From positions 4,704,001 to 4,768,000 of the forward strand of contig OZ251539.1 of the NCBI GenBank assembly GCA_965243135.1: a stretch of DNA of 64,000 nucleotides, given 5' to 3'. This document shows, one piece after another, positions 1 through 64,000 of this stretch (positions are counted from its first letter, which is position 1; every line of letters begins with the position of its first letter). The stretch is from Alphaproteobacteria bacterium (GTDB taxonomy: Bacteria; Pseudomonadota; Alphaproteobacteria; MPNO01; UBA830). The notes under the pieces were generated by a model. It saw only the letters and a list, made by a program, of their open reading frames with translations, searched no databases and had not been told where the DNA came from. The translations under genes and the position numbers were made by a program.

Positions 1-594
1 GGCCGCCAGGAATTTCCCGCGCAGCGTCCGTCGCGCTTCCGCGGTCATCGCGGCGGGCTCGTCGAGGTTTCGATCGGGATCCAGTTCCGCGTGACGCTCG
101 CGAAAGGTTTCCGCGACCTGTTCCTTCCTCAGGTGAATGGCCGGCATGACGAGGTGGCTGGGCGTTTCTTCGCGGAGCTGCAGGATGTATTCGCCGAGAT
201 CGGTTTCGATCACGTCGAGGCCGGCCGCGGCGAGATGGGCGTTGAGTTCGATTTCTTCCGACACCATCGACTTGCCCTTCGCGACCGTCGCGGCGTTCGC
301 CGAACGGCAGATGTCGAGGATCGCTTCGCATGCCGCGTCCGCGTCCTCGCACCAGTGCACGACGCCGCCGGCGGCGCGAAGGTTCGTCTCGAACCGTTCG
401 AGGTAACTATCGAGACGAGCGAGCGCGTGATTTCTTACGTCGACCGCCCGGTCGCGCAGCCTGTCGAATTCCGGCAGCCGTTCCACGACCGAGGCGCGCC
501 CGGCGCGGGCGTCCCGCTGCAGCTTGGCGAGGGCGGCCTGGAGATTCGCGTCGGCCTGCGCGCGGGCGGCGTTGTCGGAGAACCGCAGACTCAT
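1..594 (-). CDS. lutB: L-lactate utilization Fe-S protein LutB/LldF (runs off window)
   Basis: Own translation from ATG 594 (ATGA overlap with lutA stop): MSLRFSDNAARAQADANLQ...KGKSMVSEEIELNAHL...ETDLGEYILQLREETPSHLVMPAIH, the LutB signature. Confidence 0.85.
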   Translation of the reverse strand, partial: MSLRFSDNAARAQADANLQAALAKLQRDARAGRASVVERLPEFDRLRDRAVDVRNHALARLDSYLERFETNLRAAGGVVHWCEDADAACEAILDICRSANAATVAKGKSMVSEEIELNAHLAAAGLDVIETDLGEYILQLREETPSHLVMPAIHLRKEQVAETFRERHAELDPDRNLDEPAAMTAEARRTLRGKFLAA

Positions 595-1346
595 TTCCCG
601 CTCCCGATCGCGGGAACGTCGGCCATTCCGGCCAGCACTTCGGCGACGTGGCGGGCCTCGACGGCGACGTTCCGCCGGGACATTCGCCCGGCGACGTTCA
701 ACAGGCAGCCGAGGTCGCCCGAGAGCACGGTCGTCGCGCCCGCGGCGGCGATGGAGTCCACCTTGCGGTCGACCATGGCGGTGGATATCTCCGGATGCTT
801 GACGCAGAACGTGCCTCCGAAACCGCAGCAGGCGTCGGAAGCGTCGTGCTCCACGAGCTCGAGTCCGCCGACTTGCGCCAGCAGGCGGCGGGGCTGCTCG
901 GAAATCCCGAGCTCCCGCAAGCCGGAGCACGCGTCGTGGTAGGTGGCCGCGCCGCGCCATTCGGCAGCCGTCGGGCGGAATCCGACCTCGTCGGCGAGAA
1001 AGGAGGTCAGTTCGCTGGTCTTTTCCGCGAGCTTTCGGGCGCGCTTCGCGTAGCCCGGATCTTCGGCCAGCAGTTCCGGGTAATGGCATCGCAGCATGGC
1101 CGCGCACGAACCGGACGGCGCGACAACGCGGTCATGGCGCTCGAACAGATCGATCGTCTGCCGCGCGACCCTTCGCGCGTTCAATGCGTCGCCGGAATTG
1201 TAGGCCGGTTGTCCGCAGCACACCTGGCGCAGCGGCACGTCGACGCGGCAGCCGGCGCGCTCAAGAAGCGCGACGGCCGCGAATCCCGTCGTCGGGCGGA
1301 AGAAATCCACCAGACAGGTTACGAACAGGCCGACGTGGCGCGTCAT
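591..1346 (-). CDS. lutA: L-lactate utilization CCG-domain Fe-S protein LutA/LldE
   Basis: MTRHVGLFVTCLVDFFRP...QVCCGQPAYNSG...YHDACSGLRELG...CCGFGGTFCVK; start trimmed from ORF track. Confidence 0.88.
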   Translation of the reverse strand: MTRHVGLFVTCLVDFFRPTTGFAAVALLERAGCRVDVPLRQVCCGQPAYNSGDALNARRVARQTIDLFERHDRVVAPSGSCAAMLRCHYPELLAEDPGYAKRARKLAEKTSELTSFLADEVGFRPTAAEWRGAATYHDACSGLRELGISEQPRRLLAQVGGLELVEHDASDACCGFGGTFCVKHPEISTAMVDRKVDSIAAAGATTVLSGDLGCLLNVAGRMSRRNVAVEARHVAEVLAGMADVPAIGSGK

Positions 1347-1494
1347 CGCCGCAGACCTCCCGCGGCCGAGAATGGCGGGCGCGCCGGGGATCCGCAAGGC
1401 TCGAGGCGGACGGGCCGCGCGGGGTCCGGAAACGGACGGAAGGCCGCCGCGAGCCTTGCGCTCGCCCTCTCGTCCTCGCGCGGGCCGGCGCGGG

Positions 1495-2277
1495 TCAATG
1501 CTCGAGAATCTCCGCGACGCGGCCGGCCGCGTCCACCGGCCGCATGCGGTCGGCGTCGTCCTCCGTAAAGTGGCGCGCGACGCCAGCCTCGAAACTGGGA
1601 CGCGCTCGAACGCGGTCGTACCAGTCCATGACGCGCGGACACGAGGCCGACCAGACGCCGCGAATGCCGAGCATCTCGAGACGATTGACATAGGGGGTCG
1701 CGGCGGCGTCGGCGAGCGAGTACGCGCTTCCGCCAAGAAAAGGTCCGTCGGCGAGCGCTTCCTCCATTTCGCGCAGGAAAGAATCGAAATCGCGCGCGGC
1801 GTCCGCGACGAAGGGCGAAGAGAGGCCCATGGCCAACACGGAACGTTGGCGCTCGCGCCGCCGGGGATCCGGTATGCGGGCCATGCGCGCTTCTATTTTT
1901 TCCGGATCCGGAAAATCCTTGCGGAAGGAAATGCCTTGGGTGAGCACGCCGCAGGCCGGGTGAATCGGATCGTCGACGGTCTTCATAAAACGTCGCACGC
2001 GGTAACGCGCCAAAGGTTCGTCCGGCATCAACGGCGGCGAGGGGCAGACGTCGTCGAGATAATGCTGAATGACGGAGCTTTCGGTGAGCACGTTGCCGTC
2101 GTGCACGAGCGTCGGCACCACCGCTCCCGGATTGAGGCGGAGATAGGCCGGGTCGAATTGCCCGCCGCGCCGTAGGTCGACGAAGCGTCCCTCGTAGTCG
2201 AGTCCCTTCTCCAGCATCGTCAGCCGAACCTTGATTACGCATACGGAAGTCGAATGTTCGTAGAGAATGAATGGCAT
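1495..2277 (-). CDS. Glutathione S-transferase family protein
   Basis: SVCVIKVRL...LNPGAVVPTLVHDGNVLTESSVIQHYLD and C-terminal YSLADAA motifs. Confidence 0.85.
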   Translation of the reverse strand: MPFILYEHSTSVCVIKVRLTMLEKGLDYEGRFVDLRRGGQFDPAYLRLNPGAVVPTLVHDGNVLTESSVIQHYLDDVCPSPPLMPDEPLARYRVRRFMKTVDDPIHPACGVLTQGISFRKDFPDPEKIEARMARIPDPRRRERQRSVLAMGLSSPFVADAARDFDSFLREMEEALADGPFLGGSAYSLADAAATPYVNRLEMLGIRGVWSASCPRVMDWYDRVRARPSFEAGVARHFTEDDADRMRPVDAAGRVAEILEH

Positions 2278-2319
2278 CGTCCTTTTTCCGGCCCGGCCTC
2301 TGGAGGACGCGAGGCCCTT

Positions 2320-3285
2320 CTATCCGGGGAGCGTCTCGCCGCGGGCTTCGAACCGTCTCTCGATCGCGTCCCAGATCCGCTTCTCTATCTCGACGCCGTC
2401 GAGACGGTTGATCTCCTGAATTCCCGTGGGCGAGGTCACGTTGATCTCGGTCAGGTGGTTTCCGATCACGTCGATGCCGGCGAACACCAGTCCGCGTTCC
2501 CGGAGCGCCGGACCGATCTGCGCGCATATTTCGCGCTCGCGCGCGGTCAGGCCGGTCTTGCGCGCCCGGCCTCCGGCATGGAAATTGGCCCGCGCGTCCC
2601 CCTCGGCCGGCATGCGCGCGACCGCGCCGGCGGGTTCGCCGTCGACGAGGATGATGCGCTTGTCGCCGCGGCGTATTTCGGGAAGGTAGCGCTGGACAAT
2701 GATGGGTTCCCGGTATTTCGCGGCGAACATTTCGAGGAGCGCGTTGAGGTTCTCGTCGCCGGGCGCGACATGGAACACGTCGGCGCCCCCGTTGCCGAAC
2801 AGGGGCTTGACGATGATGTCTTCGTGGCGTTTCCGGAAGGCCTCGATCTCGGCGCGGTCCGACGTGATCAAGGTTTCCGGCAACACGCCCTCGAAACGGG
2901 TGACGAACAGCTTTTCCGGCGCGTTGCGCACTTCGCGCGGGTCGTTGACGACCAGCGTGCCGGGATGGATGCGCTCGAGCAGGTGGGTCGCGGTGACGTA
3001 GGCCATGTCGAACGGGGGATCCTGGCGCATCAACACGATGTCGACGGTCGACAGATCCAGCTTTTGGGCCTCGCCCAGCGCGAAATGGTTTTTCTTTTCG
3101 CGCCGCACCTGCAGAGGTTGGACCCGCGCGTAGAGGCGCCCGTCGCGGAAGGCGAGGTCTCGCGGCTCGTAGTGAAACAGCGCATGGCCGCGAGCCTGCG
3201 CTTCAAGCGCCAGCGCGAAAGTCGAGTCGGCATCGATGTCGATGCCGGAGACATGATCCATCTGGATGGCGACGGCGAGGCTCAT
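2320..3285 (-). CDS. gshB: Glutathione synthetase
   Basis: [11 protein letters not shown]...[11 protein letters not shown]...KPLFGNGG...EINVTSPTG. Confidence 0.95.
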
Positions 3286-3365
3286 GGGCGCTTCCCGAGA
3301 AAGAAGGTGCGTCCTGTTTAATTCCGTCTCCGGCCTGCGTCCAGTTCCGGGGCCCGAGGGACGGT

Positions 3366-4181
3366 TCAGTTGAGGCGGGCCTTCAGTTTCTGGATCGCGG
3401 CCGCCGCCTCGTAACGCGCCTCGTCGCTCCGGGAGCGGACGGCGACGGTCTCGAACGCCTTGACCGCGGCGCTCAGGTTGCCGAGCTGCACGTGGCGGAG
3501 ACCCGCCTCGCGCCAGAGAGGCATCGAGTCGGGAGCGAACAGCAGCATGCGGGAAAGCGTATCGAGCGCCTGTTGCCACCGGCCCGCCAAGTGGTGGCGA
3601 ACCTTGATGTTGTTCTGAAGGCGGATCAGGATATCGCGGTTGCCCACGGGCGTGCAGTGGTCGGGTTCGAGTTCGGCGTCGGGGCCCGTCAAGGCTTTCA
3701 GCAATTCGCGCAGATCCGGCGGCTTGCGCTCGTTTCCGCTGTCGAACGGGTCGATGATCGCGCGACGGCCGGCGGCTTCGACGCGAATGAGGAAATGGCC
3801 GGGGAAATTCAGTCCCTGCGCCTCTTCGCCGCAGGCGCGGAGCGCGTGCAGATGAAGAATTCCCAACGCGACCGGCAGCCCTTTCTTGCGGTCGATCACC
3901 CGCATCAGATTCGCGTTCTGGAGGTCGTCGTAGGTCAGTTCGTCGCCCCGGTAGCCGTTGCGTTCGTGAATGATCTCCGCCGCGGCCGCCGCCGGGCCGC
4001 AACCGCTCGCGAGCAGATCCCGCAGATCTCGCGTCAGTTCCGCGATGTGGTCGCGATAGCGCTGAAGACCGACCCGCGGACGGTCGAGCGCCGCCAGGGA
4101 CAACGCCGCTTCCGCCAGATCGATCCGTTCGTCCGGCAGAGTCCCGGCTTCTCTCAGCAGGTCTTCGGGACTCTCGGTCAC
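3366..4181 (-). CDS. SirB1/transglutaminase-like protein with C-terminal TPR
   Basis: [32 protein letters not shown]...NFPGHFL; GTG start overlaps BON gene stop. Confidence 0.8.
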
Positions 4182-4768
4182 GACGACCCGGCAATCCTGA
4201 CGTGGCTGACGACGTTCCTCACGTAATCGAGATTTCGGGCGTGATTGGCCACGCGGTCCAGTTCTTCCTGGCTTCGCGAGACCCCGAGCAGATAAACGGT
4301 GCCGCCGACGGTTTCGATGGAGTAGTTGACGGACGCCACCTCGCGATCCAGCAGCAGCTTCGCCTTCAACTGCCCGGAAATCCAGGTGTCGTGCGCGAAG
4401 CCGGCGATGCCGCCGCTCCTGTCGATCCGTATTTCGTTGATGACTTCCTTGACGCCTTTCGCCTCCCAGGCGAGCCTGACCGCTTCGTCGCGCATTTCGG
4501 GGGCGTCGACGACGCCGGTGAGCAGGACGCGGGCTTCGTGTATCTGAAGGCCGATCTTGTGCCACAGCCGTTCGCTCTTCGACAACAAGAGCGCATTGAT
4601 GCGCACCCTGATTTCCGTGTCGCTGATCGCGCCGCCGAGGCCTCGTTCCTCCATCGCGGCGCTTCCGGCCATGGCGCCCGCTCCGACGAAGGCCTGGTCG
4701 CAGCCTTGCAGCGACAGGCAAAGGGAAACGGCCGGAATGGCGAGGAGGGCGGGATATGTCCTTTTCAT
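4178..4768 (-). CDS. BON-domain lipoprotein (DolP/YraP-like)
   Basis: Lipobox LQGC and two BON domains (VLLTG..., GTVYLLG); usual rsmI-gshB neighbourhood. Confidence 0.85.
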
Positions 4769-4912
4769 GGGAGGCGGCGTTCTGGCGAGGCGAAAAGCGG
4801 ATTCGTTGCGGCGGGTTGTCGGCAGGGGGGATTATGCTTGACGGTTCGGGCGGGCGCAAGAAGATGCCGCGCGCGTCGCGACCAGTCGAGAACACGCTGC
4901 GCGCCCGGCGGT

Positions 4913-5534
4913 TCAGGCAGCCCGGGCCAACCCCTCGAGGCGCGCCAGCCAAGCGCGAAATCGCGGGCATTCCGTCGTCTCCAGACCCGCTTCCCGTGCG
5001 ACCTGCGGGCCGTGCAGGCGTTTTTGGTATCCCGATACTGCTTGTTTGATTCGCTTGCTCGGCGCACCGTTCGGATCGTCGTTGATGTCTTCGGGAGTCG
5101 CGAACTGCCGACGGACTGCCGCAAGAATCTCGACGCTGCGGTCCGCGATGTCCAAGATCGTCCCGAACGCCGCCGTATCGGAAAACAGCAAGCCTTCGAA
5201 CTCGTGTTTCTGAACATAGGGAAACACCCGTCTTCCGTCTGGATTATGCGCGTAGATCTTTTGCTTCAGGCATTCTTCCAGCGTCTCGACCGTCCGATCT
5301 CCCTTGTCGCTAAAGCCGTAGAAGCGGACCAGCGACGTCACGGCGTCGAAAGACCGTTGGAGACGGCGCATCACGAGTCGTTCGATGCTGACATTTCCGC
5401 CGCCGGCCCCGCCGCTCCGGGCGCGGCCGAGCAGGAGTTGGCTCGACCTCGAACGGCCGCGGACGGTCGGCGAGAACGCGCTTGACGAACTCCCCTTCGG
5501 TCTGGCCCTCCACGGATATTGCGAGGCGGATCAC
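4913..5534 (-). pseudogene. DUF4276-family (TOPRIM-like) protein, frameshifted
   Basis: N-term IRLAISVEGQTEGEFVK (ORF 5310-5594) and C-term YVQKHEFEGLLFSD...PEDINDDPNGAPSKRI...CPRFRAWL (ORF 4913-5374) lie in different frames; may be an assembly error. Confidence 0.7.
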
Positions 5535-6682
5535 GGACGGCCTCCCAGCAGGTTCTTCTGCCAAAGCTCGCCTGTCGTATACTCCTTCAGCCAATCCCGA
5601 TAATCTTTCTCATCGCATCGGCGAATGGTCGTCCGCCCATCGTCCCGTGGTTCCAGAACGAGGATCTCGTCGAGACCGAACGCATCGACGAGCAGCGGGG
5701 ACTGCGTCGCCACGATGACCTGCCGCCGGTCAGCCAGCGCTTTGATCATGTCGCCGATCAGACTGGCAGCGGCCGGATGCAACCCGAGTTCCGGCTCGTC
5801 CAGCAGCAGCACGTCGGGAAGCATCTCGGACGGGAGGTTCAATAGCGTCACAAGGGCGAAGAAGCGAAGCGAGCCGTCGGACGTCAGATGGGCGCCGATG
5901 GTCTTGTCCATCCCCCGGATCTTCCACCGCAGCATGGCCTTTCCGCTGCTCTTCTCGATCTCGAACCGGTCGAAAACCGGCAGCGCGCGCTGGATATGGC
6001 TGCAAATCGACTTGAACCGCCGCCCGTCCTCGCGCTCCAAGCGGTATAGAATTGCCGCCAAATTTCCACCGTGCGCACGAAGATAGGCATTGTCTTCCGC
6101 GTCGCAATTCTTCTTGAGATTCGAGTCGCGGGAAGTGTCGTGAAACTGGTAAACGGCGCAGCGCCTCAACAAACCAGTGAGCGCATTGGCGACTTTAGCG
6201 CTGCCTCCTGACGGCTCGGCCGATTGCGCGGCTTCGACGATCTTCGCCTCGGAGTGGCCGCTTCCCAGATACTGCCACGATGCCTTCGTTTCCCGCCTGT
6301 CCGAGCAGAATCGAAACGCTTCGTCCGTGAAGATGAACCGATCCGGATGGGCGAAAGAAAGCATGAACATATAATCGTTTCGTCCGCTTTCCGCTCTCAT
6401 GGACAATTCGGCTTCCATCCGCGAGCTGACCTTGCTTCCGCCGAAAAGCTGGTCGTCGGCGCCGCCTTGAAGCTGAACGAACTCGGCCAGCCGGTGGAAG
6501 CCGATCATCCAATTCATCAATTCGAAAAACCGGACGAAGCTGGATTTTCCCGATCCGTTGGCGCCGACCAGAACGGTTGCCATCTGCAGGTTTTTGATTT
6601 CGACATCCGCAAGGGATCGAAAGCCTTTGATGCGGACGGATTCAATTTGATTTGGCACAGGGTTCTCTCGCGCGCCGATCAC
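5531..6682 (-). CDS. ABC/AAA_21-type ATPase (COG4637-like), partner of DUF4276
   Basis: IKGFRSL, Walker A GANGSGKS, signature TSDGSLRF, Walker B LLLDEPELGLHP, H-loop variant ATQSP. Confidence 0.85.
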   Translation of the reverse strand: MIGARENPVPNQIESVRIKGFRSLADVEIKNLQMATVLVGANGSGKSSFVRFFELMNWMIGFHRLAEFVQLQGGADDQLFGGSKVSSRMEAELSMRAESGRNDYMFMLSFAHPDRFIFTDEAFRFCSDRRETKASWQYLGSGHSEAKIVEAAQSAEPSGGSAKVANALTGLLRRCAVYQFHDTSRDSNLKKNCDAEDNAYLRAHGGNLAAILYRLEREDGRRFKSICSHIQRALPVFDRFEIEKSSGKAMLRWKIRGMDKTIGAHLTSDGSLRFFALVTLLNLPSEMLPDVLLLDEPELGLHPAAASLIGDMIKALADRRQVIVATQSPLLVDAFGLDEILVLEPRDDGRTTIRRCDEKDYRDWLKEYTTGELWQKNLLGGRP

Positions 6683-7380
6683 GGACTCGCCGTTTCGCCG
6701 CAGTTTCCTAACTCACGCGCCAAACGTTCTCGACGATTACATGCGAAAGCGGAAGCCGATACGATGTCCAAGCCCGCCTGAGACCGCAAGTCATGCCGAG
6801 CCGCACCGAAGCGTCCAAGACCAAAGCGGCAGGCCAAGTGTAGCCGGTCCCGCCCTTCGGGTCACGGTTTTTCGACCCCGAGCGGGGGGCGACCGGCGCC
6901 TTTCCGAGGTTTTCGGGCGGACGGCATGGGTGTCATCGCCAACAGCCGAAAGTTCGACCATTGCCGGGGCGGGTGCCCGACCAAGCGGCGCAACGGTAGG
7001 CGGAACCGACGATGTCGGGTCCGAGACAGGATGGCGCGTGACCGTTGACGGTCAGGCCCGGACGTCTCCAGGCAGGCGGCGACATCACCGACTGCGCGAA
7101 TGTCCCTGTCGCCAACGCCAGCCGTCGTTTCCGCCAGCGTGACTACAAGCCACAGTCGGTAAAACGCCTGACCTCGTGGTTCCGCCGAACCGGCTCGTCC
7201 CGTGCGCTTGTTCGGCTGCGCAAGGAGCGCACTCGTCGCGAAAGCCCCTTCGGAACGACGGTCCAAGGCAAGCGGAAAAGACGGTTCTCCGAGAAAATTA
7301 CGAAATCGCCCTGTACTGGAGCGGCGGACGAACGCGCCTGGGCGGACATGCGGGACCTCGCTTTCGGGAACGCCGGCAAA

Positions 7381-7760
7381 TCAGGGCTTCTGTCTGCGAA
7401 GCGCGCACGCATAGATTTCCTTGCGCCGCTGTCCGGTCTCCGCAGCCACCGTTGCCACCGCGTCGCGCACGCTCATCGACTGCAGCGCGTTGTCGAGCAG
7501 CGTCTACGTATCGGCGGGGGGAGTCTCGGGAGGCGGCCCGGTCAGGATTACGACTTCGCCCTTCGGCGCCGGGCTGCCGCCAGCTCCGCCAGGCCGCCCC
7601 GAAGAACGTCTTCATGCAGTTTCGTGAGCTCCCGCGCCACGGCGGCCGGGCGGTCTCCCAGAATTTCTTCCATGACTTCAAGCGATGCGGCCAGCCGGCG
7701 CGGGGATTCGAGAAAGATCAGGCTGGCGCGGACGCTCGCCAATTCCTCGATCGCCTTGCG
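7381..7760 (-). repeat. Degenerate direct-repeat copy of the rsmI 3' end (matches ~9187-9580)
   Basis: Near-identical nucleotide sequence with scattered substitutions and a 13-nt deletion near 7574 that breaks the frame. Confidence 0.93.
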
Positions 7761-8019
7761 GGGGGCGCGCCGCGGAGCGGAAATTCCCCTCGTTGTCCAG
7801 GCGGATAGTGAAAGGCGGCCATGCGAGAGTTCCGGGAAGCCGCTTCCTCCTCGTGGTCCAATGCCGGTTGGATCGGGTCCGTTGCCGACGGATCGGCGAA
7901 CGGCAGAGATGGGATCCGATGGAGAGACCAGCCCCTTGCTTTCCTGTAACCGAACCGGCACGAACGGACCGACGACAAGCGCCTATCCGCAACGAACGTA
8001 GCCGAACGGAACAACCGAA

Positions 8020-8277
8020 CTACGCCATCTGCCATCGTTCCAGTTCTGCGAAAAACTCCTTTCTCAGATCGGCTCTTTCCTCTTCCGGGAGCCATTTCGT
8101 CATATTGGGGAAGACAATCCGCCAACTGCGCAGCTCGGCTTCGCTCCATGGAAAGGTGTCGGCGCCGCGCAACACCTTCAGGATATTGTGCAAGCGGACA
8201 CGGATTTGATCCGGATCCGGCTCTTGAGGCAAGGAGTTTTCCGCTTGGTAATTCTCGAACAGATCGCCTTGATTCAT
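8020..8277 (-). CDS. Small hypothetical protein (85 aa)
   Basis: Protein-like composition, AAAGGA SD upstream, directly downstream of type ISP remnant. Confidence 0.65.
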   Translation of the reverse strand: MNQGDLFENYQAENSLPQEPDPDQIRVRLHNILKVLRGADTFPWSEAELRSWRIVFPNMTKWLPEEERADLRKEFFAELERWQMA

Positions 8278-8830
8278 ATCCTTTCTCCTCAGCTACTGCG
8301 TGGGTGCTGGTCAGCGCGGCTCCGGCGGCCGCATCGAGCAGTCTGTCCGCCGCGTCGAACAAATGCATGAGCTCTTCGATTCGCGCAATTATGTCGAGAA
8401 GCTCGCGCTGGAGGTGCCGATCCAGCGTTTCTCCTTTCCGTGCGTCGAGCCAGCGGCGGAGGACGGGGTATCCGCTGACAGCACCCCCCCCCATGTGCGA
8501 TTTGACACTCCAGTGATGCGGAGCGATCGGTCGCCGAGAAGGAAGACTGCACCTTCCTCGAATGCGCGCCGCGGCGGCGGAACGTCAAGTAGCGGACTAG
8601 ATGCACGTCCTTCCAGTCGCGCTTGCCGGAAGCGCTCGTCGGGTTCTGCGTCGAATGCCTGAAGTTTTCGGATGCGGGTGCCTAACGCCGCCGCGTCTTG
8701 GAATGCGTCGGGGTTTGCGGGAAAGGGAACATGCGGAAAGGCATCCTCAAGATCGTGTGCGAAGCGAATTGTGTAGGTTGCCGCAGAAAGCAAGGCGAGA
8801 ATCGCGCCGAATATCTCCTGTGACGCAATT
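8278..8830 (-). pseudogene. C-terminal fragment of a type ISP-like restriction-modification enzyme
   Basis: EIFGAILALLSAATYTIRFAHDLEDAFPHVPFP...VSGYPVLRRWLDARKG resembles the type ISP specificity domain; 5'-truncated, frameshift at C9 tract 8484-8492. Confidence 0.6.
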
Positions 8831-8839
8831 TGCGCACCA

Positions 8840-9050
8840 TGACCGAGAACATGTTTGGAACCAACCCAGGATGGAGTAAAGACCCTGTGCCCTCGCCGGT
8901 ATGGTTATCGTAGACGGTGTTCACGTCCACGACAGGGGAGTCGTCCTCAAGGTCAAACCCTGGGTGCGCATCGATTCTAAAGCTCTCGACATCGCTGAAC
9001 TGGCGCTTGAAGGCGGACTCGGCAATCTCGCGCCTCTGCCGCTCGTTCAT
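8840..9050 (-). pseudogene. Truncated small hypothetical gene
   Basis: MNERQRREIAESAFKRQFSDVE... preceded by AGGAAG; runs into the ISP remnant. Confidence 0.35.
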
Positions 9051-9186
9051 CTCGAACTTCCTACGGTTGGCGACGCTCCAACAACGCGCGAACGGCGAAG
9101 CCGCGCTAATGCTAAGCGTCGGCGCGCTCGAACCGGTCGATTGCGCCTCCAGGTTCGCGGTCTCTTTTTCGGGTGCGTCGGCAAAA

Positions 9187-10071
9187 TCAGTTTTTCTGTC
9201 TGCGAAGCGCGCGCGCATAGATTTCCTTACGTCGCTGTCCGGTCTCCGCAGCCACCGTTGCCACCGCGTCGCGCACGCTCATCGACTGCAGCGCGTTGTC
9301 GAGCAGCGTCTCCGCATCGGCGGGGGGAGTCTCGGGAGGCGGCCCGGTCAGGATTACGACTTCGCCCTTCGGCGTCGGGCCGCCGCCGAAAGCTGCCGCC
9401 AGCTCCGCCAAGCCGCCCCGAAGAACGTCTTCATGCAGTTTCGTGAGCTCCCGCGCCACGGCGGCCGGGCGGTCTCCCAGAATCTCTTCCATGACTTCAA
9501 GCGAGGCGGCCAGCCGGCGCGGGGATTCGAGAAAGATCAGGCTGGCGCGGACGCTCGCCAATTCCTCGATCGCCTTGCGGCGGGCCTGGTCGTTGGCCGG
9601 CAGATAGCCGGCGAAGAGAAAACGGTCCGTCGGCAGGCCCGAAACGACGAGGGCGGCGAGCGGCGCCGACGGTCCGGGGGCGCAGGTGACCGGGAGGTTC
9701 CGTTCGAGGGCGTCGCGAACCAGCTTGTAACCGGGGTCGGAAATCAGCGGCGTGCCGGCGTCGGACACCAGAGCAACAAGTTTCCCTTCTCCGAGATGTT
9801 CGATCAGCCGCGCACGTTTTTCGGGAGAACTGTGGTCGTGATACGACAACAACTTGCTTTTGATCCCGGCCGCGGCGAGCAGGCGGCCGGTGCGACGCGT
9901 GTCTTCGCACGCGACAATGTCGGCCGCCGCCAACACGTCGAACGCTCGCGCCGTCATGTCGCGCAGATTGCCGATCGGAGTCGCTACGATCCAGAGCCCG
10001 GCGTCCGGCCGTTTACTCGGAACGGCGGCGGCGATAGGGTGATCTGGAATTCGCGAATTCGGAGCCGTCAA
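9187..10071 (-). CDS. rsmI: 16S rRNA (cytidine1402-2'-O)-methyltransferase
   Basis: LWIVATPIGNLRDMT...ACEDTRRT...VSDAGTPLISDPG...FLESPRR; start codon uncertain. Confidence 0.95.
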   Translation of the reverse strand: MTAPNSRIPDHPIAAAVPSKRPDAGLWIVATPIGNLRDMTARAFDVLAAADIVACEDTRRTGRLLAAAGIKSKLLSYHDHSSPEKRARLIEHLGEGKLVALVSDAGTPLISDPGYKLVRDALERNLPVTCAPGPSAPLAALVVSGLPTDRFLFAGYLPANDQARRKAIEELASVRASLIFLESPRRLAASLEVMEEILGDRPAAVARELTKLHEDVLRGGLAELAAAFGGGPTPKGEVVILTGPPPETPPADAETLLDNALQSMSVRDAVATVAAETGQRRKEIYARALRRQKN

Positions 10072-10106
10072 TGCGAGCCTCGTCAACTGTTGGAGTGCGC
10101 TCCCTG

Positions 10107-11309
10107 ATGGCGGCCGCTGCAGCGGTCGTGCTCGCCGCCTGCGAGCATACGCCCTCCCCTGCCGCGGGCAAGGCGGAGGTTCGTCCGGCGACGGTTGCAC
10201 CGACGTTGCGCGCCGCGCCTCCGGCGGAGGTTGTCCGCGAGACGCCCGAAGCCGCCATCGCGCCGGAAGCGCCGCAGTCCGTCGCCGTTCGGCGGAACCG
10301 GGTCGCGCTGCTGCTGCCGTTGAGCGGTCCGCACGCCGCCCTTGGGCAGGCGCTCCTGGACGCGGCGCTTCTCGCGCAGTTCGACGCGGCAGCGGACGAC
10401 TTCGTTCTGATGCCGTTCGATACCGCCCCTGGAGGGCGAGCGGCGGCGGCCCGCGCAGTGGAGGCGGGCGCCGGGCTGGTCGTCGGCCCCGTGTTCTCGG
10501 AAGCGGTGTCGCAGGCCGCCGGGATCACGCGCGAGGCGGGCCTGGACATGCTGGCGTTCTCGAACGACAGCACGGTAGCGGGACCGGGAGTGTTTCTTTC
10601 CGGCCTGTCGCCGGAGGCCCAGATTTCCCGGATCGCCGGTTACGCGGTCGGCAAGGGGTTTCGGCGGTTTGCGGCGTTGCTTCCGTCAGGTCCGCTCGGC
10701 GTTCGCGCTCGCGCCGCACTTCAAACGGCGCTTGCGCCGCTGGGCGGGGCCGAAATTCGTTATTTCGGCCAAGGCGCGGGAAGCATCGGAGCGGCGGTTC
10801 GTGCCGTGGCTAGATATTTCCGGCCGAACGGGACCGGCGCGAAAGGGGAGAATGCGCTTCTTCTCGCCGCAAGCGGCAGCGAGCTTACCGATGTCGCGGC
10901 CCAACTGGCTGCATTCAATATCGGCGGCTCCCGCGTTCAAATTCTCGGGTTGGCGAGCTGGCGCGCGCCCGGCATCGGCCGGGAGCCGGCGCTCGCGGGC
11001 GCGTGGTTCGCTTCCATGCCCGAGGATCGCGCCGCCGAGTTCAGACGCGCGTTCGGCGACGTCTACGGCGCGCCGCCCCATGCGCTCGGAACCGTGGTCT
11101 ACGATATGGTTGCGCTGGCGGCGGTTCTGGCGTCTTCCGGGAGCGGACCCACGCGCGCCGCCTTGACCGCGGAAAGCGGGTTTTCGGGCGTCGGCGGGAT
11201 TTTTCGTTTTTTGCCGAACGGCTTGTCGAAACGCGTTCTCGAAGTGCGGGAAGTTCGGCCCGGAGGCACGAAACTTCTTGAAGGAAGCCCGGGAAGCCTT
11301 CTCAACTGA
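10107..11309 (+). CDS. Penicillin-binding protein activator LpoA/LppC-like lipoprotein
   Basis: Lipobox LAAC, RVALLLPLSG, GFSGVGGIFRF; divergent from rsmI as usual. Confidence 0.8.
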   Translation: MAAAAAVVLAACEHTPSPAAGKAEVRPATVAPTLRAAPPAEVVRETPEAAIAPEAPQSVAVRRNRVALLLPLSGPHAALGQALLDAALLAQFDAAADDFVLMPFDTAPGGRAAAARAVEAGAGLVVGPVFSEAVSQAAGITREAGLDMLAFSNDSTVAGPGVFLSGLSPEAQISRIAGYAVGKGFRRFAALLPSGPLGVRARAALQTALAPLGGAEIRYFGQGAGSIGAAVRAVARYFRPNGTGAKGENALLLAASGSELTDVAAQLAAFNIGGSRVQILGLASWRAPGIGREPALAGAWFASMPEDRAAEFRRAFGDVYGAPPHALGTVVYDMVALAAVLASSGSGPTRAALTAESGFSGVGGIFRFLPNGLSKRVLEVREVRPGGTKLLEGSPGSLLN

Positions 11310-12483
11310 CTTCGGGAAGCGGCGTCAGGGCGGCGATCAGGGCGTTCAGCCGGAGCCGGCCGGCCCTGCGCGCCCTCAAACCCCGGCCGTCGAGGCGAAG
11401 CAGGCCCTCGCGCGCGAGGGCGGAAACCTTGTCCATGTCGAGGAGTTCCTCGGGTTCCCGTCCGCCGGCCCGGCGAAACGCCTCGCGATCGATGCCGGAA
11501 ACCAGCCTGAGTCCGGTAATCAGAAGTTCCTCGACCCGTTCCGTCCTGTTCAGGGGAACGGCGTTGCGGGTGCCGTGGCCGTTTCGCCGCACGGCGTCGA
11601 GCCACGCCGACGGCTCCGGAATCTGATCCGTCGCGCAGCGGCGTCCTGCGATGCGCACCCGGCCATGGGCGCCCGGTCCGATGCCGATGTAGTCTTCTCC
11701 CCTCCAGCAGGCGAGATTGTGCCGGCACTCGCCTCCAGGACCTGCGTGATTGGAAATCTCGTAGGCCGGGTATCCGGCCTTGCGGGTTTCCGAGTCGGCG
11801 ATCTCCAATAGTTCGACTGCGAGGTCGTCGTCCGGAAGCGAAAACGTTCCGCGACGGCGGGCCGCGAAGAACGGCGTGCCCTTTTCGACGGTCAGTTGAT
11901 AGAGCGACAGATGGTCGCCGGCGAGAGCCAAGGCGTCCTGCAATTGCCGGCGCCATTCCGTCGGTCGGTGGCCGGGAAGGGCGTAGATCATGTCGAAGGA
12001 ATAGCGGTCGAACTCTTTCGCCGCGAGTTCGACGGCGCGTCTGGCGTCCGCGCCGTCATGCATCCGGCCGAGAAACCGGAGCGCATCGTCGTCGAAGGAT
12101 TGCGCGCCGACCGACACGCGGTTGATTCCGGCGGTACGGAAGCCGCCGAACTTTCCGGCTTCCGCTGACGACGGGTTGGCTTCCAGCGTCGCCTCGAGAT
12201 CGGGGGACAGCGACCAGTTGCGCGCGGCCGCGTCCAGGATCGCGCCGGCGGTTTGCGGCGGCATCAGCGACGGCGTGCCGCCTCCGAAGAACACGGTGTT
12301 CAGAGCGCGGTATTCGGTCGCCGCCGCGTAGTGGTCGAGTTCGGAAATCAGCGCGTCGCGCCATGCCCGTTCGTCGATGCGGTCGGCGACATGGCTGTTG
12401 AAATCGCAGTAGGGGCATTTCGAGACGCAGAACGGCCAGTGGACGTAGAGACCGGCTCGGTCGGCGGTCGCGGCCTCCGTCAC
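11302..12483 (-). CDS. hemW: Radical SAM heme chaperone HemW
   Basis: [39 protein letters not shown]; rph-rdgB-hemW order. Confidence 0.92.
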
Positions 12484-13085
12484 GGCCGCGGCGGCAGGCA
12501 GGCCGCGACCAGTTTGCGAAACGCGCGCGCGCGGTGGCTCTTCGCGTGTTTCTCGGCGGGATCGATTTCGCCGAACGTCAGCGCGTCGCCGTCGGCGACG
12601 AACATGGGATCGTAGCCGAAGCCGCAGTTGCCGCGCGGCGGCCAGATCAGGGCGCCGGAAACGCAGCCTTCGAACGTCTCGGCGTGTCCGTCCGGCCATG
12701 TCAGAGCCAGGGCGCAGACGAAGCGCGCTCGCCGGTCCGGGGACGTTCCGAGAGCGTCGTTCACGCGGGCCATGGCGGCGGCGAAATCGCGTTCCGGTCC
12801 GGCCCACCGGGCGGATCGGATGCCGGGTTCCCCGCCGAGGGCCGCAACCTCGAGGCCGGAATCGTCGGCCAAGGCCGGAAGCTTCGCGGCGCTGGTTGCC
12901 GCATGGGCTTTCAGAAGCGCATTCGCGACGAAAGTCTCGCCGGTTTCTTCGGGTTCCGGCAGCTGGAGCGCGGTTGCCGAAACCGCCGTCAACGACCAGG
13001 GGGAAAGCAGCGTTCCGATTTCCCGCACCTTGCCGGGGTTGTGGCTGGCGACCGCCAGGCGTTCGTCGGCGAGGCGCCTCGCCAT
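12480..13085 (-). CDS. rdgB: dITP/XTP pyrophosphatase
   Basis: [30 protein letters not shown]. Confidence 0.95.
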
Positions 13086-13792
13086 CAGAGGTCGGCGAGA
13101 GCCATGCGCTGGAGCGTGGTCAGTTCGCCAGCCCCTTTCTTGGCGAGCTCCAGGAGCCGGAGGAACGCTTCCTCGCTGAACGGGCTTTTCTCGGCGGTTC
13201 CCTGAATCTCCACCAGATCGCCGTCGCCGGTAAGCACGAAGTTCGCGTCCGCCTGGGCATCCGAGTCCTCTGCGTAGTCGAGATCGAGAACCGCCTCGCC
13301 CTCGAAGATTCCGCAGGAAACGGCGGCGACGGACCCCCGGATCGGATTGATTTCGCGGCGAAGGGTCGCGACGGCGATCTTGAGCGCCACCCAGGCGCCG
13401 GTGATCGCCGCGGTCCGCGTGCCTCCGTCCGCCTGGATCACGTCGCAGTCCAGCCGAATCTGCCGTTCGCCGAGAGCCTTGAGATCCGTAACCGCCCGGA
13501 GAGACCGGCCGATCAGGCGTTGTATTTCCTGCGTCCGGCCCGACTGTCGACCGCGCGCGGCTTCACGGTCGGTGCGCTGGTGAGTGGACCTCGGCAGCAT
13601 GCCGTATTCGGCGGTGATCCATCCGGCGCCGGTGTTGCGAAGAAACGGCGGGACGCGATCCTCGACGGTCGCGTTGCACAGTACTTGGGTATTGCCGAAA
13701 CGCACGTAGCACGATCCTTCGGCGTAGGGCGAAAAGCCGGTCTCGAGCTTGACGCTTCGCATCTGATCGGGCGCGCGGCCGGACGGGCGCAT
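13085..13792 (-). CDS. rph: Ribonuclease PH
   Basis: [41 protein letters not shown]. Confidence 0.97.
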
Positions 13793-14114
13793 GTAAAATT
13801 CTCCCTTGTCCGTTTCCCGGGCAGGCTATCGGAGACGGAGGCACCGGTAAAGACGCCGGACCAGCCCGTTTCGAGCCGCGTGCGCTGTTCGTAACGTCTT
13901 GAAATGCAGACAGCTTTCCGGGGTGCGGAATTTTTTCCTCGGGTACGGAAAACTGCGAATTCTCCGCGCCGAGATTTTCGCGGATTCCACCCCACGGCCG
14001 GCCGGACGCCGCCGCCCTGCGGCAAACGGCCGCACCGGGCAAAAAAATCTGGCCAAAGGGGTTCGCCACGGGTAGTGTTGTCAGCATCTCAACCCACAAC
14101 ACTGTGAGGTACCC

Positions 14115-15545
14115 GTGGCGACAGAACATTCTTTTCCTGGACCGATGTCGACAGGCTGCCCGACCTCCGGCGTCTGGCGCTGGTCCTCGAAGCGCTGCCG
14201 GACGGGCCGCTGCTGGCGCGGCTCAAGGAGCAGCGCGGGCGCGGGCGCGACGACTATCCGGTTCGCGTGGCGCGCGACGGTCGCGGGCATCGTGCTTCAG
14301 CACGAGTCCATCGAGTCGCTGATTCGAGAACTCAACCGCAACCCGGCGCTTCTGACGCTGTGCGGCTTCAACCCGCTCGACTACCAGGGCAAGCCGAAGG
14401 TCAAGGCCGACGACGACGGCAAGCCGCGGACGACGTCTCCGAAACCTCGCAGCGCGGTTCCCGGGAGCCACAACTTCTCCCGGTTCCTGAGCGCCCTCAT
14501 CAAGCTTGAGAGCAAGGATCCCTGGGTCGGCGGCATGGTCCAAGAGTTGCGGGAGCAGCTGACGGCGGAGTTGCCGGACTTCGGCGAGCACCTCGGCTAC
14601 GACGGCAAGGCAGTGGACAGCCACTCGACGGGGCAGGTCAGCCGCAAGACCGGCAAGACTTCCGACCCGGACGCCAACTGGGGGAAGCACGAGACCGTCG
14701 GCATAGACGGGAGGACCGGCAACCTCTGGACGAAGGTGAAGTCGTGGTTCGGGTTCGGGCTGCACGCCGACACCAAGTACGAGATCCCGGTGGCTTTCAG
14801 CGTTACCCAGGCATCGAGGGCCGAGACCAGGGAACTGGACGCGATGTTGGACAGGCTGTTCGGGGAAACGCCGCTGCTGGCCGGGCGCTGCAAGGACTTC
14901 AGCGCGGACCGGGGGCTCGACAGCGGACCGCTCAAGGCGAAGCTGTGGGACGAGTTCGGCCCCGTTGACGCGCCTGTTGTGGCGGGAAGAGAAGAAAGAC
15001 CCCGACTACGACCCCGACAAGCCCCCGTCCGCTCTTCGACGACAACATCTACCATACCGAGAGGGGCGAGGTGCTGTGCAAATGTCCCGAAACCAACGTC
15101 CAGCGGCACATGGCGTTCCAGGGCTTCGAGGCCAACCGCGGGGCGTGCGGCACCCTCAAGTACCGTTGCCCGGCGGCGGCCTTCGGCTTCGAATGTGCAG
15201 GTCGCAAGGAATGCCACCGGGCCGCCGAGTGCCAGGCCGGCGAGTACGGTCGCATCGTCCGCGTCGACCTGGAGAAGCATGACAGGCGGATGTTCACGCC
15301 GGTCCCCTGGGGCAGCCCCTCCTGGAAGCGCGGACCGCCGCTCCGCCATGGAGCGAATCTACAGCCGGGTCGACAATGCTTACCGCATGGAGAAGCACTA
15401 TGTCCGCGGCCTGCGGCAAATGCGCCTGCGGCTCGGCCTCGTGACAGTGGTCATGATGGCGACAGCGCTCGGGCACCTGCGGGCGGAACGCCAGGAGCGC
15501 ATGCGGTCGCTGGTCGCTCCGGTCGGGCTGCGCGACACGGGATGA
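14115..15545 (+). mobile_element. Frameshifted DDE transposase (IS4/IS5/IS1182-like clan); element ends not defined
   Basis: Across frames: GRGRDDYPVR, LIRELNRNPALLTLCGF, GYDGKAVDSH, KSWFGFGLH, SADRGLDS, KYRCPA, RSAMERIYSRVD; several frameshifts. Confidence 0.8.
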
Positions 15546-15978
15546 CCGCCGCGGTCGTCTGACCGCCCCCCCGGCCCCGCAACTGACCGCCTGCGTTCAG
15601 GCCACGGCCCGGCTCGCCCCGGGTTTGCGGCGCGGCGGCGCGGCAACCTGGTATTCGCTTTTTGTTCTGGAGTCTGAGCGTCCGCGAGGCCCTTGCGGGC
15701 CGCCGGCGGGCGGGCGGAGCGGCTCGCGGGGCGTCGGCCGGGCGGCGGACCGACAAAAAAATGGCACAGCGCAAGCGGCTCGTTTCCAGGTTCCCGATAT
15801 CGCGAGTGCATGCTATCTTTATGGATGAAAACAGGAAGAATTACTATGAAATACTTTGAAACAGAAAGATTTATTTGAGAATCATCGTAAAATCGAAAAT
15901 AAATCGTCCGTGGAACCTTGATTTGGTTTGTGCTAACGTAAACGATAGAATTGCTGTCACGGATGCGGAGAAGGCGAT

Positions 15979-17187
15979 ATGGATGCCGCATATCCGGCGA
16001 CCGTCAACGACGCCCAGTGCGTCCATTCTCGCCGGCATGCTTCAACGGTGGTCGACACGGTGCTGCTCAAGGTTGCGAGCCGGTGCAATCTCGATTGCAG
16101 TTATTGCTACGTCTATCGCATGGGCGACGACGCTTGGCGCAGCCAGCCCAAACGCATGTCGGAGGCCGTTCAACATGCGGCCGTTCGACAGCTGGCGAGT
16201 TTGTATTCCCGACAGCAACATCCGCTCAGCGTTGTGCTGCATGGCGGCGAGCCGCTGCTCATTGGAGCAAGTCGTCTTCGGGACCTTTGCGGGCAACTCC
16301 GCTCCGCCCTTCCCGCTCCGTGCGGAATTCATGTCCAAACGAATGGAATTCTTCTTGCGGACGACGTGATCGATATCTTCGTTGAATACGGCGTCGGAGT
16401 ATCGATCAGCATCGACGGCCCATCGGAGGTCCACGACCGATTTCGCCTTGATCACCAAGGAGGCGGATCACATGAACGCGTCCGGCGCGGAATTTCCCGG
16501 CTGACTGCGCGAACGGACGCGCGTCCCTTGTTTGCCGGAGTTCTGGCGGTGATCGACCCCGCGAGCTGTCCCGACTCCGTTTATCGCTCGCTCAAGGCGA
16601 CTGGCGCTCCGAGCATCGATTTTCTGGTTCGCGACGGAAATCATGCGTGCCTGCCGCCCGGGAAGGAACGCGTCGATTCGACGGAGTTCGGGCGCTGGAT
16701 GGCCAGCCTGCTCGATATCTACCTGAGCGATCCAAACCCGCCGCGAGTACGCATCCTTGACGATATGCTTCGCCTGATTCTCGGAGGAAAGTCGCAGAAG
16801 GAGGGCGTAGGCGTTGCCGATTACGGCATTCTCGTGATCGATACCGACGGCCGGATCAACAAGAACGATACGTTAAAAGCGGCCGGCAGAGCCGCCGACC
16901 GTTTTGAACGGGAGCCATGGTCGATACTGTCCGACAGTCTGCTCGACATCGTTCGCCATCCGGTCTATGCAGACTACTATCGCCAGCAGCGGCCGATGGC
17001 CCCTGCCTGTCTCGCGTGTCCCGAACTCGGCGTTTGCGGCGGCGGAATGGTCGCGCATCGATGGAGCGGGGAGCGGGGCTTCGACAACCCGACGGTGTTC
17101 TGCGCCGATCAATTGCTGCTGATCGGGCGCATGCGGGAGCGGGTCGCGCAATTTCTGGGCCCGTTCAAGCGGCGGGAAGCCGCATGA
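15979..17187 (+). CDS. yhhB: Cyclophane-forming radical SAM/SPASM peptide maturase (triceptide, YhhB/FxsB-like)
   Basis: KVASRCNLDCSYCYVY (CxxxCxxC), LHGGEPLL, SPASM cysteines CLACPELGVCGGG...NPTVFCAD; precursor directly downstream. Confidence 0.85.
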   Translation: MDAAYPATVNDAQCVHSRRHASTVVDTVLLKVASRCNLDCSYCYVYRMGDDAWRSQPKRMSEAVQHAAVRQLASLYSRQQHPLSVVLHGGEPLLIGASRLRDLCGQLRSALPAPCGIHVQTNGILLADDVIDIFVEYGVGVSISIDGPSEVHDRFRLDHQGGGSHERVRRGISRLTARTDARPLFAGVLAVIDPASCPDSVYRSLKATGAPSIDFLVRDGNHACLPPGKERVDSTEFGRWMASLLDIYLSDPNPPRVRILDDMLRLILGGKSQKEGVGVADYGILVIDTDGRINKNDTLKAAGRAADRFEREPWSILSDSLLDIVRHPVYADYYRQQRPMAPACLACPELGVCGGGMVAHRWSGERGFDNPTVFCADQLLLIGRMRERVAQFLGPFKRREAA

Positions 17188-17207
17188 ACAACGAAAAGGA
17201 GCATCCA

Positions 17208-17366
17208 ATGGCTGACAAGCGCGAGGAGGTTCGACCGGATCTGGACATCGAACCAACGAGCATCGACAGCGCCGCTTTGGCTCGACTTGTCGAGGAGGTG
17301 CGGAACAAGGGCGAAACCGTCTCGTCGGTCGCCTATAACCGCACGTACCATCGTCATAACAGGTGA
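17208..17366 (+). CDS. yhhA: RiPP precursor peptide, 52 aa (YhhA-like): MADKREEVRPDLDIEPTSIDSAALARLVEEVRNKGETVSSVAYNRTYHRHNR
   Basis: AAGGAG SD before ATG 17208 (alternative ATG 17184); leader SAALARLVEEV and core with three aromatic-X-X motifs YNR, YHR, HNR. Confidence 0.88.
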   Translation: MADKREEVRPDLDIEPTSIDSAALARLVEEVRNKGETVSSVAYNRTYHRHNR

Positions 17367-17968
17367 CTTGCGCGCTCTTGCGCGAAGACGCGGAAGTGGA
17401 GTTCCACGCCACTCCTTTCCGCTACTTCCTCGCGCGGCATTGCTTCTCGCCGGACCTTGAACCGACGCTTCTCGAATGGTTCGAATCCAGTGCGCCGTGG
17501 CGACTGGTGGAAACCGATTTCTACGAGCAGTACGAGTTCAGCATGTTCGACGCCGCTCTTCCGGAGAACGTTTCCCGGTTGACGGCACCGGAAGGTCTTG
17601 CGGCGTTTCGCTCCGCAATGGGCGCGCTTTTCGACGTCGAATTGGATGATCGGGTCGATCTGGTGGCGCACAGGCTGATGCCCGGACAGCGAATCGCGCT
17701 CCATAACGATTATCTGACCGGACAGGAAACGCATCGTCTCACCGTTCAGCTGAACCGGGGCCTGCGCGACGAGGACGGCGGTTTTTTCATGTTGTTCAAC
17801 AGCGCGGATCCTAACGACGTTGATCGGATCGTCCGTCCGGTCAGCGGAAGCGCGATCGGTTTCGAGATCGGCGAGAATTCCAACCATGCCGTTTCCCTCC
17901 TGCACGGCGGAGAACGCTATACGTTGGTCTACTCGTTCCGTTCCAGGCCCGTTGGTAAGCGAACCTAG
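17363..17968 (+). CDS. yhhC: 2OG-Fe(II) oxygenase RiPP tailoring enzyme (YhhC-like)
   Basis: HxD (IALHND), distal His (SNHAVS), 2OG-binding Arg (ERYTLVYSF); GTGA-coupled to precursor. Confidence 0.82.
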   Translation: MTCALLREDAEVEFHATPFRYFLARHCFSPDLEPTLLEWFESSAPWRLVETDFYEQYEFSMFDAALPENVSRLTAPEGLAAFRSAMGALFDVELDDRVDLVAHRLMPGQRIALHNDYLTGQETHRLTVQLNRGLRDEDGGFFMLFNSADPNDVDRIVRPVSGSAIGFEIGENSNHAVSLLHGGERYTLVYSFRSRPVGKRT

Positions 17969-18815
17969 GCAAGCGCTTATGGAGGCGCTGGCTCGTCCGA
18001 CCGAGCCGTGGTTCCCGGGGTTGGCTCGTCCGCTAACCGAAGCTGCTTGGCGAGAATGCAAGCATCGCGGCTTCGATTCCGCAAACTACGGAACGCATCG
18101 CTGGCTGTGCAACGATCCAAAAGCCATGCGCATGGAGGCAGCTGCGCTCAATATTGCTTTCGAGTGCAGGATCGAAAAATTGCCCGCGTCGACCCGCGCT
18201 AGGTACGAAGACTGCGGCTTGACCTTCTCGGAATCTACGTCGGCGGCCGATGTCGCTGCCGTTCGATCTGCGTTGTCTTTCATCGCTCTGCTTCCGAGCT
18301 TGCGGGAGACGATCTCGGCGTATTTGCGGGCTCTGCATATTCTCAAAGCGCCCGGTTCGGATTTCGACGTCAGTCACAGCGATCCGGAGGCGCCATTTTC
18401 GGTTTTCGTGTCGATTCCCCCTTCGTGTCCTGAGGCAGAACTGCGCCTTGCCGAATCCATAGTTCATGAATGTATGCATCTCCAGCTGACGATGATCGAA
18501 GCCGTCACACCGCTTGTTCGAGACTGCTATATCCAAGCTTATTCTCCATGGACCCAAACGACACGGCCACTTGGCGGGATATTGCACGGACTGTATGTGG
18601 TATCCGTGATATACTTCTGGTTCCTGTCCGGTCATGAAAATATAACATCGACTAAGAAAAAATTTGTTCATCAGCGCATGCGCACCATAGAGCGAGAAAT
18701 GAGAGAAACTTCATGGCTCGCCATATCGGAAGGATTAACCGACGCTGGGAAAGCCTTGGTTAGACAGGTTTTGCAACATCAAAAATATTTCATTAACTTT
18801 ATAGATAGTCAATAG
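17952..18815 (+). CDS. HExxH-motif peptide modification enzyme (alpha-KG-HExxH beta-hydroxylase-like)
   Basis: DVSHSDPEAPFSVFVS...LAESIVHECMHLQL...YSPW...RPLGGILHGLYV; start uncertain (17952 or 17979). Confidence 0.82.
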   Translation: MVSEPRQALMEALARPTEPWFPGLARPLTEAAWRECKHRGFDSANYGTHRWLCNDPKAMRMEAAALNIAFECRIEKLPASTRARYEDCGLTFSESTSAADVAAVRSALSFIALLPSLRETISAYLRALHILKAPGSDFDVSHSDPEAPFSVFVSIPPSCPEAELRLAESIVHECMHLQLTMIEAVTPLVRDCYIQAYSPWTQTTRPLGGILHGLYVVSVIYFWFLSGHENITSTKKKFVHQRMRTIEREMRETSWLAISEGLTDAGKALVRQVLQHQKYFINFIDSQ

Positions 18816-19554
18816 TCATAGCACTAAATTCCGCTGTTTGTTCTCTGTATGAAACTAGTTTGTTAACAGCTTTCTCTCGATCTTCTATGTCGTTTGGATC
18901 CGTGCTTCCGTCGAGCGCAAGAGCAATTATCTGTAACGTTTCCAAGATATCCAAATGCTTCAAACGTTGGTCTTTCAGAGCGGGCCGATTAAGATCTACA
19001 ACATCGATTGTCTTTCTTCCAATTTCCGTAACTCCAACAGCGACATTTTCAAAATATACGATGTGATTTCGTGGATCCTCAATACCACCAGGGTCGAGAA
19101 GCAATGGTTGTTCAATATCCACAGGGTCAATGTGTGAACAGGCCCTTTGAGCGTGATTTTTCAACGGAAATAGCTCTCTTTTTGAACTTCTGTTGCAATG
19201 TTCGCAAGAATAATATAAATTTTTCCAGCAGTATGCTAGCCAGTAATATCCCGGGTAGATTCGTGATCCCGTCTCGCTTTGTTTTACCGCCCCTTTGGGC
19301 CGATAATGCTCAATGTCGCCAGACGAAAAAGCTTCAAACTTTCCCTCACAATAGCAACATTTTCCGTGTTGATCTTTTCGTAGGGTTCGTTTTACAGTAT
19401 TATGAGAATATATTCCTCTATCGAAGTCAAAGGTTTTTTCACCAGTTAAATAGATCTCTCGATTTTCCTCAAATAGTCGGCAAAGTTCCATACGGCGTTC
19501 CATTCCGGACGTCGTGAGAATTATAGGAGAAGGCGATTTATTGACCCGGATCAT
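18799..19554 (-). CDS. HNH endonuclease (PtuB/TIGR02646-like)
   Basis: QHGKCCYCE, DIEHYRPKG, YWLAYCWKNLYYSCEHCN, PLLLDP. Confidence 0.85.
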   Translation of the reverse strand: MIRVNKSPSPIILTTSGMERRMELCRLFEENREIYLTGEKTFDFDRGIYSHNTVKRTLRKDQHGKCCYCEGKFEAFSSGDIEHYRPKGAVKQSETGSRIYPGYYWLAYCWKNLYYSCEHCNRSSKRELFPLKNHAQRACSHIDPVDIEQPLLLDPGGIEDPRNHIVYFENVAVGVTEIGRKTIDVVDLNRPALKDQRLKHLDILETLQIIALALDGSTDPNDIEDREKAVNKLVSYREQTAEFSAMTIDYL

Positions 19555-20911
19555 CGGAGGCGTCTTTCAACCCAAGGCGTTTGGCTACGCTACGGATGAT
19601 CTCCATCGCGCTTTCATCTTCTTGAGAATCGGCAGTCGGTAATTTTCGTTCGCGCTGCCGTAATTCGTTAAGTTCTTTTTTTTCTTTCTCCGACAAATCA
19701 GATCTCTGAATAAGACTATTATATCTTTCCCTCCACTTTTCCACTTCATGTGAACGTGATGAAGGCAAATCAAACAGTTCACTAGTGATAAGTTGATCCA
19801 GTCTCCAGCCTTGAACAATAGCGGGGTCATTGACGATTTCCGTGTGGTCTTCTGATCGGCGAAGAACGGCCACGTTGGCATCCAAAGAGTTCAGAGCCAT
19901 CAGCGGACTATGCGCAGTTGCGATAAACTGAATATTGGGAAAGTATTCTGTCAGACGGTCGCGGATTTTCCGCTGCCAGCTCGGATGTAGATGCAGGTCG
20001 ATTTCATCGACTATCACGATGGCTGGTTCGCGAAGAGGATCAGAGCTGTTTTCGTAGTGGCCGAGCAGTCTCGAAGCGATATCGGTGATCCACGCAAACA
20101 TAGTCTGATAGCCGAGGCTTAGTTGATGAAATGACACGTTTCCGTAAGGAGTATCTACGCGAATTCCTGACTTTTCAGGAGAAATTCCAGGGCCTGGGGG
20201 CGCGAAGATCTCGATTGAATCAGGGTTGGAAATATCTTCAATAATCTTGGACAGTATCATTCTGATACCATCCAATTTTTTTTGCGCCATGAGATCTCCT
20301 TTCATGGACGCATGGTCGAGGCGATAGAGAAAATCTTCTGCGTCGCAAAGCGAAGATTCTACCTTGAACAACGATACGGTCGGATCAGTTTCAGGTGTGA
20401 TATCTACATTCGCCACCCTAGGATGTCGTCCGGCACCATAAGCCAAAACAAGAGGTTCTTCCGCATTGACTTCTTCGGGTTCTCCACTAGAGCTGACGTC
20501 CGCAATTTGTCCATCCTTCCGTTTTATTTCATGGAGCGTTGAAATGGATTTTGAACCTACTTGATGTTTGTCGGATAATTTGCACAAGGAAAGGTGGGTT
20601 TCCAACCTTGCGGGGGAGTCGGTGCCATGACGAGCCAATCTCTTAAGAACTTCGTTCTCGGGTTCTCGCGCCAACTCAGGTTCTACAGGATTGGGCAATG
20701 TGCCTTTATTGTCGTCGGGAGGACGATTGAACATAGGGCGCATTCGCACGAGACACTGGAGCAATGTGGTTTTTCCAACTCCGTTGTCGCCGACAATAAG
20801 AGTCCACGGGGCAGGGCACCCCGCGTCGTTGGTAAGGTCCAACTCTTGGCGATCAGCGAATGATCGGATATTCTCTATATTCAACTTCGTAAAGTAAATA
20901 GCATTCGACAT
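19538..20911 (-). CDS. ABC-type ATPase (PtuA-like)
   Basis: IENIRSF, GDNGVGKTT, QLSLGYQ, IVDEIDLHLHPSWQ, QFIATAHSP; overlaps the HNH start. Confidence 0.88.
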   Translation of the reverse strand: MSNAIYFTKLNIENIRSFADRQELDLTNDAGCPAPWTLIVGDNGVGKTTLLQCLVRMRPMFNRPPDDNKGTLPNPVEPELAREPENEVLKRLARHGTDSPARLETHLSLCKLSDKHQVGSKSISTLHEIKRKDGQIADVSSSGEPEEVNAEEPLVLAYGAGRHPRVANVDITPETDPTVSLFKVESSLCDAEDFLYRLDHASMKGDLMAQKKLDGIRMILSKIIEDISNPDSIEIFAPPGPGISPEKSGIRVDTPYGNVSFHQLSLGYQTMFAWITDIASRLLGHYENSSDPLREPAIVIVDEIDLHLHPSWQRKIRDRLTEYFPNIQFIATAHSPLMALNSLDANVAVLRRSEDHTEIVNDPAIVQGWRLDQLITSELFDLPSSRSHEVEKWRERYNSLIQRSDLSEKEKKELNELRQRERKLPTADSQEDESAMEIIRSVAKRLGLKDASDDPGQ

Positions 20912-21410
20912 TAGTGGCTCCGATCACGAGCGCTGAAGTCGGCAGGCTACTATAGCAAGGCAAACTCTTGACCTCGGACAAATAGTCAGACGGTCAAGCG
21001 ATGTCAAGCTGCACCTCATACGGAGCTGACAGCGCGTTTGGATGTGGAAAGGGTGCCGATGCCAGCGGGTCGTGAAACCTGTCGCAGGCAGTGGCAATGG
21101 ATACCGGGAGCGAGCCGAGGCCCGCTTGCCCCGCGCCGCTTGGCGGTGCGGGGGCGGCTGGCGCAAGGAAGGCGGTTCCTTGCCGCGAGCGCGGAGAAGA
21201 ACGGGAACCCCGAATCCGTCCGCGCTGCGCGAAGATCGTGCGACCGGGAGGCGCTGCGGAAGAGCGCTCTCGAGACGGCCTGCGGCGGCACCGTGGCGTC
21301 AAATCAGGAACGGGCGTACCAGACGGAAGGAACGGAAGAAATTTGCCGCCTCTTCCCCGGCGGGCCTCGGAGGATTGCGCCGAGACTTGAAAGCCCCGCG
21401 GGAAGAATTT

Positions 21411-23653
21411 CAGACCTCCTGACATGGTATGCGGAACTTGAAGATTTTGCTTGACTTTTCTCCAGGGCGTCGTAAATTAGAATGTACCACTTTCTGGAGA
21501 ATACCATGTTCCAGTCCCGCCTCGCCGTCCTGCCCGAAAATGCGACCGTGATCAGCGACAGACTGGCCTGTGTCCGCGACGATGGACATCTTGAGTTTTT
21601 CAATCCGGGCGGCCCGATTTATCGCTGCGCGGAAGACGACAAGGCGGGCCTGCGTCTGGCGCAGGGTTTGCTCGGCGACCTCGGGCTGGCGACGGTGGCG
21701 GCGCTGTCGCGCGTCTTCGGCGTTTCCCGCCTCACCATCCGTCGCAACCGGGACGCCTACCGGTCCCGCAACGTGGCGGCCTTCGCCAAAGAGCGCGGAC
21801 CGCGCGGAGGGTACAAGCTGACGGAGCTGGCACTGCAACGGGCACAGGAGGCACTCGACGAAGGGCGGTCGCAAGTTGCGGCGGCGAAGGCCGCGGGCGT
21901 GACCGAGGGGACGATCCGCCATGCCCTGCGGCAGGGGACCCTGCGCGCGGACCGGCGGCAGGGTCCGGGAACGCAGCCATCGGTGCGGTCCGCGACGGAC
22001 GGGCGCTGCGAAGGCGGCGTCGCGGTCAAGCGGGTCGAGGAACGGGTGCTTGCGAGCGTGGGAGAACTCGCCGAGGCCTCGACGCGTTTCGAGGCGGCGG
22101 AATCGGTGCCCGGCGCGGGTGTCTTGCTGGCGTTGCCGGCGCTGCTGCACGAGGGGCTGGTCGAGGTTACGGAGGAGGTTTACGGACAGCTTGAGAAGGG
22201 GTTCTTCGGCTTGCGCAGCATATTGTTGACGCTGGCCTTCATGGCCTTGCTGCGCATCAGGAACGCGGAACAACTGAAGGGCCATGCCCCGGGAGAGCTG
22301 GGCCTGCTGCTCGGTCTCGACCGGGCTCCGGAGATGAAGACGCTGCGCCGCAAGCTGAAGGAGGTCGGTCGGCGCGGTCTGGCGCGGCGACTGGCCGAAG
22401 CGTTTACCCGACGGTGGGCGGAGGCCGAGCCGGAAGCACTCGGCTTCCTGTACGTCGACGGACATGTGCGACCCTACCACGGACGCAAGCACCGCCTTCC
22501 CGAAACGTTCGTGCCGCGTCGGCGCCTGTGCATGCCGGCGACGACCGACACCTGGGTCAACGACGCTCGGGCGCAGCCGTGGTTCTTCGTTTCCATGGAG
22601 GCCAATGACGGCCTGCTGCAGGCGCTGGACAGGGATGTCCTGCCGCGGATACGAAAGGAGGGGCGCGTGACCGTCGTTTTCGATCGCGAGGGCTGGAGCC
22701 CGGAAACGTTCCGGCGCTGGGCGGCGGAAGGCGTCGATGTCATGACCTACCGGAAGGGCCATTATTCCCCTTGGCCGGAGGAAGGCTTCACGACGGTGGA
22801 GGACCCCGCGTCCGGCGTCCGTTACCGGCTGGCCGAACGGGAGACGGGTCTCGGCGAGAAAAGGTTCAAGATGCGCGAGGTGCGGCGGCTGTGCGACAAC
22901 GGCCATCAGACCGTGACGACCCGCCGGGACCTGCCGACCGTCGAGGTCGCCTCGCGAATGTTCGCCCGCTGGAACCAGGAGAATTACTTTCGCTACATGC
23001 GGCACGAGTTCGCGCTCGACCATCTTTGCACCTACGAGACCGAGCCGGCCGACCCCGAACGGATAATCCCCAACCCGCCGTACAAGGAATGCAAGGCGCG
23101 GATCGAAAGCCTCGAAGCGAAGATCGGGCGCATCCGGAAACAGCAGTGGAAGGACGAAAAGAAAGGCAGAACCGCGAGGAGCGGCAAGGCATCCCCGGAA
23201 GAACGCATCAAGGAACTCGAAGTCCTGATCGAGGAATGCGAGGCGCGCCTGGAAACCCTGCCGGAAAGAGTGCCTGTCAAGGAAACCATGGACGAGGAGG
23301 AGATCGTCAGACTCGAACCCGAGCGGAAGATCTTCACCGACCTCGTCAGGATGGCGGCTTACCGGGCGGAAAGCGCGATGCTCGCTCCCCTCGGTCCGCT
23401 GCTGAACCGGAGCGAGGACGAAGGCCGCGCCTTTCTCCAAACCCTGTTTCGAACCCCGGCCGACCTCGTCCCGGGTGACGGATGCCTCACCGTGCGCTTC
23501 CATTCCATGTCGCAGCCCCGCTTCAACAAGGCGCTTCGGGAACTCTGTGCCATGACCACTCGCGAAGGCCATGCCTACCCCGGCACCGGGCTGAAACTGG
23601 CGTTCGAGGGACCCCTGCTGGAAAATTGAATTTACGCGATGTCAGGAGGTCTG
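21411..23653 (+). mobile_element. Complete insertion sequence with 15-bp terminal IRs and 5-bp target duplication
   Basis: CAGACCTCCTGACAT (21411-21425) and ATGTCAGGAGGTCTG (23639-23653), flanked by AATTT at 21406-21410 and 23654-23658. Confidence 0.92.
21482..23629 (+). CDS. Large putative DDE transposase with N-terminal HTH repeats
   Basis: LYVDGHVRPYHG, VVFDREGWS, RWNQENYFR acidic motifs; fills the IR-bounded element. Confidence 0.85.
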   Translation: MYHFLENTMFQSRLAVLPENATVISDRLACVRDDGHLEFFNPGGPIYRCAEDDKAGLRLAQGLLGDLGLATVAALSRVFGVSRLTIRRNRDAYRSRNVAAFAKERGPRGGYKLTELALQRAQEALDEGRSQVAAAKAAGVTEGTIRHALRQGTLRADRRQGPGTQPSVRSATDGRCEGGVAVKRVEERVLASVGELAEASTRFEAAESVPGAGVLLALPALLHEGLVEVTEEVYGQLEKGFFGLRSILLTLAFMALLRIRNAEQLKGHAPGELGLLLGLDRAPEMKTLRRKLKEVGRRGLARRLAEAFTRRWAEAEPEALGFLYVDGHVRPYHGRKHRLPETFVPRRRLCMPATTDTWVNDARAQPWFFVSMEANDGLLQALDRDVLPRIRKEGRVTVVFDREGWSPETFRRWAAEGVDVMTYRKGHYSPWPEEGFTTVEDPASGVRYRLAERETGLGEKRFKMREVRRLCDNGHQTVTTRRDLPTVEVASRMFARWNQENYFRYMRHEFALDHLCTYETEPADPERIIPNPPYKECKARIESLEAKIGRIRKQQWKDEKKGRTARSGKASPEERIKELEVLIEECEARLETLPERVPVKETMDEEEIVRLEPERKIFTDLVRMAAYRAESAMLAPLGPLLNRSEDEGRAFLQTLFRTPADLVPGDGCLTVRFHSMSQPRFNKALRELCAMTTREGHAYPGTGLKLAFEGPLLEN

Positions 23654-23702
23654 AATTTGGAGGCTCCGTTTCGCGACTCCCGCCGAGGCAGAATTCGGAG
23701 CG

Positions 23703-23730
23703 TTGACAAGAAGCGGGTCAGGATTAAATT
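23703..23730 (+). promoter_or_regulatory. Candidate sigma70-type promoter of hrcA
   Basis: TTGACA-N16-TAAATT just upstream of hrcA. Confidence 0.4.
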
Positions 23731-23745
23731 CCCCAGCCGGTGGAC

Positions 23746-24828
23746 ATGATGAGCAAGTCGCCTCCCGGCCTTATCGGCGAACTGAACGAGCGCTCCCGCG
23801 AGATATTCCGCGAGATCGTCGAAAGCTACTTCGCGGACGGCGAGCCCGTCGGGTCGCGAACCCTGTCGCGGCGGCTCGATACGCCGTTGTCGCCGGCCAC
23901 CATCCGCAACGTCATGGCCGATCTCGAGGACATAGGCCTGCTCTACGCGCCGCACACGTCGGCCGGCCGACTTCCGACCGACAAGGGGCTGCGCCTGTTC
24001 ATCGACGGCCTGCTGGAAATCGGCGATCTCAGCGCCGAAGATCGCCGGAGCATCGAGGTCCAATGCAACAACCACGGAACCAGCCTCGCCGAGGCGCTCG
24101 GCGAGGCGACTTCCGTGCTTTCGGGACTGGCCGGGTGCGCCGGGCTGGTCGCGGTTCCCAAAACCGCGCGGCCGCTCAAGCATATGGAGTTCGTGAACCT
24201 GGGAGACGGGCGGGCCCTCGCGGTGTTGGTCACGGACGACGGCTTCGTCGAGAACCGGCTGATCGACTTGCCGCCGGGCACGCCCCTGTCGACGCTGGTC
24301 CGGGCCGGCAACTTCCTGAACGCGCGTTTCGCGGGATCGACCATCGACGAAGCCCACCGCGCGGTGAATGACGCGATCAAGCAGCGCCGCGCCGAAATCG
24401 ACGAGATCACGGCGCGACTCGTGGAGGCCGGCCTGGCGGCATGGGCGGGAGGCGAGCGGCATGCCAGCGCCCTGATCGTCAAAGGGCAGGCGCGCCTGCT
24501 CGACGAGATTTCGGCCATGCAGGACCTCGAGCGCGTGCGCGGCCTGTTCGACGTTCTGGAAACGGAAGAATTGCTTGTCAGGCTTCTCGAAATGACCGAC
24601 AAAGCGGATGGCGTGCAGATCTTCATCGGAGCCGAGAACGTCCTGTTCGACCAGGCTGGCTGCGCCATGGTGGTCGCGCCCTTCAAGGGAGAGCAGCAGA
24701 CCATCGTCGGAGCCATCGGCGTTATCGGTCCGATGCGTCTGAATTACGCCCGGATCATCCCTATGGTCGACTATACGGCCAAGGTCATCGACCGCCTGAT
24801 CGGTCGGCAAACGGAAAGAGAGACGTGA
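23746..24828 (+). CDS. hrcA: Heat-inducible transcription repressor
   Basis: PVGSRTL, SPATIRNVMADLE, PHTSAGRLPT, GVIGPMRLNY. Confidence 0.96.
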   Translation: MMSKSPPGLIGELNERSREIFREIVESYFADGEPVGSRTLSRRLDTPLSPATIRNVMADLEDIGLLYAPHTSAGRLPTDKGLRLFIDGLLEIGDLSAEDRRSIEVQCNNHGTSLAEALGEATSVLSGLAGCAGLVAVPKTARPLKHMEFVNLGDGRALAVLVTDDGFVENRLIDLPPGTPLSTLVRAGNFLNARFAGSTIDEAHRAVNDAIKQRRAEIDEITARLVEAGLAAWAGGERHASALIVKGQARLLDEISAMQDLERVRGLFDVLETEELLVRLLEMTDKADGVQIFIGAENVLFDQAGCAMVVAPFKGEQQTIVGAIGVIGPMRLNYARIIPMVDYTAKVIDRLIGRQTERET

Positions 24829-25526
24829 ACGAACAGGATAAATTGCGCGACGAGCCCTCGGCGGAGGAAACCGGAACCGGGACGGAAGAGCCCGAACCTC
24901 GGGAGGACGCCGGGAACCCCGACGAGACGCCTTCGCCCGAAGCGAGAGCGGAGGACGAACGGGCCGAAGAGGAACCCTCCGAAGAGGCGGAGCCCGACGA
25001 GGTCGCCGAATTGAAGGACAAGCTTCTCCGTTCCCTCGCCGACATGGAGAATTTGCGCAGGCGATCGCAGAAGGACCGCGACGACGCGTCGAAGTACGGC
25101 ATCTCCAACTTCGCGCGCGACATGCTTTCGGTCGCCGACAACCTGCGGCGCGCGATCGACTCGCTGCCTCCCGACGAAGAGTCGGGCGCGATGGCCGGAT
25201 TCGTCGAAGGCGTGGCGTTGACGGAGAAGGAAATGCTGTCGGCCTTCGAGCGCCACGGCATCGGCCGAATCGATCCTGCCGGCGAGAAATTCGATCCGCG
25301 CTTCCACGAAGCGATGTTCGAACTGCCGACGGCGGAAGCCGATCCGGGAACGGTCGTGCAGGTCCTCGAGGTGGGTTATCGGATTCACGACCGCTTGCTG
25401 AGGCCGGCCAAGGTGGCCGTCGCGAAGGAGCCCGCCGAACCCCCGGCCGAAAGCGCGTCCGACCCGGGCGAAGCGTCCGCTGCGGAAGAGCCGGACGGCG
25501 CGGAGACCACCCCGCCCCGGTCCTGA
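24825..25526 (+). CDS. grpE: Nucleotide exchange factor GrpE
   Basis: LRSLADMENLRRR, FDPRFHEAM, GYRIHDRLLRPAKVAV. Confidence 0.95.
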   Translation: MNEQDKLRDEPSAEETGTGTEEPEPREDAGNPDETPSPEARAEDERAEEEPSEEAEPDEVAELKDKLLRSLADMENLRRRSQKDRDDASKYGISNFARDMLSVADNLRRAIDSLPPDEESGAMAGFVEGVALTEKEMLSAFERHGIGRIDPAGEKFDPRFHEAMFELPTAEADPGTVVQVLEVGYRIHDRLLRPAKVAVAKEPAEPPAESASDPGEASAAEEPDGAETTPPRS

Positions 25527-26377
25527 AGCAGCAGCCCGCGCAGCCGCGCGGCGGCGCGGTCGTGGTCCGATACGGCGTAGCAATACACGCAGCCGTGGGC
25601 GCAGGTGTCGTAGGCGCCTATGTCGCGGCTTTCGGCGCAAAGGCATCCCGCCCGGTTTCCTTTCTGCCGGGCCGCGATGTCGCGCCCGGCGACGTCGGAC
25701 AGCCGGCCGGCGTCTATGCAGCGCGCCGGCGTCGCGGGTGCGCAGGTCGTTTCCGGCTGGCTGCAAACCGTGAGCCGCATTCCGAAATCGCTCGCGTCGG
25801 CGGCCAGTCCGCGGCAGATTTCGCGTCTTTCGCCTTCCTCCGGGTCGCGCCAGGTGAATTCGCGCAGTTGCGCCGCGCGGTCGAGACGGCGGCGCGTCTT
25901 GCGGTAGACGTGCGCGAAGGAGATCGTGCATTCGTCCACAGCCCCGGCGAGGCGCGCCGCCAGCGCCGCGAAGTTCCGGGCGTGCCAGGCAGGCGGAGTG
26001 GCGGAGGTGACGATCACCGGATCGTAGCGCCAGACCACGGCGCGGCGTCCGTATTTTCGCGAGAGCGCGGCGATCTGCTCCGCGGCGTCGTCCGCCCGCG
26101 GCGTGCGCGCGTCGAGGAGGCGCGGATAGCCGGTGACGGTGAATTGCACGACGAAAGGCAGGTTTAGCGCCGTCACGTCCTGCAACGCGTCCGCGAAGGG
26201 CGCGGCGTTTCGGGTCCAGAACACGAACCCGTCGGCGCCGCGGGGCGAGAGGTCGACGCGATAGGGCCGACCGCCGTAAGGATTGCCGACGACGCAAAAG
26301 CCCTCCGCGAGGCGCGCGCGGAACCAGTCCGCCCGAAAGGCCGGTATGTCGGTGCGGTAGCTTGCGGAAACGATCAT
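25385..26377 (-). CDS. DUF1848 family protein
   Basis: MIVSASYRTDIPAF, VFWTRN, WRYDPV, C-terminal GCLCAESRDIGAYDTCAHGCVYCYA. Confidence 0.85.
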   Translation of the reverse strand: MIVSASYRTDIPAFRADWFRARLAEGFCVVGNPYGGRPYRVDLSPRGADGFVFWTRNAAPFADALQDVTALNLPFVVQFTVTGYPRLLDARTPRADDAAEQIAALSRKYGRRAVVWRYDPVIVTSATPPAWHARNFAALAARLAGAVDECTISFAHVYRKTRRRLDRAAQLREFTWRDPEEGERREICRGLAADASDFGMRLTVCSQPETTCAPATPARCIDAGRLSDVAGRDIAARQKGNRAGCLCAESRDIGAYDTCAHGCVYCYAVSDHDRAAARLRGLLLQDRGGVVSAPSGSSAADASPGSDALSAGGSAGSFATATLAGLSKRS

Positions 26378-26438
26378 GCGGCGCCGACTCTACCTCATTC
26401 GCCGTCGCCCGCCTCGCGTTCGGAAACGCCGCGGGCCA

Positions 26439-26467
26439 CTTGTAAGTCAAGGATCACTTCCTATATA
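26439..26467 (+). promoter_or_regulatory. RpoH (sigma32)-type promoter of dnaK
   Basis: CTTGTA-N15-CCTATAT, close to alphaproteobacterial RpoH consensus. Confidence 0.7.
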
Positions 26468-26564
26468 TCCGCCTAGCATATGCCATCGAGTTCAGGAAAT
26501 CTTTTGGGGATAGTCCGGGGCGCCGGGACGGGTCGCGGGCATTTGCCGGATTGCGAGGTTAGAA

Positions 26565-28481
26565 ATGGGCAAGGCGATCGGTATCGATCTCGGTACCACG
26601 AATTCGTGCGTCGCAATAATGGAAGGTGCCGACGCGCGCGTCATCGAGAACAGCGAAGGCGTTCGCACCACGCCTTCCATGACGGCGTTCGCGGACGGCG
26701 GCGAACGGCTGGTTGGGCAGGCCGCCAAGCGCCAGGCCGTCACCAATCCCGAAAATACGCTGTTCGCCATCAAGCGTTTGATCGGCCGTCCGTACGACGA
26801 CCCGACCACCCGCAAGGACCAGGACCTCGTTCCGTACAGGATCGTCAAGGCCGACAACGGCGACGCCTGGGTCGAGGTCGAGGGCGACAAGTACTCGCCG
26901 AGCCAGATTTCCGCTTTCATCCTTCAGAAGATGAAGGAGACCGCCGAGGCCCATCTCGGCGAGGACGTGACCGAAGCGGTCATCACCGTTCCGGCCTATT
27001 TCAACGATTCGCAGCGCCAGGCCACGAAGGACGCCGGCAAGATCGCCGGCCTCGACGTGCTTCGCATCATCAACGAACCGACCGCGGCCGCGCTCGCCTA
27101 CGGGCTCGAAAAGAGCGAAAGCGGCACCATCGCCGTCTACGACCTGGGCGGCGGCACGTTCGACGTCTCCATTCTCGAGATCGGCGACGGCGTGTTCGAG
27201 GTCAAGTCGACCAACGGCGACACGTTTCTCGGCGGAGAGGATTTCGACGCGCGGATCATCGAATACCTCGCCGAAGAATTCCGGAAGGAGAACGCGATCG
27301 ACCTGCGCAACGACAAGCTCGCCTTGCAGCGTCTCAAGGAAGCCGCCGAGAAGGCCAAGATCGAGCTTTCGTCGTCCGGTCAAACCGAGGTCAACCTGCC
27401 GTTCATCACGGCCGATCAGAACGGTCCCAAGCATTTGAACATCAAGCTGACGCGCGCCAAGCTCGAGGCGCTGGTGGACGATCTCGTCGAACGCACCATC
27501 GAGCCGTGCCGCGCGGCGCTCAAGGACGCCGGCCTTTCCGCCGGCGAAATCGGCGAGGTGATCCTGGTGGGCGGCATGACCCGCATGCCCAGGGTGATCG
27601 AGACGGTCAAGAACTTCTTCGGACGGGAACCGCACCGCGGCGTCAATCCGGACGAGGTGGTCGCCATCGGCGCCGCCATTCAGGCCGGCGTTCTCAAGGG
27701 CGACGTCAAGGACGTGCTGCTGCTCGACGTGACTCCGTTGTCGCTCGGCATCGAAACGCTCGGCGGGGTGTTCACGCGCCTGATCGATCGGAACACGACG
27801 ATCCCGACCAAGAAAAGCCAGACGTTCTCCACCGCCGACGACAATCAGAACGCGGTGACGATCCGCGTCTTCCAGGGCGAGCGGGAAATGGCCGCGGACA
27901 ACAAGCTGCTCGGCCAGTTCGATCTGGTGGGCATTCCGCCGGCGCTCCGCGGCGTGCCGCAGATCGAGGTCACGTTCGACATCGACGCGAACGGCATCGT
28001 CAACGTGTCCGCCAAGGACAAGGCCACCAACAAGCAGCAGAACATCCGCATTCAGGCGTCCGGCGGCTTGTCGAACGACGACATCGAAAAAATGGTCTCG
28101 GAAGCGGAGAAATTCGCCGAGGAGGATCAGAAGCGCCGCGAGCGGGTGGATGCCCGAAACCAGGCGGACAGCCTGATCTACAGCACCGAGAAGAGTCTGT
28201 CCGAGCACGGCGATTCCCTGTCCGGCGAAGACAAGGCGGCGATCGAAAGCGCCGTCGTGGACCTCAAGACGGCGATCGAGGGCGACGACGCGGACGCGAT
28301 CCAGTCGAAGACGCAAGCGCTGGCGCTGGCTTCGCAGAAGCTCGGCGAAGCGCTCTACAAGGCGCAGCAGGAGCAGGCGAGCGCCGCCGCCGCGCCGGCG
28401 GACGGAACGGACGGAGAGGATGCCACCGTCGTCGACGCCGATTTCGAAGAAGTCGACGACCCCAAGGACAAATCGCCCTGA
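26565..28481 (+). CDS. dnaK: Chaperone DnaK
   Basis: [26 protein letters not shown]. Confidence 0.99.
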
Positions 28482-28546
28482 TCGGCCCGAACGAAGCCGT
28501 GCGCGGAGCGCTCCGCGGTTCCGCGGGCCGGACGGGGTGGTGAGCG

Positions 28547-29668
28547 ATGGCGAAGCAGGACTATTACGAGACCCTAGGGATCGGTCGCGACGCCGATGAC
28601 GCGGCGCTGAAGAGCGCCTACCGCAAGCTCGCGATGAAATACCATCCGGACCGCAATCCGGGCGACGCGGCGGCGGAAGCGAAGTTCAAGGAAGTCAACG
28701 AAGCCTACGACGTTCTCAAGGATCAGGAGAAGCGGTCGGCCTACGACCAGTTCGGCCATGCGGCCTTCGAGGGCGGCGCGGGCGGCGGCTTCGACGTCCG
28801 TTCGGGATTCGCCGATATCTTCGACGAGATGTTCGGCGACTTCATGGGCGGGTCCCGGGGACAGCGCCGCTCCGGGCGCGGCGGCGACCTTCGTTACAAC
28901 CTGCAAATCAGCCTGGAACAGGCCTTCGCCGGAAAGGAGGCCCAGATCCGGATTCCGGCGATGGTCGCCTGCGACGACTGCGACGGATCGGGCGCGGCGC
29001 CGGGCTCGCGTCCTTCCACGTGCGGGACTTGCGGCGGACGGGGCAACGTGCGGGCGCAACAAGGCTTTTTCGCGATCGAGCGCACGTGTCCGGCCTGCAA
29101 CGGCGCCGGGCGCGTCATTGACAACCCTTGCCGGAGCTGCCGCGGCACCGGGCGCACCCGCAGGGAAAGAACCCTGAAAGTAAACGTTCCGGCGGGCGTC
29201 GAAGACGGCACCCGCATCCGCCTCGCCGGGGAGGGAGAAGCCGGCTCCCAGGGAGGGGCGGCGGGCGATCTCTACATTTTCGTGGCCATTGCGCGCCACC
29301 GTTTGTTCCAGCGCGACGGCGCCGACCTCCATGTCAAGGTTCCGATCCCGATGACGACGGCGGCGCTGGGCGGCTCGATCGAGGTGCCCTCGATCGAGGG
29401 CAAGCGCGCCAGGGTCACGGTTCCGAAAGGCGCCCAGACAGGGCACCAGTTCCGGTTGCGCGGCAAGGGAATGTCCGTGTTGCGGAGCCACGCCCGCGGC
29501 GACATGTACGTCGATATCATGGTCGAAACTCCGGTCAACCTGTCGAAACGGCAGGAGGAACTGCTTCGCAGCTTCGCGGAGGAAAAGCCGGACGGCGACA
29601 CAACCAATCCGGAGTCCGAGGGCTTCTTCTCGCGCATGAAGGAGTTGTGGGACGATCTGACGGACTGA
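28547..29668 (+). CDS. dnaJ: Chaperone DnaJ
   Basis: J domain HPD, four CxxCxGxG repeats. Confidence 0.98.
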
Positions 29669-29713
29669 CGCGGCAACGCCGGCCCGCGCTCCGCGGCAAC
29701 GCGAGGAAACATC

Positions 29714-30514
29714 ATGAAGATCGGAATCATCGGAGCCGGCGGCCGCATGGGCCAGGCCTGCATCAGGCAGATAACGGAGACGCCGGGCTGCGCGGTTTCC
29801 GCGGCCTGCGACTCGCCGGAGGCGCCGGCGGTCGGACGCGACGCCGGCGAGGCGGCCGGCGTCGGGGCGCTCGGGCTGGAAGTCGGCGGAGACGCGGCCG
29901 CCGTCTTCGCCGCGTCGGAGGCGGTGATCGAGTTCACGCTCCCCGGGCCGACGGTCGCGCATGCCGCGCTCGCCGCGGAGACCGGCGTGCCCCATATCGT
30001 CGGAACGACCGGGCTGGACGCGGCGCAGGAAGAAATGCTGCGCGCGGCGGGCGAGAGCACGGTGGTGATGCACGCGCCCAACATGAGCCTCGCCGTCAAT
30101 CTTCTGTTCGCCCTCACGCGCCAGGTCGCGGCCAAGCTCGACGATTCCTTCGATATCGAGATCGTGGAGATGCACCACAGGCACAAGGTCGATGCGCCGT
30201 CCGGCACGGCGGTCGGGCTGGGCCGCGCCGCGGCGGCAGGCCGTTGCGTCCGCCTGGAAGACGTCGCGCAATGGACGCGCCGCGGCCACACGGGCGAGCG
30301 GCGGCGCGGCGACATCGGTTTCGCAGCGCTTCGCGGCGGCAACGTGGTCGGCGAACACTCGGCGATCTTCGCGGTGGACGACGAACGGCTGGAATTGACC
30401 CACAAGGCGCAGTCGCGGCAAATATTCGCGCGGGGGGCCGTGCACGCGGCGCTCTGGTCGAAGGAGCGGCCGCCCGGCTTCTATACGATGTTCGACGTGC
30501 TCGATATCGACTGA
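29714..30514 (+). CDS. dapB: 4-hydroxy-tetrahydrodipicolinate reductase
   Basis: GAGGRMG, EMHHRHKVDAPSGTA. Confidence 0.97.
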   Translation: MKIGIIGAGGRMGQACIRQITETPGCAVSAACDSPEAPAVGRDAGEAAGVGALGLEVGGDAAAVFAASEAVIEFTLPGPTVAHAALAAETGVPHIVGTTGLDAAQEEMLRAAGESTVVMHAPNMSLAVNLLFALTRQVAAKLDDSFDIEIVEMHHRHKVDAPSGTAVGLGRAAAAGRCVRLEDVAQWTRRGHTGERRRGDIGFAALRGGNVVGEHSAIFAVDDERLELTHKAQSRQIFARGAVHAALWSKERPPGFYTMFDVLDID

Positions 30515-31383
30515 GGCGCGAGCGCGCTTTCGCGCGCCTGTTCCCATCCGATCATGGCGAGTTTGCGAGCCGCGCCCCAGCGGTAGTTCGTCCTGAACGG
30601 AACTTCCGCGCGGATGACCCGATGGCACGGTATCAGCGCCGCGACGGGATTGGCTCCGACGGCCGCGCCGACGGCGCGAGCGGCCGTCGGCGCGCCGATC
30701 CCGCGGGCGATGTCGCCGTAGGTGACCAGCGCGCCCGGCGGGACGGACAAAAGAGCCGCCCAGACCCTGATCTGAAAGTTCGTGCCCTTGCACCACAGCC
30801 GCAACGTCCGGTCCGGCTCGCAGCGGCCTGGCTCGATTATGGATCGGCACAGCTCGCCGGTTGCGTCCTGCGCGGCCTCGAACCGCGCGGCGGGAAAGTC
30901 GCCGCGAATCCGCGCCAGCGGCGCTTCCGGTCCCTCGGGACCGAAGAACTGCAATCCGCAAATGCCGCGGTCGGTCGCGGCGACGACGAATTCGCCGAAC
31001 AGTCCCGCGTGCACGCCGTAGCGCACCTGAAGTCCTTCTCCCATCGCCCTGTATTCTCCCGGCGTGACGCCTTCGAAGTTGACGAACAGGTCGTGCAGGC
31101 GCGACGGGCCGGACAGTCCGGCGTCGCAGGAAGCCTCGAACGCGCTTCCGGCGCGGTCGAGGACCGTCTTGGCGTGCGAGAGCGTCAGATAACCGAGAAA
31201 CTGTTTGGGACTCACTCCGGCCCACCGCGTGAACAGGCGCTGGAAGTGATAAGGACTCAAGGCCGCCGCGTCCGCGGCCTGGTCCAGCGACGGTTGTTGG
31301 CGGAAGTTTTCGCGGAGGTAGCCGAGGGCGCGTTCGACCCGCGCATAATCCAACGCCAGCTGCGTTCCGGTCTTTTTCGGCAT
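30481..31383 (-). CDS. AraC-HTH/methylated-DNA-protein-cysteine methyltransferase (Ada-like)
   Basis: LSPYHFQRLFTRWAGVSP, GTNFQIRVW, IPCHRV. Confidence 0.9.
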   Translation of the reverse strand: MPKKTGTQLALDYARVERALGYLRENFRQQPSLDQAADAAALSPYHFQRLFTRWAGVSPKQFLGYLTLSHAKTVLDRAGSAFEASCDAGLSGPSRLHDLFVNFEGVTPGEYRAMGEGLQVRYGVHAGLFGEFVVAATDRGICGLQFFGPEGPEAPLARIRGDFPAARFEAAQDATGELCRSIIEPGRCEPDRTLRLWCKGTNFQIRVWAALLSVPPGALVTYGDIARGIGAPTAARAVGAAVGANPVAALIPCHRVIRAEVPFRTNYRWGAARKLAMIGWEQARESALAPQSISSTSNIV

Positions 31384-31487
31384 TTTCGACGTCCCTGAAT
31401 TTTTTCGCGCGGCCGCAGGAACGGCGAGAATAGGCTCCGGTTTCCCTGCGCCTATCCGAAACTTGCTCGATTTCGGGATTCCGGGGC

Positions 31488-31994
31488 TTAGCGAAGATGG
31501 ACGGGCAGGCGGCACCGCGCGAGCGCTTCCTTGAGCGCCCGGGCGAGGTCGGTTCTCTCGTCGGGCGTCAGGAAGGCGCCGATCGTCAGGCTGCGCCCGT
31601 GGCTGGACAGCACGAGGCTGCCGTCGTTCGGCGCGTCGATCCGCAGCCAGCCGGGCTGGAACCGCCAGCGCTCGACCTTTCCGGCGGGGTCGACGCGCTC
31701 GACCACCAGCGCGTCTTCCGTCAATCGCAAGGTTTCGCGCGTGCGCGCCCATCGGTAATTGGCGCGAAACGCGACGTATATCAGCGCGGCGTCGAGGCCG
31801 AAGAAACCCGTGACGGGCCAGGCGCCGGCGACCAGGAATACGGCGCCGCCGACGAAGCACACGGCGCAGACCGCGGACATGAGCAACAGGAAGCCTTGCC
31901 GGCCGAGGCTCGTATGAGGCTGCAGGACGGCGTCGAAGAGACAGGCGGCGCTTCGCGGCGCGGCGTCGCTTGCCGATGAGCGGCTCTCTTGCAT
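31488..31994 (-). CDS. DUF2244 membrane protein
   Basis: LQPHTSLGRQGF, GAWPVTGFFGLD, IGAFLTPDER; conserved neighbour of nth. Confidence 0.85.
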   Translation of the reverse strand: MQESRSSASDAAPRSAACLFDAVLQPHTSLGRQGFLLLMSAVCAVCFVGGAVFLVAGAWPVTGFFGLDAALIYVAFRANYRWARTRETLRLTEDALVVERVDPAGKVERWRFQPGWLRIDAPNDGSLVLSSHGRSLTIGAFLTPDERTDLARALKEALARCRLPVHLR

Positions 31995-32177
31995 GCGTCG
32001 AATCATAGAAATCCGTCCAGGGAAGTCAAAGCTTCGGGAGCCGTTCGGCCGGGGACCCTCCGGCGAGACGGGAGAACCGGAGACGGACCGCCGCCGCGAA
32101 CGATGCGGCGCCGCGCCGCCCGGCCGAGGCTTCCCTCGCGGCGCCGGCGCCGCTACAAGTTGCGCATGCGAGCGACC

Positions 32178-32813
32178 ATGCCTTCCCGCGACGTGGACGA
32201 GTTCTTCCGCCGTCTGTCGGCCCGAAACCCGAACCCGGCGGGCGAACTGAACCACGTCAACGAATTCACGTTGCTGGTCGCCGTCGTCCTGTCGGCGCAG
32301 GCTACGGATGCCGGCGTCAACAAGGCGACGGGGCCGTTGTTCAGGGTCGCCGACACGCCCGAGAAAATGCTGGCGCTGGGCGAAGCGAAGCTGCGCGACC
32401 ACATCAAGACGATCGGCCTTTACCGCAACAAGGCGAAGAACGTCATTGCGCTTTCGGAGATGCTGCTGTCGCGTTTCGGAGGCGCGGTGCCGCGCGCCCG
32501 CGAAGAGCTGATGACGCTGCCGGGCGTTGGGCGCAAGACGGCGAACGTCGTGTTGAACGTCGCGTTCGGCGAACCGACCATGGCGGTCGACACCCATATA
32601 TTCCGCCTCGGCAATCGCACCGGCATGGCGCCCGGCAAGACCCCCGAAGAAGTGGAGGAAGGACTCGTGCGGCGCATACCGTCGACATGGATGAGGCATG
32701 CGCATCACTGGCTGATCCTGCACGGCCGGTACGTCTGCAAAGCGCGCAAGCCCGACTGCCCGTCGTGCGAAGTCCGCGACCTGTGCAGGCACAAGGCGAA
32801 GACCGAAGGTTGA
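32178..32813 (+). CDS. nth: Endonuclease III
   Basis: LSAQATD, LPGVGRKTANVV, VDTH, CKARKPDCPSCEVRDLC. Confidence 0.96.
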   Translation: MPSRDVDEFFRRLSARNPNPAGELNHVNEFTLLVAVVLSAQATDAGVNKATGPLFRVADTPEKMLALGEAKLRDHIKTIGLYRNKAKNVIALSEMLLSRFGGAVPRAREELMTLPGVGRKTANVVLNVAFGEPTMAVDTHIFRLGNRTGMAPGKTPEEVEEGLVRRIPSTWMRHAHHWLILHGRYVCKARKPDCPSCEVRDLCRHKAKTEG

Positions 32814-32825
32814 CGCCGCCGCGCG

Positions 32826-33380
32826 ATGATTCTGCTTCGGCACGGCCAGACGATGTTCAACGTCGTATTCGGGGAAACCCGCCGCGATCCGGGCATCCAC
32901 GATCCGCCGCTGACGGAGCTCGGGCGCTCCCAGGCGCAGGATTCCGCGGAGGCGATTGCGGGCGAAGAAGTCACCCGAATCGTTTCGAGCCCTTACACTC
33001 GCGCCTTGCAGACCGCTTGGATCGTCGCCGGGCGGTTGGGCGTTCCCGTCTTCGTCGAACCGGACGTCCGGGAACGCACGGCCTTCGCGTGCGATGTCGG
33101 AACGCGCGCCAGCGAGTTGGCGGCCGGCTGGCCGACGCTCGATTTCTCGGGCGTGGACGAAATATGGTGGAACCGGCCGCACGAAACCGTGGAGGATTTT
33201 CACTTTCGCTGCGCGTCCTTTCGCCGCGCGGCGGCGGAAGCCGACGACTGGGGGTCGACCGCCGTCGTCACGCATTGGGGCGTGATCCGGTCGTTGACCG
33301 GTCGGAGGGTCGGCAACGGCGCGACCGTCCGGTGCGATCCGACGGCGCCGCATCCGCCCTTCGACGCGGCGTGGCCGTGA
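32826..33380 (+). CDS. Histidine phosphatase family protein
   Basis: LLRHGQT, SSPYTRALQTA, VTHWG. Confidence 0.85.
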   Translation: MILLRHGQTMFNVVFGETRRDPGIHDPPLTELGRSQAQDSAEAIAGEEVTRIVSSPYTRALQTAWIVAGRLGVPVFVEPDVRERTAFACDVGTRASELAAGWPTLDFSGVDEIWWNRPHETVEDFHFRCASFRRAAAEADDWGSTAVVTHWGVIRSLTGRRVGNGATVRCDPTAPHPPFDAAWP

Positions 33381-33848
33381 GCGCTTTCCGCGTCGGCGTT
33401 CCGTTGAATCTTGCGAAAAAGGAGCCGTAGGCAGCTCCCTCGACCCTGCCCGAGCTTGCTCGACGGCCGCGCGGAAAGACATGCATGGGCCGACGGCTTG
33501 GCGACGCCCTCCAGGCAGTCGGACGCTCGCGTAGAGGGCCTCGTACCTCGGGCGATTCGAGCGCCGCCGGCGCGGGACCGTCGGGACGACGAACCGCGCG
33601 AAGCGGATTCCGCGGCGGTCGATTCGTCGAGGTCCACGGGAGTCCGGAGCCGCAGGGACGCGGCGACTTCTCCCGCGAGGGACTCCGGACCTTCGGGCGT
33701 TCAGCGCGGCGGTAACGGGAGCGGTGCGTCTTTCGACGACCGTCCGTCCTCGCGGCCGGCAATCCGCCGCGAGACGTTTGCGCCCGAGCGGCGTTGTTCG
33801 GATGCGGCAACCGTGATAACCACCCTCGAAACGGGACAGGAGAACCAG

Positions 33849-34331
33849 ATGGCCGACCAACCGCCGAAGGGCAACGGTGCCAACGGCTCGGGGGCGGAGG
33901 AGGCTTCGGAGGGCGTCACTTTCGCGATCGGCGCACAGTACATTCAGGATCTGTCCTTCGAAAATCCGCGCGGCGCCGAGACCCTGGCTGCGCTCGAAGA
34001 GAGCCCGAACGTCAATATCGACGTCCGCACCAGCGCCACGGAAATGAATCCCGGCATGTACGAGGTTTCCCTGTTCATCCGTGCGGAGGCGAAGGCCGGG
34101 GACAGCACGATGTTCATCGTCGAGCTGACCTATGGCGGGCTGGTTCAGGTCGGCGGCGCTTCCGAGGAAGAAGCGAAGCCCATCGTGATGATCGAAGGCC
34201 CGCGCCATCTATTCCCGTTCGCGCGGGCGATCGTTTCGAACACCGTGCGGGACGGCGGATTCCCGCCGTTGATGGTCAATCCGATCGATTTCGCGGCGCT
34301 TTACGTGGAGCAACACGCCGACGCCGCGTAG
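33849..34331 (+). CDS. secB: Protein-export chaperone SecB
   Basis: QYIQDLSFENP, LFPFARAI, GGFPPLMVNPIDFAALY; AGGAGA SD. Confidence 0.95.
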   Translation: MADQPPKGNGANGSGAEEASEGVTFAIGAQYIQDLSFENPRGAETLAALEESPNVNIDVRTSATEMNPGMYEVSLFIRAEAKAGDSTMFIVELTYGGLVQVGGASEEEAKPIVMIEGPRHLFPFARAIVSNTVRDGGFPPLMVNPIDFAALYVEQHADAA

Positions 34332-34366
34332 GCCGGCGCGCCGGTCTGCGCGGCGTCGGTCCGAGA

Positions 34367-34396
34367 TTCCTGCCGGGAAACGTTTCCCGGCAGGAA
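34367..34396. terminator. Perfect 30-bp palindrome between convergent secB and dctP genes
   Basis: TTCCTGCCGGGAAACGTTTCCCGGCAGGAA; no clear U-tract. Confidence 0.55.
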
Positions 34397-34404
34397 CGTC
34401 GTCG

Positions 34405-35397
34405 CTACATCGTTTTTTGCGCCGCCGCTTTCAGCAGCTTGTACATCGGCGCGATCACGGGATCCTTTTCGAAAATCTCCTCGCCAAGCGGCCGCAGCTT
34501 GTCGAGGGCCGCGCGGCGCTCGGCCTCGTCGAGCCGGATCACCGTGCCGCCTTCGCCGGTCCATTTCTCCTCCCATTTGACGGTGTCGTCCCGCGACCAG
34601 TCGTTGGCGATCGGCGTCACCTCGCGGCCCACTTCCTTCAGCACGGCGCGTTCCTTGTCGGAAAGCTTCGCGAGCCATTTGGCGCTGGTCCACATCGAGG
34701 TCGGGATATAGGTGAAATGCGTGGGCGTGAGGTACTTCGCCGCGGTATAGAACTTCGACGGCCCCATCACGACGACCGCCGAACTGGCGCCGTCGAGCAC
34801 GCGGCGCTGGATCGCCGGCAGAACTTCCGAATAGGCCATCGGCGTTCCGGCCGCGCCGAGCTGCTTCATGATCGCCACCTCCATCGGCGACGCGAGCACG
34901 CGGATCTTCTTGCCCTGCACGTCGGAAAGCTTGCGCACCGGATCCCGCATCGCCAGCGCCGAAGCTCCGGCCGACACGATATACATGCCGGTCACGCCCT
35001 TGGCGGTAGCGAGATTGAGGAACTTGTCGCGGACGGTCGGATGATTGAGAGTCTTGGTCTGGTGGCCGAAACTGTCGAAAAGTCCCGGCGCGTCGGGCGC
35101 CATGAACGCCTTGTTCAGCCCGACGAAAAAGCCCGGCGGCGATATGAACGCTTCCTGCGTTCCGAGCAGAACGCCTTCGATCTGGCGCGGTATCTTGCCC
35201 AGCTGCGCCGCCGGAAAGACCTTCACCGTGATCGAGCCGCCGGTTCGTTTTTCCACTTCCTTGGCGATCCAGTTGGCGGATTTGTGCTGGCCGTCGTTGA
35301 TCGTCACGAAGCCGATCTTCATGACGGTTGCGGCGGAAGCGGATCCCAACGCCAGACTCGCTGCGAACGCCGCCGCGGTAATTGTCCCGAGCTTCAT
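34405..35397 (-). CDS. TRAP transporter substrate-binding protein (DctP family), no dctQM nearby
   Basis: Signal peptide, VFPAAQLG, GKKIRV, YSEVLPAIQRRVLDG. Confidence 0.85.
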   Translation of the reverse strand: MKLGTITAAAFAASLALGSASAATVMKIGFVTINDGQHKSANWIAKEVEKRTGGSITVKVFPAAQLGKIPRQIEGVLLGTQEAFISPPGFFVGLNKAFMAPDAPGLFDSFGHQTKTLNHPTVRDKFLNLATAKGVTGMYIVSAGASALAMRDPVRKLSDVQGKKIRVLASPMEVAIMKQLGAAGTPMAYSEVLPAIQRRVLDGASSAVVVMGPSKFYTAAKYLTPTHFTYIPTSMWTSAKWLAKLSDKERAVLKEVGREVTPIANDWSRDDTVKWEEKWTGEGGTVIRLDEAERRAALDKLRPLGEEIFEKDPVIAPMYKLLKAAAQKTM

Positions 35398-35467
35398 CGT
35401 TTCCCCCTTCAAAGGTTAGGGACGCATACTATCCCCCGAAACGCCGCCCGCGCAAATCGGTCCGTCG

Positions 35468-35860
35468 TCACGGCGCGGGCGGGAGGACCGTCCGCGCGAT
35501 GGGCGCGGGCAACGACGCCAGGAATCTCGTTCGCGAAACCAGCATGCGCGCGTGCGTGCCTCGGGCGATTTCGCGCATGCCGGCGCGCGCGAACACGTTG
35601 AAGGCGACGCGGCGGCCGGCGACCTCCGTGATCGTAGCCTCGGCGTGAAGCGCTTCTCCGGGCCGAGCGTCTCCCCAGAACCAGATGTCGTTATGAAGTC
35701 CGACGCTCGAGTCGTCCGGGCCGAAGCCGGGCGCGAGGACATTGTGCGCCGCCATCTCGCAAAGGAGATGCAGCGTCGCGGTCGACAGGCTCCCGCCGGA
35801 CATGTCGGCGTCGTCCAGCACCCTGATTTCCCATGCGGCGAGGCCGGGGCCGACGATCAT
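35468..35860 (-). CDS. Hot-dog fold thioesterase (FlK-like)
   Basis: LSTATLHLLCEMAA, SSVG, IARGTHAR. Confidence 0.65.
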   Translation of the reverse strand: MIVGPGLAAWEIRVLDDADMSGGSLSTATLHLLCEMAAHNVLAPGFGPDDSSVGLHNDIWFWGDARPGEALHAEATITEVAGRRVAFNVFARAGMREIARGTHARMLVSRTRFLASLPAPIARTVLPPAP

Positions 35861-36186
35861 GCGGCGCGCATCCGCCAGATTCGGCCGGATACGATTTCGC
35901 GCCGGGAGTCGCTGCCCGATACCGAGAAGATCAGGCGGTCGTCGCGGATCTCGATCAGTTCGGCCCGGATTTCCACCATGTCGCCCGCCGGGGTGGCGGC
36001 GAGATGCCGGAGATCCGCGCGGACGCGCCGCGTGGCGCCGTCGCAGGCCTCGCGCGCCGCCCGCTCGCAGAACTCCGCCAGGCGCGGCGTGGCGAGCACA
36101 TGTATTCCCGGATTCCCGAGAGCGTGCGCGGTGTCGGCCTCGGTTACCTCGGCTCTCCAGCAGCCGGTTCGTCCGACGTGCATCAC
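35857..36186 (-). CDS. Hot-dog fold thioesterase (FlK-like)
   Basis: DTAHALGN...VLATPRLAEFCERAA...LRHLAATPAG. Confidence 0.7.
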   Translation of the reverse strand: MMHVGRTGCWRAEVTEADTAHALGNPGIHVLATPRLAEFCERAAREACDGATRRVRADLRHLAATPAGDMVEIRAELIEIRDDRLIFSVSGSDSRREIVSGRIWRMRAA

Positions 36187-37202
36187 CCCGCCGTTCGGTA
36201 GCGATAGAGGCCGTCCGCGTCCTTGCGCCGCTCGAGCGCGCCGCCGGCGGCCAGGTAATTCAGGTGGGCCAGAGTTTCGCCGATCGCGAAGCCGTATTCG
36301 CGCGGGCCTATTTCACGGCTGAACAGGACGGGGACCACCTCGGCGGCGGACCGCGGCGCAGCGCAGGCCTTCCGGGCCGCCTCGAGACGCTCCTCGTGAT
36401 GCGCGCGCAGGTCTTCGAGCCTGCCGTGAACGCCGCGGAAGGGATAGTCGTGCGACGGCAGCGCCAGCACCTGACGAGGCAAGTGGCGGTATTTCTCGAA
36501 ACTCTCGAAATACTCGCCCAACGGATCTCCGTCGGGTTCGGTGTACCAGAGGCTGATATTCGAAGTGATGCGGGGCAAAATCTGATCCCCTGAGATCAAC
36601 ACGTTCAGTTCCGGGCACCACAGCGAGGCGTGCTCGTGCGTATGGCCGCCGCCGGTGATCACATGCCATGCGCGGCCGCCGATCGGGATTTCCTCGCCGT
36701 CCCGGATGCGTCGAACCGTCTTCGGGAGCCGGTACCAGGGTTCGCTCAGTTCGTCGCGGAACTTCCTGAAGCCGTTCGTCATTTCGGCGGGCGCGCCGTT
36801 CTCGAGGAAGAAGTCGTCCCAGAGGTCGAAGTCGTGGGTTATCGACCGGGAGTCCGCGACGTGGGCCTGAAGCCATTCCGTGTAGGTCATCCACAAGGGG
36901 GCCGCGAATTCCTCGGCGAACCAGCCGGCAAGCCCCAGGTGGTCGGGGTGGTAGTGCGTGCAGATCACGCGCGTCGGCGTCGCTCCCAGGTCCGAGAGCG
37001 CCTTCCGCCAGATGTCGCGCGACCGGACGTCGTTGTAGCCGGTGTCGACCGCGGTCCAGCCGTCGCCGTCTTCCAGCAGCCACAGATTGACGTGGTCGAG
37101 CGCGAAGGGCAGCGGCATGCGGATCCAGCGAATGCCGGGAGCGACTTCGAGATGTTGTCCGTGGTCGAGTTTCGGAAACGGGTAATCGGGTTCGTAGGCC
37201 AT
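36183..37202 (-). CDS. MBL-fold metallo-hydrolase
   Basis: MPLPFALDHVN, THYHPDHLG, GHTHEH, GDQILP. Confidence 0.88.
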   Translation of the reverse strand: MAYEPDYPFPKLDHGQHLEVAPGIRWIRMPLPFALDHVNLWLLEDGDGWTAVDTGYNDVRSRDIWRKALSDLGATPTRVICTHYHPDHLGLAGWFAEEFAAPLWMTYTEWLQAHVADSRSITHDFDLWDDFFLENGAPAEMTNGFRKFRDELSEPWYRLPKTVRRIRDGEEIPIGGRAWHVITGGGHTHEHASLWCPELNVLISGDQILPRITSNISLWYTEPDGDPLGEYFESFEKYRHLPRQVLALPSHDYPFRGVHGRLEDLRAHHEERLEAARKACAAPRSAAEVVPVLFSREIGPREYGFAIGETLAHLNYLAAGGALERRKDADGLYRYRTAG

Positions 37203-37543
37203 GACGCGCAGCAAGCGAATGATGGGGGGTTATACCAGAAAATCCGCTTGGCGGGCGCACCGTGACGATTTGGCTCGCCCTGCTGGATTGTTCCGCTCTC
37301 TCGTAATTCTTGAAAGGCGTCCGGAAAGGGCGCCGAGAACGCCGGTTTTTCCGCTCCGTTCGCGCCGATCGCGAGGTGGACGCCGGGCCGGAGCATGAAT
37401 TCGGGCGCTCTCCAAGGCCCGAAAGTTACGGAGTTCGGGTCAACGCGCGCCGGATCGAAGTCGGACGCCTGACCGGGTTGACGGCGCTGCGCCGGGCGGA
37501 CGGCAGCCGAAAAAATAGCGCAGCGCAACCGTGTCGTCCGCCG

Positions 37544-37602
37544 GGGCGGAGTTCGGCCGGGAAGAGCGCAACATCGTGGACTTCAAGTTCGAGACCGTCT
37601 GA
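37544..37602 (+). pseudogene. 3' remnant of a paralog of the downstream AAA/PD-(D/E)XK gene
   Basis: GAEFGREERNIVDFKFETV* versus GMEFGREERNIVGFEHEAA* at 39181-39240, similar at nucleotide level. Confidence 0.7.
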
Positions 37603-37713
37603 AACCGGGCGCCGCAATCGGAACTCAAGACCAGCGACGGCGGACACCGGGGCCCCCGCGGGAGGAAGCCTCGGTTCGACAACGGCCGCGCCGCAGGTTA
37701 AGCTTGCGGCGCG

Positions 37714-39240
37714 ATGAAACGCGCACTGCCCATCGGCATCCAGACTTTCCGCGAGATCCGGGAGGAAGGTCATTACTACGTCGACAAGACAGCTTACGCT
37801 TGGCGATTGACGGAAAGAGACAAGCACTACTTCCTGTCGCGACCGCGGCGTTTCGGCAAGAGCCTGTTCGTGGACACGCTGAAGGAGCTATTCGAGGGTG
37901 CCGAGCCGCTGTTCCGGGGGCTGGATATCCATGGGCGCTGGGACTGGTCGATCCGCCATCCGGTGCTGCGGATCAGTTTCGGTTCCGGCCAGCTCGGCAA
38001 CCCCGACCGGCTGCACAGGAACGCGATGATGCAGCTCGACATCGCCGAGAAGCGCGCCGGCGTCCAATGCGGCGACCCCGACGCGTCCGACCGCCTTCAT
38101 CGTCTGATCGCCGAACTGCACGAGCGCGCGGGGCGGCGCGTGGTCGTGCTCGTGGACGAATACGACAAGCCGATCCTGGACGCGCTCGGCGACCGGGAAC
38201 TGGCGCGGGCCACCCGCGACTTCCTGCGCGGCTTCTACAGCGTCGTCAAGGACTGCGACTCGCATATCCGGTTCACCTTCCTTACCGGCGTGAGCAAGTT
38301 GGCTGGCCTGTTCTCGGGCCTGAACAATCTGACCGACATCACGCTGGAGCCGGAGTTTTCGGCCATCTGCGGCTACACGGACGCGGAGCTGGACGCGGTC
38401 TTCGCCCCGGAACTCGAGGGCCTGGACCGGGACGAGATCCGCCGCTGGTACAACGGCTACAGCTGGCGGGGCGCGGAGAAACTCTACAACCCGTACGATG
38501 TCCTGCTGCTTTTCCGGCGTCGCCAGTTCGAGGCGCACTGGTTCCGGAGCGGCACGCCGACCTTCCTCGTCGACCTTTTGTCGCGGCGACGGATCGAGGC
38601 GCCGACATTGGAAGGACTTGTCGCGGATGACGATCTGCTGTCAGCCTTCGACGTCGACGACATCTCGACCGAAGCGCTTTTGTTCCAGACCGGCTACCTG
38701 ACCATCGTCGGCGAGGAGGCCGCCGCTGGCGGACGCCTGTACCGGTTGGATTACCCGAACCGCGGGGTGAAGCTCAGCCTGAACAAGCGGTTGCTGCGCG
38801 CGGCGGCGCCGGTAACTGGACAAGAGGCGACAAGGCAGGCGGAACTGGCCAGGCTGACGGCGGAGGACAATCCGGAGAAGGTGAAGGCGCTGTTCGAGGC
38901 GTTCTTCGCGAGCGTTCCTCACGACTGGCACCGGAAGAACGACCTCTACGAGGGCTATTGGGCGGCCCTCGTCTACTCGCACTTCGCGGCGGCGGGTCTG
39001 GACGTTCGGGTCGAGGAAGCGACTGTCCGCGGACGTCTGGACATGGCGGTGCTGACTCCGGGGTGCGTGCATCTGTACGAGTTCAAGGTCGTGGACCGGG
39101 GGCCGGAAGGCCGGGCGCTGGCACGGGAGCGCGGCTACGCGGACAAGTACCGGCATCTTGGGGTGCCGATCCGGTTGATCGGCATGGAGTTCGGCCGGGA
39201 GGAGCGCAACATCGTTGGATTCGAGCATGAAGCCGCTTGA
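37714..39240 (+). CDS. AAA-ATPase-like protein with C-terminal PD-(D/E)XK nuclease (DUF1703 type)
   Basis: LPIGIQTF, YVDKT, LSRPRRFGKSL, LVDEYDKP, WYNGY, GRLDM...YEFK. Confidence 0.9.
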   Translation: MKRALPIGIQTFREIREEGHYYVDKTAYAWRLTERDKHYFLSRPRRFGKSLFVDTLKELFEGAEPLFRGLDIHGRWDWSIRHPVLRISFGSGQLGNPDRLHRNAMMQLDIAEKRAGVQCGDPDASDRLHRLIAELHERAGRRVVVLVDEYDKPILDALGDRELARATRDFLRGFYSVVKDCDSHIRFTFLTGVSKLAGLFSGLNNLTDITLEPEFSAICGYTDAELDAVFAPELEGLDRDEIRRWYNGYSWRGAEKLYNPYDVLLLFRRRQFEAHWFRSGTPTFLVDLLSRRRIEAPTLEGLVADDDLLSAFDVDDISTEALLFQTGYLTIVGEEAAAGGRLYRLDYPNRGVKLSLNKRLLRAAAPVTGQEATRQAELARLTAEDNPEKVKALFEAFFASVPHDWHRKNDLYEGYWAALVYSHFAAAGLDVRVEEATVRGRLDMAVLTPGCVHLYEFKVVDRGPEGRALARERGYADKYRHLGVPIRLIGMEFGREERNIVGFEHEAA

Positions 39241-39315
39241 AGTTGCCAGCGGACGAGTTCGACGTCCCACATTTCGACGAGCGGTGGCATAATGGGACAA
39301 ACGGAGGGCTTAGAC

Positions 39316-39771
39316 ATGGCGATCGCGACATTCGGTGCGGGGTGCTTCTGGGGCGTCGAGGCGGCATTCCGCAAGCTTGATGGAGTCACCGCAACTTCGG
39401 TCGGTTACATGGGCGGAGACGTGCCGAACGTCACCTACACCATGGTTTGCACCGGCACGACAGGCCATGCCGAAGTCGTGCAGGTGGAATACGACGCCGA
39501 GCGGATATCTTACGAAGAGCTTCTGCAGGCGTTCTGGTCATGCCACGACCCATCCCAAGTGAACCGCCAGGGTCCTGACTTCGGCACGCAATATCGAACG
39601 GTGATCTTCCACCACGACGAGGCGCAAAGGGCCGTTGCGGAGGCATCGAAGCGGGCGTTGGCCGAAGCCGGGCGCAAAATCGCCACCCGGATAGAGCCTG
39701 CGGCGGATTACTGGATCGCGGAAGACTATCACCAGCAGTATTTCGAGAAGCGGCGCCGCCTGTTCGGGTAG
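39316..39771 (+). CDS. msrA: Peptide methionine sulfoxide reductase A
   Basis: GAGCFWGVE, GHAEVV, AEDYHQQY. Confidence 0.95.
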   Translation: MAIATFGAGCFWGVEAAFRKLDGVTATSVGYMGGDVPNVTYTMVCTGTTGHAEVVQVEYDAERISYEELLQAFWSCHDPSQVNRQGPDFGTQYRTVIFHHDEAQRAVAEASKRALAEAGRKIATRIEPAADYWIAEDYHQQYFEKRRRLFG

Positions 39772-39777
39772 GGGTCG

Positions 39778-40518
39778 TCAGCCCGATTTCCGCAGCGCCT
39801 GTCTTTCCGCCAGCTCCGCCGTCGACTTGGCCGTCTGGCCGTAGAGCAGTTCGCGCTGCCGTTCGGTCGGCGGCGCGTTGCGGCGCAGATCCTTGCCGAG
39901 GTCGACGGCCCGCCGCACGGCCGGGCGTTCCTTGATCGCCTGGCGCCACCGGGTCACGTTGGGAAATTCGTCGAGCGGCTGTCCCATCGCCTTCGCGATC
40001 AGCACCCAGGGCCAGCTCGCCATGTCGGCAATCGAATACGTCTCTCCGGCGAGATACTCCCGGCCCTCCAACCGGCGCTCCAAAACGCCGATGCAACGGT
40101 TGTATTCGTTTGCGTAACGGGTCTTGGAATAGGCCTCGTCGCCCGGCGCGTAATTGACGAAGTGGCTGAACTGTCCCGCCATGGGCCCCAGATTGCCCAC
40201 CTGCCAGAAGAGCCACTCGAGAACTTCCTTTCGGTCCGGCGGGCGGTCCGGCATGAAACGTCCGCTGCTCTCCGCCAGATGCAACAGAATGGCGCCCGAT
40301 TCGAAAACCGACGTCGGTCCCTTCCCGTACTTCGCCGGGGGGTCGCGATCGACGATGGCCGGCATCCGGTTGTTCGGACTGATCGCGAGAAACTCCGGCG
40401 CGAACTGTTCGCCTTTCCCGATATCGACCGGAATCATGCGGTATTCGATGCCGCATTCCTCCAGCATGATCGCGACCTTCCACCCGTTGGGCGTGGGCCA
40501 GTAGTAGAAGTCGATCAC
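39778..40518 (-). CDS. GST-family disulfide oxidoreductase (YfcG-like)
   Basis: WPTPNGWK, ISPNNRMPAIVD, FESGAIL. Confidence 0.88.
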   Translation of the reverse strand: MIDFYYWPTPNGWKVAIMLEECGIEYRMIPVDIGKGEQFAPEFLAISPNNRMPAIVDRDPPAKYGKGPTSVFESGAILLHLAESSGRFMPDRPPDRKEVLEWLFWQVGNLGPMAGQFSHFVNYAPGDEAYSKTRYANEYNRCIGVLERRLEGREYLAGETYSIADMASWPWVLIAKAMGQPLDEFPNVTRWRQAIKERPAVRRAVDLGKDLRRNAPPTERQRELLYGQTAKSTAELAERQALRKSG

Positions 40519-41729
40519 GCTTCCGCGCTCCGTTCGCGCGTTCCGGCGGCGACGCCCTCGCCGAACAGATCGGAGATTTCCGATGCGCTGAAGCCCGCCT
40601 CGGCCAGGATTTCCCCGGTATGCTCGCCGAGCGAGGGACCGCCGCGGCGCAGCGCGGTCGGGGTTTCGGAGAATCGCGCCGCGGGCCTGGCCTGGCGCGT
40701 GCGTCCGGCTGCGGGGTGGTCGAATTCGACGACGATGCCGTTGGCGGCGGTTTGCGGATGAAGCATAGCTTGCGACCGCGTCAGCACCGGAGCGCAGGGA
40801 ACGTCCTCCGCTTCGAGCCGGGCGAGCCAGTCGGCGGAACCGCGCCGGCGCAGCGCGTCCTGCGTCAGGTCGAGGCGGTCGTCGATATTCCGCTGGCGCA
40901 GGGCGGGCGTGCGGAAGCGCGGATCTTCGAGCCATTCCGGCTTTTCGAGGGCTCTCGTCAACGCGGTCCACTCCTTGTCGGTTTGCACCGCGACGCTGAT
41001 GTATCCGTCGGCGGTCTCGTAGATCAGATCGATGAAGCTTGCCGCCCGCTGCTGGGGAATAGGCTCGTCCACGAAGGTCTGGCTTCCCATGTCGGACCCC
41101 CACAGAAAGGCCATGATCGCGTCCAGCATCGACAGGCGGACATGCTGGCCGCGTCCGGTGCGCTCGCGAGACAGCAGGGCGGCGGTGATCGCCTGCGCCG
41201 CCACCGTGCCAGTCAGCTTGTCCGGGAGGATCGTGCGCACCAGTTTCGGCCGTTCGCCGTCCGATCCCGCCTGAACGCTGGCCAGTCCCGACAACGCCTG
41301 GATCAGGGGGTCGTAGACAGGTTTCGCGGCGTAAGGACCGGTTTCTCCGAAGCCGCAGATCGAGACGTAAACGATCCGCTTCGCCGCCTCGCGAATCGCC
41401 GCCTCGCCGATTCCCATGCGTTCAGCCACGCCCGGGCGGAAATTCTGGACGAACACGTCGGCGCCGGCGGCGAGGCGGATCAGCGCTTCCTTCCCCTCGG
41501 GGCGCTTCAGGTTCAGCGCCACCGACCGCTTGTTGCGGTTGTTGTTGAGAAAGGCCGCCGCGACGCCATTTCGCGCATTGGCTCCCGCTCGCGTGTAGTC
41601 GCCGCCCGCGGGATTTTCCACCTTGATCACGTCCGCGCCCTGGTCGGCGAGCAGCATGGTCGCAGACGGTCCCGAAACCATCGAGGTCACGTCGACAATC
41701 CGGATACCGTCCAAAGGGCCGTTCATCAT
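40515..41729 (-). CDS. CaiB/BaiF class III CoA-transferase
   Basis: GPLDGIRIVD, LADQGADVIKVE, NRNKRS, QNFRPGV. Confidence 0.92.
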   Translation of the reverse strand: MMNGPLDGIRIVDVTSMVSGPSATMLLADQGADVIKVENPAGGDYTRAGANARNGVAAAFLNNNRNKRSVALNLKRPEGKEALIRLAAGADVFVQNFRPGVAERMGIGEAAIREAAKRIVYVSICGFGETGPYAAKPVYDPLIQALSGLASVQAGSDGERPKLVRTILPDKLTGTVAAQAITAALLSRERTGRGQHVRLSMLDAIMAFLWGSDMGSQTFVDEPIPQQRAASFIDLIYETADGYISVAVQTDKEWTALTRALEKPEWLEDPRFRTPALRQRNIDDRLDLTQDALRRRGSADWLARLEAEDVPCAPVLTRSQAMLHPQTAANGIVVEFDHPAAGRTRQARPAARFSETPTALRRGGPSLGEHTGEILAEAGFSASEISDLFGEGVAAGTRERSAEA

Positions 41730-41870
41730 TGCCTACATATATTGCGTCGCGGGCCGCCATCCAAGGAAAATTTGTCCGGCGGGTCCCCGTTCGCTGCCGG
41801 GCCGGCCGCGCCTACGCTCGGCCGACAAGCCGATTGCAGCCATGCCCGCATATTTCCGGCGGATCTGCGG

Positions 41871-42164
41871 TCATCGCCGACGAGGCCCGCGACTGCCGCC
41901 TTTCGGCATGTCGTCGAAGCCAAGCGAGCCGAAACAAGCGGCGCTCGCCGGGACTTGGACTCCGGCTGCGAATGCAACATTGCGGAGCGTTTCTTCCGCA
42001 AGATCGATGAATGAAGCGTCGGTGGGCGTTCGATTTCGCAATGAATGCAACTGATTGGCTTTGCGAAGAACCGACTCGAGAATCGAGTCCGGATACCGGT
42101 CTTCAGTCTCCTGCACGGAGATGAACAGGCCTTCTCCGGTCTTCCAAAGACGACTCGTTTTCAT
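41871..42164 (-). CDS. Small hypothetical protein, possible toxin partner
   Basis: Protein-like ORF in frame with and directly behind the HicB-like gene. Confidence 0.35.
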   Translation of the reverse strand: MKTSRLWKTGEGLFISVQETEDRYPDSILESVLRKANQLHSLRNRTPTDASFIDLAEETLRNVAFAAGVQVPASAACFGSLGFDDMPKGGSRGPRRR

Positions 42165-42224
42165 GAGAGTTCTTGCAGGCTCAAGCCCGTCGCGCTCAAG
42201 TTCGGACCAAAATTCCTTTTCCGA

Positions 42225-42524
42225 TTACGCAGTGAACTGCGTAGCCGCGCTCCCGGTCGGCACCGTCAACCATGGATAGTCATGGGCATCGCGCGCTTCG
42301 CGGTAGGCTCCCTCAATCACCTCGACCTCGACACCGAATTGCGCCTTGTACAGAGCCTTGATGGTGATCGGCACATCCTCAAATACGGCCGAGACGTCCG
42401 GATTAGCCACGTAAAGCCCCGGCAAGTCGGAACTCCTCGCCTCATACCAGCCATTGCGATCGCGTCGAACGGCGACTCGGACGACCTCTACGGGGCTCGT
42501 CGGAGCGACGTTGTCCTTGATCAT
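42225..42524 (-). CDS. HicB/DUF1902-like small protein
   Basis: GWYEARSSDLPGLYVANPD...VFEDVPITIKALY resembles the HicB N-terminal fold. Confidence 0.55.
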   Translation of the reverse strand: MIKDNVAPTSPVEVVRVAVRRDRNGWYEARSSDLPGLYVANPDVSAVFEDVPITIKALYKAQFGVEVEVIEGAYREARDAHDYPWLTVPTGSAATQFTA

Positions 42525-42792
42525 GCTTTCACCCCCATGCTGCATTCTTCGGCTTTCCGACGGTCCGGGAACGCTGTGCGCGATTCCAGTCTCCGAAGGC
42601 GACATCGGTTGACTACCCTCGTGGCGGGCCCTCTCGCCGGTTGTAGGCAGCCGGTAGCCCGACCAATCGTGTTGGCTCGCCGCTTCTGACCGTATGGTTA
42701 AGGTAGCACCGGCGAATTCCGATTTCAATCGGCGATCGCTCGCAATCGAACGACGCAAAGTCAATATTTGGAAACGAATTCGACGATTTATA

Positions 42793-43735
42793 GGGCGCGT
42801 ACGTCAAATTTGTTGCGCTATCCGCCGTTCCCAAAAAAAAACCCTCGAAGCGCCCATTGAGCATGGAACATCGACGTCCGCACCCCGAACGGTCCACCGT
42901 TTCCGTTTCAACTGGCTGCCGACAGTTGCAACCGGCCTCGGCGACGCCGGAGGACAAACGGTGCGCACGGAACTTTGCGTATGCGCCCGCGTGCGCATGG
43001 CAGCGGGGGAAAACGAGGTTTCCCAGCTCCCGGCCCCGCGGGCGAATCCCGGTGTTGCAGGCGTTGCAGCGGTAGTACGCCCGGTCGAGCTTCGCCCAAC
43101 GCCGTTGCGAAGGTTTTCGGGTGCCGGCCCGTGGACTTCTCCTCCATGTGACGCGCGATTGAAGGTCCAACGCGGTCGGAACGGTTGGACCGATTGGCAA
43201 CGGCGCGGGCGACGGTCTCCGTCCGCGTCGCCGCGGTTTCGACAGCCTTCCCGTCATCCCGTCTCCGACCAAGCGGTTTATCGACGCTTCCGCCGCGGCC
43301 TCGAAAGTCTTTTCACTTCGTCGCCGCGAGCCAATCGCGCATCGCATATCCGATCGCTTACCTCGATCAATTGCTGGACCAGTTCGCGAAGCCGCTTGTA
43401 CTCCTCAATCTGCACACGGGTCTGAGCTTCCGCGGTAGCGGGAATGGATCTGCATCGCGTCTTGCCGTTCACCTTTCGAGTCAGTTGAAGGTACGGCCCA
43501 TGTCCCGGCCCCTTCGCGCAATGGCAACCGGGTTTGCCGCATTTGCGGAATTGGGCGGTCAGGGAACCTTGGCGAAGGTCTCCGATTTCGGACAACTGAC
43601 GGAGAACGTCGGCGCGATGTTGCAGAAGGATTTCCAAGTCTTGGGGCGTGGGCATGGCGCATCCTGTATGCGGCATACAGAAAACGTAGGCTCTCTCTAG
43701 CGTCAATTCAAATCTCAAGAAATTGACGTACGCCC
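42793..43735 (-). mobile_element. Internally deleted ISKra4-like element with DUF6788 gene
   Basis: Imperfect IRs GGGCGCGTACGTCAAATTT and AAATTGACGTACGCCC; transposase fragments LDRAYYRCNACNTG..PR and RFE.FFWERR. Confidence 0.6.
43278..43656 (-). CDS. DUF6788-like IS accessory protein
   Basis: GSLTAQFRKCGKPGCHCAKGPGHGPY...KVNGKT; exact start approximate. Confidence 0.75.
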
Positions 43736-44103
43736 AATGTACTGCGTTCATTTGAACTAATACGCAAAATACGGCGCACTGAAGGATAGAGCGCTGTATG
43801 CTGCAAGCGGTTTCCGCCATGCGTAGAGACTTCGCACCCTTCGCACCCCGCAAGGAGGCCGGATTTTTTTTGGCGGCGGCGCTCGACCAGCTGGCGCTGG
43901 ACAGGCCCGCTTGGTCGCCTCGAAGCAGAACCATGGAGCCGTGAAATTCCGACCGAGCGTCTCGGCGCTGGCCGAAGACCTTTGCCATTCGCTCGAAACC
44001 GCGCGGGATTCCGTTCTCCCGAAATCCCGTATATTTAGGGTTCGGCCTTTCGGCGATTCGCCGAACAACGGTCGGTTCTGCGCGTCCGGGATTTTCCGCC
44101 TCG

Positions 44104-45078
44104 TTACCGAGGCGGTCTTCTCGGAGCGCCCGTCCGGAGTCGAACGGAAACGGTGCGGAACCTCCCGGCCAGCGCGCCGTAGCGCGGGGCCGCAATCATT
44201 GCCGCCGCCTGAAGCGCGCCCGCGACGACCGCAATCATCCCGGCCGCGCTCAACGAGCTTTCGCTTTGCCAGAGCCGGGGGCCGAACGCCGCCGCCGCGT
44301 AGCCGACCGTCCCGGCCAGGACCGCCGCTGCGACGCTGAGCAGGACTTGGCGCGACAGTCTGTCGGTCAGCATCCGCGCGGTCGCTGCGGGACAAACGAA
44401 CATGGCCACGACAAGAAGCGAGCCGACCGCTTCGAACGCCGCCACGGCCGCAAGCGCCGTCGCGACGGTCAGCCCCGCGGAAATCGCGCGCGCCGGCAGG
44501 CCGAGCGCGGCGGCCAATTCCGGATCGAAGGCGGTCAGTTTCAGTTCCTTGAAGAACGCGGCGGCCATGAGCGCCATCGCGAGGGCGACCGCAGCCAAAG
44601 CGACCAAGGGACGCGGGAGCCGAGCCAGCGCCTCGGCGCTCGTCGCGTCGTCCCATGTCGCGACGCCCAACCACAGCGTGGATTCGAGGTTGCCGTAGAG
44701 CGCGTGATCGGCATCCAGATGCACGTCCGCCGCGTCCGCCTGTTCGAGGAGAAGGATGCCGGCCGCGAACATGACGGTGAAGACCACGCCCATTGCCGCG
44801 CCCGCTTCCATTCTTCCCGCTCTCCGTATCGCTTCGGACAGCGCGGCCGCGAACGCCGCGGCTCCCATCGCGCCGAGCATCAACGGCAACGTCGCGAGGG
44901 CGCCTGCCGCCAGGAACCCGACGACGATGCCGGGCAGCACCGCATGGGAGACGGCGTCCCCGAGCAGCGCTTGCCGGCGCAGGACCAGGAAATTACCCGG
45001 AAGCGCGCAGCAAACCGCCGCCAGAACCGCCGTCAGCGCCGCCGGGAGATCGACCGTCAGAAAATCCTCGACGGTCAT
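44104..45078 (-). CDS. Mn/Zn/Fe ABC transporter permease (TroD-like)
   Basis: LVLRRQALLGDAVSHAVLPG, FKELKLTAFD. Confidence 0.9.
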   Translation of the reverse strand: MTVEDFLTVDLPAALTAVLAAVCCALPGNFLVLRRQALLGDAVSHAVLPGIVVGFLAAGALATLPLMLGAMGAAAFAAALSEAIRRAGRMEAGAAMGVVFTVMFAAGILLLEQADAADVHLDADHALYGNLESTLWLGVATWDDATSAEALARLPRPLVALAAVALAMALMAAAFFKELKLTAFDPELAAALGLPARAISAGLTVATALAAVAAFEAVGSLLVVAMFVCPAATARMLTDRLSRQVLLSVAAAVLAGTVGYAAAAFGPRLWQSESSLSAAGMIAVVAGALQAAAMIAAPRYGALAGRFRTVSVRLRTGAPRRPPR

Positions 45079-45998
45079 CGCGTTTCGCGTTTCGCCGGTT
45101 CGGGCGACGGCGAACCGCCGGCTGCCGCGGTCCGCAAACGGCGGACGTTGCGAGGGACGACGCCGCGCGGCGCGAACAGCAGACTGACGGCGAATATCGC
45201 GCCGGCGGCGAGAACGATCACGGAGCCGGTCGGCACGTTCGGAAAGGCTGCCGAAAGGATCCCTCCGACGCCTCCCGCGAATCCGCCGAAGAAGCCGGAT
45301 ATCGCGATCATGCGCCCGAGCCGGTCGGTCCAGAAACGCGCAGCCGCCGGCGGTATGACGACGAGGGCCACGATCAGCACCAGTCCGGCCGTCTTCAGCC
45401 CGATGGCGACGACTGCGAGCAGCAGGCCCAGCATGATCCGGTCGATCATGGCCACGTTCCAGCCCAACGAGGCTGCGAAATCCTCGTCGAACGCGACCGC
45501 GCCGAACTCCTTGAGAAGAAGGACCGAAGCGGTTGCAACGGCGACCGATGCGCCGCCGATCAGCAACGCCTCGCCGGACGACAGCGCCGCCGCCGAACCG
45601 AGAAGAAAACTGCCGAGACCGGCGCGTCCGCTCGCTTCCAGCGTCTGGATATGGGTCAGCAGCACCACGCCCAGTCCGAAGGAGACGCCGAGCACGGAAG
45701 CGATCGCCGTATCTTCCGGAAGCCGCGTGTTGTCCCGGATCCATTGCACGGCGAGAAGGCCGGTCGCGCCGGCTACGGCCGCGCCGAGCGTCAGCGCGCC
45801 GAGGTCGCGCCCCGTGCCGCCGAGCCAGAAGGCGACCAGAAACCCGAGCGCGATCCCGGGGAGGGTCGCATGGCCGATGGCTTCGGAGATCAGGGCCCGG
45901 TTGCGGAGATACGGGAAGACGCCGACGACTCCGGCGCCGGCCCCGAGCGAAACGACGCCCATCAGTACGACCGCGGTGTTGTACCCCGCGAACGACAT
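45075..45998 (-). CDS. Mn/Zn/Fe ABC transporter permease (TroC-like)
   Basis: YNTAVVL, HATLPGI, IPPAAARFWT. Confidence 0.9.
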   Translation of the reverse strand: MSFAGYNTAVVLMGVVSLGAGAGVVGVFPYLRNRALISEAIGHATLPGIALGFLVAFWLGGTGRDLGALTLGAAVAGATGLLAVQWIRDNTRLPEDTAIASVLGVSFGLGVVLLTHIQTLEASGRAGLGSFLLGSAAALSSGEALLIGGASVAVATASVLLLKEFGAVAFDEDFAASLGWNVAMIDRIMLGLLLAVVAIGLKTAGLVLIVALVVIPPAAARFWTDRLGRMIAISGFFGGFAGGVGGILSAAFPNVPTGSVIVLAAGAIFAVSLLFAPRGVVPRNVRRLRTAAAGGSPSPEPAKRETR

Positions 45999-46000
45999 GT

Positions 46001-46741
46001 TCAGGCGCCGTCGGTCCGGAACGTCGGCAGGCGGCCGCCATAGGCGGCCTGAAGCGCGCGTTCGGTCATCGCGTCGCGAACGGTGCCGACCGCGTAAGGA
46101 CGCACGTTCAGAACGAGCGCATGGTCGAAGTACTCCGCGACGGTGCGCAGGTCGTGATGCACGCAGACGATCGCCGCGCCCGCGTCGCGCATCCCGCGCA
46201 TGAGATCGACGATCGTTCGTTCGGTTGCCGCATCGACGCCGGCGAAAGGCTCGTCCATCAGGTAGAGGCGCGCCTCCTGAGCGAGCGCGCGCGCAAAGAA
46301 GACGCGCTGCTGCTGGCCGCCCGAGAGCTGGCCGATCTGCCGGTCGGCGAAGGCGGCCATGCCTACGCGGTCAAGAAGGGTTCTCGCGGCGTCGCGATGC
46401 CGCCGCCGCACCGGCCGGCACCAACCGATCTTGCGGTACAGGCCCATAGCGACGACATCCAGCGCCGACGCGGGAAAATCCCAATCCACGCTGTTCCGTT
46501 GCGGGACGTAGGCGACGACGCTTCCGGATTCGCGCGGCGTTCGGCCGAAGATGCGGGTTTCGCCCGCAAGTCGCGGCACGAGTCCGAGCGCCGCCTTGAG
46601 CAGGGTCGACTTGCCCGCGCCGTTGGGTCCGACGATTGCGCTCAGCGAGCCCGCCGGCACGTCGTAGTCGACGTCGCGGATCGCGGTCCGGTCGCGATAG
46701 GCGACGGCCAGGCCGCGAACCGAGAGGGCGGCGGCCGTCAC
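46001..46741 (-). CDS. Metal ABC transporter ATP-binding protein (TroB-like)
   Basis: GPNGAGKST, YVPQR, LSGGQQQR, MDEPFAGVD. Confidence 0.93.
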   Translation of the reverse strand: MTAAALSVRGLAVAYRDRTAIRDVDYDVPAGSLSAIVGPNGAGKSTLLKAALGLVPRLAGETRIFGRTPRESGSVVAYVPQRNSVDWDFPASALDVVAMGLYRKIGWCRPVRRRHRDAARTLLDRVGMAAFADRQIGQLSGGQQQRVFFARALAQEARLYLMDEPFAGVDAATERTIVDLMRGMRDAGAAIVCVHHDLRTVAEYFDHALVLNVRPYAVGTVRDAMTERALQAAYGGRLPTFRTDGA

Positions 46742-46743
46742 GT

Positions 46744-47661
46744 TCAGCGCCGGATCGACGCGTATTGTCCCGCCGCGCCGCCGAGCGCGCGCACGATCGT
46801 GCCGACGTTATGGTCGAACATGCCCAGATAGGTCGCCGCGCGTCCGTCGCCGAGCGCGTCCGAATACAATGCGCCGCCGACGCGAACCGCGTGCCCCCGG
46901 GCGGCGGCCCCCTCGATCAAGGCCGTCGCGCCGCGATCCGATACGCTGGTTTCGACGAAGATCGCGCCGATTCGCCGTTCCGCCAGCGCGTCGACGAGTT
47001 CTTCGATCTTGCGGATCCCGGCTTCGCTTTCGGTGCTGACGCCCTGGATGGCCAGCACGTCGATGCCGTAGGCCCTTCCGAAGTACCCGAAGGCGTCGTG
47101 CATGGTCACCAGCGCCCGGGCGCGCGCCGGTATCGATGCGACGGCCGCGCGCGACCGCGCGTCCAGATCCTTCATTTTCGCGAAATACGCGGACGCGTTC
47201 CTCCGATAGATCGGCGCGTTGTCCGGATCGACGTCTTCCAGCGCGCCGACCGCCGCGTCGAGAGCGCGCATCCACAGCATCGGGTCCATCCAGACATGCG
47301 GGTCGAGCGTTCTGCCGCTCCGCCGCAGCAACCCTGTCCCGGTCAGCGACTCCGCGACGGCGACGACCGGTTTGCGGCGCGAGAAGCGCGCCATCATGTC
47401 CTGCATCTGGGCTTCGAGATGCAGGCCGTTGTAGAGGATCAGGTCGGCGCGGGTCAGGCGGAGGACGTCGGCGCGGGTCAGGCGGTAGAGATGAGGGTCG
47501 ACTCCCTTGCCCATCAGGGTCTGCACGCGCGCTTTGCCGTCGGCGATGACGCGCAGCGGCTCGCCGATCTGCGCAATGGTGACGACGACGCTCTTCATGG
47601 CCGCCGCGCCCGGCGCGACGGCGAGAAACGCTGCGAATGCCAGCAAAACGGCCCGTTTCAT
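46744..47661 (-). CDS. Metal ABC transporter substrate-binding protein (TroA-like)
   Basis: GVDPHLY, DPHVWMD, HDAFGYF, LYSDALG. Confidence 0.92.
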   Translation of the reverse strand: MKRAVLLAFAAFLAVAPGAAAMKSVVVTIAQIGEPLRVIADGKARVQTLMGKGVDPHLYRLTRADVLRLTRADLILYNGLHLEAQMQDMMARFSRRKPVVAVAESLTGTGLLRRSGRTLDPHVWMDPMLWMRALDAAVGALEDVDPDNAPIYRRNASAYFAKMKDLDARSRAAVASIPARARALVTMHDAFGYFGRAYGIDVLAIQGVSTESEAGIRKIEELVDALAERRIGAIFVETSVSDRGATALIEGAAARGHAVRVGGALYSDALGDGRAATYLGMFDHNVGTIVRALGGAAGQYASIRR

Positions 47662-47711
47662 GGATTTATCCGAACAGTGATCTTCCGCAAAGGTAATCTA
47701 GGATTCATCTG

Positions 47712-47771
47712 AAACTTTGCAAGGGCTAAATTTATAAAGTCCGGCTAATTTAGTTAGCAGCAGCTAACTTT
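47712..47771. promoter_or_regulatory. Two MntR-box-like palindromes upstream of the metal ABC operon
   Basis: AAACTTTGC-AAGG-GCTAAATTT (47712-47733) and AGTTAGC-AGCA-GCTAACT (47752-47769), like the E. coli MntR box AAACATAGC-N4-GCTATGTTT. Confidence 0.65.
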
Positions 47772-48163
47772 TTGCCGGAAAGGACGACGTCCTCCGGGGC
47801 CGCGCGCCGGTCCGGCTGTCGCTGCCGCGCTTCGGGTCGAAGAAGGGCCGGACAATGGCGAAGCGCGGGCCGTTTCAACCGGAAGGGGTTCGCGCGAACC
47901 AGTCAACCGGACGCCCGCAGCTGGCTTCCGCACCGCGAGCGCCGGGCGAGAACGGCGGGTTGCTTCTTCTGCGCCCGGAGCGCGTTTCGAGCGGAGACGG
48001 AAAACGCGGACGCCGCGTTCGAAGCGAAGGCGACGGAATCGCCGCCGCTCCGGTTCTCGATTTCGCGCGGCGGCCTCGAGAGCCGGACGACCGCGGCCGG
48101 CGGCCGCGCGCTGGAGGGGATCGTTCGGCGGAAACGCTCGCGGTCCGGCAGCCGGGGCCGAAC

Positions 48164-48460
48164 CTACAATTTTTCGACCAGTTTGCGGGCCTGATCGGCA
48201 ACGTCGGGCGGCACCCGCCAAGAATTGATTATCGTGATCAAGGCATCCTTTTCCCGACCGGCCTTGAAAATGGCCTTCGCGCAGCTTGCGCGCAATTTGC
48301 GCGACGCTTCGGCATAGCCGGGTTCCCTAGATTCCAGCAACTCCGCGGTTTCGTCGACCGACCGGGCCGACGGGAAAGATTCCTTGAACAATTCGAAATG
48401 CTTCACGAAGAAAACCTTGCCGATTTGCCTCAAGTGCCTGTCGATCTGCTTGTCTTCCAT
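48164..48460 (-). CDS. Small hypothetical protein (98 aa)
   Basis: Protein-like composition, GGAGA SD, AT-richer than flanks. Confidence 0.6.
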   Translation of the reverse strand: MEDKQIDRHLRQIGKVFFVKHFELFKESFPSARSVDETAELLESREPGYAEASRKLRASCAKAIFKAGREKDALITIINSWRVPPDVADQARKLVEKL

Positions 48461-48789
48461 TGAAGAGGTCTCCCGCGCAAATTTTCCGCGATTCCGCCGG
48501 GACGAGTCCGGTCGTCCGACGATCGATGGTCCGCGGATTCATACAATATCCTCGCCCGTCCCGGAAATCGGGCGAACCGGGAAATGACAGGCGCCGCCGG
48601 GCGGCGGCGAACGCGCGCTCTCGGACGCTCTTCGGGAGTCGCAAGGCGGAGCTGTCCGCGGCGGACGGTTCGGCGTCGCCGTCCGCCGAGAAGCCTTCCG
48701 GCGCTTCGGGGCGATGGGCGGCTTCCCGCGGCCCGGCCCGTTCGCGGCGGGGCGCGCCGCCTCCCGACGCCGTCGCGCCGGCCGCGAAA

Positions 48790-49161
48790 TCACGCGAGTT
48801 TACGGTATCTCGGATTGTCTTCGGCGAGCCGCGCCAGAACGTCGTTGCGCAGTAGCGCCGCCGCGCGGGGATCGTCGTCCAGCGCTCCGGAGCGCAAGTC
48901 GGCCGCGAAGCGCCGGTTCAGACGGTCGAGCGCGTCCTCGTCGCTCTCTTCTTCCCGCGCGCCGTACAGCTCCTCCAACGCCCGCCGTTCGCCGGGCCAC
49001 GGAGTCGGGCCTCCTTCCGTTTCCCGCCGGGCGATGCCGACGGCGGAGGCGACCAGCGCGACATTGTAGCGCTGGCGAACGGACAGGTCGGCGGCGATCT
49101 CCTCGGCGAGGGTCTTGCCGACGATGTCCAGCAGTTCGGCTGCGCGGGGCCGGTCGCGCAT
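48790..49161 (-). CDS. DUF6285-like protein
   Basis: MRDRPRAAELL...RLAEDNPRY, the usual partner downstream of APH-family genes. Confidence 0.7.
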   Translation of the reverse strand: MRDRPRAAELLDIVGKTLAEEIAADLSVRQRYNVALVASAVGIARRETEGGPTPWPGERRALEELYGAREEESDEDALDRLNRRFAADLRSGALDDDPRAAALLRNDVLARLAEDNPRYRKLA

Positions 49162-50144
49162 CACGCCGCGCCCGTCAGCCTGAGGCATTCGTATTCGAGC
49201 TCGGCAAGCTTGCGGCCGATCAGCGCCAACTCGAGGTTCGGCTCGGCGCCCGACCGGTGGCGCATCGCCTGATGAAGCGCGATGATCGCCCAGCGGACAT
49301 GCGCGATAGTTTCCCACCACCGGATCGTTTCCGCGTCCGTGGCGCGGCCCGACGCGCTTTCGTAGGCGCGGTAGAACTCGTCCCTGTCGGCGATGCCGCC
49401 CGCTTCGCGCTCGGGCGCCGAAAACCGCCAGCACCGCGCGCAGAACCAGGCGAGATCCTCGTGCGGATCGCCCCATCCCGCGAACTCCCAATCGAGGACG
49501 CCGGTCACGCGGTCGCCGTCGGCCATGTAGTTGCCGGTACGGAAGTCGCGGTGGCACAGGACGATTTCGCGCGCCGCCGGAGCCCTCGCTTCCAGTCGCC
49601 GAAGGGTCCATTCGAGGGCGGGGTGCGGTTCCGAAGCCTCGTCCAGGTATCTCCGGTACTTCGCGACCGCCTCCAGCGCCGGAGAGGAGGGGGCGGGACC
49701 GAGGAAGCCGAGCGCATCGTTCGGCGGCGCGATCGCGTGAATCCGCGCGAGCTCTTCCCCGAGCCGGACGGCGAGGCCGGGCCGCGGTCCGCCGCGGGTG
49801 ATCCGCGTCGCCATCGATTCGCCGAATACCCGGCGCATCACGTAGAAGGGCTTGCCGTTCACCGCCGGATCGGCGCAATGCCACAACGGCTCGGGCACGG
49901 TGACTCCCGCCGCCGCCGCCGTCTCGAGAAGCGCGAACTGCTGGCCGAGCGGGCGGCTTTCCGGCACCGCCGCCGCAGGCTCCGAACGCAGCACGAATCG
50001 CTGCCGGCCCGCGAACGGCCCGCCTTCGAAGACCGCCGTCAGCGCCCGGTTTTCCTGTATCGCGCCGCCGACGAGCCGTTCCTCTTCCTCGACGACGACG
50101 CGGTCGGCGCGCGCCGCCTCGCGCAGGAACGCCGCCAGCGGCAC
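49161..50144 (-). CDS. APH-family phosphotransferase (ACAD10-like kinase domain)
   Basis: GGAIQEN, PFYVMRRV, LCHRDFRTGN, LDWEFAGWGDP; start approximate. Confidence 0.88.
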   Translation of the reverse strand: MPLAAFLREAARADRVVVEEEERLVGGAIQENRALTAVFEGGPFAGRQRFVLRSEPAAAVPESRPLGQQFALLETAAAAGVTVPEPLWHCADPAVNGKPFYVMRRVFGESMATRITRGGPRPGLAVRLGEELARIHAIAPPNDALGFLGPAPSSPALEAVAKYRRYLDEASEPHPALEWTLRRLEARAPAAREIVLCHRDFRTGNYMADGDRVTGVLDWEFAGWGDPHEDLAWFCARCWRFSAPEREAGGIADRDEFYRAYESASGRATDAETIRWWETIAHVRWAIIALHQAMRHRSGAEPNLELALIGRKLAELEYECLRLTGAA

Positions 50145-50146
50145 GG

Positions 50147-51343
50147 TCAGCCCCAGCTCCAGAAGTCGCGCGCCTCGTCCAGCAGGTAGCGCGCCAGCAC
50201 CATCTTGTGGGTTTCGGAAGAACCGTCCACGAGGCGGGCCTGGCGCGCGTAGCGGTAGATCCATTCGAGCGGCGTGTCCCTGGAGTACCCCTGTGCGCCG
50301 CGCAGCTGGATCGCCGTGTCGACCGCCTTGTGGAGCGTCTCCGACACCGCGATCTTGGCCATCGAGACCTCCTTGCGCGCGAAGTGGCCCGCGTCCAGGC
50401 GGGCGGCGGCGCGCATGGTGAGCAGGCGGCCGACGTCGATCTGCATCGCGGCTTCGCCCAGCAGCCACTGCACGCCCTCGTGCGACGCCAGCGCGTCGCC
50501 GAACGCGCGGCGCTCCCGGACGTAGTCGAAGCACTCCTCGAGCGCGCGGCGGGCCAGCCCGGTCCAGCGCATGCAGTGGGTCAGCCGGGCGGTGCCCAGC
50601 CGGATCTGGGTCACCTTGAGACCGTCTCCGACTTCCATCAGCCTGTTCTCGTCGGGGATCTCGAGGCCGTCGAACTCGATTTCGCAATGTCCGCCGTGCT
50701 CTTCCGGCCCCATGATGGGAATCCGCCGGACGATCTTCCAGCCGGGCTGCTCCGCGTCGAACAGAAACGCCGTGAGGCCTCTGCGCTCGTCGACCGAGGT
50801 GCGGGCGACGAGAATGAAATGCTTCGCCTCGCCGGCGCCCGTGATGAACCATTTGCGTCCGCGAACCGTCCAAACGCCGCCCTTCTTCTCGGCCGTGGTG
50901 CGCATCATCGAGGGATCGGAACCGGACCCCGGCGCCGGTTCGGTCATCGCGAACGCGGAACGCGCCTCGCCGTCGACGATCGGTTGCAGCCACCGGTCCT
51001 TCTGGGCTTCGGTCCCGATCCGTTCGAGGACGATCATGTTGCCGTCGTCGGGCGCCGCCGAATTGAAGCAGACCGGGCCAAAGATCGACCGGTTCATTTC
51101 CTCGTAGCAGGCCGCGAGCCCGATCGCGGGCAGTCCGCCGCCGCCGCGGGCGACCGGCATCTGCAAGGCCCACAGCCCGGCCTCCTTCACCCTCTCCCGG
51201 ACGCGCTCGAGAACGTCTTTCGCGATGTTCTCGTGCTCGTCGTAATTGGCCCTATCTTTTTCGAGAGGAATGACGTGGTCGTCCACGAACGCGCGCACGC
51301 GTTCGCGAACGGCGTCGATCTCCGGCGGCAGCGCAAAGTCCAT
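50147..51343 (-). CDS. Acyl-CoA dehydrogenase
   Basis: NSAAPDDGNM, SAFAMTEP, GRKWFITGA, ARLVDGSSETH. Confidence 0.93.
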   Translation of the reverse strand: MDFALPPEIDAVRERVRAFVDDHVIPLEKDRANYDEHENIAKDVLERVRERVKEAGLWALQMPVARGGGGLPAIGLAACYEEMNRSIFGPVCFNSAAPDDGNMIVLERIGTEAQKDRWLQPIVDGEARSAFAMTEPAPGSGSDPSMMRTTAEKKGGVWTVRGRKWFITGAGEAKHFILVARTSVDERRGLTAFLFDAEQPGWKIVRRIPIMGPEEHGGHCEIEFDGLEIPDENRLMEVGDGLKVTQIRLGTARLTHCMRWTGLARRALEECFDYVRERRAFGDALASHEGVQWLLGEAAMQIDVGRLLTMRAAARLDAGHFARKEVSMAKIAVSETLHKAVDTAIQLRGAQGYSRDTPLEWIYRYARQARLVDGSSETHKMVLARYLLDEARDFWSWG

Positions 51344-51355
51344 GTCCGCGATTCC

Positions 51356-52114
51356 CTATAGTCCGCTCAGGCCGAGGCCGCCGTCGACGGTGACGACCGC
51401 GCCGGTCATGTAGCCGCCCGCGGAGGAAGCGAGCAGCAGCAGCGCGCCCTCGAGATCGTCCGTCGCGCCGAAGCGGCGCTGCGGCACGCGCCGCCTGAGT
51501 CGCTCGCCGGCCTCGCCGGCGAGAAAGTCGCGGTTGAGGTCGGTCTCGACGTAACCCGGCGCGATCGCGTTGACCGAAATCCCGTGGCGGGCGAGTTCCA
51601 GCGCCATAGTCCGGGTGAGCTGGTCGATCCCGGCCTTCGACGCGGCGTAGGCGTGCACCCGCCCGGCGGCGGTCCTTCCCAGGATCGACGAGACGTTCAC
51701 GATCCGCCCGCCGATTCCGTGCGCGATCAGGCGACGGGCGACGGCTTGCGCCGTCAGCCAGCAGCCGGTCAGATTGGTCTCGATCACCCGCGACCAGTCT
51801 TCGGTCCCGGTATCGACGAGCGGCTTGTCGACGACCAGTCCGGCGTTGTTGACGAGAATCGCGACCGGCCCGAATTCGCGCTCCGCGGCGTCCAGCGCCG
51901 CTTCGATGCTGTCGGGTTCGGTCACGTCGAGCGCGACGGCGCGGGCGCCGTCGCCGATCCCGGCCGCCGCCTCTTCGCAGTTCGCGACGCGGCGCGCTCC
52001 CAGAACGACCGACGCGCCGGCCGCCGCCAGCATGCCGGCGAAAGCCCGCCCGAGGCCCGACGAAGCGCCGGTCACCAGCGCGGTCCGTCCGCCGAGCGAA
52101 AAATCCGCCGTCAT
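51356..52114 (-). CDS. SDR family oxidoreductase
   Basis: TGASSGLG, NNAG, YAASK. Confidence 0.92.
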   Translation of the reverse strand: MTADFSLGGRTALVTGASSGLGRAFAGMLAAAGASVVLGARRVANCEEAAAGIGDGARAVALDVTEPDSIEAALDAAEREFGPVAILVNNAGLVVDKPLVDTGTEDWSRVIETNLTGCWLTAQAVARRLIAHGIGGRIVNVSSILGRTAAGRVHAYAASKAGIDQLTRTMALELARHGISVNAIAPGYVETDLNRDFLAGEAGERLRRRVPQRRFGATDDLEGALLLLASSAGGYMTGAVVTVDGGLGLSGL

Positions 52115-52142
52115 CGTCTCCGCTGCCGGGCCGCCCGCGGCC

Positions 52143-53003
52143 TCACAGCGCCGCCAGCCAGTTCGCCAGTCCCGTGCCGATTTCCTCGGGAGAGTCTTCC
52201 TGAACGAAATGGATTCCCGGCACCGTGATTTCCGTTTGGTTGGGCCAGGCGCGGCAGAACTCCCGCTGCGCGCCGACAAGGATCGCGCCGGGCTCGGCGT
52301 TGACGAACAGCTTGGGCACCGGCGAGACGCTCAGCCAGTCGGCGTAGGATTGGACGATTTCCGTGACGTCCGCAGGCTCGCCCTCGATCGGAATCTGCCG
52401 CGGCCACGTCAGCGTCGGCCGGCGGCCTTCGCCGGGCGCGGCGAACGGTTCGCGATACGCGTTCATCTCGTCGTCGGTCAGCTTCCGCAGGATCGAGCCG
52501 GGCAGGATCCGCTCGACGAAGACGTTGCGCTCGAGCGCGAGCTTCTCCCCCGCAGGCGAGCGCAGGCCGGCGAACACCGATCGCGACGCTTCGGGCCATT
52601 CGTCCCAGGACAACGGACGGACGATCGCCTCCATGTACGCGATGCCGCGAACGGCGTCCCGGTGGCGGTTCGCCCAGTCGAACCCGAGCGCCGACCCCCA
52701 ATCGTGAACGACGAGGACGACGCGATCCTTCACGCCGATTTCCTCCAGAAGCGAATCGAGATAATCGCGATGCTCGACGAAACGGTAGCTGTCCGGTCCC
52801 GACGGATCGAGCTTGTCCGAGGCCCCCATGCCGATCAGGTCCGGGGCGATGCAGCGGCCCATGCCGCTCGCATGGGGAATGACGTTGCGCCACAGGAACG
52901 AGGAGGCGGGATTGCCGTGCAGGAACACGATGGGGTCACCGCTTCCGGTTTCCGTCCAGGCCATCCGGAGGCCGCCGCCGACGGCGTGCTTTCTGGCCGT
53001 CAT
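52143..53003 (-). CDS. Haloalkane dehalogenase (LinB/DhaA-like)
   Basis: [19 protein letters not shown] nucleophile, [21 protein letters not shown]. Confidence 0.9.
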
Positions 53004-53004
53004 G

Positions 53005-53787
53005 TCACTTCCCCTGAAACGTCGGCTTGCGTTTGCCGAGGAACGCCGCGATTCCCTCCTTCGCGTCGTCGGTTTTCGAAACGTCGGCGATCATGCGCGT
53101 TTCGCGTTCCATCTGGGTTTCGAGTCCTCCCGACCAGCTTTCCTGGAGCAGCCGCTTGACGCCGCCGTAGGCCCGCGTCGGCCCTGCGGCGAACGCCGTC
53201 GCGCGCGCCGTCGCTTCGTCGGCGAGCGCGTCGTCGTCAACGACGAGATCGATCAGATCCATCCGCAGCGCTTCCTCGGCGGACAGCATTCGGTTGGTCA
53301 GCATCAGTTCGCGGGCGCGCCGCATCCCGACGAGCCGGGGCAGAAACCATGTCGAACTGCCGTCCGGCGAAAGTCCCGCCGCAGTGTAGGCCAGCGTGAA
53401 CCGCGCCGACCGGGCGGCGATCGTGAAATCGCAAGCTGCGGCGAGGCTGACGCCGGCCCCGGCCGCCATGCCGTTCACGGCGCACACCACGGGAGCGTCC
53501 ATGTGCGCCATCCTCGAGATCGCGGCGTGCAGATGACCCGTCATCCGCTTCAGGTCCACGCCTAGCGCTTCTCCCCTGGAAGCGAAATGCCGGAGGTCGC
53601 CGCCAGCCGAGAACATGTCGCCGGCTCCGGTCAGCAACACCGCGCGCACGTCCTCGCGTTCGTCGCACTGGACGAACGCCTCGAAAAGCTCGCGGCAGAG
53701 GCCGGGGGTGAGGGCGTTCGCGGCATCCGGCCGATCGAGGGTAAGCCGCGCGACGCCGCCGCTGACTTCGAATAGGGATTCCGGCAT
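53005..53787 (-). CDS. Enoyl-CoA hydratase/isomerase
   Basis: [23 protein letters not shown]. Confidence 0.9.
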
Positions 53788-53874
53788 ATCCTTCCTGCTG
53801 CGTTGTCTTGCGCCGCCGCCGCCGATAGGCTGGATTTACACCCGAATTCCACATGGCGCAAAGGAGGCTTGGTC

Positions 53875-55485
53875 ATGCGCGGGCTCATGATGGACAAACC
53901 GCTGCTGATTTCCTCCATTCTCGAATATGCGGCCAGGTATCACGGGACGACCGAGATCGTCTCGCAGACGATCGAAGGGCCGGTTCACCGCTACGGCTAC
54001 GCCGAGGCGCAGGCGCGGGCGAAAAAGCTGGCGCGGGCGCTCGCCGCCCTCGGGATCGGAGAGGGCGATCGCGTGGGAACCCTGGCCTGGAACGGTTTTC
54101 GTCACTACGAGCTCTATTACGGCGTCTCCGGCATGGGCGCCGTATGCCACATGATCAATCCGCGCCTGTTTCCCGGCCAGATCGCCTACATCGTCGATCA
54201 TGCCGGCGACTCGCTGATCTTCGCCGACGCGACGTTCGTTCCGCTGCTGGAAAAAATCGGGACGGCGGGGGACGTCGTCGTGATGACGGACGAGGACCAC
54301 ATGCCGGACGCCTCGTTGCCGCGCGTCCATTGCTACGAGGCGCTGCTGGCCTCTCAGGACGACGACTACGAATGGCCGCGCCTCGACGAGAACGCCGCCT
54401 CTTCGATGTGCTACAGTTCCGGCACGACCGGCAATCCCAAGGGCGTTCTTTACTCCCACCGGTCGACGGTGCTGCATGCTTGGGCGTCGGCCACGCCGGA
54501 CATGCTGGGCCTGTCGGCGAGGGATTCGGTGATGCCGGCGGTTCCGATGTTCCACGTCAACGCATGGGGCCTTCCCTACGCGGCCACGATGGTCGGCGCG
54601 AAACTGGTGCTGCCCGGCGTAAGGATGGACGGCGAAAGCCTGCATCGGTTGATCGAGAACGAGCGCGTGACCCTGTCGGCGGGGGTGCCGACGGTGTGGC
54701 TCGGCCTCCTCGACTACATGGAGCGCGAGGACAAGACCGTCGAGTCCCTGGAGCGCTGCGTCATCGGCGGCTCCGCCACGCCGCGGGCCATGAGCGTCGA
54801 GATGGAGGAGAAGCACGGCGTTCGCGTGCTGCATGCCTGGGGCATGACGGAAATGTCGCCGCTCGGCACGGTCAATACCGCGAAACACGGCATGGAGGAC
54901 GAAACCTCCGAGCAGCGCTACGACCGGCAGGCGAAGCAGGGACGGCCGTGCTACGGCGTCGACATGGAGATCGTCGACGACGAAGGCCGGACGTTGCCTT
55001 GGGACGGCCAAGCGTTCGGCGAACTCAAGGTGCGCGGGTATTGGGTGTGCGAAGGATACTACAGGGGCGAAGGCGACAGCCACGACGACGAGGGGTGGTT
55101 TTCCACCGGCGACGTTTCGACCATCGATGCCGGCGGCTACATGCAGGTTACCGACCGGTCGAAGGACGTCATCAAGTCCGGCGGCGAATGGATCAGTTCG
55201 ATCGAACTCGAGAACATCGCGGTGGGGCATCCCGGCGTGTTCGAGGCGGCGGTCATCGGCGTCCGTCATCCGAAATGGGACGAGCGGCCGCTGCTTGTCG
55301 TCGTCCGCAACGAAGGAAGCGAGGCGACGGCGGAAGAGCTGCTCGCGTGCTATGAAGGCAAGGTCGCGAAATGGTGGATTCCCGACGACGTGGCGTTCGT
55401 CGACGAATTGCCCCACACGGCCACCGGAAAGCTCCTGAAAATGGAGCTCAGGGATAAATTCGCGGACTACGAACTGCCTTCGTGA
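53875..55485 (+). CDS. Acyl-CoA ligase (DmdB/AlkK-like)
   Basis: [33 protein letters not shown]. Confidence 0.9.
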
Positions 55486-55491
55486 ATCGCG

Positions 55492-56325
55492 TCACGCCTT
55501 GCCGGCCTCCACGTCCGCAAGAAAGCTCTCGAGGACGCCGTTGAACAGGGCCGGCTCCTCGAGATTGAGCACATGTCCGGTGTCCGGCATGACGAACAGC
55601 CGCGCCCGCGCGATCAGGTTCTTCAGGAACAGGCCCGGGACGAGGCAACGCGCATCGTCGTCGCCGGTCACGATCATCGCGGGCGTCGGGATCGCGCGGA
55701 TCCGTTCCTCCAGATCCCACAGGCCCGGCCGCGCCGCCTGAACGCCGCGCTGCGTCAAGGCGGATCCAGCGTCGGAATGTTCGGCGAGGCGGTCGACGAA
55801 GGCCCGCCATCCGCGCGGATCCTTCCTTTTGAAGTTGCCGCGGCCGGGGGCCGATCCGTACTCTTCGGCGTAGTCGGCGGCGCCGCGCGTCTCGAAGGCG
55901 TCGGCGACCGCGAGCGACAGGGCGCGGAACTCGTCGCGCGTCTCGGGTTCCGCGCCGTAGCCGCAACCGCACACGACGAGCGACAGGGCGCGGTCGGGAT
56001 AGGCCATCCCGAAATGCAGCGCCGCGAAGCCGCCCATCGACAGGCCGACGATATGCGCCTTGTCGACGCCGAGGCAGTCGAGCACGGCGAGCGCGTCGTC
56101 GCGCGCGATGTCCTGGGAATAGCTGGCGGGATCCGTCGGGACGTCGGATCCCGGGTAACCGCGCGCCGAATAGACGATGCAGCGCCGCCGCCGGCCGAAA
56201 TGGGCCACCTGCGGTTCCCATGCCCGATAGTCGCCGGCGAATTCGTGAACGAACAGGATCGGCGCGCCGTCGCCGGTTTCCTCGAAATAAAGCCTGACGC
56301 CGTCGCTTGCCGTCGCGTATCCCAT
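55492..56325 (-). CDS. Alpha/beta hydrolase
   Basis: FVHEFAGD, GLSMGG, GHVLNLEEP. Confidence 0.88.
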   Translation of the reverse strand: MGYATASDGVRLYFEETGDGAPILFVHEFAGDYRAWEPQVAHFGRRRRCIVYSARGYPGSDVPTDPASYSQDIARDDALAVLDCLGVDKAHIVGLSMGGFAALHFGMAYPDRALSLVVCGCGYGAEPETRDEFRALSLAVADAFETRGAADYAEEYGSAPGRGNFKRKDPRGWRAFVDRLAEHSDAGSALTQRGVQAARPGLWDLEERIRAIPTPAMIVTGDDDARCLVPGLFLKNLIARARLFVMPDTGHVLNLEEPALFNGVLESFLADVEAGKA

Positions 56326-56487
56326 GGCCGCACCTCCCATCGCTCCATTATCGCGCATCTTCCCGCGCTTTCGCCAGCGCCCGGCGTCGGCGCGCCGCAG
56401 GGTCCGCTTGCGTCCGGCGGGGGCGGATGGATAATGCCGCGCCATGGGCCGGTACCTGCATATTGGCGCGGTCGGCGGCGCGGCGGC

Positions 56488-57003
56488 GTGACCGCCGCCC
56501 GGTCGACCCTGGTGATCGGCGGCGCGGCATCGGGCAAAAGCGTCCACGCCGAGGCCCTCGTGGCCGGGACCGGCCTGCCGCCGGTTTACGTCGCGACGGC
56601 CGAGGCTCTCGACGACGAAATGGCGGCGCGGATATCGGCGCATCGCGCGCGCCGCGGCTTCGAATGGACGACGATAGAGGCTCCGCTCGATCCGGCCGCC
56701 GCCCTTCTCGAGGCGGACGGCAAGGCCGTTCTGGTCGATTGCCTCACCATGTGGCTCTCGAACCTGCTGTCCGCCGGCCGCGACACCGCCGCGGAAACGG
56801 AAAGATTTCTGACGGCGCTCGCGTCCGCGTCCGGCCCGGTGGTGCTGGTCGCGAACGAAATCGGTCTCGGCATCGTTCCGGAAACCGCGACGACGCGGGA
56901 ATTCCGCGACCGGCACGGGGCCCTCAACCAGGCCGTCGCCGCCGCCGCCGACCGCGTGGTCTTCGTCGCCGCCGGACTGCCGCTTTCGCTGAAGGGCGCG
57001 TGA
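56488..57003 (+). CDS. cobU: Adenosylcobinamide kinase/guanylyltransferase
   Basis: GGAASGKS, YVATA, HRARR, DCLTMWLSN, NEIGLGIVP. Confidence 0.93.
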   Translation: MTAARSTLVIGGAASGKSVHAEALVAGTGLPPVYVATAEALDDEMAARISAHRARRGFEWTTIEAPLDPAAALLEADGKAVLVDCLTMWLSNLLSAGRDTAAETERFLTALASASGPVVLVANEIGLGIVPETATTREFRDRHGALNQAVAAAADRVVFVAAGLPLSLKGA

Positions 57004-57986
57004 CCGCGATCGACCATGGCGGCGACCTTGCCGTCGCGACGAAGAGGTTCGGCCGCCCCCCGGCAGAGTGGATCGATCTTAGCACGGGCGTCAATCCGTG
57101 GCCGTGGCCCGTCGAGCCGGAAGCGGTCGCGGCTCTTCGCCGCCTGCCCGATTCCGGTCAGCTCGGGCGGTTGCGGCGGGCGGCGTCGACGGCCTACGGC
57201 GTGCCGGAGGGGATGCGGCTCGCCGCGGCGCCCGGCACCCAGAGCCTGATCCGCTGGCTGCCCCGCCTGCGCCCCCCCGGCCGCGTCGCCGTTCTTTCGC
57301 CGACCTACGGAGAGCATGCGCCGGCCTGGTCGGCAGCGGGTCACGAGGTCGCGCAACCCGGCCGCCTCCGCGAAGCGCGGGGGGCAGACGTGGTCGTGCT
57401 GACCCGTCCCAACAATCCCGACGGGAAGATCGCGAACCGCGAAGCGGCGCTTTCGCTCGCCCGCGAGCTCGCCGGACGGGGAGGCTGGCTGGTCGTCGAC
57501 GAGGCCTATGCGGACGCCGATCCGGCCGTCTCGTTGCTGAGCGCGGCGCCGCCGGGAACGATCGTTCTTCGGTCGTTCGGCAAGTTCTTCGGGTTGCCGG
57601 GGCTGCGGTTGGGGTTCGCCGTCGCGGATCCGGCGACTGCGGGCGTTCTGACCGAGGCTCTGGGACCTTGGCCGGTTTCCTCCCTCGCTGCGGAAATCGG
57701 CGCGCGGGCGCTCGCCGACGCCGCATGGCAGGCGGAGACGAGGGCGAAGCTGGCCGAAGCGGCGCGGCGCCTGAACGCGCTTCTGGCCGCGGCCGGATTC
57801 GAGCTGATCGGCGGCACGAGCCTGTTCAGGCTCGGCAGGCATGCGGACGCTCCGGCGGCCTACGAACGACTCGGCCGGGCCGGCGTCCACGTTCGCCGGT
57901 TCTCCGAGAACCCGCGCCTTCTGCGATTCGGCCTGCCGGGTCCCGAGCCGCACTGGCAGCGCCTCGAAAAGGCGCTCGCCGCATGA
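57000..57986 (+). CDS. cobD: Threonine-phosphate decarboxylase
   Basis: DHGGDL, DLSTGVNP, PNNPDG, VDEAY, RSFGKFFGLPGLRLG. Confidence 0.9.
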   Translation: MTAIDHGGDLAVATKRFGRPPAEWIDLSTGVNPWPWPVEPEAVAALRRLPDSGQLGRLRRAASTAYGVPEGMRLAAAPGTQSLIRWLPRLRPPGRVAVLSPTYGEHAPAWSAAGHEVAQPGRLREARGADVVVLTRPNNPDGKIANREAALSLARELAGRGGWLVVDEAYADADPAVSLLSAAPPGTIVLRSFGKFFGLPGLRLGFAVADPATAGVLTEALGPWPVSSLAAEIGARALADAAWQAETRAKLAEAARRLNALLAAAGFELIGGTSLFRLGRHADAPAAYERLGRAGVHVRRFSENPRLLRFGLPGPEPHWQRLEKALAA

Positions 57987-58582
57987 GCGTCACGGAATGG
58001 TGGCTGGTCCGGCACGCGCCGACCGTGAATCCCGGCGGCATCGTGTACGGCGCCATGGATCTCGACATAGAGGCGCCGCCGCCGGGACGGTTCGCGGCCC
58101 TGTCGGACATGTTGCCGCGGGAGCCGGCGTGGATGGTCTCCAACCTGTCCCGGACCAGGCGCACGCTCGACGGCATCCTGCGGGCCCGCGGCGTAGCCGA
58201 CGCCGAGATAATCGAAGAGCCCGCGTTCGCCGAGCAGGATTTCGGAAGCTGGGAAGGCCGGCCCCGCGCCGAGGTCTGGGCGGAAATCAGCGCCGCGGGC
58301 GTGAACTGGCCGGGAGACATCCGGCCGCCGGGCGGAGAGAGCTTTTCCGAGGTCGCGGCGCGCGTCGCGGAAGCCGCCGAGCTATGGTCGGACCGGCTCC
58401 GCGGACGTCCCGTCGTCGCGGTGATTCACGCGGGCAGCGTCAGGGGCTTTCTGGCGGCCGCGATGGGAGGGGCCGCGGGGGCCGCGTTGCGTTTCGCCGT
58501 CGATACGCTGTCCGTGACCCGTTGCGACCGCGGCGAGGCGTGGCGGGTGGCGTTCGTCAACCGGCCAGCGCCGCCGCGATGA
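57983..58582 (+). CDS. Histidine phosphatase (alpha-ribazole phosphatase CobC-like)
   Basis: [25 protein letters not shown]; cob context. Confidence 0.8.
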
Positions 58583-59321
58583 AGGCGAGGGAGAGGAATT
58601 CGGCGGCTTGCTGGGCCGCGCCGAGAACGTCGCCGGTGTGGCCGCCCAGCATCCGGCGCGCCGCCCAGCCCGTTGCGGCCGCGCCGGCCGCCGCTCCCGC
58701 GAGGCAGCCGGCCCATCCCCCCGGCGCCGCCAGGACGACGACGGCGACGGCGGCGGCGAGTCCCGAGATCCAGACCGGCGCCGCGGGGCGGCCCGCTTCG
58801 GCGGCGAGGCCGTCGCTTTTAGCGGGTTCGGTGGCGGCCATGAGGACCGGCATCGCGGCGCGGCTGGCCGCCGCGGCCGCGACGAGGGCGCCGAGCGCCG
58901 CGGCCGCGTCGCCGATCGCGGCGACGGAAGCGGCCCGCCCGCCGACCGAGACGATCAGCGCCGCCGCCCCGAACGCGCCGATCCGGCTGTCGGCCATGAT
59001 CGCCAGCCGGTTCTCGCGGGCGCCGCCGGCGCCGTCGGCGAAATCCGCCAGTCCGTCCTCGTGCAGTCCGCCCGTCGCGAGAACCAAAGCTGCGACCGCC
59101 GCCAGGGCCGCGACGGCCGGCGGACAGCCGAAGGCGGCGAGAGCCGCGTAGCAGGCGCCGGCGATCGTCGCGACGAGAACGCCGGCGATCGGAAACGCCC
59201 ACATGGCCGCCGCGAGCGGACGGTCGCGGCGCCATTCCGGAGCGGGCAGCCGGGTCAGGAAGACGACGCTCGCGTGGATGTCTTCGAGAGCGAACAGGTC
59301 GCCGAACTTCGTGGCTGCCAT
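58557..59321 (-). CDS. cobS: Adenosylcobinamide-GDP ribazoletransferase
   Basis: [41 protein letters not shown]. Confidence 0.93.
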
Positions 59322-59338
59322 GGTTTCCCCGAAATGCT

Positions 59339-60376
59339 ATGCCTTCCGCCCGGAGGAGCGCGTTGCCGGACGATATAGCAAAGCTGTTCGAAGATCTGCC
59401 CGGACCCGACGGCGCCGCCGCCGCCGCCGCGCGCGCGCGGGAAGCCGATCTCGTCAAGCCGTCCGGCGCACTCGGCCGGCTCGAGTCGCTGGCCGAGTGG
59501 TGCGCGGCCTGGCAGGCGCGTCATCCGCCGGCTCTCGACGACGTTCGGATCGTCGTGTTCGCCGGCAATCACGGCGTCGCGCGGCGCGGCGTTTCCGCCT
59601 ATCCGGCGGAAGTCACCGCGCAGATGGTCGCCGGCTTCGAGGCCGGGACCGCCGCCATCAACCAGCTCGCCGCCCTGCACGCCGCCGCGCTGCGGGTCGT
59701 CGGATTGGAGCTCGATCGTCCGACCCGCGACTTCACCGAAGCGCCGGCGATGGACGAAGCGGAGTGCGCCGCCGCTTTCCTCGCCGGTTTCGAGGCCGCG
59801 CCCGGCGAGGCCGACATGCTGGTCGTCGGCGAAATGGGAATCGGCAACACCACCGCGGCGGCGGCGCTGGCCTGCGCCCTGTTCGGCGGCGGCGCGTCGG
59901 ACTGGACGGGTCCGGGGACCGGCCTCGACGCGGCGGGCGTCGCCGTCAAGACGCGGGCGGTGGCGGCCGCGATGGAATTGCACGGCGGCGACATCGACCA
60001 TCCGCTCGAAGCGTTGCGGCGCGTCGGCGGCCGCGAGATCGCGGCGGCGGCCGGGGCGGTGCTGGCCGCCCGGCGAAACCGCGTTCCGGTCATTCTGGAC
60101 GGGTTCGTCGCGACCGCCGCCGCGGCGGTGCTGGAAAAAACCGCGCCGGGCGCGTTAGGCCATTGCGTCGCGGGACATCTGTCCGCCGAACCGGGACACC
60201 GCCGGCTGCTGGCGGCGCTCGGCATGGATCCGCTGCTCGATCTCGGAATGCGGCTCGGGGAAGGGTCCGGGGCGGCGGTCGCGCTGGGCATCGTCAGGGC
60301 GGCGCTGGCGGCGCATAACGGCATGGCCACCTTCGAGGAGGCTTCGGTCGACCGCAAGCGGGGATCTGCGCAGTAA
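59339..60376 (+). CDS. cobT: Nicotinate-nucleotide--dimethylbenzimidazole phosphoribosyltransferase
   Basis: KPSGALGRLE, GEMGIGNTT, MRLGEGSGA. Confidence 0.95.
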   Translation: MPSARRSALPDDIAKLFEDLPGPDGAAAAAARAREADLVKPSGALGRLESLAEWCAAWQARHPPALDDVRIVVFAGNHGVARRGVSAYPAEVTAQMVAGFEAGTAAINQLAALHAAALRVVGLELDRPTRDFTEAPAMDEAECAAAFLAGFEAAPGEADMLVVGEMGIGNTTAAAALACALFGGGASDWTGPGTGLDAAGVAVKTRAVAAAMELHGGDIDHPLEALRRVGGREIAAAAGAVLAARRNRVPVILDGFVATAAAAVLEKTAPGALGHCVAGHLSAEPGHRRLLAALGMDPLLDLGMRLGEGSGAAVALGIVRAALAAHNGMATFEEASVDRKRGSAQ

Positions 60377-60427
60377 CTTTCCGCCGCGAAGGAGGGCGGA
60401 AAGCGATCGCCGTTTCAGGAATTGCGA

Positions 60428-60604
60428 CAGCAATTCCCGCTAAGGCCGCCGCATGTCCGGAAGGTGCGCCGAGAAGGCGAAATTACCAATGGACAAGCCG
60501 CCGCGACAAATCCCTCAGGCAAATCGCACTACCCAGAAAAATCTACGAAAAATTTTTCTGAAACCCATATTTTCCAAGAATTAGAGCTTTAACAGGAATT
60601 GCTG
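60428..60604 (+). mobile_element. MITE copy 1 (~177 bp)
   Basis: Starts CAGCAATTCCCGCTAA, ends TTAACAGGAATTGCTG; near-identical inverted copy at 62795-62967. Confidence 0.85.
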
Positions 60605-61419
60605 GCTATCCGACAGGGCAGCCGGTGCGGCAGAGCCTGTTTCTCAAGCGAGACAACTTCCATGAAGATATGGAGTATCGCCAAAATAAGCACTTGGCGA
60701 GACTCCCATGCTCGATTACGAGCCACAGGTAGCGCTAGACGGCGCTGCAAGGGCCATTGTCAGTGCGGCAATGGACGGCGCTGTGTCCAGCGTCGCCGTC
60801 ACTGAGCGGCGGCGGCTAACAACAGTATCACCAAGAAAGACACGCCGATGTATCCGAACGACCAGATCACGGCGCGGGTCCGACGCTGCCAGAACGCGAT
60901 GACCGCGAACAGCAGGGCGATTACCCAAGTGATTACAGCCAATGCCAACATGACCGAATGATCGCATATCAGCGGGAAATTGCAAGCGCGAAATCTTCTT
61001 TATCGTTCCGCCGCCTTCCGGGTCATTCCCGGTCGAAAGAGGGGGATTTACGGGAGGAGGAGGCAAAATTGCGAGAGCTGCTTTATCAAGCCCGCTATCA
61101 ACTCCGAAGCGCAATACCGGAGGTCGGCAATCCCTGTCGCCAAGGCAGTATGGGGATGGGTTGGCCGGCGGAAGGGACGAGATCTTGAGGATTTCCGCGT
61201 CGTCGAGTCAGCGGGCCGCTCGATTGGATCAAGCTCGCTGTCGCGGGACGACACTTGGGTCGAGACGGCGAGCGACTTGCGCTCGGCACCAAGCGGGAGC
61301 GCCGATGCGGGCGTTCACGGAGGCTGCGAAAGGGCACCTTGATAAAGGCCTACTGCCGCCCTGAGCGCGGAAGCTGCGGAACGTCATGGCAAGGGCAGTC
61401 CTCCGACCCGTCAAGCGCC

Positions 61420-62049
61420 CTACGCCGTTTTGTTCCTCCTGGAAATCTCGATGATATGACAACCATATTCCCAAGTTTTGTGGTCGTTTTTTCTCGACGA
61501 TTTCTTTATTTTTCTGTACGCGGACCAGTTCAAGTAAGTATTCATGGTGTCGCGAAGGTCTTCCTCTATAGCGTCAAATCTATTGTTCAGGTGATTATTC
61601 GGCTGGAGAGGCGCTTCATAATATACAACAAAAAATCCGCGTTGCATGGCTCCGCCATTCTTGGGGCCATATTTTTCAACAATTTGCTGAATTTCTTGTA
61701 AATCTTTAACGCAACTATCTCTAGTCCACTTGCGCTTTACCTCTACGACGCTTATGGGTTTTCCCTTACCATTCAGCATTGCGATATCGACTCGATTTCT
61801 TGGATTCAACGCCTTGCGCGCAGAACGGCGTTTAACGTCGCTCGCTTGATGAATATTCTCGATCGAAAACTCCAGTTTGAGACTCTCTTTTTCTTGTTTC
61901 TTCTGCAACTCGTCCGCGATTTTCACAACGAGAAGGCTTTCAACGCCTGCTTCTCCGATCCAGTCTCCTGACCACTTCAAATAATCCTTATGCGCCTGAA
62001 AAACGCCATTGAATATAGCCATTCTGGCCTTTTCTTTTGTTAACGCCAT
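61420..62049 (-). CDS. Putative PD-(D/E)XK nuclease-fold protein (AT-rich cargo)
   Basis: GVESLL...NRVDIAML...VVEVKR...KDL pattern; GGAGGA SD before MALTKEK. Confidence 0.6.
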   Translation of the reverse strand: MALTKEKARMAIFNGVFQAHKDYLKWSGDWIGEAGVESLLVVKIADELQKKQEKESLKLEFSIENIHQASDVKRRSARKALNPRNRVDIAMLNGKGKPISVVEVKRKWTRDSCVKDLQEIQQIVEKYGPKNGGAMQRGFFVVYYEAPLQPNNHLNNRFDAIEEDLRDTMNTYLNWSAYRKIKKSSRKNDHKTWEYGCHIIEISRRNKTA

Positions 62050-62794
62050 CGGTGTCCTCCACAACGAATTTCTGGATGGCAGAAGATCCCTCTAACAATT
62101 TCGAAGCGCAGGCTATCCTCTGTCATAAGGGCAGTATAGCGGTGGTTGGACCGGCGAGTCAAGGTGCCGGGCGACGGCGTTTGCCGCAGGAAGTCGGAAG
62201 TCCGCCTCGCTCGACCGGACGAGTGGGCCAAGTGGGAGGTCTCGTTCGAAAGAATTGCTACTTGGGGTTCATACGTTTCGCTAGCTGCGGGTTTGCGGTA
62301 CGTGGTCGCATGGCGTGGTCTGGCGCTTGTAGGTGGCACCTTCAAGCGCCGGCCGCGGAATCGTCGGCTGAAAGCCCGAGCAACGGTTCTAGCGCCTGTG
62401 CCAACACGTGCTTCGCGTTGCTGACGAAGCGCTGCTGGTCCCGCAGCGTCGTTGTCGCGGATGCTGCGCTGCCTCAGCGACGACCGGCACGCGCATCGTG
62501 TCGACGGCAACCCGGTCCATATTCTCCTTCTTGAAGTGTCTCCGAACCATAAACTTGTCGAGCTCGTCGGCGTTGCAATCAACCCGGATTATGTCCCCGC
62601 GATTATGCGAAGCTCGTGATACAGGAACCAGCCGTACTCGTCGCCCGTGAGCACCTCGCTGTGAACGGCGTCGATTCTCACGATGCGATCGGAACTGACG
62701 ATGATCCGCTCGGTCGTTCCCGGCTTGCAGAAGCTGATGAACTTTATTCTTCTCCCTCCAGCGTGGCGCCCATGCCCTTGAGATGCGCGACCAT

Positions 62795-62967
62795 CAGCAA
62801 TTCCCGCTAAGGATCCGTGGAAAATGTGGGGTTTCAGAAAAATTTTTCGTGGACTTTTCTGGGTAGTGCGATTTGCCTGAGGGATTTGTCGCGGCGGCTT
62901 GTCCATTGGTAATTTCGCCTTCTCGGCGCACCTTCCGGACATGCGGCCGCCTTAGCGGGAATTGCTG
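62795..62967 (-). mobile_element. MITE copy 2 (~173 bp), inverted
   Basis: Perfect 16-bp TIRs CAGCAATTCCCGCTAA / TTAGCGGGAATTGCTG. Confidence 0.88.
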
Positions 62968-63368
62968 GAACTGCGATACCTGCCGCAAGGCGCTGCGACA
63001 GCTGGAAGCCGAAGGGTTTCACGACCTGCGCAGCGACGGCCTGGCCGGAGGCGATTTCGCGAAATGGGCGCTCGGCCGGAGGAAGCCGCTCAATCGCCGC
63101 AGTGCCGCTTGGACGCGGCCTCGCCGACAAGACCGGGTTGGACGCCGCAAGGGCGGCAACGCTTACGTTGGCCAACCCCGCAAAGCGCCCGGCATTCGAC
63201 GCGGGCGAATTGGTCGGGTTCGGCGACGCTCAGCGGCAAGCGTTGAGCGGCGGATTTTTCGTCCGTTCGAGCTTGACGCCGGACAAGCGGGCATTCGCTC
63301 CGAGGCCTGCGGCAGGCGGTCTCTCTTGCGGGGCATTGGCCGGCGAGCGCCCCGGCCTTGGGCAGCGG

Positions 63369-64000
63369 CTATGCGAATCTCTTCCAGAGCGCGCCGGACA
63401 GCCAACCAAGCCCGCACCAGAAGATCGCCGCGGTAACCAAGGAGGCGGCGGCGAATTGCGCCGCGAGTTCCGGAGGGACGGCGCCTCCCATCCGCTCCGG
63501 CTGCGGCGCGCCGATCAGGTGCGGCGCGGCGAGCAGGGCGATGCCGAGCGCGATCCAGACGGTGCCGCCGCGAAGCGCCATCGCCCAAAGCCCGGCGGCG
63601 GTGGCCGCGGCGCAGAGAAGCCACCATCCCTGCCGCGCCGTAAGTTCCGCCGCGAGGGTTCCCGGCACCTCCGGCGGCAGGCCGAGAGCCGGAGCGAGGT
63701 TAACGGTCGCGAACCCCGCGATTCCCCAGAGAACGCCGGTGCGTCCGTCCACCGGGCGGCCGGCCAGCGCGAAGCACGCCGCGAGAAGCAGCGCGAACCC
63801 GACGCCGGCAAGGACATTGGCCAGCGTCGTATAGAGCGCCCGTTCCAAGCCGCCGGTCGGGGCACCGGCCGGCGCGTCGCCGTGCGCGAACGCCCGGCCT
63901 GCGAACCGGACGCCGGAATCAAGCGCGCTGTGTCCGCTCTTCTCGAAGGTCTCGGCGTGAAGGATGAGCGGCGTGGTCGTCAGTTCCTGAACGGCCGAGA
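63369..64000 (-). CDS. cbtA: Cobalt transporter subunit CbtA (5' end outside window)
   Basis: TTPLILHAETFE, LAPALGLPPEVPG, ARQGWW, APHLIGAPQP. Confidence 0.85.
   Translation of the reverse strand, partial: SAVQELTTTPLILHAETFEKSGHSALDSGVRFAGRAFAHGDAPAGAPTGGLERALYTTLANVLAGVGFALLLAACFALAGRPVDGRTGVLWGIAGFATVNLAPALGLPPEVPGTLAAELTARQGWWLLCAAATAAGLWAMALRGGTVWIALGIALLAAPHLIGAPQPERMGGAVPPELAAQFAAASLVTAAIFWCGLGWLSGALWKRFA

Follow-up and report, generated by a model that had tools for sequence, protein, structure and literature searches.

A conserved Septu-type PtuAB pair adjoins the YhhABC-family triceptide genes in a six-gene cassette of an alphaproteobacterium

In the DNA analysed here, a 64,000-nucleotide stretch of alphaproteobacterial contig OZ251539.1 (hereafter the window), four genes for a radical SAM-modified peptide of the triceptide type lie next to ptuA and ptuB, the two genes of a Septu-type defence system. 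Together they form a six-gene cassette of 5.6 kb (about 15810-21404) inserted between rph and hrcA (Table 1). PtuA and/or PtuB is directly adjacent to the Yhh genes in 16 of the 19 informative loci of a wider clade, a count that overstates the number of independent events because the loci are akin to one another. On this adjacency the Septu pair is part of a conserved six-gene unit, and comparative genomics shows PtuAB to be a conserved partner of the Yhh peptide genes. A first-pass annotation of the window had treated the pair as a chance neighbour in a defence island, a view that these loci do not support. We put at roughly 45% the probability that the six genes make up a composite module against phage, pairing a peptide that stays in the cell with a swappable effector.

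Table 1 Features of the cassette and of the elements that flank it (positions in the window)
Feature	Position	Strand	Description	Model
left IS element	13859-15809	.	degenerate IS5/IS1182-like; transposase ORF 14115-15545	
cassette leader region	15810-15978	+	AT-rich; promoter-like site 15856-15885	
yhhB	15979-17187	+	402 aa, cyclophane-forming radical SAM/SPASM peptide maturase	NF041707, PF04055
yhhA	17208-17366	+	52-aa precursor	NF041705
yhhC	17363-17968	+	2OG-Fe(II) oxygenase, adjoins maturase	NF041706, PF13640
aKG-HExxH-type peptide beta-hydroxylase	17979-18815	+	278 aa from ATG 17979	TIGR04267
ptuB	18799-19554	-	251 aa, Septu-type HNH nuclease	PADLOC PDLC00339
ptuA	19538-20911	-	457 aa, Septu-type ABC/AAA_15-21 ATPase	PADLOC PDLC00304
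right IS element	21406-23658	+	Transposase_29 ORF 21482-23629	

The four packed RiPP genes that had been proposed for 15979-18815 were found at exactly these positions, with NCBIfam scores far above chance. Each protein exceeds the cut-off of its model: YhhB with 482.8 bits (cut-off 445), YhhA with 50.6 (36), YhhC with 244.5 (150) and the aKG-HExxH protein with 84.4 (40). By sequence, the four genes can be assigned to the characterised YhhABC triceptide family, and the triceptide chemistry is therefore not new. The CxxxCxxC motif of YhhB (C36/C40/C43) and its C-terminal cysteines C344, C347, C353 and C375 are invariant across eight homologues. The Pfam SPASM model went unscored on YhhB, and the SPASM label comes from the NCBIfam model, whose name includes it, and from the invariant C-terminal cysteines. 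YhhA has the leader motif DSAALARLVEEVRN and the C-terminal core YNR-T-YHR-HNR (terminal residues AYNRTYHRHNR). This core is conserved in 15 YhhA-type precursors, in the alignment of which Y51, R53, R57, H58, N59 and R60 are invariant. The 52-residue start of YhhA (ATG 17208) stands 5 nt behind an AAGGAG ribosome-binding site (17197-17202) and lines up with the starts of 14 homologues. For the HExxH gene, whose motif reads HECMH, the ATG at 17979 is the more likely start than the listed TTG at 17820, which would put the gene 149 nt into yhhC; homologues with 30-54% identity occupy the same position in 15 loci. PADLOC has no Yhh proteins among its models and returned just generic viperin and 2OG domain matches for them.

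The HExxH gene and ptuB are convergent and overlap by 17 nt at the 3’ end of the former, and the ptuA stop and ptuB start overlap by another 17 nt. PtuA matches its PADLOC model over residues 4-446 (7.6e-136) and PtuB over residues 1-250 (9.2e-85), in both cases near full length; PtuA also matches PF13304 and PF13175. The Septu-like pair and the transposases named earlier as neighbours of the peptide genes are both confirmed, by these PADLOC matches to the two Ptu genes and by an IS element on each side. Walker A (G41-T49) and Walker B (D302/E303) of PtuA are invariant in eight homologues. In ten Yhh-linked homologues of PtuB, E82, H83, N112 and N121 are invariant, and C66, C67, C69, C117 and C120 invariant or nearly so. 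The pair thus resembles stand-alone Septu in matching PADLOC models over the full length, in the overlap of ptuA with ptuB and in keeping its Walker A/B and HNH residues intact, and differs from it in being tied to a RiPP cluster. PtuA relatives (34-44% identity) in genomes without YhhB were found in 3 of 401 genomes and form a separate clade in the PtuA tree. An acidic stretch after Walker A, (V/I)EP(E/A/D)L..E.(D/N)N, is common to Yhh-linked PtuAs and absent from three stand-alone relatives; it may be a clade marker and nothing more. The Yhh-linked sequences themselves form an unresolved polytomy, so that the tree does not give the number of origins of the Yhh-PtuAB linkage.

The borders of the cassette are set by other strains and by relatives. 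A contig from a DNA run without the left IS element joins position 13858 straight to 15810, and contigs from two DNA runs without the right one join 21404 to 23653. The left element gives weak transposase HMM matches, and its end (13870-13900) is repeated at no fewer than 10 genome sites. The right element has 20-nt inverted repeats (21406-21425 and 23639-23658) and an ORF that matches PF21804 (5e-97). Both are secondary, later insertions outside the cassette. A composite transposon was considered and rejected, because other strains keep the cassette without either IS element. In all 11 relatives’ loci, rph and hrcA are adjacent and the cassette is absent, and the GC content of the cassette block lies below that of its flanks in two loci (L001 and L007). 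The cassette lacks its own recombinase. The stretch from one IS element to the other also lacks a transporter, peptidase or regulator, as the first-pass annotation had stated. The promoter-like site in the leader region is a pattern match from a consensus scan only.

The clade comprises 21 loci in which YhhB is at least 45% identical and YhhA- and YhhC-type genes are present wherever the contig extends that far; 19 have enough flank for the neighbours to be judged. Their genes were called with a simple custom ORF picker, and the first scan of genome contigs, run with a single-protein query, returned close relatives only. The loci carry host labels of Alphaproteobacteria, Thermodesulfobacteriota, Acidobacteriota and Actinomycetota. 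Three gene orders occur among the 16 loci linked to PtuAB (8 convergent, 4 divergent and 4 co-directional), and the families that recur between Yhh loci are the six of the cassette and no others. At 86 loci of other related radical SAM enzymes, at least 3 kb of flank being available on one side in 60 of the 84 measured, not one PtuA or PtuB match was found. A prospective sample of 401 genomes of one order yielded four new genomes with YhhB above the cut-off, three of which have an adjacent PtuAB pair.

The association is not universal. Three of the 19 informative loci are without adjacent PtuAB, and in one of these a PtuAB pair 62% and 55% identical to one Yhh-linked pair is present on another contig. 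Yhh genes without PtuA occur in two genomes (G722 and the unpublished G383), and in a further locus (L003) the PtuAB pair is a decayed remnant. Five plasmid loci with PGAP-annotated yhhB genes (34-44% identical) have no adjacent PtuAB; in one of them a distant AAA+HNH pair lies at 4 kb. A tblastn search of plasmids with PtuA at 1e-40 gave no matches. Viral contigs contained one distant radical SAM gene (33% identity) and no YhhB-clade locus, and there is thus no sign of a phage-carried cassette. The Yhh half and the PtuAB half can each stand alone. Partial co-inheritance of YhhB and PtuAB speaks for the composite reading, with Mantel tests giving r = 0.63 for PtuB (p about 0.0006) and r = 0.38 for PtuA (p about 0.05). 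In loci L004 and L005, YhhB is 90% identical and PtuA just 41%, which points to a partner that has been exchanged or evolves fast, and this speaks against tight co-evolution at an interface of peptide and protein. PtuA falls to 31% identity while the core of the peptide hardly varies, a pattern for which a conserved target in the cell or the phage is as good an explanation as PtuA.

Yhh loci are surrounded by defence and mobile genes. Conjugative or integrative elements carry many of the homologous loci, and relaxase, T4CP, integrase and ArdC genes lie nearby. In 7 of 14 loci the neighbours belong to defence and not to plasmid maintenance. No family of exporters or peptidases is found repeatedly at Yhh loci. 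No ABC or PCAT exporter was present in the flanks searched at 13 related loci and the window, as against 3 of 9 control radical SAM loci, a comparison, like that of the defence neighbours, of small samples and related loci. The comparison of defence context with exporters that had been proposed for this locus therefore came out favourably, and more strongly than foreseen, with PtuAB in 16/19 against 0/86 loci and exporters in none against 3/9. An exporter may be encoded elsewhere in the genome.

The YhhA/YhhB/YhhC triceptide system was reportedly described by Sugiyama et al. (JACS 2022). The window agrees with it in having three families above curated cut-offs and a C-terminal Tyr/His-X-Arg motif in the precursor, and adds the conserved PtuAB as well as an HExxH hydroxylase encoded on its own. 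In published work, YhhB bonds Arg C-beta to either Tyr C3 or His C2 (review, PMC11002830), and the YhhC product in YhhA is erythro-beta-hydroxy-Asp (PMC12186529). From family membership and this chemistry it would follow that YhhB cross-links the three aromatic-X-Arg motifs of YhhA, Tyr or His ring to Arg C-beta, that YhhC beta-hydroxylates the mid-motif Asn/Asp, and that additional hydroxylations, probably of His or Asn, are the work of the aKG-HExxH enzyme. As the cassette is without exporter and peptidase, and by analogy with lanthipeptides, we infer that the modified peptide may act inside the producing cell, possibly with its leader still attached, and that the locus may protect against phage.

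The lanthipeptide precedent concerns lanthiphages and lanthivirins, which are actinobacterial class I lanthipeptides. According to published work (bioRxiv 10.1101/2024.06.26.600839; 10.64898/2026.08.26.747419), such clusters are near defence systems in 26.6% of cases versus 5.6%, have ABC transporters in 18.3% versus 63.4%, carry no protease and act against phage inside the cell. Defence neighbours and exporter-poor RiPP clusters are common to both. The Yhh cassette has another RiPP class and other enzymes, it occurs chiefly in Proteobacteria and further Gram-negative phyla, and its link is to one specific effector pair rather than to islands generally. Protection has been shown for lanthiphages, whereas the Yhh cassette is known here from gene content. 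NCBIfam and Pfam searches found no LanB or LanC domain at the locus, and the resemblance would be functional, not chemical.

A second precedent comes from the retrons. Retron Ec78 co-opts PtuAB, and its msDNA sequesters PtuAB until infection (PMC12819146). Retron Ec78/type I-A (reverse transcriptase, ncRNA/msDNA and PtuAB) and the cassette both combine a Septu pair with a second module that has a small non-protein-like product, which here would be a modified peptide and not DNA. The cassette itself is not a retron: it has no reverse transcriptase ORF, the island has no Rfam match at E up to 0.1, and the retron-type models of PtuA (NF041760, 146.5 against a cut-off of 500) and PtuB (NF041761, 47.1 against 150) score far below cut-off, on which grounds that reading was rejected. 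In the composite module, the most likely logic would be that the peptide genes are the constant part and the effector is exchanged, PtuAB here and SIR2 or DUF4062-TPR proteins in a few relatives. The role of the modified, cationic peptide would be to hold the effector back or to license it, as msDNA does with PtuAB in retron Ec78, and infection might, more speculatively, upset the balance between the two. Structure prediction of PtuA, PtuB and YhhA together gave a score of 0.35, against 0.03 for the best of three controls, with runs sharing at least 33% of contacts and a partner pLDDT of at least 46. Of 80 solved complexes, 58 attained the calibration mark, as did 2 of 110 mismatched pairs; when only scores of 0.60 or below are counted, the figures are 7 of the 80 and both of the mismatches that pass. 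The prediction lends weak support to a contact between YhhA and PtuA. In a narrower and rather doubtful form of the composite reading, YhhA-type triceptides would be guards and the small-molecule component of a modular immunity, a cross-linked cationic peptide in constant production checking or arming a swappable effector (PtuAB nuclease, SIR2 NADase, DUF4062-TPR protein, perhaps short pAgo) that fires when a phage interferes with the peptide or its synthesis.

The same gene arrangement could arise if two independent defences had been kept together. The Yhh peptide would then be antiviral inside the cell, acting like lanthivirins on some conserved process of phage or host, PtuAB would be an ordinary stand-alone Septu, and the two would be linked since they complement each other, with neither controlling the other. 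The lanthipeptide precedent speaks for this reading, which would account for a core that is near-invariant across phyla beside a PtuA that drops to 31% identity and has been swapped among nearly identical Yhh modules, for Yhh genes with other partners or none, and for stand-alone PtuAB of the same subfamily. Ordinary island neighbours, however, are not conserved, and no other flanking gene recurs here. The adjacent partner is PtuAB in 16/19 informative loci and in none an arbitrary draw from the defence repertoire, and adjacency is kept through three gene orders, with 3’ ends or start/stop codons overlapping. Taken with the weak in-silico contact signal between YhhA and PtuA (0.35 versus 0.03), this leads us to regard independent defences as somewhat unlikely.

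It is also conceivable, if unlikely, that the six genes are a single piece of mobile DNA held together by descent, and that the function of the peptide has nothing to do with phage; it might leave by a general exporter and serve, for example, as an antibiotic, as a signal or in metal binding. The cassette is clearly mobile, given its absence from 11/11 relatives’ loci, its lower GC and the conjugative or integrative elements that carry many homologous loci, and no biological role for triceptides was found in the literature examined. Descent alone, however, would not hold the adjacency through three rearrangements while other neighbours change, nor down to 45% identity in YhhB and 31% in PtuA, and the pair is in 0/86 related radical SAM loci. 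In two loci another defence-type protein replaces the missing adjacent PtuAB, and ABC/PCAT exporters are lacking in the 13 related loci and the window (3/9 in controls). Stabilisation of the cassette by PtuAB, with the peptide as antidote and no part in phage defence, would suit a cassette without its own recombinase and the toxicity of retron Ec78 PtuAB once freed from the retron. Its pattern is hard to separate from that of an abortive-infection defence of the same architecture, PADLOC Septu models match over the full length, and in 7/14 loci the neighbours belong to defence and not to plasmid maintenance, all of which makes it highly improbable.

The new element is the conserved PtuAB neighbour, in a literature comparison that had the original YhhABC gene maps outside its scope. 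Within that comparison we found no link of Septu to RiPPs or radical SAM peptides, no mention of triceptides in work on RiPPs in defence islands or with anti-phage roles, no radical SAM peptide system in a language-model defence survey, and, for triceptides, chemistry only. The cross-phylum Yhh-PtuAB link gives the triceptide family a first testable biological role. Should it be functional, anti-phage RiPPs would reach beyond actinobacterial lanthipeptides, co-option of Septu would gain a second example besides retrons, and exporter-less peptide natural-product clusters would become a place to seek immune functions. If the peptide is indeed a guard, it would correspond, as a peptide, to the msDNA of retrons, and would be the first RiPP to serve as an immune guard and not a weapon. 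A link without function would still be unusual for how closely the two modules travel together.

Two loci illustrate what may take the place of PtuAB. In L142, a SIR2 protein is encoded divergently from yhhA in PtuAB’s position; it is 39% identical to a SIR2 protein beside L036, a distant rSAM-HExxH locus whose precursor has the C-terminus SYDRMHHRHSRS. In L024, from the unpublished genome G383, a DUF4062-TPR protein is at this position. Cyclophane synthases in which the radical SAM and aKG-HExxH parts are fused (ChlB type) were reportedly described by Morishita et al. (Nat Chem 2024). As predicted for the cassette, cyclophane formation there is followed by beta-hydroxylation by an HExxH domain, whereas the two activities are here on separate genes. 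ChlH hydroxylates His and Asp (PMC12636437). Fused relatives with YhhA-type precursors are found on plasmids, alongside GNAT and GT2 genes.

The four plus-strand genes that the first-pass annotation had read as a RiPP locus are borne out by the ORF listing and by HMM scans, all scoring above cut-off, and on these profile matches they are members of the YhhABC and HExxH families. For yhhA, the most likely start, giving a 52-aa precursor, has AAGGAG 5 nt upstream and lines up in alignment with the start of 14 homologues; the core reads AYNRTYHRHNR. The HExxH gene most likely begins at the tabulated ATG rather than at the listed TTG 17820. Passages of three papers describe the chemistry: YhhB links Arg C-beta to Tyr C3 or to His C2, giving cyclophanes (PMC11002830), YhhC produces erythro-beta-hydroxy-Asp in YhhA (PMC12186529), and the RiPP residues hydroxylated by aKG-HExxH enzymes are His, Asp and Gln, backbone cleavage also being possible (PMC12636437). 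The YhhABC family is thus already known, as is Septu; no biological role for YhhABC peptides was found in the literature searched on this chemistry, which was available in part. Two of the related loci carry a YhhA precursor on each side of yhhB (L002, 9909-10010 and 11245-11349; L145, 9464-9583 and 10808-10912), the paired precursors differing in the middle motif, HNR versus YHR.

Genes of the yhh-Septu cassette in the window
Gene	Position (nt)	Orientation	Best profile match
yhhB	15979-17187	+	NF041707, 482.8 bits (cut-off 445)
yhhA (precursor)	start ATG 17208	+	NF041705, 50.6 bits (cut-off 36)
yhhC	17363-17968	+	NF041706, 244.5 bits (cut-off 150)
aKG-HExxH hydroxylase	start most likely ATG 17979	+	TIGR04267, 84.4 bits (cut-off 40)
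ptuB	18799-19554	convergent to yhh genes	PADLOC Septu, near full-length, 9e-85
ptuA	19538-20911	convergent to yhh genes	PADLOC Septu, near full-length, 8e-136

Judged by their PADLOC matches, ptuA and ptuB are a bona fide Septu pair (ATPase and HNH nuclease), and the catalytic residues of both proteins are invariant in alignments of Yhh-linked homologues. A retron-type system was considered and rejected, the retron-type NCBIfam PtuA and PtuB models scoring far below cut-off; no reverse transcriptase was found among the island ORFs and no Rfam match in the island. Where the architecture is convergent, the HExxH gene and ptuB meet or overlap at their 3' ends (an overlap of 17 nt at 18799-18815 in the window; likewise in L001, L002, L007 and L030), no terminator-like site lies between them at the junctions scanned, and transcription from either side would collide.

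YhhB relatives were gathered from four sources. A genome scan contributed 19 loci, and metagenomes, queried with an alignment of eight sequences, contributed the best 80 out of 409 relatives. Family searches covered 401 genomes from the window's phylum (two over cut-off, including the window's own) and, prospectively, 401 from the order to which genome G421 belongs (five over cut-off, four new). All collected loci were searched by tblastn with the six window proteins. A clade of 21 loci (the window, L001-L007, L024, L027-L031, L057, L067, L076 and L142-L145) shares a YhhB with at least 45% identity, with YhhA- and YhhC-type genes alongside wherever the contig extends that far; the nearest radical SAM enzymes below it are at most 38% identical. 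The contigs of L031 and L057 give too little flank to be scored, leaving 19 informative loci, and in 16 of these PtuA and/or PtuB is directly adjacent. The order is convergent in eight (window, L001, L002, L007, L027, L030, L143, L145), divergent in four (L004, L005, L028, L067) and co-directional in four (L029, L076, L144 and L003, whose pair is a decayed remnant). In the prospective sample the pair is present in three of the four new genomes. By contrast, none of 86 loci with other related radical SAM enzymes has a PtuA or PtuB match at E <=1e-4, the flank reaching at least 3 kb on a side in 60 of the 84 measured. An all-against-all comparison of predicted neighbours at 17 loci returned the six families as the only recurring ones, and record titles place the hosts in Alphaproteobacteria, Thermodesulfobacteriota, Acidobacteriota and Actinomycetota. 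On this comparative evidence the Septu pair belongs to the yhh locus, in a specific linkage that crosses phyla and is kept through rearrangement. The Septu-like pair noted at first pass as an island neighbour is therefore present, but not there by chance.

The same six genes delimit the insertion. It lies between hemN, rdgB and rph on the left and hrcA, grpE, dnaK and dnaJ on the right; rph and hrcA are adjacent, divergent and ~130-240 bp apart in all 11 loci from relatives of the window's genus, family or order, versus 9.9 kb in the window. Both transposase elements arrived later than the cassette. The right IS has 20-nt inverted repeats at its two ends (21406 and 23658) and is missing in contigs of two DNA runs, which join 21404 to 23653, and the left IS is missing in one contig, which joins 13858 to 15810; the inserted unit proper is therefore ~15810-21404 and holds six genes only. 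Its GC content is 0.44-0.61, against ~0.66 in the surroundings. Together these observations show the six genes to be one mobile cassette. The left IS end (13870-13900) recurs in at least 10 other places in the genome, so this element is or was active.

No ABC/PCAT exporter or recurrent peptidase was found in a Pfam search of 110 neighbour proteins from 13 clade loci and the window's own flanks, and the sole transporters nearby are host-type (TctA, MFS, cation efflux, TonB receptor) and lie outside the low-GC block. In contrast, an ABC exporter adjoins the radical SAM gene in three of nine control loci outside the clade, and in two of the three it includes a C39 peptidase domain. The initial description of a locus lacking exporter and peptidase is upheld, and cassette loci have no dedicated one. 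The proposed comparison of exporters with defence context also came out as anticipated: in PADLOC (1e-15), 7 of 14 clade loci have additional defence genes in their surroundings (HEC-01A/B for the window, Cas10d with Cas6d, Shedu SduA, PDC-S60, a DrmD-like helicase, a Dsr1-like protein, a type I restriction enzyme), versus one or two of eight controls (the SIR2 of L036, an Mrr-like nuclease in L033). Integrases, relaxase, T4CP or ArdC are also present at many clade loci.

From gene content and precedent, it is plausible that the YhhA peptide would act within the producing cell, that the six genes would operate as a single anti-phage system, and that the peptide module would be constant and the effector swappable. 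The intracellular anti-phage reading is made plausible by two precedents: retron Ec78, in which PtuAB has been co-opted and is sequestered by msDNA (PMC12819146), and lanthipeptide clusters that are poor in exporters and over-represented in defence islands, whose protection of Streptomyces is intracellular (bioRxiv 10.1101/2024.06.26.600839). As in Ec78, PtuAB is tied to a second module, msDNA there and a predicted modified peptide here; as with the lanthipeptides, exporter-poor RiPP clusters lie near defence genes, although protection is known for lanthipeptides and would be a prediction for the cassette. Anti-phage RiPPs being already known for lanthipeptides, what appears to be new is the conserved union of a triceptide cluster with Septu, occasionally SIR2, which was not found in the literature searched. 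With the Septu linkage, the function of triceptides in the cell becomes open to direct experiment.

Pairwise identities of YhhB correlate with those of PtuB (Mantel r = 0.63, p ~0.0006) and weakly with those of PtuA (r = 0.38, p ~0.05). L004 and L005 have YhhB 90% and YhhC 88% identical, their DNA similarity beginning ~50 nt upstream of yhhA, but PtuA only 41% and PtuB 46% identical; the partner has therefore been exchanged or evolves much faster. PtuA relatives (34-44% identity) without YhhB occur in 3 of 401 genomes and form a separate clade (support 97/100), the Yhh-linked PtuAs being a polytomy. Three rival readings are each less likely than a composite anti-phage system: two parallel defences that are kept together are an unlikely but serious alternative, mere hitch-hiking is slightly less likely again, and an addiction module is very improbable.

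An acidic (V/I)EP(E/A/D)L..E.(D/N)N stretch after Walker A, common to Yhh-linked PtuAs and missing in the three stand-alone relatives, may be a mere clade marker. Complex prediction with alignments for PtuA, PtuB and unmodified YhhA scored 0.35 (best of three controls 0.03), with at least 33% of contacts agreeing between runs and a partner pLDDT of at least 46, and the signal vanished once PtuA was substituted. In calibration, solved complexes reached the mark in 58 of 80 cases and mismatched pairs in 2 of 110; at scores <=0.60, only 7 of the 80 and both passing mismatches did so. The prediction gives weak support, nudging the odds and settling nothing.

Other partners occur. The L006 genome (Sphingomonas folli) has PtuAB on a separate contig, matching L004's Yhh-linked pair at 62% and 55% identity; directly upstream of its yhhA, an MvdD-like ATP-grasp gene (8113-9222) hints at a hybrid RiPP pathway. 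PtuA was not found in the genome holding L142 (G722), where a 679-aa SIR2 protein lies divergent from yhhA and a type IIG restriction enzyme comes next; this SIR2 is 39% identical to the one beside L036, a distant locus with fused rSAM-HExxH and a precursor terminating in SYDRMHHRHSRS. Nor was PtuA found in the unpublished genome holding L024 (G383), where a DUF4062-TPR protein takes the divergent position of SIR2. Five plasmid loci with PGAP-annotated yhhA/yhhB (34-44% identical), most with a YhhB-HExxH fusion followed by GNAT and GT2, are anecdotes unsuitable as a count: none has adjacent PtuAB, one has a distant AAA+HNH pair 4 kb off (27-29% identical to PtuAB), and neighbours include a short pAgo pair (Piwi and SMEK), a CBASS operon with SIR2, Fic and a large AAA ATPase. 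L114-L117, on sphingomonad and rhizobial plasmids, show a second YhhA/YhhB architecture: yhhA, a yhhB-HExxH fusion (separate genes where IS21 inserted), a hypothetical gene, and then GNAT and GT2. Exporters were not observed there, the neighbours being the short pAgo, CBASS with SIR2, Fic or a distant AAA+HNH pair, and His-Xaa-Ser (HxsABC) radical SAM systems lie directly downstream in two.

Elsewhere in the window, a HEC-01B-like ORF (5003-5371) and a HEC-01A-like AAA_21 ATPase (5531-6679; PADLOC 2.6e-114), both on the minus strand, where GC falls to 0.58-0.62, and set off from the cassette ~9 kb to their right by housekeeping genes, form a candidate second defence pair (5003-6679). A DUF1848 protein between grpE and dnaK (25385-26377, minus strand) matches a PADLOC DRT-associated model (4e-34), with no reverse transcriptase seen nearby. 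A predicted AAA-ATPase plus PD-(D/E)XK_9 protein is encoded at 37714-39240 (plus strand). Two more low-GC patches (0.52-0.60), at 42000-44200, with a DUF6788 protein at 43278-44195, and at 60000-63000, may be other insertions.
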